From assembly GCA_965216685.1 (NCBI GenBank), contig OZ244195.1:209610-273609 (forward strand): a DNA stretch of 64,000 nt, in the 5' to 3' direction. Under the pieces are notes generated by a model, which was not told the origin of the DNA, searched no databases, and was given only the letters and a program-made list of their open reading frames with translations. Below are positions 1-64,000 of the stretch, piece by piece. How positions within the stretch are numbered: position 1 is the first letter of the stretch; every line of letters begins with the position of its first letter. Source of the stretch: Acidimicrobiales bacterium. GTDB taxonomy: Bacteria > Actinomycetota > Acidimicrobiia > Acidimicrobiales > SZUA-35. Made by a program: the position numbers and the translations under genes.

Positions 1-1
1 G

Positions 2-430
2 CTACAGGTCGATCAAATTGCCGACCATGCACTGGTGGCTGAAGTCGATCGGCTGGTCGAAGAGGCCGAGCCCGACGTCGTCTTGAGCCACTGGGTCGGC
101 GACAGCCACAGTGACCACCGCAGGGTGGCCCAGGCCGTCATCTCGTCCAGCCGGAGGTGGGACGCCTCGATCTACGCCTTCCGGCCGGGCGAACTTCGAG
201 CCGTCAGCCAGCTCGGCTTCAGCCCGACGATGCTGGTCGACACCACCCCGTTCCAGGAAACCAAGTTGGCCGCCATCAGCCAGTATCACTACCAGGATCA
301 ACGATTCCAGGCTCTCGACGGCGGCGACGTCAGCACCACCGATCGGTACTACGGCTCGCTTCGGCGGACATCGTTCGCCGAGCCGTTCATCGTGGTTCGA
401 CAGTTCGAGTCGGCCACGCTGCTGGCCTGA
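2..430 (+). CDS. LmbE/PIG-L family deacetylase, 5' end cut by window edge
   Basis: The frame is open from base 2, with no stop before the GTG at 35. PDVVLSHWVGDSHSDHRRVAQAV resembles the D-x-H-x-D-H region of PIG-L/LmbE deacetylases. The N-terminal HPDD-type motif is absent, so the gene probably starts left of the window. Confidence 0.6.
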   Translation, partial: LQVDQIADHALVAEVDRLVEEAEPDVVLSHWVGDSHSDHRRVAQAVISSSRRWDASIYAFRPGELRAVSQLGFSPTMLVDTTPFQETKLAAISQYHYQDQRFQALDGGDVSTTDRYYGSLRRTSFAEPFIVVRQFESATLLA

Positions 431-466
431 GGCCGGACCCGGCCGCGGCCCTTGGTGGTAAAAGCC

Positions 467-1558
467 CTACAGCTTTTCGATCCCCCGGGTGACCAGGGCC
501 GCCCAATCCCGTACCGGTGGTTCATAGTCCCCGACCGGGCTGAGCCAGCAGCCGATCCGCCGCAGTCGATCCCGAACCCGTTCACTCGTATCGGTCACCG
601 GACCGGAAATCGTCGAGGCCCCGAGGTCGATCACCGTCAGCGACCGATGGGGCAGTTGCCGGGGGTCGGTGTTCCCGTCGACGATGACCACATCGTTTGG
701 TCGACAGTCGTGGACGGCATCGGCGGAGCCGACGACGTGCACGGCCGGCGTCGCTCCCGGCTCGGACGGGCGGAGCGGTCCCACCGCTTCCTGTAGCCGA
801 CGGCGACGTTCGTCGGGCGAGACGGCCACAGCGGCCGGACTCACCGGGCGGGCGGGATTGCCGGCGGCCAGCACGCCCGGCCCGATGTCGGTGGCCACCA
901 CGGATCCGGCCGACACGATACTCCCGGGCCCGATGGTGACACCGGGCAGAATAACGGAACGGCTCATGCACACTGTGTGAGAGCCGATGGTGACACCGGC
1001 TTCCGACCAGGGGTACCCGTCGAGGGTCGACTGGCAGTGACCTCCACCATGGGTCAACAGCATGGCCTCGATCGAAAGGGCACCCAGGCCTGCCAGCTCG
1101 ACCGGGGCACCTACGTTCAGGCTGACGCCGGCCCCGAGGACCTGGGCCGGTCCCACGGTCAGTGAGGCCGCAGCGTTCTCCCAACCGCCACCCCCGATGT
1201 CGATGTTCTCGTTGGCCCACAGCTCCGGCCCCAGCACACAGCGCCGGGCTCGCAGGCGGAAGTTGGTTGACAGTTTGGCCCGACCACCGATCGACAGTCC
1301 TTCCAGACAGCGGAGGTCGCCGTCCGAATAGATGATGACGTTGTCGGCCACGTCGAGCTCGGCGGCCGACACGACCACGTCGCGACCGAAGTAGCAGTGG
1401 TCGCCGATGACGCCAACCTCAGCCGTAACCTCGGCCCCCAGGGCAAAGCGGGTGTGGTCCCCGACGGTGAAGCCTTGGTCCTCCAGGTGATGATGGTACT
1501 CCTGTGAGTAGGCCTCGTCGGCCTCTGACCACAGGCAGTCGGTCGCCGTCACCACCAA
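467..1558 (-). CDS. hexapeptide-repeat (left-handed beta-helix) acyl/acetyltransferase with an extra C-terminal domain
   Basis: Repeated [LIV]-G-x-x-x-x hexapeptides (GSHTVCMSRSVILPGVTIGPGSIVSAGSVVATDIGPGVLAAGNPARPV). It lies 9 nt downstream of the acyl-AMP ligase on the same strand. Confidence 0.7.
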   Translation of the reverse strand: MVVTATDCLWSEADEAYSQEYHHHLEDQGFTVGDHTRFALGAEVTAEVGVIGDHCYFGRDVVVSAAELDVADNVIIYSDGDLRCLEGLSIGGRAKLSTNFRLRARRCVLGPELWANENIDIGGGGWENAAASLTVGPAQVLGAGVSLNVGAPVELAGLGALSIEAMLLTHGGGHCQSTLDGYPWSEAGVTIGSHTVCMSRSVILPGVTIGPGSIVSAGSVVATDIGPGVLAAGNPARPVSPAAVAVSPDERRRRLQEAVGPLRPSEPGATPAVHVVGSADAVHDCRPNDVVIVDGNTDPRQLPHRSLTVIDLGASTISGPVTDTSERVRDRLRRIGCWLSPVGDYEPPVRDWAALVTRGIEKL

Positions 1559-1567
1559 ACCGCCCGC

Positions 1568-3265
1568 TCAGAGCTCGCTGACGACGAGTTCGTTGAGATC
1601 ATGCTCGAGAAAGCTTCTCCACAGCGTGGTCCGTCGCAGCTTGCCGCTGCTGGTGCGGGGAATCGAGCTGTCTCCGTGGTCGATGACGGTGACCGGCAGC
1701 TGACCGCCGACCGCTTCCCGACAGATTGTCATCATTCGCTCGACCACGTCGGCGTCGGGGACCCGCTCGAGGACGAGTAGCACGGCCTGCGAACCGTCCA
1801 GATGGGAGCCCATCACCACACAGCCCCGGAACTTCAGCGACGGTCGGGCCGTCCGCAACCGGTACTCGACGTCGTCGCTGCTGACCATTCGACCGTGGAC
1901 CTTGCAGGCCTCGCCGATACGTCCGGTGATGAACACCTCACCGTGGTACACGAAGCCGTAATCCCCGGTGCGGAGCACACCGTCGTCGTCGACCAGTGGA
2001 GTGAGCCGGTCGCCTTCCAGCCTCACCGCGGCCGATGGCGTACGGACCACAACCTCTCCCCCGACATCGTCCCATTGCTCAACCCCCACGGTGATTCCGT
2101 TGAGGGCCGGACCGTTTGACATGACCCAGTTCCCTTGGGACAACAGCTTTTCGGTGGCGTCGAAATCGTCGGCCGACAATTCGACCACACCGGGGTGACC
2201 GTTGGAGGAGGCTATTGCACCGTCGATCGACGACAAGCGGTCGAGATCGATCATCATCGGTGAGCGATTCACGTCGGATCCGGCGATACAGACCGTCGAC
2301 TCCGCCATTCCGTAGGCCGGCATGATCGACTGGGTGCGAAATCCCCGCTCGTGGAGTCGCCGGCAGAACCGGACCACTGCCAGCGGGTCGATCCGCTCTC
2401 CGCCCAGGCACAGTATTCGCCATGGCGTGAAATCCCACTTCGGCAGCGGGTCGGGCAGGCTGCGTAGACTGAATCGCAGGGCGAACGACGGGGAAGCCGT
2501 CATCGTGAACTGATCGGTGCCGAACGAGTCGAGCCAGGCTCGGGGCCGGGTGATGAACTGTTCCGGTGTCATATAGCGGGACTCGAGCTGGGAGGCGGTG
2601 GTATTCAGCATGCTGCCGACGAGACCAAGATCGTGGTACCACGGCAGCCAGGTGACGGCCTTGTCGTAGTGGCGGGTGTCGAGCCACTGACGGATGGCCT
2701 CCAGGTTGGCATCGAGGGCGTCGGGGCTGACACCGAGGATGGAACCGGCTCCCGTCGTACCCGATGTCATCTGCAGATAGGCCAGCTCCGATTGCCGTCG
2801 AGCGGCCCAATCGTCGCCCCGGCATGCCTCGATGTCGATGACGTCCACCTCGGCCTCGGCCACTGCCGAGCGCACGGTGCCGCCGGAAGACGAATCCACC
2901 AGAATCGCCCGACAGTCGGCCCGGGCCACGGTGTTCAACAACCGTTCACGAAACTGCTCATCCGACTCAAAGCCCCGGGATGCCACCACCAGCGGTGGAA
3001 GACCGGCCCACGTGGCGGCATACCAGGCAATGAACAGCTGCACGCTCACAGGGACGACCAACAGTAGATGGGAACCAGGCGGAAATCTGGCCTGTAGAGC
3101 AGCCGATGTGGAGCAAATGGTTGGAGCAAGGTCGGTGAATGAGTACCGCTGCCACTCTCCCGATTCCTCCAGAAACGAGATACCCGTCGACTCGTGCGGA
3201 CCGTCAAGCCAACCAAGAAAATCCATGGGGCGACATGCTAGCATTGGCAGCATGATCGATTCCAT
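1568..3265 (-). CDS. fatty-acyl-AMP ligase / AMP-dependent synthetase family
   Basis: Adenylation motifs are present: LQMTSGTTGAGS, YGMAEST, TGDYGF, SSGKLRR. The ORF track extends to 3388, but the first ~40 codons overlap the divergent oxygenase region. Candidate starts are 3265, 3253, 3244 and 3226, and the true start is uncertain. Confidence 0.75.
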   Translation of the reverse strand: MESIMLPMLACRPMDFLGWLDGPHESTGISFLEESGEWQRYSFTDLAPTICSTSAALQARFPPGSHLLLVVPVSVQLFIAWYAATWAGLPPLVVASRGFESDEQFRERLLNTVARADCRAILVDSSSGGTVRSAVAEAEVDVIDIEACRGDDWAARRQSELAYLQMTSGTTGAGSILGVSPDALDANLEAIRQWLDTRHYDKAVTWLPWYHDLGLVGSMLNTTASQLESRYMTPEQFITRPRAWLDSFGTDQFTMTASPSFALRFSLRSLPDPLPKWDFTPWRILCLGGERIDPLAVVRFCRRLHERGFRTQSIMPAYGMAESTVCIAGSDVNRSPMMIDLDRLSSIDGAIASSNGHPGVVELSADDFDATEKLLSQGNWVMSNGPALNGITVGVEQWDDVGGEVVVRTPSAAVRLEGDRLTPLVDDDGVLRTGDYGFVYHGEVFITGRIGEACKVHGRMVSSDDVEYRLRTARPSLKFRGCVVMGSHLDGSQAVLLVLERVPDADVVERMMTICREAVGGQLPVTVIDHGDSSIPRTSSGKLRRTTLWRSFLEHDLNELVVSEL

Positions 3266-3290
3266 CAGCGGGGAAAGAGACTCCCGGCAG

Positions 3291-4181
3291 GTGATCCGCC
3301 TGAACGATCTGTCAGCCCGAAAGTTCTGCTCGGCCGACGAGCTCCTGGCCGGAAAATTGGTCAAGGAGCCGTTGATCGCCAGGGACATTTCCAGCGTCGC
3401 CGGCCTCGACGTGGAGCTCAGCGACGAAGACTACGCCACGCTGGCCGCCGAGGAGGTGGCGTCGCTGCTTCAGGTCGGCCTGATCTTCGAGGCCTGTCTC
3501 GGTGTCGGATTCTGCTATGAACTGGTCCGCACGTCAGGCCCCGGCTTCGCCAGCCCCGACACCGAATACCAACTTCACCAGATCGGGGAGGAAACCCGGC
3601 ATTCCCGCTTGTTCGTGGAGTTGCTGCGGCAGATCAAACCGGAGGCCGGGAATGACTTCGACAGCCGGCCGGCCCGCTGGCTACGGGGCCGGTTCGCCCT
3701 GTGGGCGGCCCGCCGGCCGATGTTCTTTCAGACCCTGGTGCTAGGGGGCGAGCAGATTCCCGACATCATCCAGAAGCAGGTCGCCCAGCACCCCGACAGC
3801 GACCCGCATCTGGCCGAAGTCTGTGCGTATCATCGAGCGGAGGAGGCCCGCCATATGGTGTTCGCCCGGCTGTCGTTCGGTCCATTGTGGAATTCGACAA
3901 CCCGGTTCGATCGCCTGCTGGTCCGCTATCTCACACCGCTGGTCCTGTGGTCGCTATGGGATGCCTTGGTCCATCCCGGCATGTACCGCGCCGTTGGGCT
4001 ACCCGGATGGTCCACATGGAACGCTGTTAGGCAGGAAAGCGGACGGGTTCGGCTCCGCCAAACAGCAACTCGGGCCACGCTGCGGGCGCTCAAAAAGGAG
4101 GGGGTATTCGAAGGAAAGTCGGTGCCGCGGCCATGGCGGTCGCTGTGCGGAGTCGACCGGCGAGGCCGTCCGATTGACTAG
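3291..4181 (+). CDS. ferritin-like diiron oxygenase (AurF/diiron-oxygenase-like)
   Basis: Two E-E-x-R-H motifs (GEETRHSRLF and AEEARHMVF), each preceded by an upstream Glu (IFEA, GGEQ), fit a four-helix-bundle diiron site. The ORF track starts at 2832, but 2832-3290 is antisense to the ligase. A GTG at 3291 follows a purine-rich stretch, and an ATG at 3252 is an alternative start. Confidence 0.55.
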   Translation: MIRLNDLSARKFCSADELLAGKLVKEPLIARDISSVAGLDVELSDEDYATLAAEEVASLLQVGLIFEACLGVGFCYELVRTSGPGFASPDTEYQLHQIGEETRHSRLFVELLRQIKPEAGNDFDSRPARWLRGRFALWAARRPMFFQTLVLGGEQIPDIIQKQVAQHPDSDPHLAEVCAYHRAEEARHMVFARLSFGPLWNSTTRFDRLLVRYLTPLVLWSLWDALVHPGMYRAVGLPGWSTWNAVRQESGRVRLRQTATRATLRALKKEGVFEGKSVPRPWRSLCGVDRRGRPID

Positions 4182-4320
4182 TTGAACCCGCTCCGTGATG
4201 GTTGACCGAGAGAGTGGCATGAGATTTCATCGACCTCTATGATCATGCATGCAAGAGGGCTCTCATCATCGAGCGGGGCTTTCTCCCAACTGCCACCACA
4301 TCTGTGTTCAGGAGGCCATC

Positions 4321-4746
4321 GTGCGAATCGAGGATGTGTCCAACCGAGCCGAACTTGAACGCGCCATTGCCGATCTTTCCGACGACGAGATCGCCGAGAA
4401 GGTGCAGGAACTCGGCGCCGATCTGGTTCTGAAGAAGCTGTTCACGGTGTGCGCCGATGTCTACGATCCAACCAAAGGACCCCGCTCGGAGACGGTTGTC
4501 CACTGGCAGGTGTCCGACAATGGAGACACCCACGACTGGTACATGATCGCCGATCGGTCCCGGATGATCTGCACCCAGAGCCATAGCGGCAGCCCTACCG
4601 TCACCGCCAGGCTCGAAGTGCCGTTGCTCATGCGGATCATGGCCAGGGTCAGCAATGGTGTCGTCGAGGTGGCCAAGGGGCGGATACGGCTCTCCGGCAA
4701 TGCCATGGCGGTCATGGACATGGATTCATGGTTCCCGGCGGACTAA
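4321..4746 (+). CDS. SCP2 sterol/lipid-carrier domain protein
   Basis: The GTG at 4321 lies 5 nt after a GGAGG site. The C-terminal GRIRLSGNAMAVMDMDSWF resembles the SCP2/alkyl-sulfatase C-terminal fold signature. Confidence 0.55.
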   Translation: MRIEDVSNRAELERAIADLSDDEIAEKVQELGADLVLKKLFTVCADVYDPTKGPRSETVVHWQVSDNGDTHDWYMIADRSRMICTQSHSGSPTVTARLEVPLLMRIMARVSNGVVEVAKGRIRLSGNAMAVMDMDSWFPAD

Positions 4747-4758
4747 CAGACGCCGACA

Positions 4759-5691
4759 ATGCTGCTGGTTGAAGGAGTATCCAAATCCTATGGTGACGTT
4801 GTTGCCCTGCGTGACGTGTCATTCGACATCGAACCGGGAGCCATCGTCGGACTTGTCGGCCCCAACGGCGCCGGCAAGACGACACTGCTCAGCATCATCG
4901 TCGGCATCCTGACCGCTGACCGGGGAACCGTGACGATCGCCGGATACGACGTCGCCAGCCAGCGACGTCACGCCGTCAAGAACGTCGGCTTCGCCGCCCA
5001 GGAGACCGGGCTCTACCCCCGGCTGACAGTGGGTCGGAATCTCCAGCACTTTGCTCGGCTGGTCGGTGTCCCCTGGCACAGTGCCCGGCAAGAGGTAGGT
5101 CAGGTTGCGTCCCGACTCCAACTGGACGACCTTCTGGACCGACGGGTGAGCGACCTCTCCGGTGGAGAACGCCGCAGGGTGCACGTGGCCGCCGCTCTCT
5201 TTGGCCAACCCCGCCTCCTACTGTTCGACGAAGCCACGGCCAACGTCGACGTCGACGCCCGGTCCGACTTCCTCGCAGTAGTGCGGATGATGGCCGAACG
5301 GGGTGCCGCCATCTTGTTCAGCTCGCACTATCTCGTCGAGGTCGAGCAACTCGGTGCCGAGGTCCTGATGCTCTTCGACGGCACGGTCCGAGCCCGAGGA
5401 TCGATCGACGACCTGGTGCGGGGCCACGGCAGTGCCCAGTTGGAAGTCCGGTTCGATGAGCCACCCGCTGTCCTACCCGAGCTGCCCGGCCTCCGGGTTG
5501 AACGGCGGAAGGACGGCCTGTGCATCAGCACCGAATCGGGGGCAATCGACGTTCCCGCCGTGCTGGCCTCGCTCAACGATCGGGGCCTGCCGGTCACCGG
5601 CATGGACTTTCGACCGCCGAATCTTGAGTCCGTCTACGTCAACTTGAGGTCGGAACACTCCGACATCCTGGCCGGATCAGCCGGACCATGA
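4759..5691 (+). CDS. ABC transporter ATP-binding protein (DrrA-like exporter type)
   Basis: Walker A GPNGAGKTT, signature LSGGERRR and Walker B LLLFDEA are present. The stop overlaps the start of the permease gene. Confidence 0.9.
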   Translation: MLLVEGVSKSYGDVVALRDVSFDIEPGAIVGLVGPNGAGKTTLLSIIVGILTADRGTVTIAGYDVASQRRHAVKNVGFAAQETGLYPRLTVGRNLQHFARLVGVPWHSARQEVGQVASRLQLDDLLDRRVSDLSGGERRRVHVAAALFGQPRLLLFDEATANVDVDARSDFLAVVRMMAERGAAILFSSHYLVEVEQLGAEVLMLFDGTVRARGSIDDLVRGHGSAQLEVRFDEPPAVLPELPGLRVERRKDGLCISTESGAIDVPAVLASLNDRGLPVTGMDFRPPNLESVYVNLRSEHSDILAGSAGP

Positions 5692-6446
5692 ACCGATTCC
5701 AGCGGACGGTGGCTGTCAACGACATGGCCATCATTGCCCGCGATCCGACGGTCATCGTCATGTTCATCCTCCTACCTCTGGCCGCCATGAGCATCTTGGC
5801 GCCGCTGACGTCACTGGCCCTGCAGGACTCGGGCTTCGTCGACGCCAACGGTTCGGAGCAGGTCGTTCCCGGCATGGCCACCATGTTCGCCTACTTCGCC
5901 GTCACCTTCCTCGGCATGTCGATGCTGGACGAGCGTAACAACAACACGTGGATCCGCCTTCGAGCCTCACCGGCCACCCTTCTCGATCTCTACGTCGGAA
6001 AGGGCTTCACCCCCTTTGCCCTGGCCGTGGCCCAGCAAACCGTACTGTTCATCCTCGGTGCGCTGTTTCTCGGTCTTCGGTTCCAGGGTTCGATCCTAGG
6101 TGCGGTCCTGGTCGGCATCAGTTTCTGCCTCAGCCTGGTGTCCCTGGGGATGGTCGTCGTTTCCGTAACGAGCTCGCCGCAGCAGGTCTCCGTGCTGGCA
6201 AACCTGTCGTTGCTCATATTCGGAGGATTCGGTGGAGCATTGGCCCCCATCGAGGTGATGCCGTCGTGGGCCCAACAGATCGCCCCGTTGACCCCGGGCT
6301 ACTGGGCCATAACCGGATACCGACGGTTCGTCCTCACTGACGCCGGAGTGGGCCAGTCGGCGGTGCCGATTCTGGTGTTGTTGTCGATGTCGGCCGCTCT
6401 GGGCGCTCTCGCCATCCGTCGACTACAAGGCGAGGGGTCGAGATAG
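5688..6446 (+). CDS. ABC-2 type transporter permease
   Basis: About six hydrophobic segments. The gene is translationally coupled to the ATPase (ATGA overlap at 5688-5691). Confidence 0.8.
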   Translation: MNRFQRTVAVNDMAIIARDPTVIVMFILLPLAAMSILAPLTSLALQDSGFVDANGSEQVVPGMATMFAYFAVTFLGMSMLDERNNNTWIRLRASPATLLDLYVGKGFTPFALAVAQQTVLFILGALFLGLRFQGSILGAVLVGISFCLSLVSLGMVVVSVTSSPQQVSVLANLSLLIFGGFGGALAPIEVMPSWAQQIAPLTPGYWAITGYRRFVLTDAGVGQSAVPILVLLSMSAALGALAIRRLQGEGSR

Positions 6447-7732
6447 TGGACGCCGTCATCCCCGGCCGCGATCGATCGGCGGCGACCGATCGGCGGACGG
6501 TCCGCGAGCTTTCACGCCGTCACCTCAACCGAGGTCTGTCGACCCTGCACGATCTCCTCAACCTTCCCATGGAGGTCCATGGCGAGGGAGCGGTGATCAA
6601 GGCCGATGACGGTATCGAGTATCTCGACTGCAGCGGCTATGGAGTGTTCTTTCTCGGCCACCGTCACCCCCGGCTGGTGGCTGCGGTGTCCGAGCAGTTG
6701 CAGTCGATGGCTCTCAGCTCACGCCTGTTGCCGAACAAGGCGCTGGTCGAAGCGGCCGCCGCCTTGGCCGACGTGGCACCAGCGCCGCTTACCAAGGTGA
6801 CGTTCACCAACTCCGGGGCCGAGGCCGTCGAGCTGGCCATCAAGTTGGGGCGTCTCGGCGGTTGCCGCCGCCTCGTGGCCATGCGGGGAGGATTCCACGG
6901 CAAGACGATGGGTGCGCTCTCGGCCACCGGCCGAGCCCGGTATCGGGATCCGTTCCTGCCTCTGCTCGACGACGTGCTCCATGTGCCCTTCGGCGAGGTC
7001 GAGGCGCTCGAATCCGTCCTGGTCGGACGACCGCCGGCCGTCGTTCTCATCGAACCGGTGCAGGGTGAGGGCGGTGTGGTCGAAGCACCGGCCGGCTATC
7101 TCGGAGCGGCAACCCGATTGTGTCGGGAGACGGGATCGATTCTGGTGTTCGACGAGATCCAGTGCGGTCTGGGGCGAACCGGACGGTGGTGGGCCTGTCA
7201 ACGAGATCCCCGGGCCAACCCGGACATCCTGCTCAGTGGGAAGTCGTTGGGCGGCGGCATTCTGCCTTGCGCTGCGGTAGTGGCCACCACGTCGGTGTAC
7301 GAACCACTCGACCACGAACCTCTGATGCACTCCTCGACCTTTGCCGGCAACCCGCTGGTGGCCCGGGCCGTGACAGCCACCATCGAGGTCATAGAGAGCG
7401 AAGATCTGGTGGCCAGGGCCGATGCCTTGGGCCGCAGGCTGGCCGGCCATCTGCAACCGTTGGCAGAGCAGTTCGACTCACTGGCCGAGGTCCGGTGCGC
7501 CGGCCTGCTCATCGGTTTGGAGTTCCACGATCCGACGAAGGCCTTGATGTTCCTGGAGAACCTGCTCGACCAGGGAGTGCTGGCCTGCTGGTCGCTGAAC
7601 GCCGACACCACTGTTCGGTTGACACCACCGGCGATCCTGAGCGAAGACCAGGCCGACCGGGTGGCCGGCGCCGTGGCCTCGGCCGTGGGCTCTCTTCGAT
7701 CGTCACCTCTATCAGGGAAGAAGATGAAATAG
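6446..7732 (+). CDS. class III pyridoxal-phosphate aminotransferase
   Basis: SGAEAVELAIKL, FDEIQCGLGRTG and the PLP-lysine context LLSGKSLGGG are present. The GTG start overlaps the permease stop by 1 nt. Confidence 0.85.
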   Translation: MDAVIPGRDRSAATDRRTVRELSRRHLNRGLSTLHDLLNLPMEVHGEGAVIKADDGIEYLDCSGYGVFFLGHRHPRLVAAVSEQLQSMALSSRLLPNKALVEAAAALADVAPAPLTKVTFTNSGAEAVELAIKLGRLGGCRRLVAMRGGFHGKTMGALSATGRARYRDPFLPLLDDVLHVPFGEVEALESVLVGRPPAVVLIEPVQGEGGVVEAPAGYLGAATRLCRETGSILVFDEIQCGLGRTGRWWACQRDPRANPDILLSGKSLGGGILPCAAVVATTSVYEPLDHEPLMHSSTFAGNPLVARAVTATIEVIESEDLVARADALGRRLAGHLQPLAEQFDSLAEVRCAGLLIGLEFHDPTKALMFLENLLDQGVLACWSLNADTTVRLTPPAILSEDQADRVAGAVASAVGSLRSSPLSGKKMK

Positions 7733-8206
7733 ATGGGTTCCTTCAAAATCAGAAGCTACGTGCACGATGCGCCAACGGCCGACGCGTACAAGCTGGTCTC
7801 CGCCTTCGAGGAGTACCCCCGGTTGTGCGATGCCGTCGTTTCGGTGGATGTCGTCGAAAGCGGCGACGGGTTCCTGGTCAGCGCCTGGGAGGTCCACTTC
7901 CGGCGCGGCATTCTCCGCTGGACGGAACGGGCCCAGTTCGACCCGGCGGCCCAGCGGATCACCTTCTCCGCCGTCGAGGGAGACGTCGACGAATTCACCG
8001 GCCATTGGCTGATCGAGGAACAGGACGGCGGCTCGATCGTGGAGTTCTTGGTCGACTTCGACATCGGCATTCCCACCCTGGAACACATCCTTGACCCGAT
8101 CGCCGAGGAAGCATTGTTCGACAACATGCAATCCATTCTTCGGAGCCTCTTCGACAACGCCCAACTCGTCTCGGCGGAAGGAAGCACGGCGGAATGGAGT
8201 TCCTAG
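7733..8206 (+). CDS. SRPBCC (polyketide cyclase/dehydrase, START-like) family protein
   Basis: Size and pattern (FEEYPRL...W...F..G...W.....FD......I.F....GD.DEF.G.W) are typical of the cyclase/dehydrase lipid-binding fold. Confidence 0.6.
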   Translation: MGSFKIRSYVHDAPTADAYKLVSAFEEYPRLCDAVVSVDVVESGDGFLVSAWEVHFRRGILRWTERAQFDPAAQRITFSAVEGDVDEFTGHWLIEEQDGGSIVEFLVDFDIGIPTLEHILDPIAEEALFDNMQSILRSLFDNAQLVSAEGSTAEWSS

Positions 8207-9306
8207 AGCGGGCCAGACAGGTTCTGGTCGACGCCCTCCCGGAGCTTCACGACAAACTGGCGGCCCAGGAATCGAGCCAGTGGAATCATGGTGACCACGG
8301 AACGGAGGCCATTGAATGGTTCCGGCTGTCGGGCGGCCCGGGTTTGTTGATCCCCGAGGATCTGGGAGGTGCCGGACTGACCGCGGTCGAAGCGGTCCGG
8401 CTGCAACGAGGTCTGGGGTCCATTGACCCGGCCCTGGCTGTGGCCACGACAATGCATCACTTCAGCGTGGCCACCCTGTTGGAGATAGTCGACTCGGGAT
8501 TGGAGTCCATCCTGCTTGAAGGGATTGCCCGGGAGAACCTGATCGTGGCCTCCGGCTTCGCCGAGGGATCGCCCCGATCCGGGCTCCTGTCACCGACGAC
8601 GACCGGTGTCGAGGCAAACGGGACCATCACCCTCAACGGTCGCAAGAGACCGTGCAGCCTCAGCCGCTCGATGGATCTGCTGGCCGCCAGCGCCGACATT
8701 GGCGGGCGGATGGCGGTCGTCATGATTCCGGCCGGGCTGGCGGGAATCGAGATCGTCGACTGCTGGCGGTCACCGGTGCTGGCGGCCACGCAGAGCTTCG
8801 AGGTCCGCCTCCACGATGTACAGATACCGGCCAAGATGGTGTCGTATGCCGACGACACCGAGCTGTTGGACCGGGCACAGATCGGTGGCTTCACCTGGTT
8901 CATCGCCCTTATGACGGCGTCGTACGTCGGCGCGGCATCGATCCTCCTTAACCAGGCTGTGGCCCGCAATGACGAGTCGATAGCGGAAGAGTTGGCCCTC
9001 CTGACCTCCCAGCTGGAAACGGTCATGGCGGCGGTGGAATCGGTGGCCCGACTTCTCGAGGAGCCCGAACGGGATGAGCCTCTGCTGGCTCGAGCCATGA
9101 TGGTGAAGACAACAGCCGATCGGGTGATCGGCGATGTCGGTCTGGATGCCTTCCGTCTGCTCGGTGGTGGCGCATTCATGACCCGTGAGCTGCTGCCCCT
9201 CCAGCTGGCAACAACCCAGGCGGCCGGGTTCCACCCTCCCAACCGGGCCGCCGCGGCCAGGGCCATCGCCGACTGGATGGCCGGCCAACCGCTCATGCTG
9301 GACTGA
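8194..9306 (+). CDS. acyl-CoA dehydrogenase-like protein
   Basis: The length and three-domain layout are ACAD-like, with a C-terminal helical domain (FRLLGGGAFMTRELLPLQ). Catalytic residues were not verified. Confidence 0.55.
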   Translation: MEFLERARQVLVDALPELHDKLAAQESSQWNHGDHGTEAIEWFRLSGGPGLLIPEDLGGAGLTAVEAVRLQRGLGSIDPALAVATTMHHFSVATLLEIVDSGLESILLEGIARENLIVASGFAEGSPRSGLLSPTTTGVEANGTITLNGRKRPCSLSRSMDLLAASADIGGRMAVVMIPAGLAGIEIVDCWRSPVLAATQSFEVRLHDVQIPAKMVSYADDTELLDRAQIGGFTWFIALMTASYVGAASILLNQAVARNDESIAEELALLTSQLETVMAAVESVARLLEEPERDEPLLARAMMVKTTADRVIGDVGLDAFRLLGGGAFMTRELLPLQLATTQAAGFHPPNRAAAARAIADWMAGQPLMLD

Positions 9307-9339
9307 GACGGGCGGCGAGCTGTGATCCCGAGCAGGGAC

Positions 9340-9885
9340 CTACTGCTGCACGAAGGCCGCCGGACTCACCGACAGTTGCATGCTGAGCAATAGCCAGTCC
9401 CGGGCGATGGCCAGCGCCGGAAAGGTTCCTTCCGGGTCTCGGATGCTGGGCAGGCCCTCGCCGACCGAGTCCATATGGCGATCGACGGCGGTCAGGAGTC
9501 GAGTCGTCCACCGCCGGTAGCCGTCGACGGTTTCCTCGTCGGGGGCCGTCGACAGGCCAAGCAGCTCGGAGATCGTTTCGGGATCGACCGACGAGAAGAC
9601 CTCCTGGTATCCGGCCGTCGGAACCTGGGTGTAGCCAATTGGTCCCCCAGCCCTGGCACTCAGCACCGACAGCACCGACAGCACGAGGCGGCGCCCCATG
9701 ATCGGCAGACAATGAAGGTACTGGGGATGGCTGCCGGCCGTCTCGATGACCCCCTCGATGTCCTCTATTCGAGCCTGCACATCGAGAAAGGTGCGGAACA
9801 CCATCGACGCCTGCCCGGCGGCGTGAACCCGGATGTCGTCGAACTTGTCGACGATGCTCACCGGCTGATCGTGGTCTGCGCTCAT
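9340..9885 (-). CDS. hypothetical protein, coupled to the upstream nucleotidyltransferase gene
   Basis: It shares a 4-nt start/stop overlap with 9882..10880. I recognise no family. It contains a VLSVLSVLS repeat. Confidence 0.4.
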   Translation of the reverse strand: MSADHDQPVSIVDKFDDIRVHAAGQASMVFRTFLDVQARIEDIEGVIETAGSHPQYLHCLPIMGRRLVLSVLSVLSARAGGPIGYTQVPTAGYQEVFSSVDPETISELLGLSTAPDEETVDGYRRWTTRLLTAVDRHMDSVGEGLPSIRDPEGTFPALAIARDWLLLSMQLSVSPAAFVQQ

Positions 9886-10880
9886 ACTCCCACCACCTCG
9901 ATCTGCACCAGTCCCCGCTGCAGCAGCTCGCTGACCGAGGGATCGGGCCGCTCACCCAGTGGTCCGGTCCAGATGAACTCGTCGATCGAACCGAGCCGAC
10001 CGTTCACGATGCATCCCTGTCGATCCCATAGCGAAACAACCGTCTGACCGCCAAGGGGTCGGAGTTCGACCCCCGGTGACCAGGTAATACCGATCTCGGC
10101 ATCGGGAGGATGCTCGATCTCGCCGACGGCCCACCGCCGAGCCCGGTCAACCCAGTCCGGTCGTCCGGCGAGATCGTCCAGCGACCCGGCCCGCCGAATG
10201 CGTTCGTGTCGCTCAGCGAAGTCGGATCGGTCGGCGTCCAACACCTCCAGACCCAGAAACTTCGTGTTCACATAGAGGTAGCCCAGCTCCGTCAGGTCGG
10301 CCTTGAGGGCGGCTACCGCGGCGTCGACCGCGCTTTCGACGGCCGCCGGGGACCCAGGAGGCAGAAGATCGAGGGCTACCAGCCGGCGCCACTGCCGTTC
10401 ACGCCAGTAGACGACGCACGAGTTGATCAGGGCTGATCCGCCCAGATCGACCAGCGTGGCGGCGATCTGCTCATCGACGATCACCGGGGCCCCAATGACC
10501 AAGCGGGCCAACTGATTGTGGGTGGTCCGCCGTTCCAGCAGGACCGACATCGGGTCGACACTGAGAGTCCGCTGTCGCCACTCGTCAATCAGGCTGACTC
10601 GGCGGTCCAGCTGCTTGCGGGTCATCGTGTTGATGTCAACCAGGGTGGCCAGCTCGTGGGCGATGCTCTGCCCGAACGGCACCTCATCATCGGTGACCAC
10701 CAGGAGATCGATGTCGCTCCGTTCGTTGCCGTAACCGGCGGCCACCGAGCCGGTGGCCACCACATGACGGGGAGCGTACACCTCGGTACCGGCGATCTCG
10801 GTCAAGCGGTCGATAGTCACTCCGGCTCGACGAAGGAAGGCCGCCACGTTGTCCCTCGGGTCGCCGATGGTCCGGATCAT
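9882..10880 (-). CDS. nucleotidyltransferase-domain protein
   Basis: The Pol-beta-type NTase motif GSVAAGYGNERSDIDLLVVTDD (G-S...D-x-D) is present. The gene is translationally coupled to both the ACP gene and the downstream ORF. Confidence 0.6.
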   Translation of the reverse strand: MIRTIGDPRDNVAAFLRRAGVTIDRLTEIAGTEVYAPRHVVATGSVAAGYGNERSDIDLLVVTDDEVPFGQSIAHELATLVDINTMTRKQLDRRVSLIDEWRQRTLSVDPMSVLLERRTTHNQLARLVIGAPVIVDEQIAATLVDLGGSALINSCVVYWRERQWRRLVALDLLPPGSPAAVESAVDAAVAALKADLTELGYLYVNTKFLGLEVLDADRSDFAERHERIRRAGSLDDLAGRPDWVDRARRWAVGEIEHPPDAEIGITWSPGVELRPLGGQTVVSLWDRQGCIVNGRLGSIDEFIWTGPLGERPDPSVSELLQRGLVQIEVVGV

Positions 10881-11155
10881 GATTCGCCTCCCGGGGTTGG
10901 CAGTAGGTCGGCCACCACGGTCGCCAGATCACCGACCGCCATGTCGGTCCGGAACCGGGAATCAGCGGCAACCCGGTTGGCGAACTCCTTGGGCATGCCC
11001 CGGCCGATGGCCAGCTCGAGGTGGACCACCGACTCGACCAGCGACAGCGAATCGATTCCGGCGTCGACCAGGGAGGTCGACTCGTCAACCGGGCCGTCGG
11101 CACCGGCCACCAGCTTGAGCACGTCGAGCACCGCGGCCCGGTGTTCCCCGCTCAC
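10877..11155 (-). CDS. acyl carrier protein (stand-alone)
   Basis: 92 aa with the phosphopantetheine attachment motif LVDAGIDSLSLVE. Confidence 0.8.
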   Translation of the reverse strand: MSGEHRAAVLDVLKLVAGADGPVDESTSLVDAGIDSLSLVESVVHLELAIGRGMPKEFANRVAADSRFRTDMAVGDLATVVADLLPTPGGES

Positions 11156-12117
11156 CGGCGGGCCCAGATCTGTTCGCCCCGGCCGGTGTTGATGCCTTCC
11201 GTCTCAGCCCAGAACACCACCGTCGACCGCCAGGTGTCGAGAACGGTGGCCGAATCCATGGTGATGGCCGAGTCGAAGGCGTAGTCCTGCTCGAAGTAGG
11301 GAAGATAGACCTCGATCATTTCCAATAGTGCCATCTGGGCTCCTGACAACTCCGGTTCGATCAGCGGCCGGAAGAGCCGGTGATACACATCCTGGGAGAC
11401 GAACTTGGGCTTCGGACGATCAGGCGGGAGTATGTCGAACAGAACATCGACCATCTGCTCCAGGGTCGGTGCCGCCACTCCGGAGCTGGCATGCACGACG
11501 TCATCGCCGCTCGGTTGGCCGATCTCGGAGGCGATGACGTCGATGACGGCGTCGACCGGGACCACGTCGAGCTGCGCACCGCCTTTGCCGGGGATGGCGG
11601 GGACGAGCCCACACGAGAGCATCCGGATGAACTGGAAGATACCGGAGAAGCGGAGTATGTGCCCGCTGCCACGGCTGCCGATGACCAATGACGGCCTGAC
11701 GATCGTCGGTTCGACGCCACTGGCACGGACCGCCTGTTCGGCCGACCACTTCGACCGTTCGTAGGAGTTGTTGTGCCGACCCGACCGCGGCGGAGCATAA
11801 GCCGACGACACGAACAGAAAGCGGGGTGGCGGGCTGCAGCCGGCGACCGAAGCGGCCAAGGCGGCCGAGGCCGCCACATTTGTCGGCTCCAGCTCATCCC
11901 ATGCCCCGCCGAGGCGAATATCGGCAGCGGCGTGAATCACAAGATCGACCTGACGAACGGCCTCATGCAACTGATCAGGAATGGGATCGTGGAGATCCCA
12001 GAGTATGTCGCCCTGCCGACCGACCGTGACAACGGTGCACATGTCGTCGATCAACCGTTTGTGCAACAACGAGCCGATGGCACCGGTTGACCCGGTCAGG
12101 AGAACGGAGTGGGTCAT
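11152..12117 (-). CDS. thioester-reductase-like SDR (NAD-binding, fatty acyl reductase type)
   Basis: N-terminal Rossmann motif VLLTGSTGAIGS and SSAY...Y..SK-like catalytic context (SSAYAPP...YERSKWSAE). It has 4-nt overlaps with the ACP and LLM genes. Confidence 0.65.
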   Translation of the reverse strand: MTHSVLLTGSTGAIGSLLHKRLIDDMCTVVTVGRQGDILWDLHDPIPDQLHEAVRQVDLVIHAAADIRLGGAWDELEPTNVAASAALAASVAGCSPPPRFLFVSSAYAPPRSGRHNNSYERSKWSAEQAVRASGVEPTIVRPSLVIGSRGSGHILRFSGIFQFIRMLSCGLVPAIPGKGGAQLDVVPVDAVIDVIASEIGQPSGDDVVHASSGVAAPTLEQMVDVLFDILPPDRPKPKFVSQDVYHRLFRPLIEPELSGAQMALLEMIEVYLPYFEQDYAFDSAITMDSATVLDTWRSTVVFWAETEGINTGRGEQIWARR

Positions 12118-13235
12118 TTCGAATCGTTGTTCCCTTCAGCCAGTAGGTCTCGAAGCCGGGCAACTCGTTCCACCGAGCCAGGCATTAGTGCCATATTGGT
12201 GAGCGGAGCGGTGTCCAGAGGGGCGAAATACTGCAGGCCGGCATCCTGGTACTGCCTGATCTTGGCTGCCACCTCTTCCACGGTGCCATGGATGAAATAG
12301 TCGTGAGCGATGAGGGGATCGGGCAAGCTGTCCATCGCCGCCCTCAGCTCGGCCTCGGTCAGGGCCTCGGGTATGTACTCGAGGACCGTCGTTCCCAGCC
12401 CCAGCGGATGCTTCAACCCCAGGGCCGACCAGAACTCCTCGGGAAGCACCAGTAGAAACTGCTTGGCCGCCGACGTGGCCATCATGGCGTGGGCCTCCTC
12501 GTGGGTGTCGGCCAGGCAGATCGGGGTGTTGAGCCCGGCGACGATGGACATGGGGTCGCGGCCGGCCCGCTCAGCTGACGATCGAACGACAGCCAGGCGT
12601 TGGGCGTATTCGTCGGGATCGAACGGCATGAACGGCAACCAGCCGTCTCCCAGGCGTCCGGTTATCTCCAGCATCCGAGGTCCGTGAGCACCAATCCAGA
12701 TCTCGGGATACGCGTCGTGGAAGGGAGCGATGTCGAGCACGGCGTGATCGATCGACCAGTGACGCCCGTCGAAGTGGGGGTCATCCTGTTCCCACATCGA
12801 CCTGATGACCTGGAGCGCCTCGTCGAACCGCGAAACCAGTCGATTCGAATCGAGGCCGTACGGCGTGAGGTTGGCCGCTTCCCCGCAACCCAATCCCAGG
12901 ACAAACCGTCCCTGGGTCAGCAAACTCATGGTCAGCGCCTTGACCGCCAGCTGGGCCGGTGCCACCCGAACAGGATCGCTGACGGCAGTAACGAATCGAA
13001 TGTTGTCGGTGTGTTGAGCCCAGGCCGCCATGGTGGTGAACGGGTCGAGGAAGGCGTGGGGACTGGGCAGCATGGACGCCACGTTGCCGACTTCGGGCCA
13101 GAGCGCCTTGGGAAACCACGACATGATGCGGTCCGGCACGAACACAGCATCCAACTCCGCCTGTTCGGCTTCGAACACCATCTGATCGGCGATGGCCAGT
13201 GGAGGCACAGCCATGACACCAAGTCCGACCTTCAT
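12114..13235 (-). CDS. LLM-class (luciferase-like) flavin/F420-dependent oxidoreductase
   Basis: The TIM-barrel LLM pattern is present (FVLGLGCGEA...., IWIGAHGPRMLEITGRLGDGWLP). Confidence 0.7.
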   Translation of the reverse strand: MKVGLGVMAVPPLAIADQMVFEAEQAELDAVFVPDRIMSWFPKALWPEVGNVASMLPSPHAFLDPFTTMAAWAQHTDNIRFVTAVSDPVRVAPAQLAVKALTMSLLTQGRFVLGLGCGEAANLTPYGLDSNRLVSRFDEALQVIRSMWEQDDPHFDGRHWSIDHAVLDIAPFHDAYPEIWIGAHGPRMLEITGRLGDGWLPFMPFDPDEYAQRLAVVRSSAERAGRDPMSIVAGLNTPICLADTHEEAHAMMATSAAKQFLLVLPEEFWSALGLKHPLGLGTTVLEYIPEALTEAELRAAMDSLPDPLIAHDYFIHGTVEEVAAKIRQYQDAGLQYFAPLDTAPLTNMALMPGSVERVARLRDLLAEGNNDSK

Positions 13236-13237
13236 CC

Positions 13238-13738
13238 CTACGAGACTCGTTCTTCCCGGCCCAGGATCCGAGCGACGTCGGCCAGCAATCCGGTCAGCAC
13301 CGTCTGGATGTTGCCGTCGATGACATCACCGATCAAAGGCAGACCGAAGGTGCCGGCCAACTGGACCGACAGCCGCGTGGCTCCACCGTCGGCATCTGCG
13401 AGCGACCACTCTCCTTGCAGGGAGGCCAGATCACCGGCCAGGTGCTCCACAGTGGCCCGATGGTTGTCGGGATCGAAGTTCTCCCGGGTCGTACCGTGCA
13501 GTACTGACCCATTGACCAGCAGCTCCCATTTGGTGACCCGAGCGGTCGGCGTCTGCTCCTTGACAGCCAGCGATCGCACACTTGGATGGGCCGGAACAGG
13601 GGGCTCGGAGGTCAGTGACGCCCAAACGTGCTCAACCGGCTCAGCGGTGATCCAGGTGGTGGCGACGTCGAACACGCAAGAGAATCTAGCACAGGCATCC
13701 TGCATATACCTGCGCCAGGATGTCGGTCGAATCAACAC
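13238..13738 (-). CDS. SRPBCC family protein (second copy in the cluster)
   Basis: The Polyketide_cyc2-like pattern is present (W..L........P.V.S...........W.L..NG). An alternative start lies at 13705. Confidence 0.5.
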   Translation of the reverse strand: MLIRPTSWRRYMQDACARFSCVFDVATTWITAEPVEHVWASLTSEPPVPAHPSVRSLAVKEQTPTARVTKWELLVNGSVLHGTTRENFDPDNHRATVEHLAGDLASLQGEWSLADADGGATRLSVQLAGTFGLPLIGDVIDGNIQTVLTGLLADVARILGREERVS

Positions 13739-13842
13739 CTTCCATTAACAATGTTATCGACGAGACCATATCGGTGATGTCAGCGGTCAATCCCGGTGTC
13801 GATTGTCTGCGTCCTGCCCTCTTCGGACGTCTCGAATTCCCG

Positions 13843-15447
13843 TTAGGAGACTGTCTGAACCCTGATGTCGTCGATCAGGTTTCCAACGCTGCCTCGGGTC
13901 ACGGCGGAGATGGCGAACTGAATTCGATTGACTCCCGGCGGCACCCGATACTCGCCCGACCGTCGCTGCCACCGGTCGCCGGACGCCGTGAACTGGACAG
14001 CAGGAGCTCCGGCCGGACCGAACTGGACGGCCACCGTTTCCCCTTCGCCGGTTCGGCTTCGATGTTGAAAACTCCAAACCAGGGTTGCGCCGGGAGTGAC
14101 GTCGAGCTGCTGGGTGATGGTGGTGGGAGCCGTTCCGTTGAGTTCGAGGAAGTGCGAGCCGCTGGCCGCTGTCACCCCCTCGAATCCGCTGGCCCAGATC
14201 TCGAAGGTGCCATTGGAGCTGGCCCATCCGGCGATGCTGTCGTTGCCGTAGAAACGGACGGTGTCGACGCCGCCGACGCCCTGCTCGAAGTCGCCGTTGG
14301 CAACGGCGATCGCCGGCCTCTCCACGGGGGCGGCGTCTTCGCCGTCGTCATCGTCATCGTCGCCGCCGCCATTGTCACCGCCGCCGTCCTGGCCGCCGCC
14401 GACGTAGAAGTGGAGTGGTGGGCTCTCCTCGGTGACCTGGCGGGAACGGGTGCGGCCGGTAACCGTCCAGCGCACCGTCCGGTCGTCGTAGCGGCGAACG
14501 TCGACCGTCCATGAGTCGGAGCGCCACCGACTGCGGCCGACCTGCCGCCAACGGTCGTCGTCCCACACGTACACCGTGAAGCGGTAACGCAGCTGCTCAT
14601 CGCTCCCCTCGGCCTGCAAGGTCACCCGGCTGGAGGAGACGGCCTGGGGGTTCTGAGGGTCGGACCCGCCGGGACCGACGGGTCGGGCCCACGGACCCTC
14701 CGGCTCGGCAGCCGTGGTGGTCGTGGGCTCGGTGGATGGGGTGGTGGAGGACGCAACCGTCGTCGACGAGGAGGCGGTCGATGCGGTGGTGGACGGCGGC
14801 CGGGTCGTGGTGGTGGACACCCAGTCGCCGTCGGGGCCGGTCAACGCGTCGTCGGGTTCGATGATCTGTCCGGGCACGAACCCGGAGCCCGACGACGATC
14901 CCAAGGTCCCGGTGGAGCGGCCTGGCGTCTGGCCGCCTGGCGTCTGGCCGCCGCCGGCCGACTGGCTGGAAACGGCCAAAGCTTGAGCGTCAACATCGAC
15001 CGAACCAGATTCGGAGGCACTCGAGACCTCCGACTCCCCGTCGGTGTCGGCCGCCCCGGCTGTGGCCGCCGCGGAGTCGACCTCTGCCGCCGAGTCGGTC
15101 TCGGGGGCATCGCCATTGCCGCCCAACGACTGCCCGTTACGGGAGATGAACAGTGCGAAGATGGCGATGAGTACGGCGGTAGCACCAAGGGCCAGTAGGG
15201 GCCACTTGCCGGCCTCGACCAGCGACCGCCGCCAATCGCCACCGGCCGACTCGACGGCAACGGCCCGGCGATCAGGTTGCTGGAAGGGCAGCTCGTCGGT
15301 ATCGAGACGAACCGACACGCCGGTCGACGGGCGGCTGGTGACCGCTGATGAGTCGTCGGCCAGAACCCAACCCCGAGGGCCATCGCCGGCGCCTCGGCTG
15401 ACGCCTTCGTCGACAAGCTGGTCGGAGCCCACGTTGTCCACCTCCAC
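13843..15447 (-). CDS. membrane-anchored surface protein with a C-terminal DUF642/galactose-binding-like domain
   Basis: One TM segment (WPLLALGATAVLIAIFALFI), a Ser/Thr/Pro-rich linker, a Gly/Asp low-complexity run (GGGDNGGGDDDDDDGED) and a C-terminal domain (FEQG....SIAGW.....FEIW......ASGSHFLELN). Confidence 0.55.
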   Translation of the reverse strand: MEVDNVGSDQLVDEGVSRGAGDGPRGWVLADDSSAVTSRPSTGVSVRLDTDELPFQQPDRRAVAVESAGGDWRRSLVEAGKWPLLALGATAVLIAIFALFISRNGQSLGGNGDAPETDSAAEVDSAAATAGAADTDGESEVSSASESGSVDVDAQALAVSSQSAGGGQTPGGQTPGRSTGTLGSSSGSGFVPGQIIEPDDALTGPDGDWVSTTTTRPPSTTASTASSSTTVASSTTPSTEPTTTTAAEPEGPWARPVGPGGSDPQNPQAVSSSRVTLQAEGSDEQLRYRFTVYVWDDDRWRQVGRSRWRSDSWTVDVRRYDDRTVRWTVTGRTRSRQVTEESPPLHFYVGGGQDGGGDNGGGDDDDDDGEDAAPVERPAIAVANGDFEQGVGGVDTVRFYGNDSIAGWASSNGTFEIWASGFEGVTAASGSHFLELNGTAPTTITQQLDVTPGATLVWSFQHRSRTGEGETVAVQFGPAGAPAVQFTASGDRWQRRSGEYRVPPGVNRIQFAISAVTRGSVGNLIDDIRVQTVS

Positions 15448-15505
15448 AGCCGATCATTCTACCGGCGACACCATGGATGATCATGCTGAGGCCTGGCAGA
15501 TGACC

Positions 15506-16300
15506 TCAGGGCGACTGGAGGTCGGGGCCCAGCTGCACGGTCAATGGAGCATGATCCGACGAGCCCGGTCGTCCCCGCAGATCCCGATCGACGGTAACGG
15601 CCTCGACCCGATCGGCGGTTTTGGGATCGGCCAGCGCGTGGTCGAGCCGCCATCCCCGGTCCGTCTCGTAGAAGTCACCCCGACGGTTCCACCAGGTGAA
15701 CACCGGATTCTCCCGGTGGGCGGTCCGCACCAGATCAACTAGTCCGGCCCCCAGCAGATCTCCAAAAACCGCCCGTTCCGCCGGGCTGGTGAGATTTCGC
15801 TTCCGGTACCGGTCGGCATCCCAGACATCGATGTCGGACGGGGCCACGTTGAGGTCTCCGATGACCATGGTGGGAGCACCCTCGGCCAGACCATCCACCC
15901 CTATCCAGGCCGTGAAAAGTCGCAGCCAGGCCAGCTTGATCTCGTGGTGGCGGGTACCCACCTTCCGGCCGTTTGGCCCGTAGACCGTATGGAGACGGAT
16001 GCCGTTGACCGTGGCCGAAATCGACCGCTGCTCGTGCAACGGCCGCCGGGCCCCGGGTATGCCGACCACGGCGTCGTCCAGACCAACCCGGCTGGCCAGC
16101 GCCACCCCACCCTGTCCCCCACGCTCGTCGGTGCACACAAGCTCGAATCCCCGGCGGTCAAACAGCTGGCGGGGAAAGACCCGGGCCGAAGCCTTGGTCT
16201 CCTGGAGACAGACGACCGACGGTTGGTCTCGGTCGAGCCACTCGGCCACCAGATCCCGACGAGCTCGAACAGAGTCGACGTTCCAGCTGGCGATGCGCAC
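15506..16300 (-). CDS. xthA: exodeoxyribonuclease III
   Basis: MRIASWNVDSVRAR start, QETK, GDLNVAPSDIDVWD and a C-terminal SDHAPL motif. Confidence 0.9.
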   Translation of the reverse strand: MRIASWNVDSVRARRDLVAEWLDRDQPSVVCLQETKASARVFPRQLFDRRGFELVCTDERGGQGGVALASRVGLDDAVVGIPGARRPLHEQRSISATVNGIRLHTVYGPNGRKVGTRHHEIKLAWLRLFTAWIGVDGLAEGAPTMVIGDLNVAPSDIDVWDADRYRKRNLTSPAERAVFGDLLGAGLVDLVRTAHRENPVFTWWNRRGDFYETDRGWRLDHALADPKTADRVEAVTVDRDLRGRPGSSDHAPLTVQLGPDLQSP

Positions 16301-16320
16301 GGTTATCGGACTCCCCGACG

Positions 16321-17991
16321 TCAGGTGAACCGGGCGAACCGGGCTCGGCGATGCTCGTGACGCAGCCAGTCTTCGGCCGCCCGGCTGCGGCGGTTGAGCT
16401 GGATGATGGTGGCTTCCGACACCTTGCCGATGCCGGCCCGGCGGTTCAGCTCGGCGTTGACCTGGGCATGGGGCCGACCGGTGAGATCGACCAGCTCCTT
16501 GGTCAGGTCGCTGTTCATCCGCCTCAGTCGATCACGCTCGTTGCGATCAAATTCTCGACCGAATGCCGACAAGGTCGTCGCCCCGGCTGAGGCCGCCGCC
16601 ACCGCCGGAGGAGGCAGTTGCCCCAAGTCGACGGTGAGAGCATCCAGGCCGTGCTGACCGTCGGGCTCCAGCTCGTCATCGGCCGCCAGCGGCTCGTCGT
16701 GATGGTTGAAGACATCGTGCTCGCCTTCGGTGGCAGTGGCCGACAGGACCGAGAACAGCGACATCTGATCGTCCTGGTTGCCTTCCCGCTCATCGCCCGG
16801 TTGGCGAGAGTCCTTGTTGAGGTTGTGGCGCCGGGAATCGGCGATGGTGAAACCGTAGTGGCGAAGCCTGACATCGTCGGGAATGAACATGTAGGCCCGC
16901 TGACGACCCCCGCCGGCCACGTGACGCACGATCCGGCCGACAGCCTGCCGGAAGAACAGTTCGGTGGTCGTTGTGGTGGCGTACACGGCAACCCGGAGAC
17001 GGGGGATGTCGACTCCCTCCGACACCATGCGAACGGCCACGATCCATGGATCGGTGGCATCGGCGAACCGGGAGATACGGGCCGAGGCGTCAGGATCTTC
17101 GCTGGTGGCCACCACGGCCTTCTGCCCGAACCGGTGCCGCAACAACTCGGCGATCCCCCGGGCATGGTCCTGGTCGCCGGCGATGACCAGGCCACCGGCA
17201 TCGGTGTGGCTGGAGCGGATCTTCATCAGCTGCTGGTTGGCATGGCCGATCACCGAGGGCAGCCACTCGCCGTCCAGGCTCAGCGCCGCCCGTAACCGCT
17301 GGTTGGCCTGAGTGCGGGCCAACGAGTCGTCGAAGGAGGCGGCCAGCAGCGCCCCGTCGGGGGCGGTCCACTCCATGAATCCCCCGAAGCGGGGAAAGTA
17401 GACGGGGCGGACCACTCGACCATCGGCCAGCGCGTCGCCGTAGCCGTACTCGACGTCGGGAACGACGACGTCGTTGTCGTAGCGCACGAAGGGGATGGTG
17501 TTGGTGTCGGATCGAAAGGGAGTACCGGAGAGGCTGAGTCGGCGGGCCGCGCCGTCGAATCCGACTCTGACGCCATCGCCCCAGGTTCGCTCCTCGCCGG
17601 CGTGGTGAATCTCGTCGAGAACCACAAATCCGCCCTGGGAAAGGGCGAAGAACGGCTCGGGGCTGCTTCCCACCTGCTGGTAGGTCGTGACCACGCCGTG
17701 GGAGTCGGCCGGGATCAGATCACCGGGCTGCCAGTCGGTCACAAGGTGCAGACCAAAACGTTGGGCGGCATCGGCCCACTGCTCCTTGAGATGACGGGTG
17801 GGGGCGACCACTACCAGCCGGCCGGGCAGATTGGCCATCGTCATCCGGGCTGCGGTCAGGGCGAACGTGGTTTTGCCCGCTCCCGGGGTGGCCACGGCCA
17901 GAAAGTCCGGTTTTTTGTCGGCCAGGAACGTGTCCAGGGCCCGGCGTTGCCAGACCCGCAATCGCAACGTTGATGCCGTTCGGGAACCCAT
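16321..17991 (-). CDS. superfamily-2 DEAD/DEAH-box helicase
   Basis: Walker A ATPGAGKTT, DEIHH box, SGTPFRSD motif and helicase C-terminal domain (VRMVSEGVDIPRL...QAVGRIVR). Confidence 0.8.
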   Translation of the reverse strand: MGSRTASTLRLRVWQRRALDTFLADKKPDFLAVATPGAGKTTFALTAARMTMANLPGRLVVVAPTRHLKEQWADAAQRFGLHLVTDWQPGDLIPADSHGVVTTYQQVGSSPEPFFALSQGGFVVLDEIHHAGEERTWGDGVRVGFDGAARRLSLSGTPFRSDTNTIPFVRYDNDVVVPDVEYGYGDALADGRVVRPVYFPRFGGFMEWTAPDGALLAASFDDSLARTQANQRLRAALSLDGEWLPSVIGHANQQLMKIRSSHTDAGGLVIAGDQDHARGIAELLRHRFGQKAVVATSEDPDASARISRFADATDPWIVAVRMVSEGVDIPRLRVAVYATTTTTELFFRQAVGRIVRHVAGGGRQRAYMFIPDDVRLRHYGFTIADSRRHNLNKDSRQPGDEREGNQDDQMSLFSVLSATATEGEHDVFNHHDEPLAADDELEPDGQHGLDALTVDLGQLPPPAVAAASAGATTLSAFGREFDRNERDRLRRMNSDLTKELVDLTGRPHAQVNAELNRRAGIGKVSEATIIQLNRRSRAAEDWLRHEHRRARFARFT

Positions 17992-18054
17992 CGACCCGAC
18001 AGTGTGCCAGCGTCGCTCTTCGATGCCACCCCGCCGTCGGGGCCTGGTGTCGGC

Positions 18055-19566
18055 TCAGCCGTCGCGGGGCGGACCGTCGGGGTCGAAGGGGGCCGGGAAG
18101 CACTCTTCGGGTATGGCCAGCTCGAACTGCTCACAGTAGGCGGTGGCCTCGGCGGCGTCGGCAAACCCGGCAACGTAGAGATTCCAGAATCCGGGCAGCA
18201 GGCTGGGGTACGGATCCGACGGCGACAGCAGCAGATTTTCGTGACCGGCCGCCCGGAATTCGTCGAACTGCTTCATGGCCTCAGCCCAACCTTGTTCGGC
18301 GATGTTCACCGATGAGAGGTTGGCCCGATAGGTGGCCGTCAGCTCCGGAGCCAACACATAGACATCGACGGCATTGGTGTCGGCCGTCTGAGCCCCCGAG
18401 GTGACGGTCACCGAGATCGTATGCCTACCCTCGGGCAGGATCAGTACCGGCAGATAATCAAGGGCCGGCTCTTGGGGAATGTCATCGACCACGACCAGAT
18501 ACTGCGATCCGGCCGGCACACCGTCGATTGTCATCTCATACTTCGTCTCAACCTCCAGCGGTCCGTCGGCTGCGCCCTGCAGAGTAAGAACCGGGGAGTC
18601 GGACAGTGCCGCCGGCGCAGCCGGATCGGCCGTGCTGGAATCGGTCGTATCGTCGGCCGGGTCGGCCGGGTCGGCCTCGAGGTCGTCTTCGACCAGATCG
18701 GCGGCCAGGTCGTCGGATTCGGCGGCAAAGGTGGCGGAGTCGTCATCACCCTGAACGAAGAGGAAGTAGCCGGCGGCCAGGGCCAAGATGCCGAGTAGCG
18801 CCGCCACCGGAATCATCCAGCGAGGGCGATCCTGTTGTACCGCCATGGCCGGCGCCAGTTCCAGCGACGGCCGGCCCATCTCCCTGGGATCAGGACCAAC
18901 GGGTCCGCCGGGAGCGGAACCTCCGGGTACTCCCATGGGCGGGGCCTGGCGACGGTCCGGGCCGGGGCCGGGGCCGAAGTTACCGCGGGCGTCGTAGACG
19001 GCGGTGAAGTCGCCCACCTCGGCCGTCGGCGGCGGTCCGGCCAGGCCCGGTGCGGCCAAGCCGGCCGGGGGCCGGGGAGCCGGGCCGTTGCCAACGACGT
19101 CGGTCGCCCTGGTTGCCGTCAGGGGATGGGGCGGCGCGCCCTGTTTGGGAGCGCCGGGCCCGCCCGAGAACTGGGCCGGAGGCGGCTGATCCCCCTGTAC
19201 CGGGTGCAAAGACGGGCGGTCAGCAGCGGCCGAGGAACTGACCGTCAGATTCTCGTCGTCAGGGACCGAGGCGAACACCGACGGCTCGTCGGGTCGACCA
19301 GCCGGGCTTGGCCCATCGGTCTGCATCAACGGTGGCAGGTCGAGGCGGCGCACCGGCCGCGACGACGTGTCGACCGCGTCCTCCCCAAGGTCCAGACTGG
19401 AGAAGTCATCGGTCGCCCACTCAGCGTCGGTTGGAGCAAACGGTGGTGGACCGACATCAGCCCCTCGATTCTGGCCGTGCTTCGGCCCTCCGCGTTCGTT
19501 ACCCGTCTCGGCCACAGCCGAATCTCCTATCTCGCCACTACCGTCGACGCCGCCGGCACCGACCAT
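18055..19566 (-). CDS. proline-rich single-pass membrane protein with a possible SPOR-like C-terminal domain
   Basis: A long Pro/Gly/Ala-rich N-terminus, a TM segment (WMIPVAALLGILALAAGYFLFV), an acidic linker, and a C-terminal NIAEQGW..A......F..AG.....L.......L.PGFWNLYVAGF pattern. Confidence 0.45.
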   Translation of the reverse strand: MVGAGGVDGSGEIGDSAVAETGNERGGPKHGQNRGADVGPPPFAPTDAEWATDDFSSLDLGEDAVDTSSRPVRRLDLPPLMQTDGPSPAGRPDEPSVFASVPDDENLTVSSSAAADRPSLHPVQGDQPPPAQFSGGPGAPKQGAPPHPLTATRATDVVGNGPAPRPPAGLAAPGLAGPPPTAEVGDFTAVYDARGNFGPGPGPDRRQAPPMGVPGGSAPGGPVGPDPREMGRPSLELAPAMAVQQDRPRWMIPVAALLGILALAAGYFLFVQGDDDSATFAAESDDLAADLVEDDLEADPADPADDTTDSSTADPAAPAALSDSPVLTLQGAADGPLEVETKYEMTIDGVPAGSQYLVVVDDIPQEPALDYLPVLILPEGRHTISVTVTSGAQTADTNAVDVYVLAPELTATYRANLSSVNIAEQGWAEAMKQFDEFRAAGHENLLLSPSDPYPSLLPGFWNLYVAGFADAAEATAYCEQFELAIPEECFPAPFDPDGPPRDG

Positions 19567-19875
19567 CCAACATCACGCAACCCCGCCGCCGGCATCGGAA
19601 ACGCCGCCACTCCGGAACACAGTCATGATTGTGGCCCAAGGAGTAGCTGTAGCACCAACTCGCCGGCCGGCACACGGGCCCGCCAGACTAGTTTGTGTGG
19701 GCGATTGTCTCATTGTTGCCGACTTCATACGCAGGCCGCCTTTCACGTCCTTGCAGCCGCAACCACCAATACTACCGACCATGGACCGGTCGCGCCTCCG
19801 CTACCGGCACTCAAACCCATCAGCGTCGACGCGGCGTTTGGGCCGGCCGCCACGGTCTGTTCTACCCTCAACCCC

Positions 19876-20727
19876 ATGACGGCCCGTAATTACCCCACCG
19901 ACGACGGTGTCACCGGGCCCGACGGCACGGTCGACCCGGCCTTTCGGGTGGCAGTGAGCTACATCGACCGATCCCGTCGTTACTACCGGGCCAAGGGCTA
20001 CGAGATTCCCTACCGGTGGGCCAGCCATCACGTGGCGCCGTTCAGGCCGCTGGCCAAGCCACTCCCCCGGTCCCGCCTGGCCGTCGTCACCACGGCCTTT
20101 CCGCTCGGCCATCAAGGCGAACCCAAGGAGGCCAGGTCGGTTCGGGCCGTGCCCGCCGACCCCCCACCGGAATCGATGTTCACCGCTGATCTGTTCTGGC
20201 ACAAGAAGGCCACCAACACCGACGACGTCGAGTCGTTCCTCCCCCTGCGTGCCCTGGCCCGCTTCACGGCCGAAGGTCGGATCGGGTCTCTCAACCACCG
20301 CTTCTTCTCCGTGCCCACCCTGTACAGCCAGCGTCGTACCGTGGCCAACGCCGAGACCGTTTCCCAGTGGTGTAGGGCCGACGAGGTGGATGTCGTGCTG
20401 CTGATCCCGCTGTGACCGGTTTGCCACCAAACCGTGAGTTTGGTCGCCCGCCACCTGGAGGAGACCGGCTTCTCCACCGTCATCATCGGTTCGGCCCGTG
20501 ACATCGTCGAGCAGTGCGCCGTCCCCCGATTCCTGTTCACCGACCTGCCCCTGGGGAATCCGTGCGGTCGACCATTCGACCAGGCGATGCAGGCCACGGT
20601 TGTGGCCGGCGCCCTCGACCTTCTGGAGTCGGCCACGGCCCCTCTGACCACGGTCAAGGCTCCGGTCAGCTGGGGCGAGGAATCGTGGCGGTCCACCTAT
20701 ATGACCATCAATGCCGATTCGAGCTGA
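19876..20727 (+). CDS. GrdB/PrdB-family (reductase selenoprotein B-like) protein with in-frame TGA at 20413-20415, candidate selenocysteine
   Basis: The family-like sequence continues in one frame across the TGA: ...ADEVDVVLLIPL[TGA]PVCHQTVSLVARHLEETGFSTVIIGSARDIVEQCAVPRFLFTDLPLGNPCGRPFD. The ORF track shows the two halves as 18835..20415 and 20434..20727, which are in the same frame. Only the part from ATG 19876 lies outside the antisense overlap with 18055..19566. Confidence 0.6.
20426..20444 (+). promoter_or_regulatory. candidate bacterial SECIS hairpin (ACCAAAC-CGUGA-GUUUGGU)
   Basis: A 7-bp perfect stem starts 11 nt after the TGA. Its 5-nt apical loop contains GU about 19-20 nt after the TGA. 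Competing hairpins exist at 20417-20434 and 20457-20478. Confidence 0.35.
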
Positions 20728-20925
20728 CTACTCGTTGGGGATCAACAACCAGAGACCGATGTAGACGATCTCACCAGCGCCGATCAGCCCGAACAGGACA
20801 AAGCCCAGCCGAACCATATTCACACTCAGGCCAAAACGGTCGGCCAGGGCGGCGCACACCCCACCGATGATCCGCCGTCGTCCCCTCGGTCGTACCAGGA
20901 TCTGATCTGACGTCACGATGATCAA
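20728..20925 (-). CDS. PspC-domain membrane protein
   Basis: RRIIGGVCAALADRFGLSVNMVRLGFVLFGLIGAGEIVYIGLWLLIP is a typical PspC domain. Confidence 0.75.
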   Translation of the reverse strand: MIIVTSDQILVRPRGRRRIIGGVCAALADRFGLSVNMVRLGFVLFGLIGAGEIVYIGLWLLIPNE

Positions 20926-20989
20926 CGCTCCTCTCGAGCCCGCTCTGGAACAGACCCTACCACCGCTACCAATTCACCAACCCTCACGA

Positions 20990-22294
20990 TCAACGCAGAA
21001 ACAGGCTGATGGTCTCAACGTGCGACGTGTGGCCGAACAGGTCGAGCACGACCACCCGATCCAGTGTGTATCCACGCTCGGTCAAGAGCAGGCTGTCGCG
21101 AGCCAGCGAGGCCGGGTCGCAGCTGATCAAAGCCAGTGCGGTGGCACCGGTGGCGGCCAGGACATCGCAGGCCTTGGCTTTGAGACCGACCCGGGCCGGA
21201 TCGGCCACGACGACGCCGACCGGTTCCGGCTTCCAGCGCTCGACGGTCGACTCGACAACCCGGCCGTGAGGCCGCAGGTTCCAGCGGGCATCGGCGGCGG
21301 CCGAAGGATTCGACTCCACCCCGATGACCGGACGACCCACGGCGGCCAGGGCGGCGAAGAGGCCGACACCGCAATAGGCGTCGAGCATCGGTCCGGCGAA
21401 GGGGGCCAGCATGTCGCCCATGATCTGGGTCATGGCCAGCGCCCCGTCGGGTCGGCACTGGAAGAAGGAGTCGGCTGAAATCTGCAGCCGTCGGCCTCCC
21501 ACAACTTCATGAATGTGAGGTCGTGAGCCGGCGGCCAACTCGTCTCGGCCCACCACCACCACGCCCTCGGGCACGGCCACCTGGTCGGCCACCGGGTCCA
21601 CCACCACCATGCGTTCGCCGGTGTTGGCCCCCACCCTGATCATGACCTCGGTGGTCGACGGCCCGAATCGGCCCTCCACCAGCAGCTCCTCGACGAGAGG
21701 ATGGGCGATGATGCACTCATCGACGACAACCGGGTCGTTGGATCGGCGCCGCCGGTAGCCGGCCCGACCACCGGTCACCACCGCTCGCACCGTGGTCCGG
21801 TACCCGTCGGCCGGCAGCGGAGGTCCCGAGATGACCGGGGGGAGCTCCTCCAGCCGGGCCAGCCGGGACAGGCAGTCCTTGACGATTTCCACCCGAAGCG
21901 AGCGCTGACGGTCGGCCCCGATGAATTGCCAGTCGCACCCGCCACAGGCCTGGTGCCAGCTGCTGGCGGCGTGCCGGCAGGGCGGCTCGACCCGATCGGC
22001 CGAGGGATCGACGACGTCGATGCACTGCCCGTCAACCCGGCTGCGATGCACGGCAGTGGCGGTGGCACTGACCTTCTCGCCCGGTATGGCGCCGCTCACG
22101 AAGACGACTCGACCGTCAGGCCCGGGACCGAGGGCGGCTCCTCCGGTCGCCACCCGGTCGACCGAGACCGCGAACGGCCGGTCGTAGGGCGGGGCCAACG
22201 GTTCGGGCTCGCTCCACTCCGAACTTTGTGACTGGGACGACCCTCCAGTGGGTCGTAGCGGTCCCAAGGTTTCAGTCGTTGCCGGCCAGCTCAC
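20990..22294 (-). CDS. class I SAM-dependent RNA (uracil-5) methyltransferase, TrmA/RumA family
   Basis: A Cys cluster (C....C..C..CGGCDWQ), the SAM-binding DAYCGVGLF motif, and a C-terminal SCDPASLARD...VVVLDLFGHTSHVE. The start is uncertain because it overlaps the clpP stop by 23 nt. Confidence 0.75.
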   Translation of the reverse strand: MSWPATTETLGPLRPTGGSSQSQSSEWSEPEPLAPPYDRPFAVSVDRVATGGAALGPGPDGRVVFVSGAIPGEKVSATATAVHRSRVDGQCIDVVDPSADRVEPPCRHAASSWHQACGGCDWQFIGADRQRSLRVEIVKDCLSRLARLEELPPVISGPPLPADGYRTTVRAVVTGGRAGYRRRRSNDPVVVDECIIAHPLVEELLVEGRFGPSTTEVMIRVGANTGERMVVVDPVADQVAVPEGVVVVGRDELAAGSRPHIHEVVGGRRLQISADSFFQCRPDGALAMTQIMGDMLAPFAGPMLDAYCGVGLFAALAAVGRPVIGVESNPSAAADARWNLRPHGRVVESTVERWKPEPVGVVVADPARVGLKAKACDVLAATGATALALISCDPASLARDSLLLTERGYTLDRVVVLDLFGHTSHVETISLFLR

Positions 22295-22877
22295 CCGAGC
22301 GGGTGATCACGTGATCGAGTAGGCCGTAGTCCCTGGCCTCCTCGGCGGTGAACCACTTGTCGCGGTCGGAGTCCTCGATGATTTGATCGACGTCCTGACC
22401 GGAGTGGTCGGCGATCAGCTGGGCCATCTCCCGCTTGATGTTGATCAGGTTCTCGGCCTGAATGGCGATGTCGGCCGCCTGGCCCTGAACCCCGGCACTG
22501 GGCTGGTGCATCAGGATACGGGCATGGGGCAGGGCGTAGCGCTTGCCCGAAGCTCCCGCCGTGAGGAGGAACTGGCCCATCGAGGCTCCGAGGCCGAGAC
22601 AAACCGTGGCCACATCGGGTTTGACGAATTGCATGGTGTCGTAGATGGCCATACCGGCGGTGACCGAACCGCCCGGGGAGTTGATGTAGAGCCAGATGTC
22701 CTTGTCGTCGTCCTGGCCGGCCAGGTAGAGGATCTGGGCGGCCAGGGCGTTGGCGATGTTGTCATCGACCTGCTGGCCAAGGAAGACGATACGTTGCTTG
22801 AGCAGCTGCTGGAAGATGTCAAAACCGAAGTTCGAGTTCGGCGTCTCGGCGGTGGGCAGCACTACAGGACTTGTCAT
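22272..22877 (-). CDS. clpP: ATP-dependent Clp protease proteolytic subunit
   Basis: IVFLGQQVDDNIANALAAQILYLAGQDDDKDIWLYINSPGGSVTAGMAIYDTMQF and ASMGQFLL (active-site Ser context). I chose the ATG at 22877 because the track start at 22931 would abut the tRNA. Confidence 0.9.
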   Translation of the reverse strand: MTSPVVLPTAETPNSNFGFDIFQQLLKQRIVFLGQQVDDNIANALAAQILYLAGQDDDKDIWLYINSPGGSVTAGMAIYDTMQFVKPDVATVCLGLGASMGQFLLTAGASGKRYALPHARILMHQPSAGVQGQAADIAIQAENLINIKREMAQLIADHSGQDVDQIIEDSDRDKWFTAEEARDYGLLDHVITRSGELAGND

Positions 22878-22938
22878 AACGGTCAGGCTACCGCCGATGG
22901 ATCGGCTACCGTGGCACCGACATGCCTTCACACGTTTT

Positions 22939-23022
22939 GCGGACGTGGCGGAACTGGCAGACGCACCAGGTTTAGGTCCTGGCGCCCTAACGGGCTTGGG
23001 GGTTCGACTCCCCCCGTCCGCA
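22939..23022 (+). tRNA. tRNA-Leu (anticodon UAG)
   Basis: Acceptor stem GCGGACG/CGTCCGC, anticodon stem CCAGG/CCTGG with loop TTTAGGT, long variable arm, and T-arm GGGGG-TTCGACT-CCCCC. Confidence 0.85.
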
Positions 23023-23040
23023 CGCCCACAATCATCCTTG

Positions 23041-23080
23041 TGTGCGCTCAGCGCCCCGTATTCGGGGTGTGGAGCGCACA
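23041..23080. terminator. GC-rich palindromic hairpin of the TGTGCGC...GCGCACA family, probable bidirectional terminator
   Basis: TGTGCGCTCAGCGCCCCG-TATT-CGGGGTGTGGAGCGCACA sits between the convergent tRNA-Leu and the 23091..24509 gene. Confidence 0.55.
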
Positions 23081-23090
23081 GTAGCAGGGG

Positions 23091-24509
23091 TTACCAGCTG
23101 AAGGGACGATCGATGCCGGCCAGCTTGACCCCGGTGAAAGCCGAGGCCTCCAACGACAGCGCCCGCAGATCCTCCATCTCCAGATTGTGGACCGACGACT
23201 TGCCGCAGGCCTTGGCCAGCAGGGTGATCTCCATGGTCATGGCCGTCAGATAGCGGGCCACCCGCTCGGCCCCGGCGGCCACGTCCATCCGCTTCTCCAG
23301 CTCCGGATCCTGCGTGGTGATTCCCACCGGGCAGAGTCCGGTGTGGCAGTGGTGGCACTGCCCGGGGCTGGTTCCGAGAGCGGCGTAGTCGTCGAGATAG
23401 CGGGGACTGTTGCAGCCCAGCGACACCAGACCGGCGGTGCCGATCATCACACAGTCGGCCCCCAGAGCCAGGGCCTTGGCCGCATCGACCCCACTGCGGA
23501 TACCACCGGCGGCCACCAGCTTGACCTCATCGGCCATACCGGCGTCCTCCAGCGCTTCCCGGGCGGCCCGGATGGCCGACAGCGTTGGTATGCCGGTGTG
23601 ATCGAGGAGCAGTTCGGGCGATGCCCCCGTACCACCCTCGGCTCCGTCGACCACGATCACGTCAGCCCCGGCCTTGGCGGCGATGGCAACGTCGAATCGG
23701 GGCCGGGTGGCTCCCATCTTCACGAAGATCGGAACCTGGTAGCCGGTGGCTTCCCGCAGCTCCTCGATCTTGACCTGCATGTCGTCGGCCCCCAGGAAGT
23801 CGGGGTGGCGAACGGTGCTGCGCTGATCGACCCCCAGCGGCAGCGAACGCATCCCGGCCACCCGCTCCGAAACCTTCATGCCCAGCAACAGGCCGCCGGT
23901 GCCGGGCTTGGCTCCCTGGCCCACAACCAGCTCGATGGCGTCGACCTGACGGAGGTGGCTGAGGTCGAGCATGTAGCGGGACGGCGTCATCTGGTAGACC
24001 AGCAGGTCGGAGGCCTCCCGCTCGTCTTCCAGCATGCCGCCCTCGCCGGTGCAGGTCATCGAGCCCACCTTGGACGCCCCGTAGCCCAGGGCGGCCTTGG
24101 CCGAGGCCGAAAGCGCACCGAACGACATCGAGGCGATGTAGATCGGGATCTTCAGCTCCAGTGGCCGTTCCACCAGCCCGGGACGATCGCCCAGCACGGT
24201 GGTTGTGTCGCAGCTCTCCCGGTAGCCCTCCAAAGGCAGGCGGGTCATCGACGCCGGCACGAACGTCAGGTCGTCGAAGGTGGGGAAGCGGGAGTTGAAG
24301 GTGGTGAATCCCCGGATCTGGTAGCGACCCAGCCGGGACAGGGCGTGGACCTCGGAAATGGACTCCGGTGTCCAACGGATCGATTTGCCCCGGTCATAGG
24401 ACGACGGGACACCAGCCGGTCGGCCGTCCACCGCCCCGTCGCTGTAGGCCACCTCCTCCTCGGAGGGCATTGTGAACGGATACTCGTAACGCCCTAGATC
24501 ATCAGCCAT
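23091..24509 (-). CDS. FMN-binding glutamate-synthase-domain protein (GltB domain 2 / MgsC-like)
   Basis: MSFGALSASAKAALGYGA, GEGG, QGAKPGTGGLL, VVDGAEGGTGASP and a CHHCHTGLCPVGITTQ Cys cluster. The ATG at 24509 overlaps the upstream stop by 16 nt. Confidence 0.8.
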   Translation of the reverse strand: MADDLGRYEYPFTMPSEEEVAYSDGAVDGRPAGVPSSYDRGKSIRWTPESISEVHALSRLGRYQIRGFTTFNSRFPTFDDLTFVPASMTRLPLEGYRESCDTTTVLGDRPGLVERPLELKIPIYIASMSFGALSASAKAALGYGASKVGSMTCTGEGGMLEDEREASDLLVYQMTPSRYMLDLSHLRQVDAIELVVGQGAKPGTGGLLLGMKVSERVAGMRSLPLGVDQRSTVRHPDFLGADDMQVKIEELREATGYQVPIFVKMGATRPRFDVAIAAKAGADVIVVDGAEGGTGASPELLLDHTGIPTLSAIRAAREALEDAGMADEVKLVAAGGIRSGVDAAKALALGADCVMIGTAGLVSLGCNSPRYLDDYAALGTSPGQCHHCHTGLCPVGITTQDPELEKRMDVAAGAERVARYLTAMTMEITLLAKACGKSSVHNLEMEDLRALSLEASAFTGVKLAGIDRPFSW

Positions 24510-25192
24510 GCGCTTGCGTCCCTGCTCTCGAAGTGCCACAGCTTCTGGCCGGACACGATCTTCTTCCAGTCGCGGTCGCCAGGCCCGACCTCCAGCCCGG
24601 CCAGCAACTCATCGACCGAGGCCACTTCGGCCGCCTCCGGCTCGACCACCTTGGTGTCGACCCCCAGGCTCTTGATCGAGCCGGCCACCCAGACCTCCCC
24701 GCCCCACAGCGAGTCGCCGGTGGCCTCGCCGGCGTCGCCCAGGGCGATGATCCGCCCGTCGTGGGCCATGAATCCGGAGAGAAAACCGAGGTCGCCCTCG
24801 ATGACGATGTCGCCCCCTTTCATGGCCACACCGCAGCGGGGCCCGGCGTCGCCCTTGACGTGGACCAGGCCGCCCCGCATGGAGGCCCCAACGCTCATCC
24901 CGGAATAGCCGGCCACCGTGACCCGACCGGAGGCCATGGCTTCACCGGTCCCCCAGCCTGCGTTGCGGGTGACGGCGATCTCGGCCCCGTCGTTCAAGCC
25001 ACCGCAGTAGTAGCCGACCGAACCCTCGAATCGGACGTTGGCCCCCTCGGGCAGTGCCACCCCCAGGTTGTGACGGGATCGGGTGTCGGTGACCACGATG
25101 GTCCGCCCGGCGGCGGCCAAGGCCCGGATCTCGGCGTTGATCTCCCGGATCGGACGCTCGCCGACCTCCACAGTGGTCTCGGTCACGGTCAT
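24494..25192 (-). CDS. GXGXG-motif protein (glutamate synthase alpha-subunit C-terminal domain / MgsB-like)
   Basis: This is the last 232 codons of the 566-aa track ORF. It carries repeated G-x-G-x-G beta-helix motifs (GSVGYYCGGLNDGAEI, GWGTGEAMASGRVTV, GMSVGASMRGGLVHVKGDAG). ATG 25192 overlaps the upstream TGA (ATGA). Confidence 0.75.
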   Translation of the reverse strand: MTVTETTVEVGERPIREINAEIRALAAAGRTIVVTDTRSRHNLGVALPEGANVRFEGSVGYYCGGLNDGAEIAVTRNAGWGTGEAMASGRVTVAGYSGMSVGASMRGGLVHVKGDAGPRCGVAMKGGDIVIEGDLGFLSGFMAHDGRIIALGDAGEATGDSLWGGEVWVAGSIKSLGVDTKVVEPEAAEVASVDELLAGLEVGPGDRDWKKIVSGQKLWHFESRDASAWLMI

Positions 25193-26157
25193 CGGGCCGA
25201 CCCCGCCCCGGCCGATCCGGCGCCGGCCATCGAGCGAACCGACCAGACCTTGGTCAGGCTGGGCCCGTCGTAGTTGGCCATCTCGACGTCGTCGAGGTAG
25301 ATCTTGCGGACCGCCTGCTCCTCGGTGGCCACCGCCAGGGTGCCGCTCTCCTCCTCCACCGCCACCAGGGGTTTGATGGCGAAGGGATCCTTGGCGAAGG
25401 CCATCGAGTCGATGGTGGCCAGGATGTAGGTGAAGCAGCCGTCGAGTTTGATCACCGAGTCCTCCAGCGATTCCTCGATCTTGTGGCCCTTGGCCATCTG
25501 GTCCGACAGCCAGATGGCGATCAGCTCGGAATCGTTGTCGGTCTTGAAGTCGTAGCCGGCCCTGATCAGCCGGCCTTTGAGCAGCTGATAGTTGGTGAGC
25601 TGTCCGTTGTGGACGATGGCGATGTCGGGATACGGCCGGGCCCAGAACGGATGGGAGGCGGTGGGCGAGACGAACGACTCGGTGGCCATACGGGCATTGG
25701 TCAGACCGTGGGACCCCACGAAGTCCCTGACCCCGTGTTTGTCGGCCACCGTGTACCCGTCTCCCAGGTCCTTGATGATCTCCAACGATCGACCGACCGA
25801 TTGGATCTCGAAGCCATCGATGTGATCGGCATCGGCCAGCCACTGTTCGAAGGTGGAGGTGGGGTCGGTTATCTCCAGGCGGACTGAAACATGGTCGGTG
25901 GTGTCGTCGTCCCAGGTCGGCTGGCCGATGAAGTCGGAGCCGTGGCTCCGTGCTATGGCCAGGAAGGTTTCGAGGTGGTCGGACAACGACGCTCTGTCGG
26001 CCACCACCCGCACGACGTAGGAGTCGGTGCGGGGTTCGCCGTACATGCCGAAGCCGGTGGAGTCGGCCCCCCGGTGCCGTTGGGCCTGAATCAACTCGAC
26101 CAGGTCGGCCCCGATAGACCCGTGGGGGCAGAGTATCCGGCCTGCTATGCCGCACAT
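25189..26157 (-). CDS. class II (Ntn) glutamine amidotransferase-domain protein (GltB domain 1 / MgsA-like)
   Basis: ATG 26157 gives the MCGIAG N-terminus (nucleophile Cys2) and lies 6 nt after an AAGGAG site. The track start at 26163 is a TTG two codons upstream. Confidence 0.75.
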   Translation of the reverse strand: MCGIAGRILCPHGSIGADLVELIQAQRHRGADSTGFGMYGEPRTDSYVVRVVADRASLSDHLETFLAIARSHGSDFIGQPTWDDDTTDHVSVRLEITDPTSTFEQWLADADHIDGFEIQSVGRSLEIIKDLGDGYTVADKHGVRDFVGSHGLTNARMATESFVSPTASHPFWARPYPDIAIVHNGQLTNYQLLKGRLIRAGYDFKTDNDSELIAIWLSDQMAKGHKIEESLEDSVIKLDGCFTYILATIDSMAFAKDPFAIKPLVAVEEESGTLAVATEEQAVRKIYLDDVEMANYDGPSLTKVWSVRSMAGAGSAGAGSAR

Positions 26158-26213
26158 CGGCAACTCCTTCCGCTCGGCGGATCCTCGGGATCATCGAGGA
26201 TCCAGACGAGTAC

Positions 26214-26228
26214 TGAATACAGTATACG
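26214..26228. promoter_or_regulatory. operator-like palindrome, copy a (TGAATACAGTATACG)
   Basis: It lies 57 nt upstream of the MgsA-like start. It is one of four related 15-mers in this window. Confidence 0.55.
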
Positions 26229-26270
26229 ATCAGCTCTCAGCCTAGTGCCCGGGCCGACACGGAGGCAAAC

Positions 26271-26891
26271 TCAGCCCAACCCCTCGCACCGGTCGAGCAG
26301 ATGCTCGAGCAGATCGACGTGATCCCGCACCTCGCCCTCCTTGAAGGGCACGGTGTAGGGCGGTAGTGGGGGGAAGTAGACGGCGGTGATGGTTCCCGCC
26401 AGCGGAACCAGTTCGATGTGTACACCGCCCGGATCATGCACCACCGACATCGACTTCAGTTCGGACCGACCGGCCAGCTGCCGGGTTTCCTCATCGGCCA
26501 AGGCCTCGGCCACGTCCCGGGCGGAATCCAGGGCCTTGGTGGCGAAGGCGCGGCGGTCGAAGCGGTAGTTGTAGCGGGCCGCCCGCTCCCCCGGCTCGCC
26601 CTTGCGGGCGATCCACTGGGTGTCGATCAGCGCCCCGAACAGCCGGAAGTTTCCCTTGAATCCCACTTCGATGGTCGCACCGTCGGGCCGCACGGTCCGT
26701 GCCGACCGGTAGTCGACCTCGTCAAAAACCACGTGGTCGGCACCGTAACGGCGAACCAGCTCGCCGTGGGGAAGCTCGATGAGGGAGCGGCGCCGGGCCC
26801 GATAGAGCGTCCGGACACGACCACCGAGGCCGAGAAAGGTGGACCCGGTGTCAAAACCGGATCCACCCTCGGTTCGAGTCCTGCCGGTCAT
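26271..26891 (-). CDS. DUF3156-like hypothetical protein
   Basis: This is the last 206 codons of the 339-aa track ORF. ATG 26891 overlaps the permease TGA (ATGA). The family assignment is from memory only. Confidence 0.45.
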   Translation of the reverse strand: MTGRTRTEGGSGFDTGSTFLGLGGRVRTLYRARRRSLIELPHGELVRRYGADHVVFDEVDYRSARTVRPDGATIEVGFKGNFRLFGALIDTQWIARKGEPGERAARYNYRFDRRAFATKALDSARDVAEALADEETRQLAGRSELKSMSVVHDPGGVHIELVPLAGTITAVYFPPLPPYTVPFKEGEVRDHVDLLEHLLDRCEGLG

Positions 26892-28312
26892 ACAGTCTGA
26901 TGAAGTTCCTCTTCGAGATGATCGGCCTGGCCCGACGAGCCCCGCATGGCATAGGAGATGACGGCCACGACGGCCGAACCCAGGATCATCCACAGAGCCC
27001 GCGGCCCGTAGAAATCGTGGCCGCCTCCGGTGAAGGTCTGATACCACACATACACGGTGAGCAGAAAGCCGATCACCGGCACCACCAGTGGCAACTTGAA
27101 AGGCCGGTTGACGTCTGGGTTGACGTAGCGGCTGCCCGCCACCAGCACGTGGTAGGTGATGTAGAGCAGCATCCAGACGTAGGCGGCGGTGAAGATCAGG
27201 TCGCCGACCCCGGCCCCTCCGTCGGCCACGATCCCCCAGTAGATGGTGACGAAGGTGTAGAGCACGGCGGTGAACAGGATGGCCACCCACGGCGTCCGGT
27301 AGCGGGCGTGCACACTGCCGAACGGCTTCGACAACGGACCGAGGAAATGGCCGTTGCGGGACATGCCGTAGAGGATGCGGGGCATCGAGGCGTAGACCAC
27401 GGTCAACGAGGCGAAGGAGGCCACGGTGGCGGCCAGCGCCATCAGGAAGCGGCCGCTACCGCCGAACATGGCCTCACCGACCTCGAGCTGGGGGGCGTCC
27501 TCGGAGACGATACCGGCCCACTCGGAGTTGATGCCACTGACACCCAGTCCCATGAACATCGAGGTGGCCAGAATGGCTATCAACCCCCAGACGATACCCC
27601 GGGGGATGTTGCGGGCCGGATCCCTGGTCTCCTCGGCCAGGGGGGCCACGAACTCGATGCCGACGAAACTCCAGAAGGCCCAGGCCCCGGCGATGGCCAT
27701 CAGGCCGCTCAAGCCGCTGAACTCGGCCGGTGTCGACGGTATGTTGCCCCACGACCAGCCACCGAGGTCGCTGAACCCAAGGAATCCGGCCAGCCCGAAG
27801 AACCAGCGGATGGCCAGCATGACGATGATCAGGCCCAGCTCCAGCTTGGCCAGCACCTCGATGCCGAACAGATTGGGAATCACGGCGAACACCGTCAGGA
27901 TCAACACCCACATGGTGACGCTTCCGCCGTCGAACAACCCGACCATGCCCGAGGCTCCGGCCAAGGTCTCACCGGCGCCGGCGAACATGAACATCACATA
28001 GAACAGCAGACCGAGGAAGATGCCGACCACGGTCTTGGCCGCATGCCCCCCGGGGGTGGCGGCGGCGCCGTAGTCGTACAGTGCTCCGGCCTTGGGATAG
28101 GTGGTCGACAGCTCGGCCGCCGACAGACCCAGCAGCAGGTTCACCACGAACATGGCCAACAAGCCCACGGCAAAGCCCCGGCCGGCGGTGAACCATCCCT
28201 GGAAGTCCGATACCAGCGTGGAGGCCGCCACCACCAAGCCGACGCCGGCGGCGAATATGTCCTTCGTGCCGAGAGCCTTTTTCAGGCCCTCCCCCTCAAC
28301 GACAGCAGTCAT
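26888..28312 (-). CDS. APC-family amino acid/amine permease
   Basis: About 12 hydrophobic segments and 474 aa, with an AAGGAG site 7 nt upstream of the ATG. Confidence 0.8.
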   Translation of the reverse strand: MTAVVEGEGLKKALGTKDIFAAGVGLVVAASTLVSDFQGWFTAGRGFAVGLLAMFVVNLLLGLSAAELSTTYPKAGALYDYGAAATPGGHAAKTVVGIFLGLLFYVMFMFAGAGETLAGASGMVGLFDGGSVTMWVLILTVFAVIPNLFGIEVLAKLELGLIIVMLAIRWFFGLAGFLGFSDLGGWSWGNIPSTPAEFSGLSGLMAIAGAWAFWSFVGIEFVAPLAEETRDPARNIPRGIVWGLIAILATSMFMGLGVSGINSEWAGIVSEDAPQLEVGEAMFGGSGRFLMALAATVASFASLTVVYASMPRILYGMSRNGHFLGPLSKPFGSVHARYRTPWVAILFTAVLYTFVTIYWGIVADGGAGVGDLIFTAAYVWMLLYITYHVLVAGSRYVNPDVNRPFKLPLVVPVIGFLLTVYVWYQTFTGGGHDFYGPRALWMILGSAVVAVISYAMRGSSGQADHLEEELHQTV

Positions 28313-28362
28313 TGCCTAGCTCCTTCGTGTGAGCGTCTGGTCAAGCCTGTCCCCACAGGGCT

Positions 28363-28377
28363 TGAATTCTGTATACG
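28363..28377. promoter_or_regulatory. operator-like palindrome, copy b (TGAATTCTGTATACG)
   Basis: It lies 51 nt upstream of the permease start. Confidence 0.5.
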
Positions 28378-28429
28378 GTGTTCACGATCGTAGCCCACGA
28401 TGCAGAGGACGCGCCACAACCAGCAACAA

Positions 28430-29047
28430 TCAGACGTCGAACGCCGACCAGCAGATCTCGTTGCGTAGGCGTTGATCGTCGAGAACAAGTGAGCGAATCG
28501 CATCGGGAAGCTGTTCACGCTGCCAGCGACACTCGGCCCGCCCGGCGGCCACCTGGTCGTCAGTCAGGGTTCCGGCCGGTACACCGGCCGGGGCTCCGGC
28601 CACGGACTCGGCCACGGCATCGGCCCATACCGCCTTGATGGCGTAGGCCGCGGCGCCGAGCTCATGGGCGGCAACATGGGCCACAGCCGCGGCGTGGCCG
28701 GCGGCGTAGGCGGCGTGGCGGGACGCTCCGCTCAGGGGTTGGGCTGCTCGCATGGCCCGGGTTCCCGCCGAACGGCACTCCATCATCTTCATCTGGCCGC
28801 CGGCCCAGGACCGGATGGCCGCGATCGCCTCCCGAGGCCTCCGGTCAGCCGGTTGCTCGGACTCGAAGAAGTGAAGCACGTGGGCCGCACAATCCGCCGC
28901 CCACTCAGCCAGCAGTCGATGATTGGCGTCGCTGAGGCTACCGCCCCGCCGGATCGTGACGAAACGAGGGTCTCGCTTCTCCGGGAGGATCACGGCCTCG
29001 TACCGATGGTCAGGCTCGTCACCCCAGCTCGGCGGCCACGACGGCAT
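28430..29047 (-). CDS. conserved helical hypothetical protein (resembles the putative-immunity / Imm-5-like family)
   Basis: The pattern LLAEWAADCAAHVLHFFE...DRRPREAIAAIRSWAGG...HAAAVAHVAAHELGAAAYAIKA is recalled from a widespread uncharacterised family. Confidence 0.35.
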   Translation of the reverse strand: MPSWPPSWGDEPDHRYEAVILPEKRDPRFVTIRRGGSLSDANHRLLAEWAADCAAHVLHFFESEQPADRRPREAIAAIRSWAGGQMKMMECRSAGTRAMRAAQPLSGASRHAAYAAGHAAAVAHVAAHELGAAAYAIKAVWADAVAESVAGAPAGVPAGTLTDDQVAAGRAECRWQREQLPDAIRSLVLDDQRLRNEICWSAFDV

Positions 29048-29417
29048 CGACCTCGATTTCCACCATCATGCCCGGCGTGGTCAGGCCCGCCTCGAAGCCG
29101 GTCATCACCGGCTCGATACCGGCAAAGACCTCGCCGTGGGCCCGCACCGCGTCGCCCGCCCCGGCCATGTCGGAGAAGATCAGCCTGGTCCGGACCACAT
29201 CGCCCAGCTCTGCCCCCACGTCGTTGAGAGCCTGCTCGATCCGCTTCGGGGCATAGCGCGTTTGGGCGTAGGCGTCGCCCGGAGCGTGTAGCCGCCCGCT
29301 GGGTTCGATGGCCGTGGTTCCGGCCACGAACACGAACGGCCCCACCCGCTTGGCCCGGCAATACGAGCCGGCCTTCTCGAACCGGCCACCTCCATAGGCC
29401 TTCCGGATCTCAACCAC
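29019..29417 (-). CDS. RidA/YjgF-family reactive-intermediate (enamine/imine) deaminase
   Basis: 132 aa, with FVFVAGT...G......Q......N........G....DVVRTRLIF and a C-terminal MVEIEVDAV. Confidence 0.75.
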   Translation of the reverse strand: MVEIRKAYGGGRFEKAGSYCRAKRVGPFVFVAGTTAIEPSGRLHAPGDAYAQTRYAPKRIEQALNDVGAELGDVVRTRLIFSDMAGAGDAVRAHGEVFAGIEPVMTGFEAGLTTPGMMVEIEVDAVVAAELG

Positions 29418-29436
29418 CTACTCATCCTTTCCCACG

Positions 29437-29466
29437 GCGGCTAGTCTGAATGCGGCTAGTCTGAAT
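29437..29466. repeat. perfect 15-bp tandem direct repeat (GCGGCTAGTCTGAAT x2)
   Basis: Read directly from the sequence. The second copy supplies the left half of operator copy c. Confidence 0.8.
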
Positions 29467-29476
29467 ACAGTACTCA
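29462..29476. promoter_or_regulatory. operator-like palindrome, copy c (TGAATACAGTACTCA)
   Basis: It sits in the divergent region between the ridA-like gene (start 29417) and the GntR gene (start 29510). Confidence 0.55.
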
Positions 29477-29509
29477 ATCAACGACGGTACGCATTCACCG
29501 AAAGTCACC

Positions 29510-30178
29510 ATGATGTTTCAGAGCCTGAAACGCTCGCCCGTCCGGCTGGCCGACCTGGTCTACGAACAGATCTTCCGAGCCATCGTCAACGGCGACCTTG
29601 CTCCGGGCGAGCGCCTGGTGCAGGAGACCATCGGTGAGCAGATGCAAGTATCCCGGACTCCGGTCCGCGATGCCCTGCTCCGGCTGGAGTCGGAGGGCAT
29701 TCTGGAGTCGTCGGGCCGGGGCGGCTACCTGGTTCGATCGTTCGATCGGCAGGAAGCCATCGACATCTACGGCCTGCGGGCCGCCGTCGAGGGTTACGCC
29801 GCCGGGGTGGCAGCCGACCGGGGCGACCAGGCCGACCTGGAGCTGATCGAGAAGGCCATCGCCGAGGCCGACGGCAACAACATCTCGCTCGACGAGGGAT
29901 TCGAGATCAATCGTCGCATTCACCGGGGTGTGGTGCTGGCCGCCCGCAACGCCATGCTGCTCGACGCCTTCGACACCGTGTGGGGTCGCAGCCAGTCGTT
30001 CCGGATGTTCGCCCGCCTTCATTCCCCCGAGCTGCGATACCTCAACGCCGAGCCCAGCCACGACCAGGTGCTGGCCGCCATCCGCACCGGCGATGCCGAT
30101 CATGCCCGGCGAACCATGGAACAGCACATCATGGTCGGCATGGCCCAACAACTCGAGGCCCTCCCCGACGACATCTGA
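29510..30178 (+). CDS. GntR-family transcriptional regulator (FadR/FCD subfamily)
   Basis: An N-terminal winged HTH (LADLVYEQIFRAIVNGDLAPGERLVQETIGEQMQVSRTPVRDALLRLESEGIL) and an all-helical C-terminal domain. Confidence 0.85.
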   Translation: MMFQSLKRSPVRLADLVYEQIFRAIVNGDLAPGERLVQETIGEQMQVSRTPVRDALLRLESEGILESSGRGGYLVRSFDRQEAIDIYGLRAAVEGYAAGVAADRGDQADLELIEKAIAEADGNNISLDEGFEINRRIHRGVVLAARNAMLLDAFDTVWGRSQSFRMFARLHSPELRYLNAEPSHDQVLAAIRTGDADHARRTMEQHIMVGMAQQLEALPDDI

Positions 30179-30187
30179 GCCGGCGTC

Positions 30188-31390
30188 TCATTGGTGCCAA
30201 CCATCGAGACGTCGACGCACGGCGGCGGCCGCTGCCTCCAGGGCCTGGCGCTCCCCCTCGACCAGTGGCAGTTCCACCACCTCCAACACGCCGCCCCGCC
30301 CCAACAGGGCGGGCACGCCGACCACGACGTCACGAATACCGTAGGCCCCATCCAGCACCACCGAAACCGGGATATGACCCGGCCGCGCCCCCCGCAGGGC
30401 GTTGAGCACCTCCACGGTGGCGTAGGCCGGAGCAATGGTGGCCGAACCGGTCCGCCGCAGCGCCACCACGTCTCCCCCGCCGGAAACGGCCTGGTCGACA
30501 CAACGCTGGATCTGCTCCTCGGTCAACATCGCCGACAGGGGCCGGCCCTGAATCGTCGACTGCGAAACCACGGGCACCATCTCGGCCCCGTGGCTTCCCA
30601 GGGTCAGGGCCTCGACGTCGGCCACATCCACCTCGGCGGCGGCGGCCAAGGCCCGCCGGAAACGGGCGGAATCAAGGGTGCCGGCCATCCCGATCACCTT
30701 CTCCCGGGCAAAGCCGCTCTCGGTGTACATCGTCATGGTCATCTCATCGAGGGGATTGGTGATGACGATCACCACCGCCTCGGGAGCATGGGCCACCACG
30801 GCCTCGGCCACCGACCGGACCACCCGGCCGTTGAGCTCCACCAGATCGGACCGGGACATACCCGGCGAGCGGGGCCGACCGGCACTCACCACCACGACGT
30901 CGGCCCCGGCCACCAACGACAGATCGGTACCGCCTGACACCTCGGTCGTCGACCGGGTCACCCCCGAAGCGTGATTCAGGTCGAGGGCCACCGAGGCGGC
31001 CCAGCCGGGCACGATGTCGATGAGTACGATCTCGGCCGACAGCGAGTCGGCGGCGGCCAGCAGAGCGGTGTTGGCCCCCACTCCCCCGGCGCCGACGAAG
31101 GCCACCTTGTCGAACACGATGGGGTTGAGCCCGACCGGAGCGGCCGGTGACATCCAGCCGGGATTGCGTCGGTAGAGGGCACGGCGCATGGCCGTGGCCC
31201 CGCCGACCTGGGGAACGGCCGGCTGTTCGGCCGGCCCCCGAACGAAGCTGATACCCAGCCGCTCGGCGCTGTCGCGGGCTTGACCGGTGATCAGGTCGCC
31301 GTCGCTAAACGAGATTCTCGTCTCCCCCCGCCGGCGGGCGGCCTGAACGTCTTCGTCGCCGATGACCCGGCCCCGGCCGCCGTCGCTCAC
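30188..31390 (-). CDS. LDH-like malate dehydrogenase with a ~95-aa N-terminal extension
   Basis: The core KVAFVGAGGVGANTA, GRPRSPGMSRSDL (Arg-type, malate specificity), ITNPLDEMT and GSHGAEMVP begins about residue 95. The GTG start overlaps the BMC-T stop (GTGA). Confidence 0.75.
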   Translation of the reverse strand: MSDGGRGRVIGDEDVQAARRRGETRISFSDGDLITGQARDSAERLGISFVRGPAEQPAVPQVGGATAMRRALYRRNPGWMSPAAPVGLNPIVFDKVAFVGAGGVGANTALLAAADSLSAEIVLIDIVPGWAASVALDLNHASGVTRSTTEVSGGTDLSLVAGADVVVVSAGRPRSPGMSRSDLVELNGRVVRSVAEAVVAHAPEAVVIVITNPLDEMTMTMYTESGFAREKVIGMAGTLDSARFRRALAAAAEVDVADVEALTLGSHGAEMVPVVSQSTIQGRPLSAMLTEEQIQRCVDQAVSGGGDVVALRRTGSATIAPAYATVEVLNALRGARPGHIPVSVVLDGAYGIRDVVVGVPALLGRGGVLEVVELPLVEGERQALEAAAAAVRRRLDGWHQ

Positions 31391-32031
31391 TCCTGTCGAC
31401 CCTCGATCGATTCGATCGTGGTGACGGCGGCCTCCATGGCCGTCTCCACCGCCGATTCGGTGCCGGAGAAGAAGGCCCGACCGAAGCGGCCCACGGCCCG
31501 CACCTCGACCAGGTCGATGTCGGCCGATTTCTCGGCTTCATTGACGGCGGCCCCCACGTAGGCCGCCGGACTGCATTCCACGATGCCCAGGGTCTGTCCC
31601 GGCACCAGGAGGGAACCCGACCGCCACTTGTTCAACAACTGAGCCTGGTAGGGCTCAACCGAGGTGATGACCTGAGTCGACTCCAACCGCGGTTTCACCC
31701 GATCATTGATCGACAGTCCCAGCATGTCGAGCACGGCGTCCCGGGCGGCCGAGATCTCGGCGTTGACCGGCGACCGGAGGATGAAGAAGCCGAACTCCCG
31801 CTCGACGATCTGGGTGGTGGCCTCGATGGTGGCCGCCTTGAGCGCGGTGTCGATGACCCGGAACACGGTGTTGCCGGGAGCGAACTCGCCCATCAGGATG
31901 GTGTCGCCGGCCAGTGGGATCGAACCCTGGACGGTGGCCCCGTTGTAGGCGGCGAACTTGGGTTGCAGCCGGTTGATCTGCAGCAGGGCCCGCATGGTCA
32001 ACGGGCTGGTCACCCCAGCGTTCCGGCTCAC
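31387..32031 (-). CDS. BMC-T shell protein (tandem BMC domains)
   Basis: Two BMC-like halves: GDTILMGEFAPGNTVFRVIDTALKAATIE...FILRSP and LGIVECSPAAYVGAAVNEAEKSADIDLVEVRAVGRFGRAFFSGTESAVETAMEAA. GTG 32031 overlaps the AldDH TGA. An ATG at 31995 is an alternative start. Confidence 0.7.
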   Translation of the reverse strand: MSRNAGVTSPLTMRALLQINRLQPKFAAYNGATVQGSIPLAGDTILMGEFAPGNTVFRVIDTALKAATIEATTQIVEREFGFFILRSPVNAEISAARDAVLDMLGLSINDRVKPRLESTQVITSVEPYQAQLLNKWRSGSLLVPGQTLGIVECSPAAYVGAAVNEAEKSADIDLVEVRAVGRFGRAFFSGTESAVETAMEAAVTTIESIEGRQE

Positions 32032-33416
32032 GTTTGATCCTCCCCGTAGACGTCGAAGATGGTGCGCCACGGCCGCGACTCGTAGACCACCCGTTTGATG
32101 TTGATCAGATGGAGAGCGTTGACGTTGTCGGACACGATCGAACCCGACCCGGTTCCGGTGCCCAGCATGAAGCTCGGTTCGAGGTCGGAGGAGTAGCCCA
32201 TGGCGGCCATGAGCGCCGGCTGATTGACCACCACCCGGCCGCTGGGGAGCCGGGCAAAGCGGGACACCACCGAGGCGTCGTGGCTGTGGATCACCGCGGT
32301 GTGACCGACCCCGCCCCAATCCAGGATCCGGCCGGCCAGATCCAGCCCGTGGTCGACGGTGGCCGCCTCGTACCAGGCCAGCACCGGGTTGAGTTTCTCC
32401 AGGCTCAACGGCCGGTGGCGGCCGACCTCGGTCTCGGCGGCCAGCAGCACCGTGGTGCCGGGCGGGATGTCGAACCCGGCCCGTTGGGCCAGGGTTTGGG
32501 CCGACTGGCCTACGCCGCCCGGTCGGATGTGCTGGGACTCGTCGAAGATCACATCGGCCAGTCGCTCGGCTTCAGCCGGACTGCAGAAATAGCCTCCCCC
32601 CTGCCTGATCTCGGCCCGGAGGGCGGCGGCGATGGACCGGTCGACGATGACGGCCTGCTCCCCGGCACAGGCCGTGCCGTAGTCGAAGGCTTTGGAGATG
32701 AGGATCTGCTCGGCCACGTCGGCCACCTCGTCGACCATCGACTGGTGGACGTAGCACGGCACGTTGCCCGGACCGACGGCCAGTGTCGGTTTACCCGACT
32801 GGTGGGCGGCCCGGACCATGGCCGATCCGCCGGTGGCCATGATGATGGCCGTCTTCCGGTGCCGCATCAGAGCATCGGTGCCCTCCAGCGTGACCTCGTC
32901 GAGGCACTGGATCAGGCCGTCGGGTGCGCCGTGGTTGCGGGCGGCCTCGGCCATGACCCGGGCCGTCTCCCGACCGCAGTTCACTCCCCGGGGATGAGGA
33001 GCGCAGACAATGGCATTGCCCGACTTGATGGCCGACAGAACCTTGAAGATGATCGTCGAGGTCGGGTTGGTCACCGGGATGATGGCGGCCACCACCCCCA
33101 TCGGTTCGCCCACCGCCATTGTCCTGGTGTTGGCGTCGTGCCACAGCACCCCGAGGGTGGTGATGTTGCGCAGCCAGTCGGCCACCCCCCGGGCGTTGAA
33201 CAGGTTCTTGATCCGCTTGTCGGGGGCGTTGCCGTAGCCGGTTTCCTCGGCCGCCATGACGCCCAGCCGGGCGGCCTCGGTTTCGATGGCCTGGGCCATG
33301 GCCTCGACGATGCGGTCGATATGCTCCGGTGGCGTGCCCCGGAACTTCTCGAAGGCGACGTGGGCCGACTCCACCGCCTGGCGTGCTTGGGCGATGCTTC
33401 GCAAATCGGCATCCAT
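32028..33416 (-). CDS. CoA-acylating aldehyde dehydrogenase (PduP/EutE-like)
   Basis: This is the last 462 codons of the 914-aa track ORF, starting MDADLRSIAQARQAVESAHVAFEKF. It has IIPVTNPTST, a catalytic Cys context (DYGTACAGEQ), VGPGNVP, and lacks the long oligomerisation tail of non-acylating ALDHs. Confidence 0.8.
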   Translation of the reverse strand: MDADLRSIAQARQAVESAHVAFEKFRGTPPEHIDRIVEAMAQAIETEAARLGVMAAEETGYGNAPDKRIKNLFNARGVADWLRNITTLGVLWHDANTRTMAVGEPMGVVAAIIPVTNPTSTIIFKVLSAIKSGNAIVCAPHPRGVNCGRETARVMAEAARNHGAPDGLIQCLDEVTLEGTDALMRHRKTAIIMATGGSAMVRAAHQSGKPTLAVGPGNVPCYVHQSMVDEVADVAEQILISKAFDYGTACAGEQAVIVDRSIAAALRAEIRQGGGYFCSPAEAERLADVIFDESQHIRPGGVGQSAQTLAQRAGFDIPPGTTVLLAAETEVGRHRPLSLEKLNPVLAWYEAATVDHGLDLAGRILDWGGVGHTAVIHSHDASVVSRFARLPSGRVVVNQPALMAAMGYSSDLEPSFMLGTGTGSGSIVSDNVNALHLINIKRVVYESRPWRTIFDVYGEDQT

Positions 33417-34591
33417 CACGACCACCCGATTCCCAGGCTGTCGATGGTTCTCCGGACCGTGCCCATGGAGTCGGCCCGGATACCGATGCGATCGAGACGG
33501 CGACCGGCCGAGTCCAGGTCGCCGCCGAGGACGGCCTTGGCCATGTCGATCATCGAGCGGGTGGCGGGAACGTCGATACCGGCCGGCTCGGCCGCCGACG
33601 CCAGCGGCACCAGCGATCCCAACACGGCACAACGCAGCCGGGACCGGGCCTCGACGGCAGTAGGAATCGTTCGGCCTCCCTCCTCGCTCCCGTCGCCCAC
33701 CACGGCGGCGATGGTGGCCGCCGGATCGGGGAGATCCCGGACACCCCACCGTTCGGCCACCCGGCGGCGCTCGTCGACCAACCGCTCGACCAGCTCGACC
33801 TGACCGGGTTGGAACCGGGACGCCATGCTGGCCCCGGCCAGGGCCACCGCCCCCGGAGGCAGGTCGGGAGACTCGTCGAACACCGGACCCCCGACCAGCA
33901 GGGCCACGGCCTCCACCGCCCCCGAGTGGTCGGCGAAGCTGGAGTGGATGACGGTCGGAGCCGAGACGATGGAGGGAAAGAACCGTTGCAGGCCGGTCAC
34001 CACGGCGTCGAGTGAACTGGGCAGGGTGGCCACCATCGGGTCGACACCGGGATGGAAGTGCAGTACGTGATCGCGGCGCTCCAGCCCGAAGGGCAGGGCC
34101 GACATCTCGGCCACCGTCACCCGGTTGGAGGCACCTCCCACCCGCAACCACCAGGTGGTCTCCAGTGCTCCGAAGGTCCGCCCGGGGGCCACCAGGAGAA
34201 TCTGATCCTCGGCCAGCCGGTCGGCCAGGACCAGGCCGTAGGTCCGTTGCTTCAGGACGGTGCCGGTGACGACGATCAGATCGGCCCCGGCGACGGCCTC
34301 CTCCAGGATCGAGGTCACGGCGATGTGGGGTCCGTCGCCTTGGGTCTGGTAGGTGCCGATTGGACCGGCACCGCGCACGGTGACACCCCGGGCCAGCCGG
34401 GCCAGGTCGTCCTGGTAGACCGAGAACAACGAGACCCCACCGGCCCCGTTGGCCAGGAACCAGGCGGCCAGGGCTTGGCCCTCGATCCCGCCGCCCAGGA
34501 CGGCGACCCGGTCGATGACCGGTTGGGGTTCGGGGGGACGCTGGTCGTCGGTGAACGACTCCAGCACGGCTTGAAAGTCGGCCGAGGTCAT
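33416..34591 (-). CDS. opine (octopine/nopaline)-dehydrogenase-family NAD(P) oxidoreductase with a short N-terminal helix plus Pro-rich linker
   Basis: Rossmann motif VAVLGGGIEGQALAAW, then LIVVTGT..., then LVAPGRTFGALET...VTVAEMSALPFGLERR...VATLPS. This parallels the PG.TGGALE...ET.S.LF..R...A.LP pattern of opine dehydrogenases. Confidence 0.6.
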   Translation of the reverse strand: MTSADFQAVLESFTDDQRPPEPQPVIDRVAVLGGGIEGQALAAWFLANGAGGVSLFSVYQDDLARLARGVTVRGAGPIGTYQTQGDGPHIAVTSILEEAVAGADLIVVTGTVLKQRTYGLVLADRLAEDQILLVAPGRTFGALETTWWLRVGGASNRVTVAEMSALPFGLERRDHVLHFHPGVDPMVATLPSSLDAVVTGLQRFFPSIVSAPTVIHSSFADHSGAVEAVALLVGGPVFDESPDLPPGAVALAGASMASRFQPGQVELVERLVDERRRVAERWGVRDLPDPAATIAAVVGDGSEEGGRTIPTAVEARSRLRCAVLGSLVPLASAAEPAGIDVPATRSMIDMAKAVLGGDLDSAGRRLDRIGIRADSMGTVRRTIDSLGIGWS

Positions 34592-34608
34592 CGACTGTCG
34601 GGCCGGGC

Positions 34609-34893
34609 TCAGTCAGCCTGAGGCAGGATCGACTCCACCTCGGCCGACGGGCGGGGGATGACGTGGACCGAGACGACGTCGCCCACCTTGTTGGCGGCCA
34701 CCGCCCCGGCGTCGGTGGCGGCCTTGACCGCGCCGACTTCACCTCGGACGAACACCGCCACCAGGCCGCCACCCACCTTCTCGCTGCCCACCAGCGTCAC
34801 GTTGGCCGCCTTGATCATGGCGTCGGCGGCTTCCACCGCTGCCACCACACCTCGGGTTTCGACCATTCCAAGCGCAACTTGCTCCATTGTCAC
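34609..34893 (-). CDS. BMC-H shell protein (PduA/CcmK-type hexamer)
   Basis: [57 protein letters not shown] is a canonical BMC domain. Confidence 0.9.
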
Positions 34894-35201
34894 TTTCTCC
34901 TCTTCGGTTTCTCCGAACTCCGGTAGACCGACGTTCCGGCGTGTACCACTTCATCGAGAATCATCACCACGGCGGCATCGACCGCCCGGCCCCGGCTGGC
35001 CGCCGGCTGCCGAGCCGCCGATCCGGTGGTCACCAGGACCCAGTCACCGACACCGGCCCCCAGATCGTCGACCGCCACCTCGCCCGGTTGCTGCACCTTG
35101 CCGGCGCCGTCGACCAGGTCGACGACCAGGAGCTTGCGGCCGGCCAGGCCTTCGGCCTTGATCGTGCCGGTCACGGTGCCGACGATGCGGCCGATCCTCA
35201 C
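34890..35201 (-). CDS. BMC-P vertex protein (EutN/CcmL-type pentamer)
   Basis: [27 protein letters not shown]....G......[23 protein letters not shown]....DAAVVMILD is a canonical EutN/CcmL pattern. Confidence 0.85.
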
Positions 35202-35204
35202 CGG

Positions 35205-36491
35205 TCAGAACCTCCGCAGGTAACGCGCCGTTTCCACCGGCGTCACCTGCTGGGCCATGAACTCGATCTCCCGCTCGGCCTGCCCGATCCAGATGCCGAG
35301 GAGATCTTCCCCCAGCAGATCGGCCACGAACTCCGATTCCCGAGCTGCGGCCACGGCGGCCTCGATGGTCACGGGAATGGGTTGGGCCTCGCCGTTCTCG
35401 TAGGCGTTGCCCAGGTCGGGATCGCCGGGATCGAGATCCTCCTCGATTCCCCGTAGACCGGCGGCGATCTGGGAGGCCAGTAGGTAATAAGGGTTGGTAT
35501 CAGCCGAGCCGTCGCGCTGTTCGATGCGGACCGCGCTGTCGTGGCCCTCGATGACCCGGAGGCCGACGGTGCGGTTGTCGTATCCCCAGGCGTTGTTGGT
35601 GGGGCAGAAGGTGTAGGGCTGACGGCGACGGTAGGCGTTGGGGGTGGACGCCGACAGCAACGCCGTTTCCGCCATGTGTCGTCTCATGCCGGCCAGATAC
35701 TGGCGGCCGATGGCCGACAGCTTGCCGCCATCGGCGAAGATGTTCTTGCCGTCGCGCCAGGCCGAGTGATGGACGTGGAATCCCGAGCCGGACTCCTCGA
35801 AGAACGGCTTCGACATGAAGGTGGCGACGTAGCCGTTGGCCACCGCCAGTTGTTTGATCATGCCCCGGAAGGCCACCACGTTGTCGGCGGTGGCCATGGC
35901 TTCGCCGTAACGGATGTTGACCTCGACCTGACCGGCGGCGTACTCCGGGTTCGACTGTTCGATGGGGATGCCGGCGGCGGTGAGGTCGTTGCGGATCGGA
36001 CCGAGGATCGATTCCAGCTCCATGGCCCGTTCCAGGCCGTAGACCTCGATGCCCGAGTCGCGGGGCCGCAGGGTCTCGGGGTCGAGCAGATAGAACTCGA
36101 GTTCGGCTCCGATGGAGATCTCCAGCCCCATGTCGGCCGCTTTGTCGGCCACCTTGAGCATCACGTTGCGGGGGTCGATGGGGCAGGGTGCGCCGTCCTC
36201 GGTCTGAACCTTTCCGGGACAGAAGGCGGCGCCGGGATCCCAGGCCATGGGCCGCACCTCGTCCGAGTCGGGGAGCACGAAGATGTCGGGGTAGCCGGTC
36301 TCGAAGTTGGTGTAGGGCGTGTCCCAGATGTCGCATGTCATGTCGAGAGCGAAGATGGCGTTGGACATGGCCATGCCGTGCTCGGCCACAGTGGGCCAGT
36401 GACTGGCCGGGATGCGTTTGCCCCGGAGGATGCCGTTGGTGTCCCCCACGCCCAGGACAACGGTGTGAATTCCCTCGGGCAGCTGGCTCAT
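35205..36491 (-). CDS. glutamine-synthetase-family gamma-glutamyl-amine ligase (GmaS/PuuA/GlnA3-like)
   Basis: GS catalytic-domain motifs are present (GAELEFYLLD, NPEYAAGQVEVNIRY, KPFFEESGSGFHVHHS, NAYRRR). It is the first gene of the BMC operon. Confidence 0.75.
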   Translation of the reverse strand: MSQLPEGIHTVVLGVGDTNGILRGKRIPASHWPTVAEHGMAMSNAIFALDMTCDIWDTPYTNFETGYPDIFVLPDSDEVRPMAWDPGAAFCPGKVQTEDGAPCPIDPRNVMLKVADKAADMGLEISIGAELEFYLLDPETLRPRDSGIEVYGLERAMELESILGPIRNDLTAAGIPIEQSNPEYAAGQVEVNIRYGEAMATADNVVAFRGMIKQLAVANGYVATFMSKPFFEESGSGFHVHHSAWRDGKNIFADGGKLSAIGRQYLAGMRRHMAETALLSASTPNAYRRRQPYTFCPTNNAWGYDNRTVGLRVIEGHDSAVRIEQRDGSADTNPYYLLASQIAAGLRGIEEDLDPGDPDLGNAYENGEAQPIPVTIEAAVAAARESEFVADLLGEDLLGIWIGQAEREIEFMAQQVTPVETARYLRRF

Positions 36492-36594
36492 TTGTTCTCC
36501 TCGTGCATGGTTCCCCCAATGCCGTAGTCGTTGGTCCCCGGTTCGTCTCCCACCGGAGCGGCTCTGATCGCGGCTTGCCCTACCCTACATCGAC

Positions 36595-36609
36595 TGAATA
36601 CAGTATTCA
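36595..36609. promoter_or_regulatory. operator-like perfect palindrome, copy d (TGAATAC-A-GTATTCA)
   Basis: It lies between the divergent GS-like/BMC operon (start 36491) and the FAD oxidoreductase gene, ending 2 nt before that gene's ATG at 36612. Confidence 0.6.
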
Positions 36610-36611
36610 AT

Positions 36612-37754
36612 ATGCCTGAAGCCGACGTTGTCATCGCCGGAGCCGGCATCGTCGGACTGTGCACCGCCCGCGAGCTTCAGGCCGCCGGGGCCGACGTCAT
36701 GCTGGTCGACCCATGGGAGCCAGGCCACGCCCGCCAGGCGTCAGCCGGCATCCACCGGGTCATCCGCTCGACCCACGGCAGCGATGAGCTGTACACCCGT
36801 TGGGCCCGGGAATCACGGCTGCGGTGGCTGGAGATGCAGGCCACCACCGACACCCCCATCTACCACGAATGCGGGGCCGTGGTCCTCGCCGCCGAAGGCC
36901 ACGACGAATGGGAGATGGCAACCATCCCGACCTTCGACCGGCTCGGCATCCCCTACCTGCGCCTGTCACCCGATGAGCTGGTGGTTCGCTTCCCCACCTT
37001 CGACCCCCGGCAGGTGGCCTTTGCCCTCTACGAACCGGAGGCCGGCTTTCTCTGGTCCCGCAACATCGTGCGCAAACTCTACGCCGACTTCCTGACCGCC
37101 GGCGGGCGGTTCCGGCGAACCCGGTTGACCGTGTCCGACGACGAGCGGCCGCTGCTGGAGGGCCGACCGGTGGAGGCCGAACACACCGTCATCGCCAACG
37201 GGGCGTGGATGGGATATCTACTGCGCTCCTCCCTGGGTCGCCTGCTGCGGGTGGTCCGCCAAGACATCATCTACACCAGCGTTCCCGAAAACGACGACCG
37301 CTGGCACGCCGACCGCCATCCGGTCTGGATCGACCACGGCTACGGGGCCTACGGCATCCCCGACGCCGGAGGCTACGGCTTCAAGGCCGCCATTGCCTGG
37401 CATGAGTCCGACATCAGGCTCGACGACGACGACCGGGTGGTCGATCGGGCCTCCATGGCCCGGTCCCAGCAGTATTTGGGTTACCGCTTCCCCGACATCG
37501 CCGGGCAGGCCATCGTCGACCAGAAGGTATGCCAGATCGTCATGACCCCCGACACCCACTTCCTGCTCGACACCCACCCTGAGCATTCCGATGTGATTCT
37601 GGCCGGTGGCGGATCGGGGTCGATCTTCAAACACGGCCCGGTGGTCGGCGCCTACGTGGCCGGCATGGTTCAGGGCCGCTGGCGGCCCGACGACCGTTTC
37701 ACCCTGGCCAACCGGCGAAGCCTGTCGATGGCCGAATCCCCCTCCGGCCGCTAG
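36612..37754 (+). CDS. FAD-dependent amine/sarcosine-oxidase-like oxidoreductase (DAO family)
   Basis: ATG 36612 gives MPEADVVIAGAGIVGLCTARELQAAGADVMLVD (a dinucleotide fold at the N-terminus). The track start at 36531 (TTG) would put the palindrome inside the coding sequence. Confidence 0.75.
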   Translation: MPEADVVIAGAGIVGLCTARELQAAGADVMLVDPWEPGHARQASAGIHRVIRSTHGSDELYTRWARESRLRWLEMQATTDTPIYHECGAVVLAAEGHDEWEMATIPTFDRLGIPYLRLSPDELVVRFPTFDPRQVAFALYEPEAGFLWSRNIVRKLYADFLTAGGRFRRTRLTVSDDERPLLEGRPVEAEHTVIANGAWMGYLLRSSLGRLLRVVRQDIIYTSVPENDDRWHADRHPVWIDHGYGAYGIPDAGGYGFKAAIAWHESDIRLDDDDRVVDRASMARSQQYLGYRFPDIAGQAIVDQKVCQIVMTPDTHFLLDTHPEHSDVILAGGGSGSIFKHGPVVGAYVAGMVQGRWRPDDRFTLANRRSLSMAESPSGR

Positions 37755-37771
37755 CGTGCAGCCGGACACCC

Positions 37772-37786
37772 CAGCGCACAAACCTC
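37772..37786. repeat. solo right arm of the hairpin family (CAGCGCACAAACCTC)
   Basis: It is a 15-nt exact match to 58102-58116 and lies between convergent genes ending at 37754 and 37803. Confidence 0.5.
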
Positions 37787-37802
37787 GTGGGTGAGGCCGG
37801 GC

Positions 37803-38480
37803 TCAGTCGGGTTCGGTTGTCGGTCCGAACCTCAGCCCGAGGATGCAGCCCAGGTCGGCCAGGGCCCGACCGCGATGGCTGATGGCCCCCTTCTCCGCCC
37901 GCGACATCTCGGCAAACGTGCGGCCGTCGCCCTCATCGGGCACAAAGATCGGGTCATAGCCGAACCCCCCTGAGCCTCGCGGCTCGGTGGTGATGGTGCC
38001 GTCGACCCGACCCCAGGCCAACACCCACACTCCCCGGCGAATCGGCTCGGGCAGCGTCGGCCAATCGGGAATGGAACGACCGAACCCCAACGCGATGATG
38101 GTCTCGAAGTAGGCCCGACGGTCGCTCGCCTCCTCCATCTCGGTCAACAGCTTGGCCTGGTTGGCCTCGCCGTCGGCCTCGGGACCGGCATATCGTGCGC
38201 TGTACACGCCGGGTCGCCAGTTGAGGGCGGGCACGAACAACCCCGTGTCGTCGGCCAGAGCCGCCTGGCCGGTATGGCTCCTGACCTCGTCCGCCTTCTT
38301 GTGGGCGTTGCCGGCCAGCGAATCCTGATCCTCGACGGTCTCGGCCAAGTCGGTCGGCCGGGGCTCGACGGCGAAGTGTTCACCGAGGAGGTCGACCAGT
38401 TCGGCCACCTTGCCCGGGTTCTCGGTGGCCAGGATCAGTCGGGGCCGCTCCCTCGCCGTTCCGACCAGGGTCCGGGTCAA
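37803..38480 (-). CDS. rdgB: RdgB/HAM1-family non-canonical purine NTP pyrophosphatase
   Basis: [47 protein letters not shown] and the ISHRGRAL motif. Confidence 0.85.
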
Positions 38481-39196
38481 CGAGGATCGGGCGGGGTCGC
38501 CGTCACCGCATTCTGATGCTCGACGATCTGGGCGATGCCGGCCGATGCCAGGTCGATCATCGTGGTCAGCTGATCCCGGTCGAACACCTCACCTTCGGCT
38601 GTGCCCTGGACCTCGATGAAGCCACCGGAGCCACTCATCACCACGTTCATGTCGACAGCGGCCGCCGCATCCTCGATGTAGGGCAGATCGAGTCGACATT
38701 CGCCGTCGACCACGCCGACGCTCACCGCGGCACAGTTGTCGGTGAGCGGGTGGGCGGCCAGCTCACCGGCGACCACCAGGCGGGCCAGGGCGTCGTGCAG
38801 GGCCACATAGCCGCCACAGATCGAAGCCGTTCGGGTACCGCCGTCGGCCTGCAACACATCGCAGTCGACGGTGATCGACCGCTCCCCCAGTGCCTTGAGG
38901 TCGCAGACCGCCCGCAGACTGCGACCGATCAGCCGTTGGATCTCCTGATCCCGTCCCGACGTTCGGCGTCGGATCCGTTCGGAGCTCGAACCCGGCAACA
39001 TGCTGTACTCGGCGGTGACCCAGCCCTTGCCGCTGTCCCGCAGCCAGCGGGGAACATCGGACTCAATCGAGGCCGTGCACAGCACCCGGGTCCGCCCGAA
39101 GGAGACCAGTACCGAACCATCGGCCATATCGGTGAAGTCGCGCTGGAACGACACCGGTCGCAGTTCGTCGTTGGCTCGGCCGTCAGGTCGTTGCAT
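38477..39196 (-). CDS. rph: ribonuclease PH
   Basis: [43 protein letters not shown] and [16 protein letters not shown] chose the ATG at 39196 over the track start at 39232. Confidence 0.9.
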
Positions 39197-39262
39197 TGCA
39201 GGGTCTCCCGTGATCGCTTGTCGCCCGAGCATAGGCCGCGTCGGACCCTAATCGCGGACCTC

Positions 39263-40108
39263 TCAGGCTCGGCCCGGTTGCCAGAGGCTGGCTCCAACCA
39301 GTTCGGGTCCCAGCAAACGGCTACCCAACCGGGTGAAGGACCGCACGTCGCCGGAGGAGATGAACTCCCGGGTTCCCGTTCGGGCCTTGTCAGGATGGCT
39401 CAGGCCGGTGTGCTGTAACAGATCGGCCAGAGCGAAAGCCGTCTCGTCGGCCGATGACACCAGAACCACCTGTCGGCCGATCACATCGGCGATCACCCGG
39501 GCCAGGTAGGGATAGTGGGTGCAGCCCAGCAACAGGGCGTCGATGTCCGACTGCAGCAACGGGGCCAGCAGACGGCGGGCCAGCAACTCCACCTCCGGTC
39601 CGCTGGTCACGCCTCGCTCGACGAACTCCACGAAACCGGGACAGGCCAACGACACCAGATCGGCGCTCGGATCGACGTGGGCCATGGCTTTGTCGTAGGC
39701 CCCGGACGAGACGGTGCCCACCGTGCCGATCACGGCCATGCGCCCGGACCCGCTGGCCTGGACGAGCGCTCGGACGCCGGGGTCTATCACCCCGACCACG
39801 GGGATCGGCAGAATGTCGGCCAACAGGTCGAGGGCGGCCGCCGTGGCGGTGTTGCAGGCCACCACCAGCAGCTTGATGTCGTAGGCCGTGACCAGGTGTT
39901 CGGCAATCTCGGTGGCATAGGCCCGCACCTCGTCGAGCGACCGGGAACCATAGGGATAGCGGGCGGTGTCACCCAGGTAGACGAGATCCTCGTTGGGCAG
40001 CAGGTCGATGGTGGCCCGGGCCACGGTCAGGCCACCAAAGCCACTGTCGAACATGCCAATGGGTCGAACACCGTCGATTGGGGCAGAGACGGAATCGTGG
40101 TTGGTCAT
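39263..40108 (-). CDS. murI: glutamate racemase
   Basis: IGMFDSGFGGLTVA, VVACNTA and LGCTHYP motifs. Confidence 0.9.
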   Translation of the reverse strand: MTNHDSVSAPIDGVRPIGMFDSGFGGLTVARATIDLLPNEDLVYLGDTARYPYGSRSLDEVRAYATEIAEHLVTAYDIKLLVVACNTATAAALDLLADILPIPVVGVIDPGVRALVQASGSGRMAVIGTVGTVSSGAYDKAMAHVDPSADLVSLACPGFVEFVERGVTSGPEVELLARRLLAPLLQSDIDALLLGCTHYPYLARVIADVIGRQVVLVSSADETAFALADLLQHTGLSHPDKARTGTREFISSGDVRSFTRLGSRLLGPELVGASLWQPGRA

Positions 40109-40225
40109 TGATCTGATGCGCTTAGGTTAGGCGGCTCATCGGGTTGAGCAGTCGATCCCGATTGCTGGATTCGGCGGTGAAACGCCGCGTAGTCTGGCCT
40201 TCGGATCTGGGTGGTGACCACGAAG

Positions 40226-40255
40226 AGCGGCCGGGCATCGAGCCCGGCCGCTTTT
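40226..40255. terminator. 11-bp GC hairpin with a T-tract (AGCGGCCGGGC-ATCGA-GCCCGGCCGCT-TTT)
   Basis: It lies 14 nt beyond the cfa stop. The T-tract is on the plus strand, so the orientation is ambiguous (see findings). Confidence 0.5.
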
Positions 40256-40266
40256 CCTTATGGTGA

Positions 40267-41613
40267 CTAGCGGGCGACGGTGGGGACGTCGGTCAGTTGA
40301 GGGCGCCAGTTCCGCCCCACCAGACTCATGTGGTTGACGGTGCAGTGCCGTTCTAGAAATCCGGCCTCGCAATAGCACAGGTAGAAGCGCCAGAGCCGAT
40401 GGAAGCGATCGTCCAATCCCAGATTCGCCAGTTCCGCCCGGCCCTGCTCGAACCGCTCTCGCCACCGCCTCAGCGTTTCGGCGTAGTGGGCCGAGAAGTC
40501 ATTGAGCCCGACCAGCTGCATTCCGGTCCCGGTCGAAACAGCCTCGACCACCGCACCGATCGACGGCAGGTAACCGCCGGGGAAAACGAAGCGACGAATG
40601 AAGTCCTCGGTGTTCTTCGTTCTCTGGTAACGGCGGTCGGGAACACAGATGGCTTGAAGAACGGCCATGCCGTCGGGCTTGAGACACTCTTCGATGGTGC
40701 GGAAGAAACGGCGGTAGTGGCGCCAGTCGACGGCCTCGATCATCTCCAGCGACACCACTCGATCGTATGAGCCCTCCAGGTCCCGCCAATCGCGATCGAT
40801 CACCCTGACCCGGTCCTCCAGGTCGGCGGCGGCGATCCGTTGCCGGGCCAGCTTGAGCTGCTCGGTCGAGATGGTGGTGGTGGTGACCCGGCAGCCGGTT
40901 CGCTGGGCCGCCCGGATGGCCATGCCGCCCCAACCGGTACCGATCTCGAGGAGGTGATGGTCGGCGGTCAAGCCGAGGGCATCGATGACCATGTCGTACT
41001 TGTGGGTGCTGGCTTCGGCCAGCGACGCCTCGGGCCGGGGAAACACAGCCGACGAGTAGGTCATGGTCTCGTCCAGGAACAGGTCGAAGAAGTGGTTGCC
41101 CAGGTCGTAGTGGGCCGCAATCTCCTCTTTGTTGGCCCGGCGACCGGAGCGGGGCAGGGAACGCCGCACCCGGTCCGAGACCGGTGCCACCGCGACGCTG
41201 AGCCGGTTACGAATCTCGTCGATCGGCCGGATGTTGGCGATGACGAGCCGGATCACCGCCACCGGATCGGGGCTGCTCCACCACCGTTCTATGTAGCCCC
41301 GTCCGAAGCCGATCGAACCCTCGGCCAGGACGGCCGACCATGCCCTTTGGTCGTGGATCTCCACTGTCGCCTGGTGGCCCCCAACGGAGCCGGTCGGCCC
41401 GACGCCCGGTTCCGGGTAGCTCGTGGTGACCCCGGTCGTGTGGTCGACCACCGTCAGCCGCCCGTCGGTCAGCCGCTTCAACAGCCGCTCGAAGACGTGC
41501 CGGGCCATCCCGGTCCGTACGGCGGCCAGCGACCACGACGTCCGATCCGATCGCTCCAGCAGAGCCTGAACCCGGACCTGATCGGGTGGAGTGTCAACGT
41601 TGAGCAGATCCAT
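40267..41613 (-). CDS. cfa: cyclopropane-fatty-acyl-phospholipid synthase family SAM methyltransferase
   Basis: LLEIGTGWGGMAIRAA SAM motif and a C-terminal FHRLWRFYLCYCEAGF. ATG 41613 has an AGGAG site 8 nt upstream. Confidence 0.85.
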   Translation of the reverse strand: MDLLNVDTPPDQVRVQALLERSDRTSWSLAAVRTGMARHVFERLLKRLTDGRLTVVDHTTGVTTSYPEPGVGPTGSVGGHQATVEIHDQRAWSAVLAEGSIGFGRGYIERWWSSPDPVAVIRLVIANIRPIDEIRNRLSVAVAPVSDRVRRSLPRSGRRANKEEIAAHYDLGNHFFDLFLDETMTYSSAVFPRPEASLAEASTHKYDMVIDALGLTADHHLLEIGTGWGGMAIRAAQRTGCRVTTTTISTEQLKLARQRIAAADLEDRVRVIDRDWRDLEGSYDRVVSLEMIEAVDWRHYRRFFRTIEECLKPDGMAVLQAICVPDRRYQRTKNTEDFIRRFVFPGGYLPSIGAVVEAVSTGTGMQLVGLNDFSAHYAETLRRWRERFEQGRAELANLGLDDRFHRLWRFYLCYCEAGFLERHCTVNHMSLVGRNWRPQLTDVPTVAR

Positions 41614-42452
41614 GAGCTGTTCTCCTTTTCGGGTGGGGGACGAAGGGAACGCCTTTGGCCAGTAGCCGAGCCGCTTGACGGTGGATGCCGACACTGATCC
41701 GGTGGGTGGGCAGGCCGTCGCGTCGCAGGGTCCGACCCAACGTCGCTGCGGTTACCGGTTGCCGTTCCAGAGACATGCCGGCCTGCAACACCAGACGACC
41801 GTCGCCGTCGGACACGTCGATGCTGATATCGAGCGGCGGTACCGGCCCGGCGGGGGGAAACCGCCCGGGCCGCCCGGGCCGCTCGAGCTGCTCGAGCTGC
41901 TCGGAGACCTGCAGGTGATAGACCAGATCCGGGCCGAGGAAGGGCGAGACGTGCAACTCCTTGTCGAAGGTGGCCTGAAACCCACCTGATCCATCGGGCG
42001 TGAGGGCCAGTGGGTAGTGGTGGCACTCCTTCCATGGCGTGTTGGTGACTTCGAGAACCGCGCCGACGGGGCCGGCGTCGGGCCGATCAGCCGGTGGAGG
42101 CCGATCGGGCCACACGAGGTAGACCGAGATGGGGTTGAACAGCCAACCCCAACGACGGGGTTGGGTCAGCAGTCTGATGTCACCGGGCACGGCCGCCGGG
42201 TCGACGGTGGAAATCAGCTTGGCGGACCATGGCGGCCGGCGGCGTTGCGTCGTCGGGTCCATAGTCGGATGGGCGAATCTGTCCTGGCCGGAAGGGGCCG
42301 GTCGACCAGGCCCAGTGGAGGTCGGTGACCGCCTCGGGACGGTCAGGGTCGAACCACAGATAGGTGACGGGATAGGAGAACTCATGAAATCGGGGATGGT
42401 GCCGACGGTGCCACACCGTTCCCCGACACAACGACGCCGGGCCGGATCTCAT
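41594..42452 (-). pseudogene. DUF1365-family gene interrupted by a frameshift
   Basis: The N-terminal family motif (LCRGTVWHRRHHPRFHEFSYPVTYLWFDPD) is in the frame of ORF 42180..42485. The rest (IRLLTQPRRWGWLFNPISVY...LEVTNTPWKECHHY) is in the frame of ORF 41594..42385. ATG 42452 overlaps the upstream oxidoreductase stop (ATGA). Confidence 0.6.
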
Positions 42453-43741
42453 GACCGTCGCCAGTCGATTCCCAGGTCCCGGCACACCTCAACGGCGGAC
42501 CGCATGCCGTCTTCGTGGAAGCCATAGCCCGTCCAGGCACCACAGAACCAGATACCGCCGGAGCCGTTGCGACCCAATACTCGCTGCTGGGCCCCGATGG
42601 CGGCATGATCAAAGACGGGGTGGGAGTAGTCGAAATGCTGAATTGTCTTGTCCGGATCAATCTGGTCTTCGCTATTCAGCGTAACCAGGTATCGGGTTTC
42701 TGTAGGTAGTCGCATCAAGCGAGTAAGGTCATAGGTCACGGTCGGGGCGGCGTTGGCGGTGGGTGAGCGAGGATGCAGGCGATAATTCCAGGCCGCCCAA
42801 GCCCGGGTTTGGGGCGGTAGAAGCCCGATGTCGGTATGGAGCGTCGCCCGGTTCGGCTGGTAGCGAATGGCGGCCAGGTCGGCGGCCGTTTCAGCCGAGT
42901 CGGACACGCCGGCCGACCTGATCAGTTCTGCGCTCTGATCGCTGTGGCAGGCAAGGATCACCTGATCGAACCGCTCCTTTGTATCGTCGGTCACCACCGT
43001 GACTCCGTCGGTCGATCCAACGATCCGGCGTACCGGACACTGTCGGTGGACCGTGCCGGCAAAGCGCTGTTCGATGGCGGCCACGTAGTTGCGGCTGCCA
43101 CCGGACACCGTTTTCCACTGTGGACGATCACCGATACTCAACAGCCCGTGATTGGCCAGGAACCTCAGCAAGCTGACGGCGGGAAAGTCGGCGAATCGGG
43201 TTGGCGGGGTCGACCAGACGGCCGCACCCATCGGGATCAGATGCCGGTCGATGAATGCTGCGCTGTACCGCCCGTCGATCAAGAGTTGACCGATGGTGAG
43301 GTGGAGCAGCTCATCCTCACCGTCGTCGGCCCGCTGGAGCAGCCGCCGACCCGAGCGGTGGAATCGCACCACGTCGATCAGCAGCCTCCACATGGTGGGA
43401 TCGACGATCCGTCGTCGCTGGGCGAAGATCGTGTTGAGGTTGGTGGCCCGGTAGTAGAAATCGGCGCCGGGATCGTGCACGGCGAAACTCATCTCACTGT
43501 CGACCACGGCAATGCCCAGCTCCTCGAACAGCTGGACCAGATCGGGGTAGTTGCGATCGTTGTGCACGATGAACCCCGTGTCGATGGCCAGTGGCCCGAC
43601 TTCGGGATCGTTGACAGTCACGGTGTTGGCATGGCCGCCGAGCCGACTCTGCGCCTCGTAGAGCACCACCTGGTGATGAGGGCCCAGAATGTGGCAGCAG
43701 GCCAAGCCGGCAATACCGGAGCCGACGACGGCTAGACGCAC
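42449..43741 (-). CDS. NAD(P)/FAD-dependent amine-oxidase-like oxidoreductase (cfa-cluster type)
   Basis: MRLAVVGSGIAGLACCHIL dinucleotide fold. The order oxidoreductase, DUF1365, cfa is a conserved arrangement. Confidence 0.75.
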   Translation of the reverse strand: MRLAVVGSGIAGLACCHILGPHHQVVLYEAQSRLGGHANTVTVNDPEVGPLAIDTGFIVHNDRNYPDLVQLFEELGIAVVDSEMSFAVHDPGADFYYRATNLNTIFAQRRRIVDPTMWRLLIDVVRFHRSGRRLLQRADDGEDELLHLTIGQLLIDGRYSAAFIDRHLIPMGAAVWSTPPTRFADFPAVSLLRFLANHGLLSIGDRPQWKTVSGGSRNYVAAIEQRFAGTVHRQCPVRRIVGSTDGVTVVTDDTKERFDQVILACHSDQSAELIRSAGVSDSAETAADLAAIRYQPNRATLHTDIGLLPPQTRAWAAWNYRLHPRSPTANAAPTVTYDLTRLMRLPTETRYLVTLNSEDQIDPDKTIQHFDYSHPVFDHAAIGAQQRVLGRNGSGGIWFCGAWTGYGFHEDGMRSAVEVCRDLGIDWRRS

Positions 43742-44089
43742 TGTTCCGCCGGCCGGAACCAGCAGCCGGAGCAGCCGACCGTCATCCGGTCGGCGTTGTC
43801 GGGGGTCGTGGGTTCGATCATGACGATAGTGAGTTTCGTCGGCTTGTGGACCCTAGATGCAGAGCAGCCTGGGGGTTCGAGCCACAACGGTGTCTATTCA
43901 TCAATATACCTCCAGCAATTGCCCTAATAGTCTGCGCAGTAGCTCCAACCATTCGCAGCCCCATGATCGTTGACCATTGGACATGTATAGCTGCACTTGA
44001 ACGGGACAATCGTGTCTTATTACGTTTTATAGAGGGTTCTTGGATGGACGAGATTGACGATCTACTATCGCGCCGTGGCTAGAGGCGAG

Positions 44090-45076
44090 ATGCTCCCAAT
44101 TCAACATGGTGCTCGCGCTCTCGGGGTGACGGATCATGAGCTGCGCCGCTTGGCGGAGCAGGGAGCCGTACCGGGGGCGGTCGAACGAGACGGTCAGTGG
44201 CTGATTCCGACCACGGCTCTGGTTCCCGTGGCCAAACAACAGGGTTGGACGCTCGATCTGGCGCTGCTGCAACAACAGCTCGATGAGCAAGGGGTGGGCC
44301 GCTACACCGGCGACATGATGGCGGCTCAGGCCGCCGTTCTCCTGGCCAAGACCCAGGCCACCGCGGCGCGAGTTGAGAGCCGGGACCTGCTGCGCCGCTT
44401 ACGGGAGGAAACGGCCAGGGCGGAGGCCGATAGAGCGGCCCGCCTGGAGGCGGCCGAGGCCCTGGCCGACTCCGAACAGGAAATGCAACGAGTGCGCCGT
44501 CACCATGCGGTGGCCGAGGCCAGACTGGCCGAACTTCGCCGACAGCTGGCCGGTGAAGACCAGCAGATCCAGTTCATGATCGATCGGATCAACAGTCTCG
44601 AACAGGAGCGGTTCCGGCTCAGTCAAAGTCTGGGCTGGCTGGGGCGACTCAGATACCGCCGGATGATTAGCCGCCAACTCTCCCGCCCGACGCCGGCTGC
44701 ACCGAGCGCCGAGCGATCGTCTGGTATTGCCGGAGCGGATCAACGACCGGCCCCTCCCCCGCCGTGGTCTCTCGAGGCCGAAGGCACCCAGTCGCCACCA
44801 ACGGCTGCACCGCCACCTCCAGTGGACGATTATCGGGGCCCGGCTATCAAACCGACCGAGCTTCCGCCGGTGTCCATTCAGTCAGCATCGACGGTGACGT
44901 ACCCGGTTGATGACTCGGTCGTGGCCGATGTCGCTGAGCCTTCGGCGAGCCGTGCCACTGAGCCTTCGGCGAACCGTGCCGCCGGCCCAGCCACCGTGCC
45001 CCGATCGGGCGACGGCCGCTTCGATCAATCGGCGCTGGCCACCATGCGGTCGAATACTCCACTGGCGGCACCCTGA
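44090..45076 (+). CDS. HTH (excisionase/MerR-like) plus coiled-coil protein with a Pro/Ala-rich tail
   Basis: N-terminal GARALGVTDHELRRLAEQGAVPG..RDGQWLIP, then heptad-rich Ala/Arg/Glu/Leu segments. The track start at 44054 is a TTG, so the start is uncertain. Confidence 0.45.
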   Translation: MLPIQHGARALGVTDHELRRLAEQGAVPGAVERDGQWLIPTTALVPVAKQQGWTLDLALLQQQLDEQGVGRYTGDMMAAQAAVLLAKTQATAARVESRDLLRRLREETARAEADRAARLEAAEALADSEQEMQRVRRHHAVAEARLAELRRQLAGEDQQIQFMIDRINSLEQERFRLSQSLGWLGRLRYRRMISRQLSRPTPAAPSAERSSGIAGADQRPAPPPPWSLEAEGTQSPPTAAPPPPVDDYRGPAIKPTELPPVSIQSASTVTYPVDDSVVADVAEPSASRATEPSANRAAGPATVPRSGDGRFDQSALATMRSNTPLAAP

Positions 45077-45115
45077 GCAGCAGCCGGACAGGGTCCGACC
45101 CAGTAGCCTTGGGTC

Positions 45116-45580
45116 ATGGCCGTAAAGATGATTACGACCAACAAGCAGGCCCACCGCAACTATGACATCACCGAGACCTTCGAGGCCGGGATCGCCCTTC
45201 GGGGTAGTGAGGTCAAGTCGCTGCGGGAGTCGAAGGTCCAGATCAGCGATGCCTACGCTCGTTTCGAGGACGGTGAGCTGTGGCTCGTCGGGCTGCACAT
45301 CGCCCCCTACACCCGGGCCAGCACCCATCAACGATACGATCCGACCCGCAAGCGAAAGCTGCTTCTGCACCGGGCGGAACTCGATCGGCTGTTCTCCAAG
45401 TCGGAGCAGGATCACCTGGCGTTGGTTCCCATGGCCCTCTACTTCAAGAACAACCGGGCCAAGCTCGAGGTGGGCCTCGGTCGGGGCCGAAAGACCGTTG
45501 ACAAGCGACAGTTGATCGCCAAGCGGGATGCCGACCGGGAAGCTCGCCGGGAGCTGGCGGAACGCACCCGCCGCCGCTGA
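45116..45580 (+). CDS. smpB: SsrA-binding protein
   Basis: NKQAHRNYDITETFEAGIALRGSEVKSLR and the LHIAPY motif. Confidence 0.9.
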   Translation: MAVKMITTNKQAHRNYDITETFEAGIALRGSEVKSLRESKVQISDAYARFEDGELWLVGLHIAPYTRASTHQRYDPTRKRKLLLHRAELDRLFSKSEQDHLALVPMALYFKNNRAKLEVGLGRGRKTVDKRQLIAKRDADREARRELAERTRRR

Positions 45581-45705
45581 ATCGACCGGTATGATGGATG
45601 GTTCCCCAACCGGGGCCGGTTCGGCCACAGGCTGGACCACGCTACTTGAAACGAAACGAGCCACATGGCGGCCCCCGGGCCGTCCGACCGGCTTGTTTCA
45701 ACCTC

Positions 45706-46090
45706 GGGGCTGATCGGTTTCGACGTTGAGACGAGAAGTCGTGTGTGCGACCCGAGTTGCTCAGACTCGTTAAACGGGGCTTAACAGAAGCGCCAACAAG
45801 GCTGACTTCGCTCTCGCCGCCTGATAATCAGGTAGCTAGAGGAACATCGCGAGCCGCGAGGCCACGCGGGGCCTGATCATTGCAGCCCGGCAACAGAAGC
45901 AGTGGTGGACGATGGGAGAGACCATTGACGGCAGGCAAAGACCGCTGACTCCTGGGAAAGCCCAGGCGGAATGCCGCAAGGCAACGTTGACCCGGCAACC
46001 AGGCAACCGTAGAGCCGAATCACGGGAATGGTCGTAGCGTGTGCGATGACTCCTCAGCGGACGGGGGTTCGATTCCCCCCAGCTCCACCA
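45706..46090 (+). ncRNA. ssrA: tmRNA (transfer-messenger RNA)
   Basis: The 5' end GGGGCTGATCGGTTTCGAC pairs with the 3' tRNA-like end GACGGGGGTTCGATTCCCCCCAGCTCCACCA. The tag reading frame is GCC AAC AAG GCT GAC TTC GCT CTC GCC GCC TGA TAA (tag ...ADFALAA). It lies immediately downstream of smpB. Confidence 0.85.
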
Positions 46091-46094
46091 TTTT

Positions 46095-46106
46095 GGTTGT
46101 GCGCTC
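46095..46106. repeat. solo left arm of the hairpin family (GGTTGTGCGCTC)
   Basis: It starts 5 nt after the tmRNA CCA end. It resembles the left arms at 48433 and 58070, but no matching right arm is seen. Confidence 0.35.
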
Positions 46107-46148
46107 GGACACTGGCCGTCTGCCATATACCTGACTAAAGTCAGATAC

Positions 46149-47048
46149 ATGACGGATACGGCTGAGGCCTTACGCACATTCAATCGCCGCTACACCCAGC
46201 GCATCGGCGTTCTCGACGACCGATTCCTCGGCCTCGACCGTCCCCTGGCCGCCTCCCGGCTGCTGTGGGAGATCGGGGAAGCTGGACGGGCCGTGGCCGA
46301 CCTTCGCCAGATCCTGGGAGTCGACTCGGCCTATCTGAGCCGGCTTCTGCGCCGGCTGGAAGCCGACGGCTTGGCCACCACCACCGGCGATCCGCTCGAC
46401 GGCCGTAGGCGACGGGCCGTTCTGACCACCGCCGGCCGGAACGAATGGCACAGAATCGAGACCCGGTCGCAGATGCTGGCCGAAGACATCATCGAGCCGT
46501 TGAGCCAACGGCAACGTCGATCGCTGACCGAAGCACTGGAAACCGCAGACCGGCTGCTGACGGCGGCCGCAGTCGTCGTCTCCCCCGTTGATCCGGCCGA
46601 TGTCGAGGCGGTGGCCGCCCTCGGTCGCTATTTCGACGAGCTCAACCACCGCTTCGACGGTGGTTTCGATCCCGGCGACGCCATCATTGCCGACGCCGAC
46701 AGCTTCCGACAGCCCAACGGTGCCTTTCTCCTGGCTCGAGACAGCACCAGTCGGCCCGACGGTGTCAGCGATCCGGTGGGCTGCGGCGCCGTGCACCGGC
46801 TCGATCACGACGTCGCCGAGATCAAGAGGATGTGGATCAATCCGGTATGGCGGGGATTGGGTCTGGGTCGGCGCCTGCTGGCTCAACTCGAACAAACGGC
46901 CCGGAACCTCGGCTGCTCCACCGTGCGGCTGGACACCAACAGCGTGCTGACCGAGGCCATCGCCATGTACCGGTCAAACGGCTACGAGCCAATCGACCGC
47001 TACAACGACAACCCGTTCGCCAGATGCTGGTTCGAGAAGCCACTTTGA
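46149..47048 (+). CDS. MarR-type HTH fused to a GNAT N-acetyltransferase
   Basis: N-terminal winged HTH (LGVDSAYLSRLLRRLEADGL) and a C-terminal GNAT motif (IKRMWINPVWRGLGLGRRLLAQLE). Confidence 0.75.
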   Translation: MTDTAEALRTFNRRYTQRIGVLDDRFLGLDRPLAASRLLWEIGEAGRAVADLRQILGVDSAYLSRLLRRLEADGLATTTGDPLDGRRRRAVLTTAGRNEWHRIETRSQMLAEDIIEPLSQRQRRSLTEALETADRLLTAAAVVVSPVDPADVEAVAALGRYFDELNHRFDGGFDPGDAIIADADSFRQPNGAFLLARDSTSRPDGVSDPVGCGAVHRLDHDVAEIKRMWINPVWRGLGLGRRLLAQLEQTARNLGCSTVRLDTNSVLTEAIAMYRSNGYEPIDRYNDNPFARCWFEKPL

Positions 47049-47151
47049 CATCAGACGGCCGCCCGTCGCCAGGGGAATGGCCGCCGATCGGAGGCCGGCA
47101 GACTTCGCCTACAAAGTTGTTGCCGCCCCATATTTCTTGCAAGATTGTCGC

Positions 47152-48420
47152 ATGTCCCCAGCGGCTGCCGCTCCGCGTCCGTCGACGGATCACCGTCGAG
47201 CGTATGGTGCCGGTATCGTCGCGGGAGTTCTCACCCTGGCTCTGTCCTGGGTCCTACTGACTCAGCTGGGCTGGATCGGGGTGGCCGATGCGTCATCCGG
47301 GTTCGCCCTGGACGCCGGTGATTGCCTGGACTTGACGACCGGCGACGCCGTCGACGTTCAGGAGGTCGACTGCAGCTCACCCCACGACGGTGAAGTTGCC
47401 GGCTTGGCCACCCATCCGGACAACGGACGGCCGTTCCCCGGGGAGGACGTGACCAGGGTGTGGTTCGAGCGGGAATGCCGGGAGGTCATGACCGACTACC
47501 TGGGGGCCGACTACCTGACCACCACGCTGAACGCCGCGATCATCGTCCCCAGTGAGAGCGAATGGGAGGACGGCGTTCATCATGCCGTCTGTTATCTGAC
47601 GGCGACCGACGGGGAGGGTCAGCTGACGGAGTCGATCAGGGGTCGGGCCGATGACTTCGCCCGGAGCGATGTAGTCACCATCGACCGGTTGCTGCCCGGC
47701 GACTGTTTCGTACCGGCCGGCTCCAACGAGCCGTTCGGCCTGCGGAGCAGCGACACCGTCGAGCTGGTCGACTGCGATGGGGCGTTTGCCGGACTCTTCT
47801 TCGGACGGGGGAACCTCCCATTCCCCGATGATGTGGCACTGCCCGACAACGACGAACTGACCGACTCCAGCACGACAGCCTGCTCGGCCGAGTTCGAATC
47901 GTTCTTCGGTGTCGAATCGGCCGTCGGCTACACGTTCAGATTCTGGCGACCGTCGAAATCAAACTGGAACGACGGTGACCGGGAGGTGCTGTGCGCCGTC
48001 CTGAGTAACGATCCGATCGACGGTCCGTTCACTCCCGTCGACTATCCCGAGCTCCACAAACTCGGTACCGGGCAATGCTTCGGGCTGCTCCCCGAACAGA
48101 CGGCGGAGACCCTTTCCCTTGACGACCACGTGCGCCCCGTCCGCTGCAGCCAGCCCCATGTCGGCCAGATGATCGGAGGCGGCGAGTTCAACCCCGGTCT
48201 GCGCTTCCCCGGCGACAACCAGGCCAAGGCCATGACCGAGCGGGAGTGCCGAGGCCTGTTCGAGACCTTCATCGGTATCGAACCGGCCGACTCGGAGTAC
48301 GGTCGATTCCCCTACTGGTACCCGGACGAGGAGGCCTGGGCCGCCGACGACACCCGCTACGCCTGCGCCATCCTCGACGAGGATGTGCTCACCGACTCGC
48401 TGCAGGGAAGTCGGCGCTGA
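47152..48420 (+). CDS. membrane-anchored protein with repeated septum-formation-like Cys-containing domains
   Basis: A TM segment (GIVAGVLTLALSWVLL), then repeats of the pattern GDC...V.C...H.GEV / ...R.Y.C. ATG 47152 was chosen over the track start at 47077. Confidence 0.5.
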   Translation: MSPAAAAPRPSTDHRRAYGAGIVAGVLTLALSWVLLTQLGWIGVADASSGFALDAGDCLDLTTGDAVDVQEVDCSSPHDGEVAGLATHPDNGRPFPGEDVTRVWFERECREVMTDYLGADYLTTTLNAAIIVPSESEWEDGVHHAVCYLTATDGEGQLTESIRGRADDFARSDVVTIDRLLPGDCFVPAGSNEPFGLRSSDTVELVDCDGAFAGLFFGRGNLPFPDDVALPDNDELTDSSTTACSAEFESFFGVESAVGYTFRFWRPSKSNWNDGDREVLCAVLSNDPIDGPFTPVDYPELHKLGTGQCFGLLPEQTAETLSLDDHVRPVRCSQPHVGQMIGGGEFNPGLRFPGDNQAKAMTERECRGLFETFIGIEPADSEYGRFPYWYPDEEAWAADDTRYACAILDEDVLTDSLQGSRR

Positions 48421-48432
48421 AATCCTCCCATA

Positions 48433-48472
48433 TGTGCGCTCTGGACCCCGGCTCCGGGGTCCAGAGCGCACA
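48433..48472. terminator. perfect 19-bp palindromic hairpin of the TGTGCGC...GCGCACA family
   Basis: TGTGCGCTCTGGACCCCGG-CT-CCGGGGTCCAGAGCGCACA sits between convergent genes ending at 48420 and 48500. Confidence 0.6.
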
Positions 48473-48499
48473 GTTCGGACGGTTGATGACGGCGGGCGA

Positions 48500-49375
48500 T
48501 CACCGGAATGGGGGCGGTACCCAATCGGGAAAGACGTCGGGTAGATCCTCCGATGGCTTGAGCGACCATTGCGGCAGCCGTTTCTCCAGAAAACTGGTCA
48601 CCCCTTCCCGAGCATCGGCCAGCTTGCCCAACTCCTGGATGGCTCGGGAGTCGGCCCGGTGGGCTTCCATGGGATGGGCAAAGGTCAGCCCCCGCCACAA
48701 CAGTTGTCGGGTCAGCGCCACCGATACCGGAGCCGACTGGGCGAACTCAGTGGCCAGCTCGTGGGCCCGATCCATCAGATCGTCGGCAGCCACCAACTCA
48801 CCCAGACCGCCTTGGGCTGCTTCGGTCGCCGGGAACACTCGACCGGAGTAGCACCAGCGGGCGGCCTGTGAAATGCCGACCAGACGGGGAAGGAACCACG
48901 AAGAGCAGGCCTCGGGCGTGATACCCCGTCGGGCGAAGACAAACCCGATCTTGGCTCCGTCGGCCAGGAGGCGTACGTCCATGGGCAGCGTCATGGTGAT
49001 GCCGATTCCCACCGCCGGGCCGTTGATGGCGGCAATCAGCGGTTTGGTCAGCTCATAGAACCGCAGCGTGACAATCCCCCCTCCGTCCCGCCGCACGCCG
49101 TTGGCCCAACGATCCGGACCATCACCGTCGGACTTCGCCCGGGCCTGGGCATCGAAGGTGGCATCGCCTCGTCCCAGATCGGCACCGGCACAGAAGGCGC
49201 GGCCCTCACCGGTGACGATGACCGCCCGCACGGCATCGTCGCCGTCGATCTCGTCGCAGGCCATGAGCAGCTCCCGTACCATGGTGTCATTGAAGGCGTT
49301 GAGCCTCTCCGGTCGGCTGAGGGTCAACCTGGCCACCGGGCCTTGACGGTCGAGACGAATCGTTTCGTAGGACAT
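48500..49375 (-). CDS. enoyl-CoA hydratase/isomerase (crotonase) family protein
   Basis: Starts MSYETIRLDRQGPVARLTLSRPERLNAF, then VIVTGEGRAFCAGADL. The track ORF extends to 49567 through the end of the upstream gene. Confidence 0.8.
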   Translation of the reverse strand: MSYETIRLDRQGPVARLTLSRPERLNAFNDTMVRELLMACDEIDGDDAVRAVIVTGEGRAFCAGADLGRGDATFDAQARAKSDGDGPDRWANGVRRDGGGIVTLRFYELTKPLIAAINGPAVGIGITMTLPMDVRLLADGAKIGFVFARRGITPEACSSWFLPRLVGISQAARWCYSGRVFPATEAAQGGLGELVAADDLMDRAHELATEFAQSAPVSVALTRQLLWRGLTFAHPMEAHRADSRAIQELGKLADAREGVTSFLEKRLPQWSLKPSEDLPDVFPDWVPPPFR

Positions 49376-49382
49376 AGAACAG

Positions 49383-50918
49383 TCAGCCTCGTCCGATGAC
49401 GGCCGGATACATGGCCGCCACCAGCTCGTCGGATCGGCGACTGATCGGCTCCCACCACGTCTTGTCGTAGCGGTAGTGGTCCCACAACGAGACCGACTCA
49501 TCACCCTCCAGAAGCAGGTCAATGGCCTGACCGCCCACGAATGCGGGATGGGCGTGACCGCAGGCATGGGCCAGCATCAGGAGCTCGTGGCGGAGACTGA
49601 GCACATAGTTGGCGGCCCGAACCGATTTGTCGGTCGGATCGAGCCCCCGGGTGAGCCACTTACTGTGGGTGGCCACCCCGGTGGGGCAGTGTCCGGTATG
49701 GCAACGCTGGGCCTGGATACAACCAACAGCCAGCATCGCCTCCCGGGCCACGTAGATCATGTCGGCCCCCAGGGCCATGGCCAGCAGACTCTCCCCGGGG
49801 AAGCCCAGACGCCCGGCCCCCATCCAGACCACCTTGTCGTGCATGCCCTGACCGGCAAACGTGCGGAAGACTTCGGCCATGCCCATCCGGTACGGCAACG
49901 AGACGTGATCGGAGAAGGCCAGCGGTGCCGCTCCGGTGCCGCCCTCACCACCATCGATGGCGATGAAGTCAGGTCCCCGCCCGGTGACCGCCATGGTGTG
50001 AGCCAGCTCGCTCCAGAAATGGCGGTCGCCGACCGCCGACTTGATACCGACCGGGAGACCGGTGGCCTCAGCCACCGTCTCGATGAAGTCGATCATGGAC
50101 GGCACCGAGTCGAAGGCCGAGTGATTGGCCGGGCTGGCCACGGTGATCCCGACGGGTACGCCCCGGGCTTCAGCTATCTCCTCGGTCACCTTCGACCCGG
50201 GCAGGCGACCGCCGAGCCCGGGCTTTGCTCCTTGGCTGAGCTTGATCTCAATGCACTTGATGGTGGGCACCGAATCCACCAGCTCCACCGCCTTGTCGAG
50301 GTTGAACGTACCATCGGGGTTTCGGGCGCCGAAGTAGCCGGTACCGAACTGCAGGATCAGATCGCCGCCATGTCGATGGTGTCGGCTGACGCCACCTTCA
50401 CCGGTGTTGTGCATACAGCCGGCGATCTTGGCCCCTCGGTTCAACGCCTCGATGGCCACGCCTGACAGCGAGCCGAAGCTCATGGCCGAGATGTTGACCA
50501 CCGACTCCGGCCGGAAGGCTTTGGGCCGGTTGCGCCACTCCCCCATGATCTTGGCGCAGGGCAGGTGGCTCTCCTCACTGGGATCGATGCCGTCGGGCAC
50601 CCGGAAAGGGAAGGCCGAGTGGCGGATGATCGGATACTGGGGCGAATCCATCTTGGAGTCGGTACCGAACCCGAAGTACTGGTTCTCCCGCTTGGACGAG
50701 GCGTACACCCAGCGTCGTTGGTCGCGGCTGAAGGGTCGTTCCTCGTCGTTGTCGGTAACTATGTACTGACGGAGCTCCGGCCCTATCTTCTCCAGGAGGT
50801 AGCGGAGCCGCCCGATCAGTGGATAGTTGCGGCGCACGGCGTGGCGTGTCTGAAACAGATCGACGACGACCAGCCACAGTACGAGGCCGACGAGGAGCAA
50901 CCCGATGATCCAAACCAT
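49383..50918 (-). CDS. membrane-anchored FMN-binding glutamate-synthase-domain protein (second paralogue)
   Basis: An N-terminal TM segment (VWIIGLLLVGLVLWLVVV), then ISAMSFGSLS, GEGG, QGAKPGLGG, IDGGEGGTGAAP and CHTGHCPTGVATH. Confidence 0.75.
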   Translation of the reverse strand: MVWIIGLLLVGLVLWLVVVDLFQTRHAVRRNYPLIGRLRYLLEKIGPELRQYIVTDNDEERPFSRDQRRWVYASSKRENQYFGFGTDSKMDSPQYPIIRHSAFPFRVPDGIDPSEESHLPCAKIMGEWRNRPKAFRPESVVNISAMSFGSLSGVAIEALNRGAKIAGCMHNTGEGGVSRHHRHGGDLILQFGTGYFGARNPDGTFNLDKAVELVDSVPTIKCIEIKLSQGAKPGLGGRLPGSKVTEEIAEARGVPVGITVASPANHSAFDSVPSMIDFIETVAEATGLPVGIKSAVGDRHFWSELAHTMAVTGRGPDFIAIDGGEGGTGAAPLAFSDHVSLPYRMGMAEVFRTFAGQGMHDKVVWMGAGRLGFPGESLLAMALGADMIYVAREAMLAVGCIQAQRCHTGHCPTGVATHSKWLTRGLDPTDKSVRAANYVLSLRHELLMLAHACGHAHPAFVGGQAIDLLLEGDESVSLWDHYRYDKTWWEPISRRSDELVAAMYPAVIGRG

Positions 50919-50990
50919 GGATCAACGATAGCCAACGACCGGGCGAGCAGGCCGCCTGGGCCGGCCGATTGCCAAGGTGGATCGCCGGGA

Positions 50991-51884
50991 TCAGGCGTCG
51001 AGGTATCGGGTAACCGCCACCCCGGCTCCGACGGCGCCGATCAGGGCTCCGACCAGCAACAGCGCGCCACCGATGGTCAGGACCTGGTCGGCGGGAACGG
51101 CGAAATCGCGGAAGATGTAGTTCTGAAGGTCCTGGAAGAAGTCACCGATCAGTTTGTTGACGGCGAACACCGTGAAGATGCTGAGGACCGCTCCCAGCAG
51201 GCCCTGCAGGAGTCCTTCCAGCATGAAGGGGATGCGGATGAACCACTTGGTGGCACCGACCAGGCGCATGACCTCGATCTCCCGCCGGCGGGCGAAGACT
51301 GCGGTTCGGATCGAGTTGTACATCAGCAGGGCCGAAGCCCCGGCCGCCGCCCCGGCCGCCGCCAGCATCACCGTTGAGCTGCCCTCGGAGAATGTGCTGA
51401 TGGCCCGGATATTGTCGCTGGCGAAGTCCACGTCGGTCACGCCGGGAATATTCTCGATCTCGTTTCCGATCGAGCGGATGAGGTCGACATCGGTGTCACT
51501 CGGCTGTACCTGGAACGACATGGGCAGCTCGTCCGGACCGACCAGGGCCAGCAGCTCTGGCTCGTCGGCGAAGAAGTTCTGGAACTCGGCGTAGGTTGCT
51601 TCCCGGTCGATGAAGTACTGGTTGTCGACGTAGGGATTGGAGGCCAGGAAATCCTGGATGCTCTCGATCTGGGTCGGCTGTACGTTGACGTCCAGCCAGA
51701 CGATGAACTCGACCTCGTCCTTGAACGACGTGTTGATCCGGCCAACGCCCTGCTGAACCAGCAGGGCAACCCCCATCAACGACAGGGATACGGCCACGGT
51801 GAGAATAGTGGCCAGGCTCAGCGACGGGTTGCGGATGAGGTTCTGGCCGGTTTCTTTGAGGAGGTAATCAGCGCGAATTGCCAT
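50991..51884 (-). CDS. ftsX: cell-division ABC transporter permease FtsX
   Basis: The FtsX topology is present (N-terminal TM, periplasmic domain, three C-terminal TMs). The gene is downstream of ftsE. Confidence 0.85.
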   Translation of the reverse strand: MAIRADYLLKETGQNLIRNPSLSLATILTVAVSLSLMGVALLVQQGVGRINTSFKDEVEFIVWLDVNVQPTQIESIQDFLASNPYVDNQYFIDREATYAEFQNFFADEPELLALVGPDELPMSFQVQPSDTDVDLIRSIGNEIENIPGVTDVDFASDNIRAISTFSEGSSTVMLAAAGAAAGASALLMYNSIRTAVFARRREIEVMRLVGATKWFIRIPFMLEGLLQGLLGAVLSIFTVFAVNKLIGDFFQDLQNYIFRDFAVPADQVLTIGGALLLVGALIGAVGAGVAVTRYLDA

Positions 51885-51955
51885 AAGGGATTTCTGGTCC
51901 TTGTCGTCGCGTGTCAGTATCGCCCATGGAGGGCGGCTGGGAATGGATGGGGCGG

Positions 51956-52636
51956 CTATTCGTAGACGCCGCGGGCCTGATCGCGCACGATCGACCCTTC
52001 CGATAGTTCGATGACCCGCTTTCGCATGGTGTCGACGATGCCCCGATCATGGCTGGCCATGACAACGGTGGTACCGGTCTTGTTGATCCGGTCCAACAGC
52101 CGCATGATGCCGATCGAGGTCTGTGGATCAAGGTTCCCCGTCGGCTCGTCGGCCAACAGGATAAGGGGACGGTTCACGAAGGCGCGGGCGATCGAAACCC
52201 GCTGCTGCTCACCGCCCGACAGTTGGTTGGGATACTTGGCCATCTTGTCGCCCAGGCCCACCAACTCACAGATGGCCGGTACCTGGGTACGGATCACACT
52301 TCGGGGCCTACCGATGACCTCGAGACTGAAGGCCACGTTCTCCGCCACGGTCTTGGTGGGGAGGAGTTTGAAATCCTGGAAGATGCTGCCGATGTTGCGG
52401 CGCAACATCGGCACCTTCCAGCTCGACATCTGTCCGATGTCCTTGCCGGCCACGAAGATCCGGCCGACATCAGGCTCCTCCTCCTTGTTGAGGAGACGGA
52501 GAAAGGTCGACTTACCGGAGCCCGACGGTCCGACGAGGAACACGAACTCGCCTTTGGCGATGTCGGCATAGGCGTCGCGCAGGGCCGGTTCGTTCTGTTC
52601 CGGATAAGACTTGGAAACACCTTCGAGCTTGATCAT
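51956..52636 (-). CDS. ftsE: cell-division ATP-binding protein FtsE
   Basis: [23 protein letters not shown] and [12 protein letters not shown]. Confidence 0.9.
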
Positions 52637-52699
52637 TGATATCCGTTTCCCTGGTCAGGGTTGAGGTCGGAGCCTGGCCACCAGGCACCTCGGGTAATT

Positions 52700-53812
52700 C
52701 TAGTTGCTGGCTTGACCGGCCCGGCGCCACCTCAGCCAAGCCTCCATAAATGGTCCGACTTCCCCATTGAGAACCCCGTCCGGATTACCCGAGGTCTCAC
52801 CGCTTCGTTCGTCTTTCACCTGCTGATAGGGCTGCAGCACATAACTCCGGATCTGGCTTCCCCACTCGACCTTCTTGGATTCACCGGCCTCCGAAGCCAG
52901 CTTCTCCTCCCGCTTCTGCCGCTCGAGGTCGACCAGCTTCATGGCCAGCATCTGCATGCAGCGGTCCTTGTTCTGATGCTGGGATCGCTCGTTCTGACAA
53001 GACACTACGATGCCGGTGGGCAGGTGGGTGATGCGAACGGCTGAATCGGTGGTGTTGACGTGCTGACCACCAGCTCCCGATGAGCGATAGACGTCTACCC
53101 GCAGGTCCTTGTCGTCGATGCTGACCTGGTCGGTGGCGTCTTCGATGTAGGGAACAACGGCGAACGAGGCGAACGCCGTATGACGGCGGGCCTGAGAGTC
53201 GAAGGGTGAGATGCGAACCAGGCGGTGCACTCCCCGCTCAGCCTGCAGCCACCCGTAGGCGTGGCGGCCACTGATCACGAACTCGGCCGAGGTGATTCCC
53301 GCTTCCTGCCCCTGCTGGACATCGGTCACCTCGAAGCCGAAGCCGTTGTTCTGGGCCCACTTGCGGTACATGGTCAGCAGCATCTCGGCCCAGTCCTGGG
53401 AATCGGTGCCGCCCGCTCCGGAGTGGATCTCGCAGACGGCGTCGCCTTCGTCGTACTGACCGGTGAACAGGGCCCGCAGCTCCAATTCGTTGAACCGGGC
53501 CTGCAACTGCTCGATCAATTCGACCGCCTCGGCCTCCAGCTCGGTGTCGCCCTCCTCCCGCGACAACTCGAACAAGGTCTCGGCATCATCGACCAGCCCC
53601 GACAGTTCGTCGAACAGGGTCAGGTCGTCTTTGACCGCGGTGAACTCGGTCTGTACCACCCGAGCCCGATCGGCGTCATCCCACAGATCGGGTCGGGCCA
53701 TCTCGGTCTCCAGCTGAGGCAGTCGAGCCCGCAGCTGGGCAACTCGTAGATACTCCTCCGCTTCATCGAGCTCAATCCGGAGGGCTTTGAGGTCTTCGGT
53801 CAGATCGGCCAT
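52700..53812 (-). CDS. prfB: peptide chain release factor 2
   Basis: The SPF tripeptide (RISPFDSQARRHT) and GGQ motif (SGAGGQHVNTT) are present. The frame is continuous from ATG 53812, with no internal in-frame stop. Confidence 0.9.
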   Translation of the reverse strand: MADLTEDLKALRIELDEAEEYLRVAQLRARLPQLETEMARPDLWDDADRARVVQTEFTAVKDDLTLFDELSGLVDDAETLFELSREEGDTELEAEAVELIEQLQARFNELELRALFTGQYDEGDAVCEIHSGAGGTDSQDWAEMLLTMYRKWAQNNGFGFEVTDVQQGQEAGITSAEFVISGRHAYGWLQAERGVHRLVRISPFDSQARRHTAFASFAVVPYIEDATDQVSIDDKDLRVDVYRSSGAGGQHVNTTDSAVRITHLPTGIVVSCQNERSQHQNKDRCMQMLAMKLVDLERQKREEKLASEAGESKKVEWGSQIRSYVLQPYQQVKDERSGETSGNPDGVLNGEVGPFMEAWLRWRRAGQASN

Positions 53813-53899
53813 GGCGATGGATCTCCAGGTACGCGACCTACAACGGGGAGTTTCGGGTTGAGCCGAAACTCCAGGCAAGGTGCTCCGCACCGCAGCACG

Positions 53900-56695
<2,796 letters not shown>

Positions 56696-56758
56696 CTCAC
56701 TAGAAGTCTACTGGCGCCGGGCGCGGTCTCTGACGCGCCGCTCGGCTGGGAGAAGGCT

Positions 56759-57319
56759 CTACTCGACCTCGATCAACCCGACGTCGCCGTCGTCCCGCCG
56801 ATACACGACCGCGGCCCGATCGGTTTCGGCGTTGGTGAACAGGTAGAAGTCGTGGTTGAGCAGGTCCATCTGGAGGGCGGCGCCCTGTGGGTCGAGTGAG
56901 TTGATCTCGAAGAGCTTCGACTTCACGATGTTGTACATCGGTTCGGCTGTACTCTCATCGGAGACCAGCCGGCTGGGAACAAGATCGGGGGGAATTTCGG
57001 GCCGTTCCCGGCTGCGGTATCGCTTGTTGACCTTGGTCTTCAGCTTGCGCATCTGACGTTCGAGTTTGTCGACCGCCAGATCGATGGCGGTGAAGCCGTC
57101 GGGGGCCGAGACCTTGCACCGGATGTGGTGACCGTGGCCCTCCATGGTGACTTCGCAGAACTCGGTGTCCTTGCTTCGGGAGTTCTTCTCCTCCCAGAAG
57201 TGGACCTCGGCCCGCTCCATGCCGTCGAGATACTTGTCCAGGCGGCCGATCTTCTCGGTGGCCTGACGCTTCAAGGACTCCGAGACAGTGGTTTTCCGAC
57301 CGCTGACCGTAACCTCCAT
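56759..57319 (-). CDS. hpf: ribosome hibernation-promoting factor (long HPF)
   Basis: MEVTVSGRKTTVSESLKRQATEKIGRLDKYL plus a C-terminal dimerisation domain (FYLFTNAETDRAAVVYRRDDGDVGLIE). Confidence 0.85.
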   Translation of the reverse strand: MEVTVSGRKTTVSESLKRQATEKIGRLDKYLDGMERAEVHFWEEKNSRSKDTEFCEVTMEGHGHHIRCKVSAPDGFTAIDLAVDKLERQMRKLKTKVNKRYRSRERPEIPPDLVPSRLVSDESTAEPMYNIVKSKLFEINSLDPQGAALQMDLLNHDFYLFTNAETDRAAVVYRRDDGDVGLIEVE

Positions 57320-57416
57320 ACACAACCTCCGTTGTTCACGATCGCAGGAGAGTGCAGATCGTTACCCCGTCACCTTAGGCCGAGGAGGTCGGTTGGGGCC
57401 AGCCTTTCGACCGGGC

Positions 57417-58025
57417 CTAACCGGCTGAAGCCACGGCAACAGCAATGATGGTGGATGAACCTGCTTGCCGCAGAGTCTCGGCCGCCACCGCCAGTGACGA
57501 TCCGGTGGTGATCACGTCGTCGATCAAGACGACATCGGCCGGGGCTCGAATGATCCGGCACCGAAGCCCGGGTCCCCGCAACCGCTCGACCCGGCTGCGT
57601 CCCTCCTGACCCTCCGCCCCGACCCGGCCGAGGATGGGACGAACCGGCAGGCCCAGGGAGTGGCCGACGGCCCGGGCCAGTAGTCGGCCCTGGTCATAAC
57701 CGCGGCGACGCCGGCGCTCGGTACTGGCCGGTATCCAAACCACCGTGGGGGGTCTGTCGAGCCACCCGGCGGGTACGGATGGGCTGGTCGTCAACAGGTC
57801 GGCCAGTTGGCGGCCGAAATGGATCAGGATGTCTCTCCGCCCACCGTTCTTGGCCGCCAGCAGGAACCGCTGGGTGGGTCCCTCGTAGCGGTGCAGGGCG
57901 TGGGCGGCATCAACACCGGCGATGGGGCGGGTCAACGGAATTGGCGGAGCCGAAGGAAGGCAGCCGCATCGTTGTCGCCACCGTTCGGTTCGGCGACACC
58001 ATGGACAGACCCGGGCCAACACCAT
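57417..58025 (-). CDS. ComF-family phosphoribosyltransferase-domain protein
   Basis: An N-terminal Cys pairs motif (CPWC...C) and a C-terminal PRTase motif (VVLIDDVITTGSSL). Confidence 0.7.
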   Translation of the reverse strand: MVLARVCPWCRRTERWRQRCGCLPSAPPIPLTRPIAGVDAAHALHRYEGPTQRFLLAAKNGGRRDILIHFGRQLADLLTTSPSVPAGWLDRPPTVVWIPASTERRRRRGYDQGRLLARAVGHSLGLPVRPILGRVGAEGQEGRSRVERLRGPGLRCRIIRAPADVVLIDDVITTGSSLAVAAETLRQAGSSTIIAVAVASAG

Positions 58026-58069
58026 GCCACACCATACTCACGGCCGGTGACATCGAAAGCCGGACCGAA

Positions 58070-58114
58070 GGTTTGTGCGCTGTGGTGTCACTATGACACC
58101 ACAGCGCACAAACC
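58070..58114. terminator. perfect 21-bp palindromic hairpin of the TGTGCGC...GCGCACA family
   Basis: GGTTTGTGCGCTGTGGTGTCA-CTA-TGACACCACAGCGCACAAACC lies 15 nt downstream of the ahcY stop. Confidence 0.65.
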
Positions 58115-58128
58115 TCCAGGGGATTGCT

Positions 58129-59601
<1,473 letters not shown>

Positions 59602-59634
59602 GTGTCTTGCTCCTGATGGGGAAGGGATTGAAGG

Positions 59635-59871
59635 TTAAGGTTCGAAGGTGGGCTGGATGCCTCGCTCGGAGGCCAGCGCCGTCAACCGATCATGCTCGGC
59701 GTCGTCGACGGTTTCCGCCTCGTCGATCAACATGACGGGGATGTTGTCCTCTATTCGGTACCGGCGCCGCAGGCGCGGATTGTAGAGCCAAGCCTCCTGC
59801 TCGAAGTAGAGCAGCGGGCCTTTGTCCTCGGGACAGGCCAGGATGTCGAGCAGCTGCTGGGCCAACGCCAC
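59635..59871 (-). CDS. Trm112-family small protein
   Basis: LLDILACPEDKGPL...NPRLRRRYRIEDNIPVMLIDEA. GTG 59871 lies 7 nt after a GGAGG site. The longer track ORF (to 60156) overlaps manA. Confidence 0.7.
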   Translation of the reverse strand: MALAQQLLDILACPEDKGPLLYFEQEAWLYNPRLRRRYRIEDNIPVMLIDEAETVDDAEHDRLTALASERGIQPTFEP

Positions 59872-59932
59872 AACACAACCTCCGGTCGGAAGGCCCTGAT
59901 TCTCGGGAACCAGAGCGAGTACCGCTCCAAGA

Positions 59933-61177
59933 CTATCGGCCGACGGTGGCCCGCCAGACGGTGCTGTCGACCGGGCCGAGTTCCAGGCGATAACCGCCGG
60001 TGGCGGCGGGAACGGCCACCGCTTCCCCCTGGTCGATGGCCAACGGTGCGGTCTGGTTGGAACCGGTGACTCCGGATCTGGCCACATGAGCGGATCCGGC
60101 GCTGACGAACAGGATCTCCGGTCCCTCGACCTTACATACGATCGGTTGCCCGGCACCGGCCGACCGGTAGCCGGTCAAGGCGAACTCCGACACCGGAACG
60201 TCGAAGCGTTTGACGGGCCCGGTCATCGTCTGGACCGGCGGGGACCGGGGAGCAAAGGAGGCATTGGCCAGCAACTCCTCAACGTCGACGAACTTGGTCG
60301 TCAGCCCGCCCCGAATGACGTTGTCGCTGTTGGCCATCAGTTCAACCGCCGTCCCGGCGAGGTAGACGTGCAGCTCGCCCGAAGGCAGGAACAGGGCCTG
60401 GCCCGGTTGTAGCGTCAGGTGATTGAGCAGAAGGGCCAACACGATCCCGATGTCGCCCCGATGGAATCGGTTCAGCCGGACGGTCCACCCGAGTTCGGAC
60501 CGGAACGAACGGGCGGCGGCCGGGCCGTCGGGCCCCAACAACCGTTCACATTCAGCCACCACCGACCCGACCAGGGTGGCGGCGGCGTCCCTGTCGAGAT
60601 TGAGGAGCCACGACGCCACGTCGGCCAGGACGTCGGCCGACGAGCATTGGCCGGCGGTGGCCAGGCGATCCTGGAGCGGGGCCACGGTCGGATCACGGAA
60701 GAGGGCGAGCAGCCGTTGGGACTCGGCCAACGGACGAAATCCGCAGCGGGCCTCGAACAGCGTCAGAGCACAGATGAGTTCGGGTTTGTGGCGGGGATCC
60801 CGGTAGCTGCGGTTGAAGGCATCAGGGGCGATGCCGGCCGTCTCCTCCCGGTCGAAGCCGGCCCGAGCCTGTTCGGAGCTGGGATGAGCCTGGATCGACA
60901 GGGGCTCGGCGGCAGCCAGGACCTTGAACAGGAACGGCAACTCCCCGAAGCGCTGCTGTACGGTCGAACCGAGCCAACGGTCGGGATCAGCGGCGATGAC
61001 GGCGTCGAAGGCGATCTTCTCGCCCTGACCGTCGTCCATCAGGCTCGGCCCTTTCGGGTGTGCCCCCAGCCAGTACTCCGCCTCCGGGCGGCCCGACGGA
61101 GCCACGCCCCGCAGCTCGGCAATGGCCGAGACGTGACCCCACGGGTAGTTCTGAAGCACTCCGGTGATCTTGTGCAC
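59933..61177 (-). CDS. manA: class I mannose-6-phosphate isomerase
   Basis: N-terminal LQNYPWGH, then LSIQAHP and the ELMANSDNVIRGGLT motif. Confidence 0.9.
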   Translation of the reverse strand: MHKITGVLQNYPWGHVSAIAELRGVAPSGRPEAEYWLGAHPKGPSLMDDGQGEKIAFDAVIAADPDRWLGSTVQQRFGELPFLFKVLAAAEPLSIQAHPSSEQARAGFDREETAGIAPDAFNRSYRDPRHKPELICALTLFEARCGFRPLAESQRLLALFRDPTVAPLQDRLATAGQCSSADVLADVASWLLNLDRDAAATLVGSVVAECERLLGPDGPAAARSFRSELGWTVRLNRFHRGDIGIVLALLLNHLTLQPGQALFLPSGELHVYLAGTAVELMANSDNVIRGGLTTKFVDVEELLANASFAPRSPPVQTMTGPVKRFDVPVSEFALTGYRSAGAGQPIVCKVEGPEILFVSAGSAHVARSGVTGSNQTAPLAIDQGEAVAVPAATGGYRLELGPVDSTVWRATVGR

Positions 61178-61179
61178 CG

Positions 61180-62598
61180 CTATTCAGCGTCCGCCATGAC
61201 CGCTCGAACCTCGGCCACCCGCCGGTCGACCTCGGCCGAAGAGGCCGCTTCGAGATTCAGCCGTAGAAGCGGTTCGGTGTTGGAGGGTCGAAGGTTGAAC
61301 CACCAGTGGCCGAAGTCCACGGTCAGGCCGTCGAGCCGATCGCAGCGGGCCTGCCGGTAGTGGTCGGCCACATGATCGATCACCGCCGAGGCATCGGCCA
61401 CCCGGGTGTTCAGTTCACCCGATGACTCGTAGCGTTGGAGCGGAGCCAGTAGGTCCGACAGCGGACCGTCGTGGCGGGACAGTTGCTCGAGAACCATCAC
61501 TGATGCGATCACCCCGGAATCGGCCCGCCAGTTGTCACGGAAGTAGTAGTGGGCCGAATGCTCACCGCCGAACACGGCCCCGGATTCGGCCATCAACTGC
61601 TTGATGAACGAATGGCCGACCCTGGACCGCACGGCCTTTCCCCCGCTCTCGGCTATCACCTCCGGAACCGCCTTCGAGCAGATCAGGTTGTGAATGATCT
61701 TGGCTCCCGGGTTGGCGGCCAGAACGGCCCGGGCCAGCAGCGCCGTTGTGGCCGAGCCGGAGACCGGCTGAGCCTGTTCGTCGACCAGGAAGACCCGATC
61801 GGCGTCACCGTCGAAGGCCAAGCCGATGTCGGCCCCGGTCTCCAGCACCCGGGTCTGCAGGTCAACCAGGTTCTTGGCCTCCAGTGGATTGGCCTCGTGA
61901 TTGGGGAAGGTGCCGTCCAACTCGGGATACATGATCTCCAGCTCGAACGGCAGCTTGGCGAAGATCTCGGGAACGACCAGACCGCCCATGCCGTTGGCCG
62001 TGTCGGCCACCACCTTCAGTGGCCGGAGGGCCGACATGTCGATGAACGACCGCACGTGGTCGGCGAAACTGGCCAGCAGATCCCGCTCCGTGCGTCGTCC
62101 CCGGTCGACCGCCGGGACCGGTGGGGCTCCTTCCACCGCCACCCGTTTGATGTCGGCCAAACCCGACTCCTGGCCGATGGGGGTGGCCCCCCGCCGGCAC
62201 AGCTTCATCCCGTTGTAGCCGGCCGGATTGTGGGATGCGGTGAACATGACGCCGGGGAGATCGAGGCTGCCCGAGGCGAAGTACAACAGATCCGTCGAGG
62301 CCAGTCCGATGTCGACCACGTCGAGTCCCTGATCCATCACACCGTCGGCGAAGGCTTCGACCAGCCGGGGACCCGACGGACGCATGTCGCGGCCGATGAT
62401 CACGGCGCCACCGGACGGCTCGATCTCCCGAACGAACACGGCGAAGCCGGTTCCCAGGGCCCGACAAACATCTGGATTCATCTGGTCGGGAACGGTGCCG
62501 CGCACGTCGTAAGCCTTGACGACTTGGTCGAGAACGGAAAGATCGGTCACTAAGGCACCTATCGGTAGGTAAGACGGTTCGATTACGACCGGCGGCAA
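61180..62598 (-). CDS. phosphomannomutase/phosphoglucomutase
   Basis: KAYDVRG, active-site TASHNPAGYNG and FDGDADR. The start codon is uncertain. Confidence 0.9.
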   Translation of the reverse strand: MPPVVIEPSYLPIGALVTDLSVLDQVVKAYDVRGTVPDQMNPDVCRALGTGFAVFVREIEPSGGAVIIGRDMRPSGPRLVEAFADGVMDQGLDVVDIGLASTDLLYFASGSLDLPGVMFTASHNPAGYNGMKLCRRGATPIGQESGLADIKRVAVEGAPPVPAVDRGRRTERDLLASFADHVRSFIDMSALRPLKVVADTANGMGGLVVPEIFAKLPFELEIMYPELDGTFPNHEANPLEAKNLVDLQTRVLETGADIGLAFDGDADRVFLVDEQAQPVSGSATTALLARAVLAANPGAKIIHNLICSKAVPEVIAESGGKAVRSRVGHSFIKQLMAESGAVFGGEHSAHYYFRDNWRADSGVIASVMVLEQLSRHDGPLSDLLAPLQRYESSGELNTRVADASAVIDHVADHYRQARCDRLDGLTVDFGHWWFNLRPSNTEPLLRLNLEAASSAEVDRRVAEVRAVMADAE

Positions 62599-62789
62599 TA
62601 GACGTCAAGAATGGCCGCCGCCCGGTGTATTGGCGCCGGCCACTGTGGCCACCTGGGCCCCAGGTTAGATCCTTGCGGGCGTGAACCGTGATTTTGTGTC
62701 AAGTCTCACCGGTTTCGGCCAAGGCCGAAATTGAGCCGCTTGCGGTCCGCGAGGGCGCTCCGCGCCGAAGCCACAATGGTCGGACGTTC

Positions 62790-63956
62790 TCAGGCCCGGC
62801 TGTCGAGAACAGCGAGCTGGCGGGAATCGGGCTGATAGACCCCTTCGCCCACCCAGCGCCGAATCCGGAACAGGTCCATGATCAAGCCGGCGAAGTCGGC
62901 CACCACCCGGACCGAGGAATCGGGCCGATTCTCCACCGAAACCGGGATCTCACGCAGCGACAGCTGATCCTGCTCGGCGATCAGGAACAGTTCGACGTCG
63001 AAGGCGAAGCCGTTGATGCGGGTTCGCTCGAACATGGTGGTGGCGATGTCGGCCTGAAACCCCTTGAGCCCACACTGGGTGTCGCGAAAGTGTCCGAGCA
63101 GAACCAGATGGGTGAGGCGGTTCACCATACGACCGCCCAGCTCCCGAAGCTTGCGGGCCCGGACCAGAACGTTGGTGTGCTCATGACGGCGGCTGCCGAC
63201 CACCATGTCCCAGCCCTGCTCGACCTCGTCCAGCACGGTCAACAGCAACTCGGGGCGATAGGCCAGATCGGCGTCGGTGAACACCACGGTCCGGCCATGG
63301 GCCTGCAACACCCCCTGGCGAACCGCCGCCCCCTTTCCCAGATTGACGGTTGAACGCACCACCCGGGCGCCGGCCGCCGCCGCGCTGGTGGCGGTTTCGT
63401 CGGTCGAACCGTCGTCGACCACCACGATCTCGGCGTCGCCGGCCGCCAACCTCGAATCCAATGTCTGTCGGACCGTCTCCACCGTGGTCGAGATTCGCTC
63501 CTGTTCGTTGTAGGCCGGCAGGACGACCGAGAGCCGGAGTGGTCGATCCGGCCGTGGTCGGTCAACCCGCCGGGCCAGATCCCTCCGCACCTGAGTGAAC
63601 AGGATCCAGCGGTACATGAACCAGCGCACGCACGCCCCGAAACCGATGGCCAGGGCTTTGACGGCCGGAAGAGCCATGACGGGATTGACCAGTACCAGCA
63701 CCAGCATGTCGACAGAGCCGGCCACGAGTGCCGTACCGGCGAACAAGCCGGGATTGCTGACCCAACGGGCCGACGGATCCCCCTTGAAGGTCAGACGGCG
63801 GTTCATGCCGTAGGCCACCACGGCGGCCGCGACCAGAGCCACTGCGTTCGCCCACACGACCGACGGCCAGCGTCCGGCCAGCAGAATCAGCAGGCCGAAA
63901 TCGACGGCCGTGGCGATTGCCCCGACCAGGGCGAACAGTCGGAGCCGGCTCCTCAC
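62790..63956 (-). CDS. GtrA-like membrane domain fused to a family-2 glycosyltransferase (polyprenol-phosphate sugar synthase-like)
   Basis: An N-terminal four-TM GtrA-like region (FALVGAIATAVDFGLLILL), then LSVVLPAYNEQERI and VVVDDGSTDET. Confidence 0.75.
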   Translation of the reverse strand: MRSRLRLFALVGAIATAVDFGLLILLAGRWPSVVWANAVALVAAAVVAYGMNRRLTFKGDPSARWVSNPGLFAGTALVAGSVDMLVLVLVNPVMALPAVKALAIGFGACVRWFMYRWILFTQVRRDLARRVDRPRPDRPLRLSVVLPAYNEQERISTTVETVRQTLDSRLAAGDAEIVVVDDGSTDETATSAAAAGARVVRSTVNLGKGAAVRQGVLQAHGRTVVFTDADLAYRPELLLTVLDEVEQGWDMVVGSRRHEHTNVLVRARKLRELGGRMVNRLTHLVLLGHFRDTQCGLKGFQADIATTMFERTRINGFAFDVELFLIAEQDQLSLREIPVSVENRPDSSVRVVADFAGLIMDLFRIRRWVGEGVYQPDSRQLAVLDSRA

Positions 63957-64000
63957 GGCCGGGACACGGCCGACTGTTCGCTCGGATCGGTTTGGGGGCC

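Follow-up and report, generated by a model that had tools for sequence, protein, structure and literature searches.

The operon at 30188-36491, on the minus strand of the window (the whole 64-kb stretch of DNA analysed), is assigned by gene content and homology to the MIC2 type of bacterial microcompartment (BMC), which is catalogued and functionally cryptic. The preferred reading, held with even confidence, is that this MIC2 member lies within a wider GntR-controlled regulon and forms an amine or amino-alcohol metabolosome working via glutamate conjugation. The operon contains seven tightly coupled open reading frames, all verified at the coordinates listed below from first gene to last; complete loci are the 47 so counted among 80 loci fetched around the opine-dehydrogenase-like (OpDH-like) marker gene.

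35205..36491, minus strand: glutamine-synthetase-like (GS-like) ligase, 428 aa, first operon gene (Pfam Gln-synt_C, 3.9e-84); in 47/47 complete loci
34890..35201, minus strand: BMC-P pentamer vertex protein, 103 aa (Pfam EutN_CcmL, single sequence, 1.6e-24); in 46/47 complete loci
34609..34893, minus strand: BMC-H hexamer shell protein, 94 aa (Pfam BMC, single sequence, 4.3e-27); in 47/47 complete loci
33416..34591, minus strand: opine-dehydrogenase-family NAD(P) oxidoreductase, 391 aa, MIC2 marker gene (profile and fold match to 1BG6)
32028..33416, minus strand: CoA-acylating aldehyde dehydrogenase (AldDH), 462 aa, without terminal extension (Pfam Aldedh, 1.9e-28)
31387..32031, minus strand: BMC-T of the tandem-domain CcmP/CsoS1D type, 214 aa, with two BMC stretches (Pfam BMC, 3.2e-11)
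30188..31390, minus strand: LDH-like malate dehydrogenase (Mdh), 400 aa, last operon gene (Pfam Ldh_1_N, 6e-36; Ldh_1_C, 2.5e-25)

The minus-strand junctions are GTGA at 34893-34890, TGATG at 33418-33414, and GTGA at 32031-32028 and 31390-31387, and the remaining gaps are 3 nt (GS-like/BMC-P) and 17 nt (BMC-H/OpDH-like). The start/stop-coupled operon described in the earlier note was therefore borne out in both coordinates and junctions, and its domain calls for the three shell proteins, AldDH, the GS-like ligase and Mdh were all matched in the Pfam run. BMC-T also gave full-length profile matches to PDB CcmP 4HT5 (E=8e-44), HO-5816, CsoS1D and the RMM protein MSM0275. AldDH matched PDB 5J78, of the CoA-acylating class, at E=1e-122 and scored 468 bits, under the cut-off, against the acetylating acetaldehyde dehydrogenase model TIGR02518; on these profiles it is placed in the acylating class, nearest the acetylating acetaldehyde dehydrogenases. 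Relatives of the OpDH-like marker were found in 169 species genomes, and beside it AldDH was encoded in 80/80 and BMC-H in 79/80 of the fetched loci. The gene set and order that had been picked out earlier recur in related genomes, with the core set present in 46-47 of the 47 complete loci, from three bacterial classes, and the order identical wherever inspected; the set is therefore far from a chance arrangement. The reported lack of a classical signature enzyme also held, as the whole 64-kb window encodes no lyase for diols or ethanolamine, no glycyl-radical enzyme and no APH-type kinase.

MIC2 was defined by Sutter, Melnicki, Schulz, Woyke & Kerfeld (2021, Nat Commun 12:3809, Supplementary Data 2), where it comprises 22 loci, two of them from Actinobacteria, and has an AldDH closest to RMM1 among the characterised types; a 2024 paper lists MIC2 among the BMC types whose NAD+ regeneration remains unknown. 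The published definition agrees with the present locus feature by feature, including an AldDH without encapsulation peptide, a pfam02866 Ldh/Mdh whose N-extension is EutQ-like, a pfam00120 GS and a 6PGDH-like/opine-DH-like protein bearing a short helix at its N-terminus. Direct homology was found with the catalogued MIC2 locus of Candidatus Rhodobacter lobularis, which has an identical gene order, including its 81-aa BMC-P. The present locus differs from catalogued MIC2 in having an APC permease in place of a Liv-type ABC transporter, co-directional accessory genes and an inserted Imm5-like gene. The earlier note had proposed a candidate undescribed metabolosome type; this claim falls because the comparison with BMC locus-type catalogues found an already defined, named and counted type of exactly this composition with a syntenic member, and although the catalogue's main text offers no pathway for MIC2 and a literature search found no paper joining microcompartments with opine dehydrogenase or the N-methylglutamate pathway, a previously undescribed type is scarcely credible. 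The catalogue text on MIC2 is silent on the regulator and the operator, and on the sarcosine-oxidase-like gene, RidA and the Mgs-like trio. New here are the wider distribution, the linked neighbours, the operator and probable regulon, the resemblance of the Mdh extension to the shell-binding part of EutQ, a BMC-less module and a kinase/phospholyase-bearing lineage. The universally linked flavoenzyme gene (36612-37754), the BMC-less GS/Mgs-like module and the kinase/phospholyase sister lineage were also absent from the earlier note.

The assignment of the marker enzyme to the opine dehydrogenase family stood in part: the single-sequence Pfam match is under the cut-off (20.4 versus 30 bits), but the family profile matches CENDH (1BG6) over its full length (E=5e-34), and a Foldseek search with the AlphaFold model (pLDDT 87.7) gave 1bg6 as best match (TM 0.74/0.82), with octopine, yersinopine and pseudopaline dehydrogenases next. 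The enzyme shares with these the two-domain fold and the Rossmann GxGxxG motif, and differs in its identity of only about 20% to CENDH, in the equivalent of the CENDH catalytic His202 (H216), which is kept in only 10/21 family members, in six invariant arginines, in a predicted N-terminal targeting helix and in occurring beside BMC genes only, in the 80 loci examined. The model has a helix at residues 3-14 followed by a low-confidence linker, and F6 is kept in 20/21 family sequences; this conserved amphipathic helix with its flexible linker is, from the model, a probable encapsulation peptide.

Mdh exceeds the cut-off of the NCBIfam malate dehydrogenase subfamily NF004863 (324 versus 283 bits), and R102, R109, D168/R171 and H195 are conserved family-wide; all catalytic and dicarboxylate-specificity residues are retained, which would fit an NAD recycling role. 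Its N-terminal extension of about 90 aa is conserved in every family member, and the first 55 residues or so align with EutQ residues 3-58, although the similarity is weak (BLASTP E=9e-5; hhalign E=7e-5, 63% probability). This N-terminal part of EutQ, helices H1/H2, binds the shell (PMC12487888). The domain is fused here to a malate dehydrogenase, whereas that of EutQ is fused to a cupin acetate kinase, and a EutQ equivalent of the second conserved block, TDGxTAxRRxLYRRxPxW, is not demonstrated.

The linked genes and operator sites in the window are as follows.

36612..37754, plus strand: monomeric-sarcosine-oxidase/N-methyltryptophan-oxidase-family FAD enzyme (DAO), 380 aa (Pfam DAO, 1e-41)
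36596..36608, no strand: operator within the divergent GS/DAO promoter, a perfect palindrome, GAATACAGTATTC
29510..30178, plus strand: GntR/FCD-family regulator (GntR, 7.7e-16; FCD, 2.5e-22), convergent with the operon end
29463..29475, no strand: operator copy in the RidA/GntR intergenic region, with 1 mismatch from the palindrome
29019..29417, minus strand: RidA/YjgF-family imine/enamine deaminase (Ribonuc_L-PSP, 9e-19)
28364..28383, no strand: a pair of overlapping operator-like sites ahead of the permease gene, 2-3 mismatches
26888..28312, minus strand: APC-family permease (AA_permease_2, 7e-24)
26271..26891, minus strand: 206-aa protein without assigned function, its ATG overlapping the permease stop
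26215..26227, no strand: operator copy preceding the MgsA-like gene, 1 mismatch; position likewise occupied in many loci
25189..26157, minus strand: class-II glutamine-amidotransferase (MgsA-like), beginning MCGIAG (GATase_7, 8e-16; 31% identical to Aminobacter MgsA)
24494..25192, minus strand: GXGXG-domain protein (MgsB-like) (GXGXG, 1.2e-13; 37% identical to Aminobacter MgsB), with an ATGA overlap with the MgsA-like gene before it
23091..24539, minus strand: FMN-binding glutamate-synthase-domain protein (MgsC-like) (Glu_synthase, 1e-93)

Operator matches in the window number 17, against 3.35 expected, and every site with two mismatches or fewer lies within this locus. The motif TGnATACwGTATnCA occurs in nearly all of the 60 printed GS/DAO intergenic regions (68 extracted) from three classes, the 80 loci hold 304 operator sites compared with 33 in shuffled sequence, and equivalent promoters carry the operator in Alpha- and Gammaproteobacteria and Acidimicrobiia. 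Since this conserved palindrome stands at four promoters of the window, the BMC operon with DAO, RidA with GntR, the permease and the Mgs-like trio probably form one GntR regulon. The GntR gene is linked in 24/47 complete loci, with operator sites ahead of it in many loci, and its product is the probable repressor.

The DAO gene is divergent from the operon and adjacent to it in 47/47 complete loci; its true start is ATG 36612, and TTG 36531 was rejected. The enzyme scored 180 bits with the SolA model, matched MSOX 1EL5 at E=4e-32 and has a conserved C-terminal ...SPSGR motif; its family acts on N-alkyl amino acids, with cleavage at the alkyl side. RidA is encoded in 41/47 complete loci, mostly right after Mdh. 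Some kind of transporter is linked in 39/47, with ABC genes in 36/47, and in Proteobacteria a Liv-type ABC transporter takes the place of the APC permease. The latter is 62-68% identical across four Acidimicrobiia loci, matches the ethanolamine permease model only weakly (83 bits versus a cut-off of 382), and is the probable substrate importer of actinobacterial versions. The 206-aa protein had no Pfam match and has homologues in Acidimicrobiia loci only. Other linked genes are a Peptidase_C26/class-I amidotransferase (14/47 complete loci) and an SDR (11/47).

Beyond the gene identities, conservation, shared operator and family relationships observed, we infer the substrate, the step order, the set of encapsulated enzymes and which way each redox reaction runs. 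A small primary amine or amino alcohol, the leading guess being an ethanolamine-like C2-C3 compound, would be imported by the APC permease (by the Liv-type ABC transporter in Proteobacteria) and joined to glutamate by the GS-like ligase at the expense of ATP, and the MgsABC-like trio would turn the product into an N-substituted glutamate, in the manner of the N-methylglutamate pathway (GmaS, MgsABC, MgdABCD). Oxidation of the alkyl-side C-N bond would fall to the sarcosine-oxidase-like flavoenzyme, the encapsulated OpDH-like enzyme or both, with RidA speeding imine hydrolysis, and AldDH would convert the released aldehyde to acyl-CoA within the shell. Lumenal Mdh would reduce oxaloacetate and regenerate NAD+, giving a malate/oxaloacetate redox shuttle across the shell, and its EutQ-like domain may also tether cargo to the shell. 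The route sketched in the earlier note, from amine uptake and gamma-glutamylation through an N-substituted glutamate and an aldehyde to acyl-CoA with NAD recycling by Mdh, gains indirect support from the operator common to the Mgs-like trio, permease, RidA and BMC operon, in the window and across phyla, and from the likeness of the trio to a canonical N-methylglutamate cluster.

The resemblance to the N-methylglutamate pathway lies in a GS-like ligase, a GATase/GXGXG/FMN-synthase trio in the gene order of the canonical mgsABC-gmaS-mgd cluster and an oxidoreductase of the sarcosine oxidase superfamily. It differs in that identity is only 28-55% (28% between the GS-like ligase and canonical GmaS; 55, 37 and 31% for MgsC, MgsB and MgsA), a monomeric MSOX-like enzyme replaces the heterotetrameric, folate-linked Mgd, and the genes are tied to a microcompartment and an acylating AldDH; the MIC2 substrate is probably not methylamine. 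The GS-like ligase is predicted to be a gamma-glutamyl-amine synthetase, and scored nearly equally (204-220 bits), under all equivalog cut-offs, with the GlnA, type III GS/GmaS and PuuA models. Several observations count against this reading: no more than about 26/47 complete loci have the Mgs-like trio within 10 kb, no encapsulation peptide is recognisable in DAO, neither a phosphotransacylase nor any other route of CoA recycling is present, and the catalytic His is poorly kept in the OpDH-like family. Canonical opine dehydrogenases, moreover, oxidise the carboxyalkyl side to yield a 2-oxo acid and an amine, not an aldehyde, and the model gives no reason why two secondary-amine oxidoreductases, DAO and OpDH, should both be universal.

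An unlikely alternative is that gamma-glutamylation only masks the amino group, as in PuuA-D of E. coli and the GlnA4-dependent use of ethanolamine in Streptomyces. The conjugate of the amine or amino alcohol would be oxidised to a gamma-glutamyl-aminoaldehyde by the OpDH-like enzyme as alcohol dehydrogenase or DAO as amine oxidase, AldDH would oxidise the aldehyde in the shell, a gamma-glutamyl hydrolase would free glutamate, and DAO with RidA would deaminate the amino-acid product. The GS-like ligase scores 208 bits as a gamma-glutamylputrescine synthetase against 220 as a type III GS, and the C26 gene of some loci and of the BMC-less module, together with the linked SDR, would suit this route, but the 64-kb window has no C26 homologue, the NCBIfam matches of the sarcosine-oxidase-like flavoenzyme lack a PuuB-type model, the OpDH-like enzyme has the structure of an opine dehydrogenase and not that of an alcohol dehydrogenase, and the highly conserved Mgs-like trio has no role. 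PuuABCD (putrescine), GlnA4 (ethanolamine) and IpuABCF (isopropylamine) share with MIC2 a GS-like amine ligase, an aldehyde intermediate oxidised by an aldehyde dehydrogenase and, in a minority of MIC2 loci, the C26 hydrolase, but are cytosolic, with non-acylating aldehyde dehydrogenases. IpuA and IpuB are likewise glutamate-synthase-domain proteins.

It is improbable that a kinase and a PLP phospholyase encoded elsewhere in the genome make the aldehyde from an amino alcohol, the GS-like and Mgs-like enzymes just assimilating the freed nitrogen (as GS plus split glutamate synthase) and the BMC core only detoxifying acetaldehyde or propionaldehyde. The model is RMM1/AAUM (Rhodococcus-Mycobacterium amino-alcohol/aminoacetone utilisation), which resembles this locus in coming from Actinobacteria, in having a CcmP-like BMC-T, an APC permease, a GntR regulator and an acylating AldDH from a neighbouring clade, in lacking both PTAC and alcohol dehydrogenase, and in its likely nitrogenous substrate; the Mgs trio is also homologous to the three domains of glutamate synthase. 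One abundant marine sister lineage combines the two gene sets, with an APH-family kinase and a class-III phosphoethanolamine-phospholyase-like enzyme (5G4I, E=1.5e-90; human ETNPPL, E=4e-85) directly beside an otherwise identical MIC2 locus, which, with the RMM1 affinity of AldDH, hints at an amino alcohol under the preferred reading too. Against this route, the pair was found in none of the 80 species-level loci, the 64-kb window has neither an APH homologue nor a phospholyase, and its sole class-III aminotransferase (6446-7732), 30% identical to the marine phospholyase, is acetylornithine/putrescine transaminase-like and lies in an unrelated cluster without operator. RMM1 lacks GS-like, opine-DH-like and Mdh genes, the universal OpDH and DAO are left unexplained, and the GS-like ligase is under the GlnA equivalog threshold.

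Opine catabolism, in which the OpDH-like enzyme would cleave an imported N-carboxyalkyl amino acid (e.g. an invertebrate opine: strombine, alanopine or tauropine), is very doubtful, for although the closest solved relatives of the marker are opine dehydrogenases, Liv-type binding-protein transporters are linked and names or titles of several related loci (Hoeflea poritis, Candidatus Rhodobacter oscarellae) presumably point to sponge- or coral-associated bacteria, cleavage yields an amino acid and a 2-oxo acid and no aldehyde, so that BMC and AldDH would be purposeless, and this route gives the GS-like and Mgs-like genes no role.

The GS/Mgs-like/C26 module also occurs without BMC and without DAO and therefore may serve a separate purpose, a further point against the preferred reading; the GS-like ligase of the window and its counterpart in BMC-less module-A loci share 65% identity. 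The MgsC-like protein of the window is 78-89% identical to those in MIC2-linked loci of other phyla, compared with 55% to canonical MgsC, and its subfamily is very abundant in marine metagenomes.

The seven minus-strand genes of the microcompartment (BMC) operon were found where the earlier note had placed them, and the junctions it had quoted were confirmed on the minus strand (GTGA at 34893-34890, TGATG at 33418-33414, GTGA at 32031-32028 and GTGA at 31390-31387); at the remaining two junctions the genes are separated by 3 and 17 nt.

Main genes of the microcompartment locus in the window
30188-36491 (-), operon for a glutamine-synthetase-like ligase (GS), BMC-P, BMC-H, an opine-dehydrogenase-family protein (OpDH), an aldehyde dehydrogenase (AldDH), BMC-T and a malate dehydrogenase (Mdh), in that order
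36612-37754 (+), DAO, a monomeric-sarcosine-oxidase-like FAD enzyme divergent from the GS gene
23091-26157 (-), trio of divergent N-methylglutamate-synthase-like proteins (MgsA-, MgsB- and MgsC-like)

When single sequences were compared with Pfam, six of the seven domain calls made in that note scored above threshold (Gln-synt_C, EutN_CcmL, BMC, Aldedh, BMC and Ldh_1_N/Ldh_1_C), and the opine-dehydrogenase call fell below it (20.4 bits vs 30). The shell set consists of a single BMC-H, a single BMC-P and a single BMC-T of the double-stacking CcmP/CsoS1D kind, the last being a full-length tandem protein, and no further BMC or EutN domain was present among the window ORFs scanned against Pfam. 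The AldDH belongs to the CoA-acylating class and is nearest to acetylating acetaldehyde dehydrogenases; residues 2-448 of its 462 aa align with non-BMC acetylating dehydrogenases, so that a terminal extension, and with it an encapsulation peptide, is absent. A 914-aa ORF at 32028-34772 was rejected as a frame artefact of this high-GC genome.

The catalogue of Sutter et al. 2021 lists "MIC2 - 22 loci" (Supplementary Data 2) from Acidithiobacillia, Alpha- and Gammaproteobacteria and two Actinobacteria, and its definition of MIC2 includes an AldDH without encapsulation peptide, a pfam00120 glutamine synthetase and a pfam02866 lactate/malate dehydrogenase with an N-terminal extension of ~70 aa related to EutQ. 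Each feature of this type that could be tested was found in the window locus, among them the pfam00120 gene (by Pfam), the minimal shell set and the AldDH lacking an encapsulation peptide; for a further MIC2 feature, a genome free of satellite loci and of other BMC types, the analysis covered 64 kb of about 5.4 Mb. The OpDH homologue of Candidatus Rhodobacter oscarellae, which we take to be the organism catalogued as "Rhodobacter lobularis", is 41% identical (E=1.6e-67), and the gene order of its locus (L083), DAO< GS> BMC-P> BMC-H> OpDH> AldDH> BMC-T> Mdh> RidA>, is identical to that of the window. The BMC-P of L083 has 81 aa, the same length as in the catalogue (Sutter et al. 2021). Given the matched definition and the synteny with a catalogued member, the claim of an undescribed metabolosome type in the earlier note does not stand; a match to a catalogued type was an outcome that the note had itself named as refuting. 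The locus is an added member of the known but cryptic MIC2 type. The catalogue gives no pathway for MIC2 (Sutter et al. 2021), and a 2024 paper counts it among the types for which the mode of NAD+ regeneration "has yet to be determined". Beyond the catalogue and this one remark, no later characterisation of MIC2 was found in the literature searched, and searches for microcompartments together with opine dehydrogenase, with N-methylglutamate genes, or in sponge/Rhodobacteraceae contexts gave nothing relevant beyond the catalogue. Genes for DAO, RidA and glutamate-synthase-domain proteins are absent from the catalogue's MIC2 text and HMM table (Sutter et al. 2021).

The ethanolamine ammonia-lyase, diol dehydratase and glycyl-radical enzyme of EUT, PDU and GRM metabolosomes were not found among the window ORFs scanned against Pfam, and RMM1/AAUM loci carry an APH-family amino-alcohol kinase and a class-III-aminotransferase-like phospholyase, whereas the window locus is without both. 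APH and C26 homologues are absent from the 64-kb window, and its only Aminotran_3 gene (6446-7732) was rejected as an RMM-type phospholyase: the product is transaminase-like and 30% identical to a phospholyase-like enzyme from a marine MIC2 lineage, and the gene lies in an unrelated cluster with no operator nearby.

Despite the sub-threshold Pfam score, the opine-dehydrogenase assignment of OpDH is well supported by profile comparison and structure prediction. Built from 21 family members, a profile aligned with CENDH (1BG6) along the whole length (E=5e-34). The AlphaFold model (mean pLDDT 87.7) has 1BG6 as its best fold match (TM 0.74/0.82), and next come octopine, yersinopine and pseudopaline dehydrogenases. 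The two-domain fold and full-length profile similarity place the protein in the opine dehydrogenase family (PF02317; CENDH, octopine DH), whose characteristic reaction joins an amino acid reductively to a 2-oxo acid with NAD(P)H, and it fits the MIC2 feature of a 6-phosphogluconate-DH-like superfamily protein whose N-terminus is extended by a short helix. This N-terminus comprises a conserved amphipathic helix at residues 3-14 (F6 in 20 of 21 sequences) and a low-confidence proline-rich linker, the usual form of an encapsulation peptide, and encapsulation of OpDH is predicted as probable. The window protein has His216 at the position of the CENDH catalytic histidine, His202, but only 10 of the 21 subfamily members have His there.

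The Mdh scores above the NCBIfam malate dehydrogenase subfamily cut-off; across its family, the catalytic residues are retained, and so is the arginine conferring dicarboxylate specificity. As this oxaloacetate-specific arginine is kept, the simplest NAD+ recycling would be reduction of oxaloacetate to malate, and Mdh would then serve a dicarboxylate redox shuttle across the shell. The Ldh domains begin at residue 95 and are preceded by an extension that is conserved family-wide and fits the ~70-aa EutQ-related extension of MIC2. Its first ~55 residues align to residues 3-58 of E. coli EutQ (BLASTP E=9e-5; hhalign E=7e-5, probability 63%), a homology that emerged only when the two were compared directly, pairwise and by profile; the extension as a single sequence gave no meaningful match in Pfam or PDB. 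The Salmonella EutQ binds the shell through helices H1/H2 (residues 9-41) and cargo peptides through H3/H4 (PMC12487888), and by analogy Mdh may be lumenal enzyme and shell-cargo adaptor in one.

The true start of DAO is the ATG at 36612, and the 120-bp divergent region between GS and DAO holds the perfect palindrome GAATACAGTATTC (36596-36608), of which close copies occur at three other promoters.

Close copies of the operator in the window
29463-29475, between RidA and GntR
28364-28383, upstream of the permease
26215-26227, upstream of the MgsA-like gene

Allowing up to 3 mismatches, the window contains 17 matches to the pattern against 3.35 expected, and all sites with up to 2 mismatches lie within the BMC locus. 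Of 68 GS/DAO intergenic regions extracted, 60 were inspected, and nearly all of these, from three classes, contain the motif TGnATACwGTATnCA; across 80 related loci it gave 304 sites vs 33 in shuffled sequence, concentrated before DAO/GS, MgsA-like/GntR and the binding-protein gene. The shared operator at these promoters is direct sequence evidence that the BMC operon, DAO, RidA, the transporter and the Mgs-like trio are under common control; the putative regulator is likely the GntR/FCD protein.

OpDH was used as a marker to scan one genome per species. Relatives were found in 169 species genomes, many of them marine and some host-associated judging by their names, and the best 80 of the 169 were fetched. 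These 80 are mostly Rhodobacterales and Hyphomicrobiales, others including Granulosicoccaceae, Arenicellales and Acidimicrobiia. The loci most similar to the window's come from Acidimicrobiia MAGs, the nearest with an OpDH 71% identical and shell proteins, AldDH and GS 84-89% identical. Conservation of the gene set in other genomes, a point on which the earlier note had let its proposal depend, was borne out by counts over the 47 loci with full 10-kb flanks.

Genes present among the 47 related loci with full 10-kb flanks
Seven core genes, 46-47 of 47
Divergent FAD enzyme (DAO), 47 of 47
RidA, 41 of 47
Transporter, 39 of 47
GATase-II/GXGXG/FMN-synthase three-gene set, 25-28 of 47
GntR/FCD regulator, 24 of 47
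Peptidase_C26 amidotransferase, 14 of 47
SDR, 11 of 47

The transporter is of the Liv-type ABC kind in 36 loci and an APC permease, as in the window, in two; a PDB search with the ABC binding protein for a hint of its ligand was uninformative. The usual proteobacterial order is GntR< MgsA-like> MgsB-like> MgsC-like> (C26>) DAO< GS> P> H> OpDH> AldDH> T> Mdh> RidA> SBP> permeases> ATPases. Neither megablast of the operon nor tblastn of the marker protein against plasmids gave a relevant match.

The window regulon also differs in places from that of its closest relative (L092, MgsC-like protein 96% identical). A putative Imm5-like immunity gene (PF21805, 6e-32) at 28430-29047 (-) lies between RidA and the permease; no counterpart occurs in the 80 related loci or in L092, where the permease directly follows RidA, and the gene looks like a recent insertion into the regulon. 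A 206-aa ORF at 26271-26891 (-), whose ATG overlaps the permease stop, has no Pfam match, and its homologues (~43% identity) occur only in four Acidimicrobiia loci that also carry the APC permease; the 339-aa ORF at 26271-27290 was rejected as a frame artefact of the high-GC genome that over-extends into the permease gene. In L092 the GATase and GXGXG domains are called as one 568-aa product (8310-10016); in the window (24494-26194) they lie in different frames with an ATGA overlap, and a 566-aa ORF also spans the region. The end of the MgsC-like gene is followed after 67 bp by tRNA-Leu (22939-23023, +) and then ClpP, and the opposite flank of the regulon is rdgB-rph-murI; in L092, NAD synthase and VanY genes follow the MgsC-like gene instead. 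These differing flanks and a GC content slightly above the surroundings (0.69 vs about 0.65-0.66) suggest that the ~14.7-kb regulon moves as a unit.

The canonical N-methylglutamate cluster, as on an Aminobacter plasmid, is ordered mgsA-mgsB-mgsC-gmaS-mgd, and the window trio is in matching order, its MgsA-, MgsB- and MgsC-like proteins being 31, 37 and 55% identical to their plasmid counterparts. The GS-like protein is 28% identical to GmaS of that cluster and scores below the equivalog thresholds for GlnA, type III GS and gamma-glutamylputrescine synthetase, its scores for the three being roughly equal, with 220 bits vs a cut-off of 470 for TIGR03105 (type III GS, GmaS). In place of the four-subunit N-methylglutamate dehydrogenase of the canonical pathway, the window has the monomeric DAO, of the monomeric sarcosine oxidase/N-methyltryptophan oxidase family, so that the full combination of GmaS equivalog, MgsABC and four-subunit dehydrogenase is not found. 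Members of the monomeric sarcosine oxidase family oxidise N-alkyl amino acids on the alkyl side and release an aldehyde. From the order of the trio, the GS-like protein and the family of DAO, the regulon mirrors, in diverged form, the N-methylglutamate pathway in all three of its stages, in essence the inference of the earlier note; the note's mechanistic sketch is partly supported by the comparison. The DAO-like proteins of the window (37700-37754) and of loci L012-L075 all end in (E/D)SPSGR with a basic stretch before it. This SPSGR-type tail is invariant from Actinobacteria to Proteobacteria and may be an interaction tail; no targeting peptide was recognisable in DAO.

A widespread Arenicellales lineage carries GntR-MgsABC-like-GS-C26 with an identical operator and without BMC genes or DAO, and on the Arenicellales-like marine contigs L087-L090 the module and operator likewise occur without BMC, DAO and RidA. 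The GS of this module is 65% identical to that of the window, and a great many marine contigs carry the module (165 blocks of the collection searched). Occurring as it does without BMC genes, the glutamate-conjugation module is separable from the compartment. The MgsC-like subfamily (at least 81% identity) is very abundant in marine metagenomes; the gap between 55% and 78-89% identity was rejected as proof of a BMC-specific MgsC-like paralogue, since members of this highly conserved subfamily are also seen where BMC genes are missing. In another abundant marine lineage, a complete MIC2 regulon adjoins a Pot-like ABC transporter, an APH-family kinase and a class-III enzyme. Among solved structures, the latter is matched best by a bacterial O-phosphoethanolamine phospholyase (5G4I, E=1.5e-90) and by human ethanolamine-phosphate phospho-lyase (E=4e-85). 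The kinase and phospholyase-like enzyme are the signature pair of RMM1/AAUM, and beside MIC2 they point to ethanolamine-like amino alcohols as substrate.

MIC2 is one of several catalogued types with an AldDH and without a known aldehyde-forming enzyme or cofactor recycling. A tentative proposal, which we hold to be rather unlikely, is that it represents a new microcompartment chemistry. In it, a route that uses glutamate as carrier and has diverged from the N-methylglutamate pathway would supply an N-substituted glutamate to the encapsulated NAD-dependent OpDH-type enzyme, which would free an aldehyde inside the shell; NAD+ would be regenerated by a malate/oxaloacetate shuttle, not by an alcohol dehydrogenase, and one malate dehydrogenase would both run the shuttle and act as EutQ-like shell-cargo adaptor. 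If true, the proposal would mean B12-independent use of ethanolamine-like amines by aerobic marine bacteria and actinobacteria. For the more general reading, in which MIC2 would break down an amine by way of glutamate conjugates, the leading guess for the substrate is an ethanolamine-like C2-C3 amine, on account of the affinities of the AldDH, its placement next to RMM1 in the catalogue, the lineage with the phospholyase, and the permease, which weakly resembles ethanolamine permease. The general reading has several weak points: canonical opine dehydrogenases attack the carboxyalkyl side and yield a 2-oxo acid, not an aldehyde; the catalytic histidine of CENDH has its equivalent in only 10 of the 21 OpDH subfamily members; DAO and OpDH are two secondary-amine oxidoreductases, both universal, whose division of labour the model leaves unexplained; apart from its invariant C-terminal tail, DAO shows nothing like a targeting peptide; and no phosphotransacylase is present. 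By itself the locus is one more MIC2 member; what makes it valuable is the regulon and the comparative contexts, through which the function of MIC2 can be tested directly: a conserved regulon and its defined operator, a universally linked DAO, an N-methylglutamate-like module, an Mdh fused to a EutQ-like adaptor, and a lineage adding a phosphoethanolamine-phospholyase pair. With the marker in 169 species genomes, many apparently marine, the MIC2 substrate may be of importance to the cycling of nitrogen and carbon in the sea.

Several other window genes were noted. A second, lone FMN-binding glutamate-synthase-domain protein (49383-50918, -; Glu_synthase 1.9e-77) is encoded 13 kb from the locus, with no GATase or GXGXG genes beside it and no operator. 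A three-gene cluster at 40267-43741 (-) encodes a cyclopropane-fatty-acid-synthase-like methyltransferase, a DUF1365 protein and a flavin amine oxidase; the last is not part of the BMC regulon, and no operator is present. The cluster at 1568-9306 encodes an AMP-binding enzyme, an AurF-like N-oxygenase, an ABC-2 exporter, a class-III aminotransferase nearest to acetylornithine and putrescine aminotransferase models and also to PigE, a polyketide cyclase/SRPBCC protein and a weakly acyl-CoA-dehydrogenase-like protein, and resembles a small secondary-metabolite cluster with no relation to the BMC. At 45116-46090 (+), SmpB is followed by the tmRNA gene (tag peptide ANKADFALAA), with prfB, ftsX and secA downstream, an ordinary housekeeping synteny that, together with a Septum_form-domain protein, is consistent with an actinobacterial host.

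Follow-up and report, generated by a model that had tools for sequence, protein, structure and literature searches.

An opine-dehydrogenase-fold protein as candidate peptide-targeted cargo of the MIC2 type of bacterial microcompartment

What does a relative of the opine dehydrogenases do inside a block of bacterial microcompartment (BMC) shell genes, and is it carried into the shell? The question is raised by a stretch of 64,000 nucleotides from an Acidimicrobiales bacterium (GCA_965216685.1 OZ244195.1:209610-273609; the whole of it is called the window below), in which a first-pass annotation had proposed an opine-dehydrogenase-family enzyme with an encapsulation-peptide-like N-terminus.

The gene, its operon and the MIC2 locus type

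The gene is a 391-aa open reading frame at 33416-34591 of the minus strand, a strand that the first-pass annotation had left unstated, with an ATG start and a TGA stop. Its translation opens with MTSADFQAVLESFTDDQRPPEPQPVIDRVAVLGGGIEG and contains the motifs PGRTFGALE, VAEMSALPFGLERR and ATLPS, all as the first-pass annotation had quoted them, and the start codon is backed by 100 or more homologues whose sequences likewise open with M-[ST]-x-x-[DE]-F. Because the homologues form 100 clusters at E<=1e-24 and the AlphaFold2 model has a mean pLDDT of 92.9, a chance reading frame is ruled out. A mechanical reading frame of 914 aa in the same frame (32028-34772) was rejected as a high-GC artefact. 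The gene belongs to a tightly packed operon, given here in operon order:

35205..36491, minus strand: glutamine-synthetase-like (GS-like) ligase, the operon's first gene (PF00120, E=3.9e-84)
34890..35201, minus strand: BMC-P (EutN/CcmL) shell vertex protein (PF03319, E=1.6e-24)
34609..34893, minus strand: BMC-H shell protein, directly upstream of the opine-dehydrogenase-like gene (PF00936, E=4.3e-27)
33416..34591, minus strand: opine-dehydrogenase-fold NAD(P)-type oxidoreductase, 391 aa (reading frame, homology to 1bg6, AlphaFold2, Foldseek)
32028..33416, minus strand: CoA-acylating aldehyde dehydrogenase (ALDH) of the EutE/PduP type (TIGR02518, 467.8 bits, residues 2-448)
31387..32031, minus strand: BMC-T, a tandem-domain CcmP/CsoS1D-like shell protein (CcmP model NF053796, E=1e-56)
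30188..31390, minus strand: malate-dehydrogenase-like (MDH-like) enzyme with an N-terminal extension of ~95 aa (NF004863, 324 bits, cut-off 283)

With BMC-H and BMC-P directly upstream, and the ALDH and then BMC-T downstream, the gene does lie inside a shell-gene block, as had been claimed. The ALDH start overlaps the stop of the opine-dehydrogenase-like gene by 1 base (TGATG), an arrangement of translational coupling, and the BMC-T gene, with a GTG start and a GGAGGA ribosome-binding site, overlaps the ALDH stop. The ALDH has its Cys in a TACAGEQ motif and carries no terminal extension; the MDH-like enzyme contains the motifs GRPRSPGMSR (Arg at the specificity position), LDSAR and GSHG. The 64-kb window holds no additional shell-gene copies, and none of the reading frames scanned between 23 and 38 kb matched the PduL/PTAC or alcohol-dehydrogenase families.

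The genomic relatives fetched were the best 80 of 175. At all 84 loci of close relatives (41-71% identity, plus two at 32%) the full operon from the GS-like to the MDH-like gene is present, within the limits of contig ends, and the hosts are Alpha- and Gammaproteobacteria and Acidimicrobiia. Organism names link many of the carriers to marine invertebrates.

Among the homologues is P0090 of 'Candidatus Rhodobacter oscarellae', which we take to be the same sponge symbiont as 'Rhodobacter lobularis'. In the trees consulted from the BMC catalogue of Sutter et al. (2021, Nat Commun 12:3809), a locus of 'Rhodobacter lobularis' bears the MIC2 label. According to the excerpts of its Supplementary file 6 used here, the MIC2 locus type encodes an AldDh without an encapsulation peptide (EP), an Ldh/Mdh (pfam02866), a GS (pfam00120) and a protein of the 6PGDH-like superfamily. 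The same excerpts give the MIC2 Ldh/Mdh an N-terminal extension of ~70 aa (such an extension is noted for MIC1 and MIC2), state that the short N-terminal extension of the '6PGDH-like' protein could be a predicted helical EP of ~10 aa, and record the usual alcohol dehydrogenase as missing from MIC-type loci. Our locus encodes this whole enzyme set, its metabolosome core is likewise incomplete, with neither PTAC nor alcohol dehydrogenase among the reading frames scanned between 23 and 38 kb, and the taxa are the same, a few Actinobacteria included. By sequence and by these excerpts, the locus is a further member of the MIC2 type, with nothing structural that is different.

The first-pass annotation had held that an opine dehydrogenase had not been described as BMC cargo. 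This must be withdrawn in part of its sense: the excerpts already list the MIC2 protein as 6PGDH-like with a possible EP of ~10 aa, and therefore the idea of a cargo with a peptide is not new. Against this literature, which already holds the locus type and the putative peptide, only the opine-dehydrogenase assignment is new; neither that name nor PF02317 nor 'octopine' occurs anywhere in the catalogue. The excerpts on MIC2 also make no mention of the Mgs-like trio, the gene resembling monomeric sarcosine oxidase (MSOX), RidA or the altered active site described below.

Fold and N-terminal extension

CENDH (1bg6) was matched at E=2e-11 from the single sequence and at E=6.7e-44 from the family profile, over the full length (positions 30-389), and octopine dehydrogenase matched the profile at E=1.6e-11. 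G3PDH, 6PGDH and other families gave marginal profile matches (E>=6e-4) to the Rossmann part only. The predicted fold has two domains, an N-terminal Rossmann domain and a C-terminal helical 'octopine DH' domain, and the best Foldseek match was again 1bg6 (E=1.6e-20, TM 0.74/0.83, 22% identity). The top matches were 1bg6, 3c7d, 3iqd, 3c7a and 6c4l, and CENDH, octopine dehydrogenase and yersinopine/pseudopaline dehydrogenase ranked over the ketopantoate reductases. A kinship with G3PDH or ketopantoate reductase, which the first-pass annotation had named as a result that would refute its own assignment, was rejected because the opine dehydrogenases are closer by profile and by Foldseek. By sequence comparison and model, the closest solved relatives of the protein are opine dehydrogenases, CENDH first and then the octopine, yersinopine and pseudopaline dehydrogenases.

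With CENDH and octopine dehydrogenase (1bg6; 3c7a/3c7d/3iqd) the protein shares full-length homology, the two-domain fold and the motifs GxGxxG/A, PGRTxGALE, ER 274-275, GLVPL and GR 363-364. It differs from them in ~22 additional N-terminal residues and in LLGG at the place of their LLN motif; moreover, stand-alone opine-dehydrogenase relatives adjoin transporters and not shell genes. The Pfam Octopine_DH model scores 20.4 bits against a gathering cut-off of 30 and matches with its last 29 positions only, and a precomputed PF02317 match is present in some family members. The claimed relationship to opine dehydrogenases is thus sound, but the statement that the core follows the opine-dehydrogenase pattern is too strong, given the Pfam score, the replacement of the His-Asp dyad and the shift of the Arg described below.

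The N-terminal features are as follows:

34550..34585, minus strand: predicted helix, residues 3-14 (SADFQAVLESFT), putative encapsulation peptide (DSSP on the model, conservation)
34511..34549, minus strand: Pro-rich linker, residues 15-27, variable in length and sequence in the family (coil in the model, gapped unconserved columns)
34478..34495, minus strand: GGGIEG, residues 33-38, dinucleotide-binding GxGxxG/A motif (family alignment)

The model places a helix at residues 3-14 (DSSP, pLDDT about 85), coil at 15-27 and the first strand from residue 28, with a pLDDT of 73-85 across the N-terminus. Of the 108 family members, 100 have F6, 97 have F or V at position 9 and 96 have A12; the hydrophobic residues F6, V9, L10 and F13 stand at i, i+3, i+4 and i+7. 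Residues 3-14 have a hydrophobic moment of 0.30 (p=0.21 against shuffles), and the best 11-mer reaches 0.46, which ranks at the 82nd percentile of the protein. The amphipathic stretch followed by a Pro-rich linker that the first-pass annotation described is hence upheld as a predicted helix and linker, but its amphipathicity is modest, with a moment that is not significant against shuffles.

That the segment is an addition agrees with its length: the N-terminal extension has a median of 29 aa among BMC-linked relatives against 5 aa among more distant ones, of which 63/82 begin 0-9 residues ahead of the Rossmann strand. The extension is present in every BMC-linked relative examined and missing from most stand-alone relatives, and each of the four loci for which the N-terminus of the protein was read carries the peptide. 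As to the same N-terminus outside BMC loci, all 84 close-relative loci whose context could be read are BMC operons, and no shell genes flank the two annotated stand-alone relatives. The segment resembles the peptides of PduP, PduD and EutE in being a short, terminal, predicted helix with hydrophobic residues at i/i+3-4/i+7 and a poorly conserved linker, and in being absent from most non-BMC homologues. It differs from them in being shorter (~10-12 residues) and only modestly amphipathic, and in sitting on the opine-dehydrogenase-like enzyme and not on the ALDH.

A second lineage of opine dehydrogenases is instructive here. In related loci it occupies the slot between BMC-H and the ALDH, retains the catalytic His, and bears at the same terminus an unmistakably classical, long encapsulation peptide with a long low-complexity linker. 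To judge from these sequences, its presence in the same slot gives independent support to the view that an opine-dehydrogenase-type enzyme is integral to the compartment.

From the model and the sequence comparisons, we believe that the first ~14 residues are most likely an encapsulation peptide by which the enzyme reaches the shell. Given the pLDDT of 73-85, the helix could instead dock on the enzyme body, and this leads to the strongest competing reading, in which the segment is a structural element peculiar to the family, serving for instance oligomerisation or forming a lid, and not a targeting peptide. Although the modest moment, the shortness of the segment relative to classical peptides and a pLDDT that is fairly high for a supposedly free helix and linker speak for a structural role, the confinement of the segment to BMC-linked lineages, the classical peptide of the second lineage and the variable length and sequence of the linker make it unlikely.

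Active site and amine-related neighbours

The residue at the position of the catalytic His is encoded as follows:

33911..33913, minus strand: codon of Glu227, at the position of His202 of CENDH and His212 of octopine dehydrogenase (alignments)

We take the CENDH residues concerned to be His202, Asp297 and Arg292, as the alignment also places them. PMC2924402 describes the His-Asp dyad and the Arg 'sensor' as elements of catalysis or binding. Position 227 is E in 100/108 family members and D in 5/108; the Asp297 position is Ala322 in our protein and A or G in 103/108. At the column of CENDH Arg292/OcDH Arg324 (the NADH 'sensor') the aligned sequence has no Arg, and a conserved Arg320, which might reach the same place, lies three residues past it in the same helix. 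In contrast, about 30 stand-alone relatives keep the catalytic His and Asp, the His in nearly all of them, and have the conserved Arg of the C-terminal domain at the canonical column. Asp221, Glu227, Arg73, Lys114, Arg116 (107/108), Arg307 and Arg320 are near-invariant in the family, and compared with CENDH and octopine dehydrogenase these include new invariant Arg/Lys residues. The dinucleotide-binding motif is conserved at G33 (108/108), G35 (102/108) and G/A at position 38 (107/108). With substituted residues that are near-invariant and an intact GxGxxG/A, the active site looks rebuilt rather than lost. Because the canonical His and Asp are replaced and the Arg is displaced, classical opine-dehydrogenase chemistry by this protein appears doubtful.

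The genes around the operon include:

36612..37754, plus strand: MSOX-like FAD enzyme, divergent from the operon (PF01266, E=1e-41)
29510..30178, plus strand: GntR/FCD-family regulator (PF00392 and PF07729)
29019..29417, minus strand: RidA, imine/enamine deaminase family (PF01042, E=9e-19)
26888..28312, minus strand: APC-family amino-acid/amine permease (PF13520)
25189..26163, minus strand: class-II amidotransferase, MgsA-like (PF13537 and PF13522)
24494..25192 (start approximate), minus strand: GXGXG-domain protein, MgsB-like (PF01493)
23091..24539, minus strand: glutamate-synthase FMN-domain protein, MgsC-like (PF01645, E=1e-93)

The MSOX-like enzyme matches MSOX 1el5 over its full length (E=3.7e-32), and the permease has a weak match to an ethanolamine permease model (83 bits, below cut-off). 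RidA recurs in loci L001 and L003, and a regulator of the GntR/FCD type in both of these and in L093. Mgs-like genes lie within 8 kb in 39/84 MIC2 loci, where the counterparts of the MgsC-like protein are 76-94% identical, and directly upstream of the GS-like gene in all second-lineage loci whose fetched flank is long enough. Together, the Mgs-like trio, the MSOX-like enzyme, RidA and the permease suggest a secondary-amine chemistry that releases an aldehyde.

The GS-like ligase matches the type III GS and gamma-glutamylputrescine synthetase models, both below cut-off, and the GmaS structure 7cql in the PDB at E=1e-37; by sequence it is likely a gamma-glutamyl-amine synthetase. The co-occurrence of this ligase with a split glutamate-synthase-like trio recalls the N-methylglutamate pathway (GmaS, MgsABC, MgdABCD), whose logic (amine, gamma-glutamyl-amide, N-alkyl-glutamate, then aldehyde and glutamate) would fit a compartment that handles aldehydes. 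The locus departs from that pathway in that no MgdABCD-type dehydrogenase was found, its place being held by the opine-dehydrogenase-like enzyme and, in MIC2, the MSOX-like one; in addition, the GS-like protein is well below the cut-off of the GmaS-type model (219.8 against 469.6 bits). To our knowledge, the N-methylglutamate pathway has not been associated with a compartment. No paper that treats it together with a microcompartment was seen among the top 12 of 1,724 loose full-text matches, of which one, PMC12180729, contains both words.

The MSOX-like gene is found in 78/84 MIC2 loci and 0/10 loci of the second lineage, a pattern that would fit a take-over of C-N oxidation by the flavoenzyme in MIC2. 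The proposal that the opine-dehydrogenase-like protein is the compartment's signature enzyme keeps its plausibility, but in MIC2 loci the aldehyde could just as well be made by the MSOX-like flavoenzyme.

Candidate pathway and competing readings

On balance, we lean towards the following reading: the 391-aa protein is a conserved MIC2 cargo with an opine-dehydrogenase fold, targeted by its peptide and equipped with a rebuilt active site, which acts in a small-amine pathway suggested by the gene context. A small primary amine would be imported and gamma-glutamylated by the GS-like ligase, and the N-methylglutamate-synthase-like trio would convert the gamma-glutamyl-amine into a secondary amine of the N-alkyl-glutamate type. 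Its C-N bond would then be oxidised to give an aldehyde and glutamate, by the NAD(P)-dependent opine-dehydrogenase-like enzyme and/or, in MIC2, by the MSOX-like flavoenzyme. The encapsulated acylating ALDH would turn the aldehyde into an acyl-CoA, and the MDH-like enzyme would re-oxidise the NADH. The ALDH, being translationally coupled and lacking a peptide of its own, may be carried along into the shell by the opine-dehydrogenase-like enzyme. Several points argue against this reading: the ordinary moment of the helix and its possible docking on the enzyme body, the loss of the His-Asp dyad, the distribution of the MSOX-like gene (78/84 against 0/10), and the fact that roughly half of the loci have no Mgs-like genes within 8 kb. 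A broader version is tentative and rather less than probable, namely that MIC2 and the second lineage are amine-catabolic compartments that use an N-alkyl-glutamate route, an encapsulated NAD(P)-dependent N-alkyl-amino-acid dehydrogenase of opine-dehydrogenase descent, which would set the aldehyde free within the shell for the acylating ALDH, and NAD+ recycling by the MDH-like enzyme via oxaloacetate/malate.

The loss of the dyad could also mean that the protein is a non-catalytic adaptor, a pseudoenzyme that has kept its fold and nucleotide binding, tethers the peptide-less ALDH and perhaps other cargo, and leaves C-N oxidation to the MSOX-like enzyme. Its being the operon's only bearer of an encapsulation-peptide-like tail, and the occurrence of the MSOX-like gene with it and not with the His-keeping enzyme (78/84 against 0/10), fit such a role. 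However, the substituted positions and the new Arg/Lys residues are near-invariant across phyla and GxGxxG/A is intact, which looks like re-tuning and not decay, and we consider an adaptor decidedly unlikely.

Alternatively, the protein might recycle the cofactor as an analogue of PduQ/EutG, re-oxidising the NADH of the ALDH by reductive condensation of an amine and a carbonyl, the kind of reaction that opine dehydrogenases run in the muscle of invertebrates. The usual alcohol dehydrogenase is missing in MIC-type loci (in the excerpts of Sutter et al., 2021), opine dehydrogenases are physiologically reductive (PMC2924402), and the gene is coupled to that of the ALDH. Nevertheless, the MDH-like enzyme with its BMC-specific extension is already a candidate for this re-oxidation, and the altered catalytic residues are as much of a problem as for a classical opine dehydrogenase; such a recycler seems quite improbable.

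Least probable of all is a classical opine dehydrogenase as signature enzyme, splitting an N-(carboxyalkyl) amino acid (an opine or a nopaline-like N-substituted glutamate) with NAD(P)+ into an amino acid and a 2-oxo acid for the MDH-like enzyme: the nearest solved relatives (CENDH and the octopine, yersinopine and pseudopaline dehydrogenases), the Arg of the MDH-like partner that is typical of specificity for dicarboxylic 2-oxo acids, and the ties of many carriers to marine invertebrates, animals generally known to make opines, are outweighed by the change of His to Glu and of Asp to Ala/Gly and the displacement of Arg, all three kept in stand-alone relatives, by a Pfam Octopine_DH score below the gathering threshold, and by a 2-oxo-acid product that leaves the tightly coupled acylating ALDH unexplained.

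MIC2 is one of many catalogued BMC types that lack an assigned substrate or signature enzyme. The favoured reading, of a peptide-targeted opine-dehydrogenase derivative in a slot shared by two lineages and in the company of amine genes, provides a testable pathway hypothesis for this type, with N-alkyl-glutamates and small amines as candidate substrates and with cultured carriers, Aliishimia ponticola and Hoeflea spp. among them, as hosts for such tests. If it is true, secondary-amine oxidation would join the known compartmentalised chemistry, along with an NAD+ recycling scheme based on malate dehydrogenase. If the N-alkyl-glutamate route itself is true, the protein would represent a new class of BMC signature enzyme, a previously undescribed N-alkyl-amino-acid dehydrogenase, and a widespread orphan BMC type, carried by marine Alpha- and Gammaproteobacteria and by Acidimicrobiia, would gain a function.

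Operon and locus structure

A 391-aa ORF occupies exactly 33416-34591; its strand, now given, is minus, and every motif named in the first-pass annotation is found in the translation. This target gene comes fourth in a tightly packed minus-strand operon whose intergenic gaps are 3, -4, 17, -1, -4 and -4 nt, and its stop codon overlaps the start of the ALDH gene in the sequence TGATG. The mechanical ORFs 32028-34772 (minus strand, 914 aa) and 32034-33803 (plus strand, 589 aa) were rejected as genes. They overlap genuine genes, either in another frame or as read-through from upstream, as is typical of DNA with 65% GC. A minus-strand ORF at 29495-30151 was likewise dropped in favor of the plus-strand GntR/FCD gene.

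Features of the locus, in order of coordinates
22272-22931, minus: ClpP, housekeeping (flank on one side)
23091-26163: amidotransferase/GXGXG/FMN-domain trio, MgsABC-like, resembling N-methylglutamate synthase
28430-29047, minus: ORF with an Imm5-like "immunity protein" domain
29019-29417, minus: RidA
29510-30178, plus: GntR/FCD regulator
30188-31390, minus: malate-dehydrogenase-like (MDH-like) enzyme with an N-terminal extension of ~95 aa, operon gene 7
31387-32031, minus: BMC-T, CcmP-like, operon gene 6
32028-33416, minus: CoA-acylating ALDH, operon gene 5
33416-34591, minus: target gene, opine-dehydrogenase fold, operon gene 4
34609-34893, minus: BMC-H, operon gene 3
34890-35201, minus: BMC-P, operon gene 2
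35205-36491, minus: glutamine-synthetase-like ligase (GS), operon gene 1
36612-37754, plus: MSOX-like FAD enzyme, divergent from the operon
37803-40108, minus: Ham1/RdgB, RNase PH and Asp/Glu racemase, housekeeping (flank on the other side)

Because housekeeping genes lie on both flanks, the BMC super-locus extends over roughly 23.1-37.8 kb. The genes around the operon include an APC permease, and the Imm5-like ORF, RidA and the GntR/FCD regulator are situated between this permease and the MDH-like gene. RidA and the GntR/FCD regulator recur in L001 and L003, two other loci, and no Imm5-like gene was seen in the other loci. The ALDH belongs to the EutE/PduP acylating type; it has the catalytic Cys and lacks a terminal extension. 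The MDH-like enzyme scores above the malate dehydrogenase subfamily cut-off, and the presence of the specificity-loop Arg, in GRPRSPGMSR, suggests a dicarboxylic 2-oxo-acid substrate. A further minus-strand cluster at 40267-43741, encoding a flavin amine-oxidoreductase-like protein, DUF1365 and a cyclopropane-fatty-acyl-phospholipid-synthase-like methyltransferase, seems to have no connection with the BMC locus.

Fold, N-terminal segment and prior description

With the target protein as a single sequence, all Pfam and NCBIfam matches were sub-threshold: Octopine_DH reached 20.4 bits, below the cut-off of 30, and G3PDH and 3-hydroxyacyl-CoA DH appeared only at E>0.03. Therefore, the classification was taken from profile and fold searches. 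The alignment of the single sequence with N-(1-D-carboxylethyl)-L-norvaline dehydrogenase (CENDH, PDB 1bg6; E=2e-11) spanned the full length. With a profile of 42 family sequences, the E-value was 6.7e-44 for 1bg6 and 1.6e-11 for octopine dehydrogenase of the scallop; matches to 6PGDH, imine reductases and G3PDH were marginal and confined to the Rossmann part. The AlphaFold2 model (pLDDT 92.9, pTM 0.91) retrieved 1bg6 as the top Foldseek match (E=1.6e-20, TM 0.74/0.83), followed by octopine, yersinopine and pseudopaline dehydrogenases and then by ketopantoate reductases. Membership of the G3PDH or ketopantoate reductase families was rejected, being far weaker than that of the opine dehydrogenases by both profile score and Foldseek E-value. 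The fold family of the target protein is opine dehydrogenase.

The N-terminus is ~22 residues longer than that of 1bg6, and in the AlphaFold2 model a helix is predicted at residues 3-14; residues 15-27 are coil, and residues 28-32 form the first Rossmann strand. Among 108 family members, the conserved helix positions are F6 (100/108), F or V at position 9 (97/108) and A12 (96/108), and the linker after the helix is variable in both length and sequence. When 1.84 billion representative proteins were searched, the extension was common to the best ~50 matches, and most of the lower-ranked matches are 355-375 aa in length and start at profile position 29-31 with residue 2-8. The extension has a median length of 29 aa among the former and 5 aa among the latter. 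The hydrophobic moment of the helix showed no significant excess over shuffles, and the helix is no more than modestly amphipathic. What speaks for an encapsulation peptide is therefore the position of the segment, its predicted helix, the linker and the distribution; amphipathicity statistics are no part of the argument.

The first-pass annotation had proposed both the opine dehydrogenase family and an added N-terminal helix, and on these two points its interpretation stands. Its belief that such cargo was undescribed does not, since loci of this type, MIC2, are already covered by the catalogue of Sutter et al. (2021; PMC8217296), and the belief holds only for the name opine dehydrogenase. 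The supplement describes 22 loci (Proteobacteria plus two Actinobacteria). Their shell is a minimal H/P/T(dp) set, and their enzymes include a pfam00120 GS, a pfam02866 Ldh/Mdh with a BMC-specific extension of ~70 aa, and an AldDh that has no encapsulation peptide. The locus in the window agrees with this entry in every point. The N-terminal ~95 residues of its MDH-like enzyme (about 31106-31390) gave no Pfam match, and the extension is EutQ/cupin-like and BMC-specific according to the same catalogue (PMC8217296). The window adds one more Acidimicrobiia-like member to a known BMC type. Both "octopine" and PF02317 are absent from the catalogue (PMC8217296), and our literature search returned no paper pairing "bacterial microcompartment" with "opine dehydrogenase" and no function assignment in later work on MIC2. 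For microcompartments and the N-methylglutamate pathway, no title or abstract among the top 12 of 1,724 loose matches paired the two, and one of these 12, PMC12180729, has both words.

Distribution and active site of the MIC2 family

A genome scan with an 8-sequence alignment found relatives of the target protein in at least 175 species-level genomes, and we sampled 84 MIC2 loci, namely, the best 80 of these at least 175 genomic relatives and four others. The ALDH gene lies directly downstream in all 84 loci; upstream are BMC-H (83/84) and BMC-P and GS (82/84 each), and BMC-T and the MDH-like gene are found in 78 and 76 loci, respectively. Every missing operon gene coincides with a contig end. 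In 39 of the 84 loci, MgsABC-like counterparts are found no more than 8 kb away. The carriers are mostly marine Rhodobacterales, Hyphomicrobiales, Arenicellales, Granulosicoccaceae, one "Poriferihabitaceae" MAG and Acidimicrobiia, and the window protein has its nearest relatives, at 66-71% identity, in Acidimicrobiia. Cultured organisms among the carriers include Aliishimia ponticola MYP11, Hoeflea alexandrii, Hoeflea poritis, Microbaculum marinum, Phaeobacter marinintestinus and Nitratireductor sp. XY-223. Shell genes are absent beside two annotated stand-alone relatives (an Arthrobacter "odh" plasmid and a Cytobacillus plasmid), whose neighbors are transporters and regulators; these contexts come from annotated plasmid records, and the contigs of three stand-alone relatives from metagenomes, at 1.2-2.3 kb, were too short to show any context. 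In the MIC2-like locus L003 (a JGI 3300041964 contig), the GS, DAO and Ldh-like genes are fragmented and no BMC-T was called; either the locus is decaying or the assembly is rich in frameshifts.

The MIC2 family was aligned with 1bg6 and 34 non-MIC2 relatives, 33 of which lack the N-terminal extension. The non-MIC2 relatives keep the His of the "..HP..LLN" motif (His202 of CENDH) and the "R[YF]xxED" motif (Arg292 and Asp297 of CENDH). In the MIC2 family, the catalytic His position is Glu227 (E in 100/108, D in 5/108), the catalytic Asp position is Ala or Gly at 322, LLN is replaced by LLGG, and the Arg is absent from its aligned column, with a conserved Arg320 three residues further on. In octopine dehydrogenase, a His-Asp relay and an Arg "sensor" have been described as catalytic and binding elements (PMC2924402). 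Because these residues are replaced or displaced, classical opine dehydrogenase chemistry should not be assumed, and as an activity the name is hypothetical. Across phyla there is almost no variation at Asp221, Arg73, Lys114, Arg116, Arg307 and in the GxGxxG/A motif, and from the alignment we read the active site as re-tuned, not decayed.

A second lineage and a proposed pathway

A second BMC-linked opine dehydrogenase family, lineage 2, comprises at least 1,219 clusters, most of which come from Actinomycetota. Its proteins (P0146, P0250-P0368) are 415-460 aa long, pass PF02317, keep the catalytic His, and begin with a classic long encapsulation peptide and a 30-70-aa low-complexity linker; P0146 itself (435 aa), also with the His, has the peptide VDAIVAAVMKEL and then a long linker of this kind. 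The gene order in L086/L087 and L093-L103 is MgsABC-like, GS, BMC-P, BMC-H, opine DH, ALDH, BMC-T and Ldh-like, which places the opine DH in the same slot as in MIC2, between BMC-H and ALDH, except in L093 and L101, where it follows the Ldh-like gene. In L086/L087, PduS- and PduT-like genes come next. In a rough NJ tree with 50 replicates, the MIC2-type proteins and intermediate sequences form one clade, including P0097 and P0100, two intermediates confirmed in BMC operons, and lineage 2 forms a separate clade (49/50 replicates); monophyly of the two was recovered in 21/50. We conclude that an opine-dehydrogenase-type enzyme is an integral and repeatedly retained part of this compartment group.

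The MSOX-like enzyme, which matches monomeric sarcosine oxidase (1el5) at E=3.7e-32 and is unmentioned in the MIC2 description of the 2021 catalogue, competes as a candidate for the step that generates the aldehyde. Its gene occurs in 78 of the 84 MIC2 loci versus none of 10 lineage 2 loci within the flanks covered. The pattern is complementary, with the His kept where the flavoenzyme is absent and lost where it is present, and the flavoenzyme may have taken over C-N oxidation in MIC2, in which case the role of the window protein would be a modified one or that of an adaptor.

In a route inferred from what is established for the N-methylglutamate and Puu/Ipu-type pathways, an amine would be converted through a gamma-glutamyl-amide to an N-alkyl-glutamate, which would yield an aldehyde and glutamate, and the aldehyde would be converted to acyl-CoA. 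NAD+ recycling would be based on the MDH-like enzyme, and RidA would be compatible with imine intermediates. The neighboring genes fit such a route. With a serious rival, the MSOX-like flavoenzyme, in the same locus, we treat the status of the target protein as the signature enzyme as hypothetical. The value of this case is that the functional hypothesis for an orphan compartment is now sharper and can be tested.
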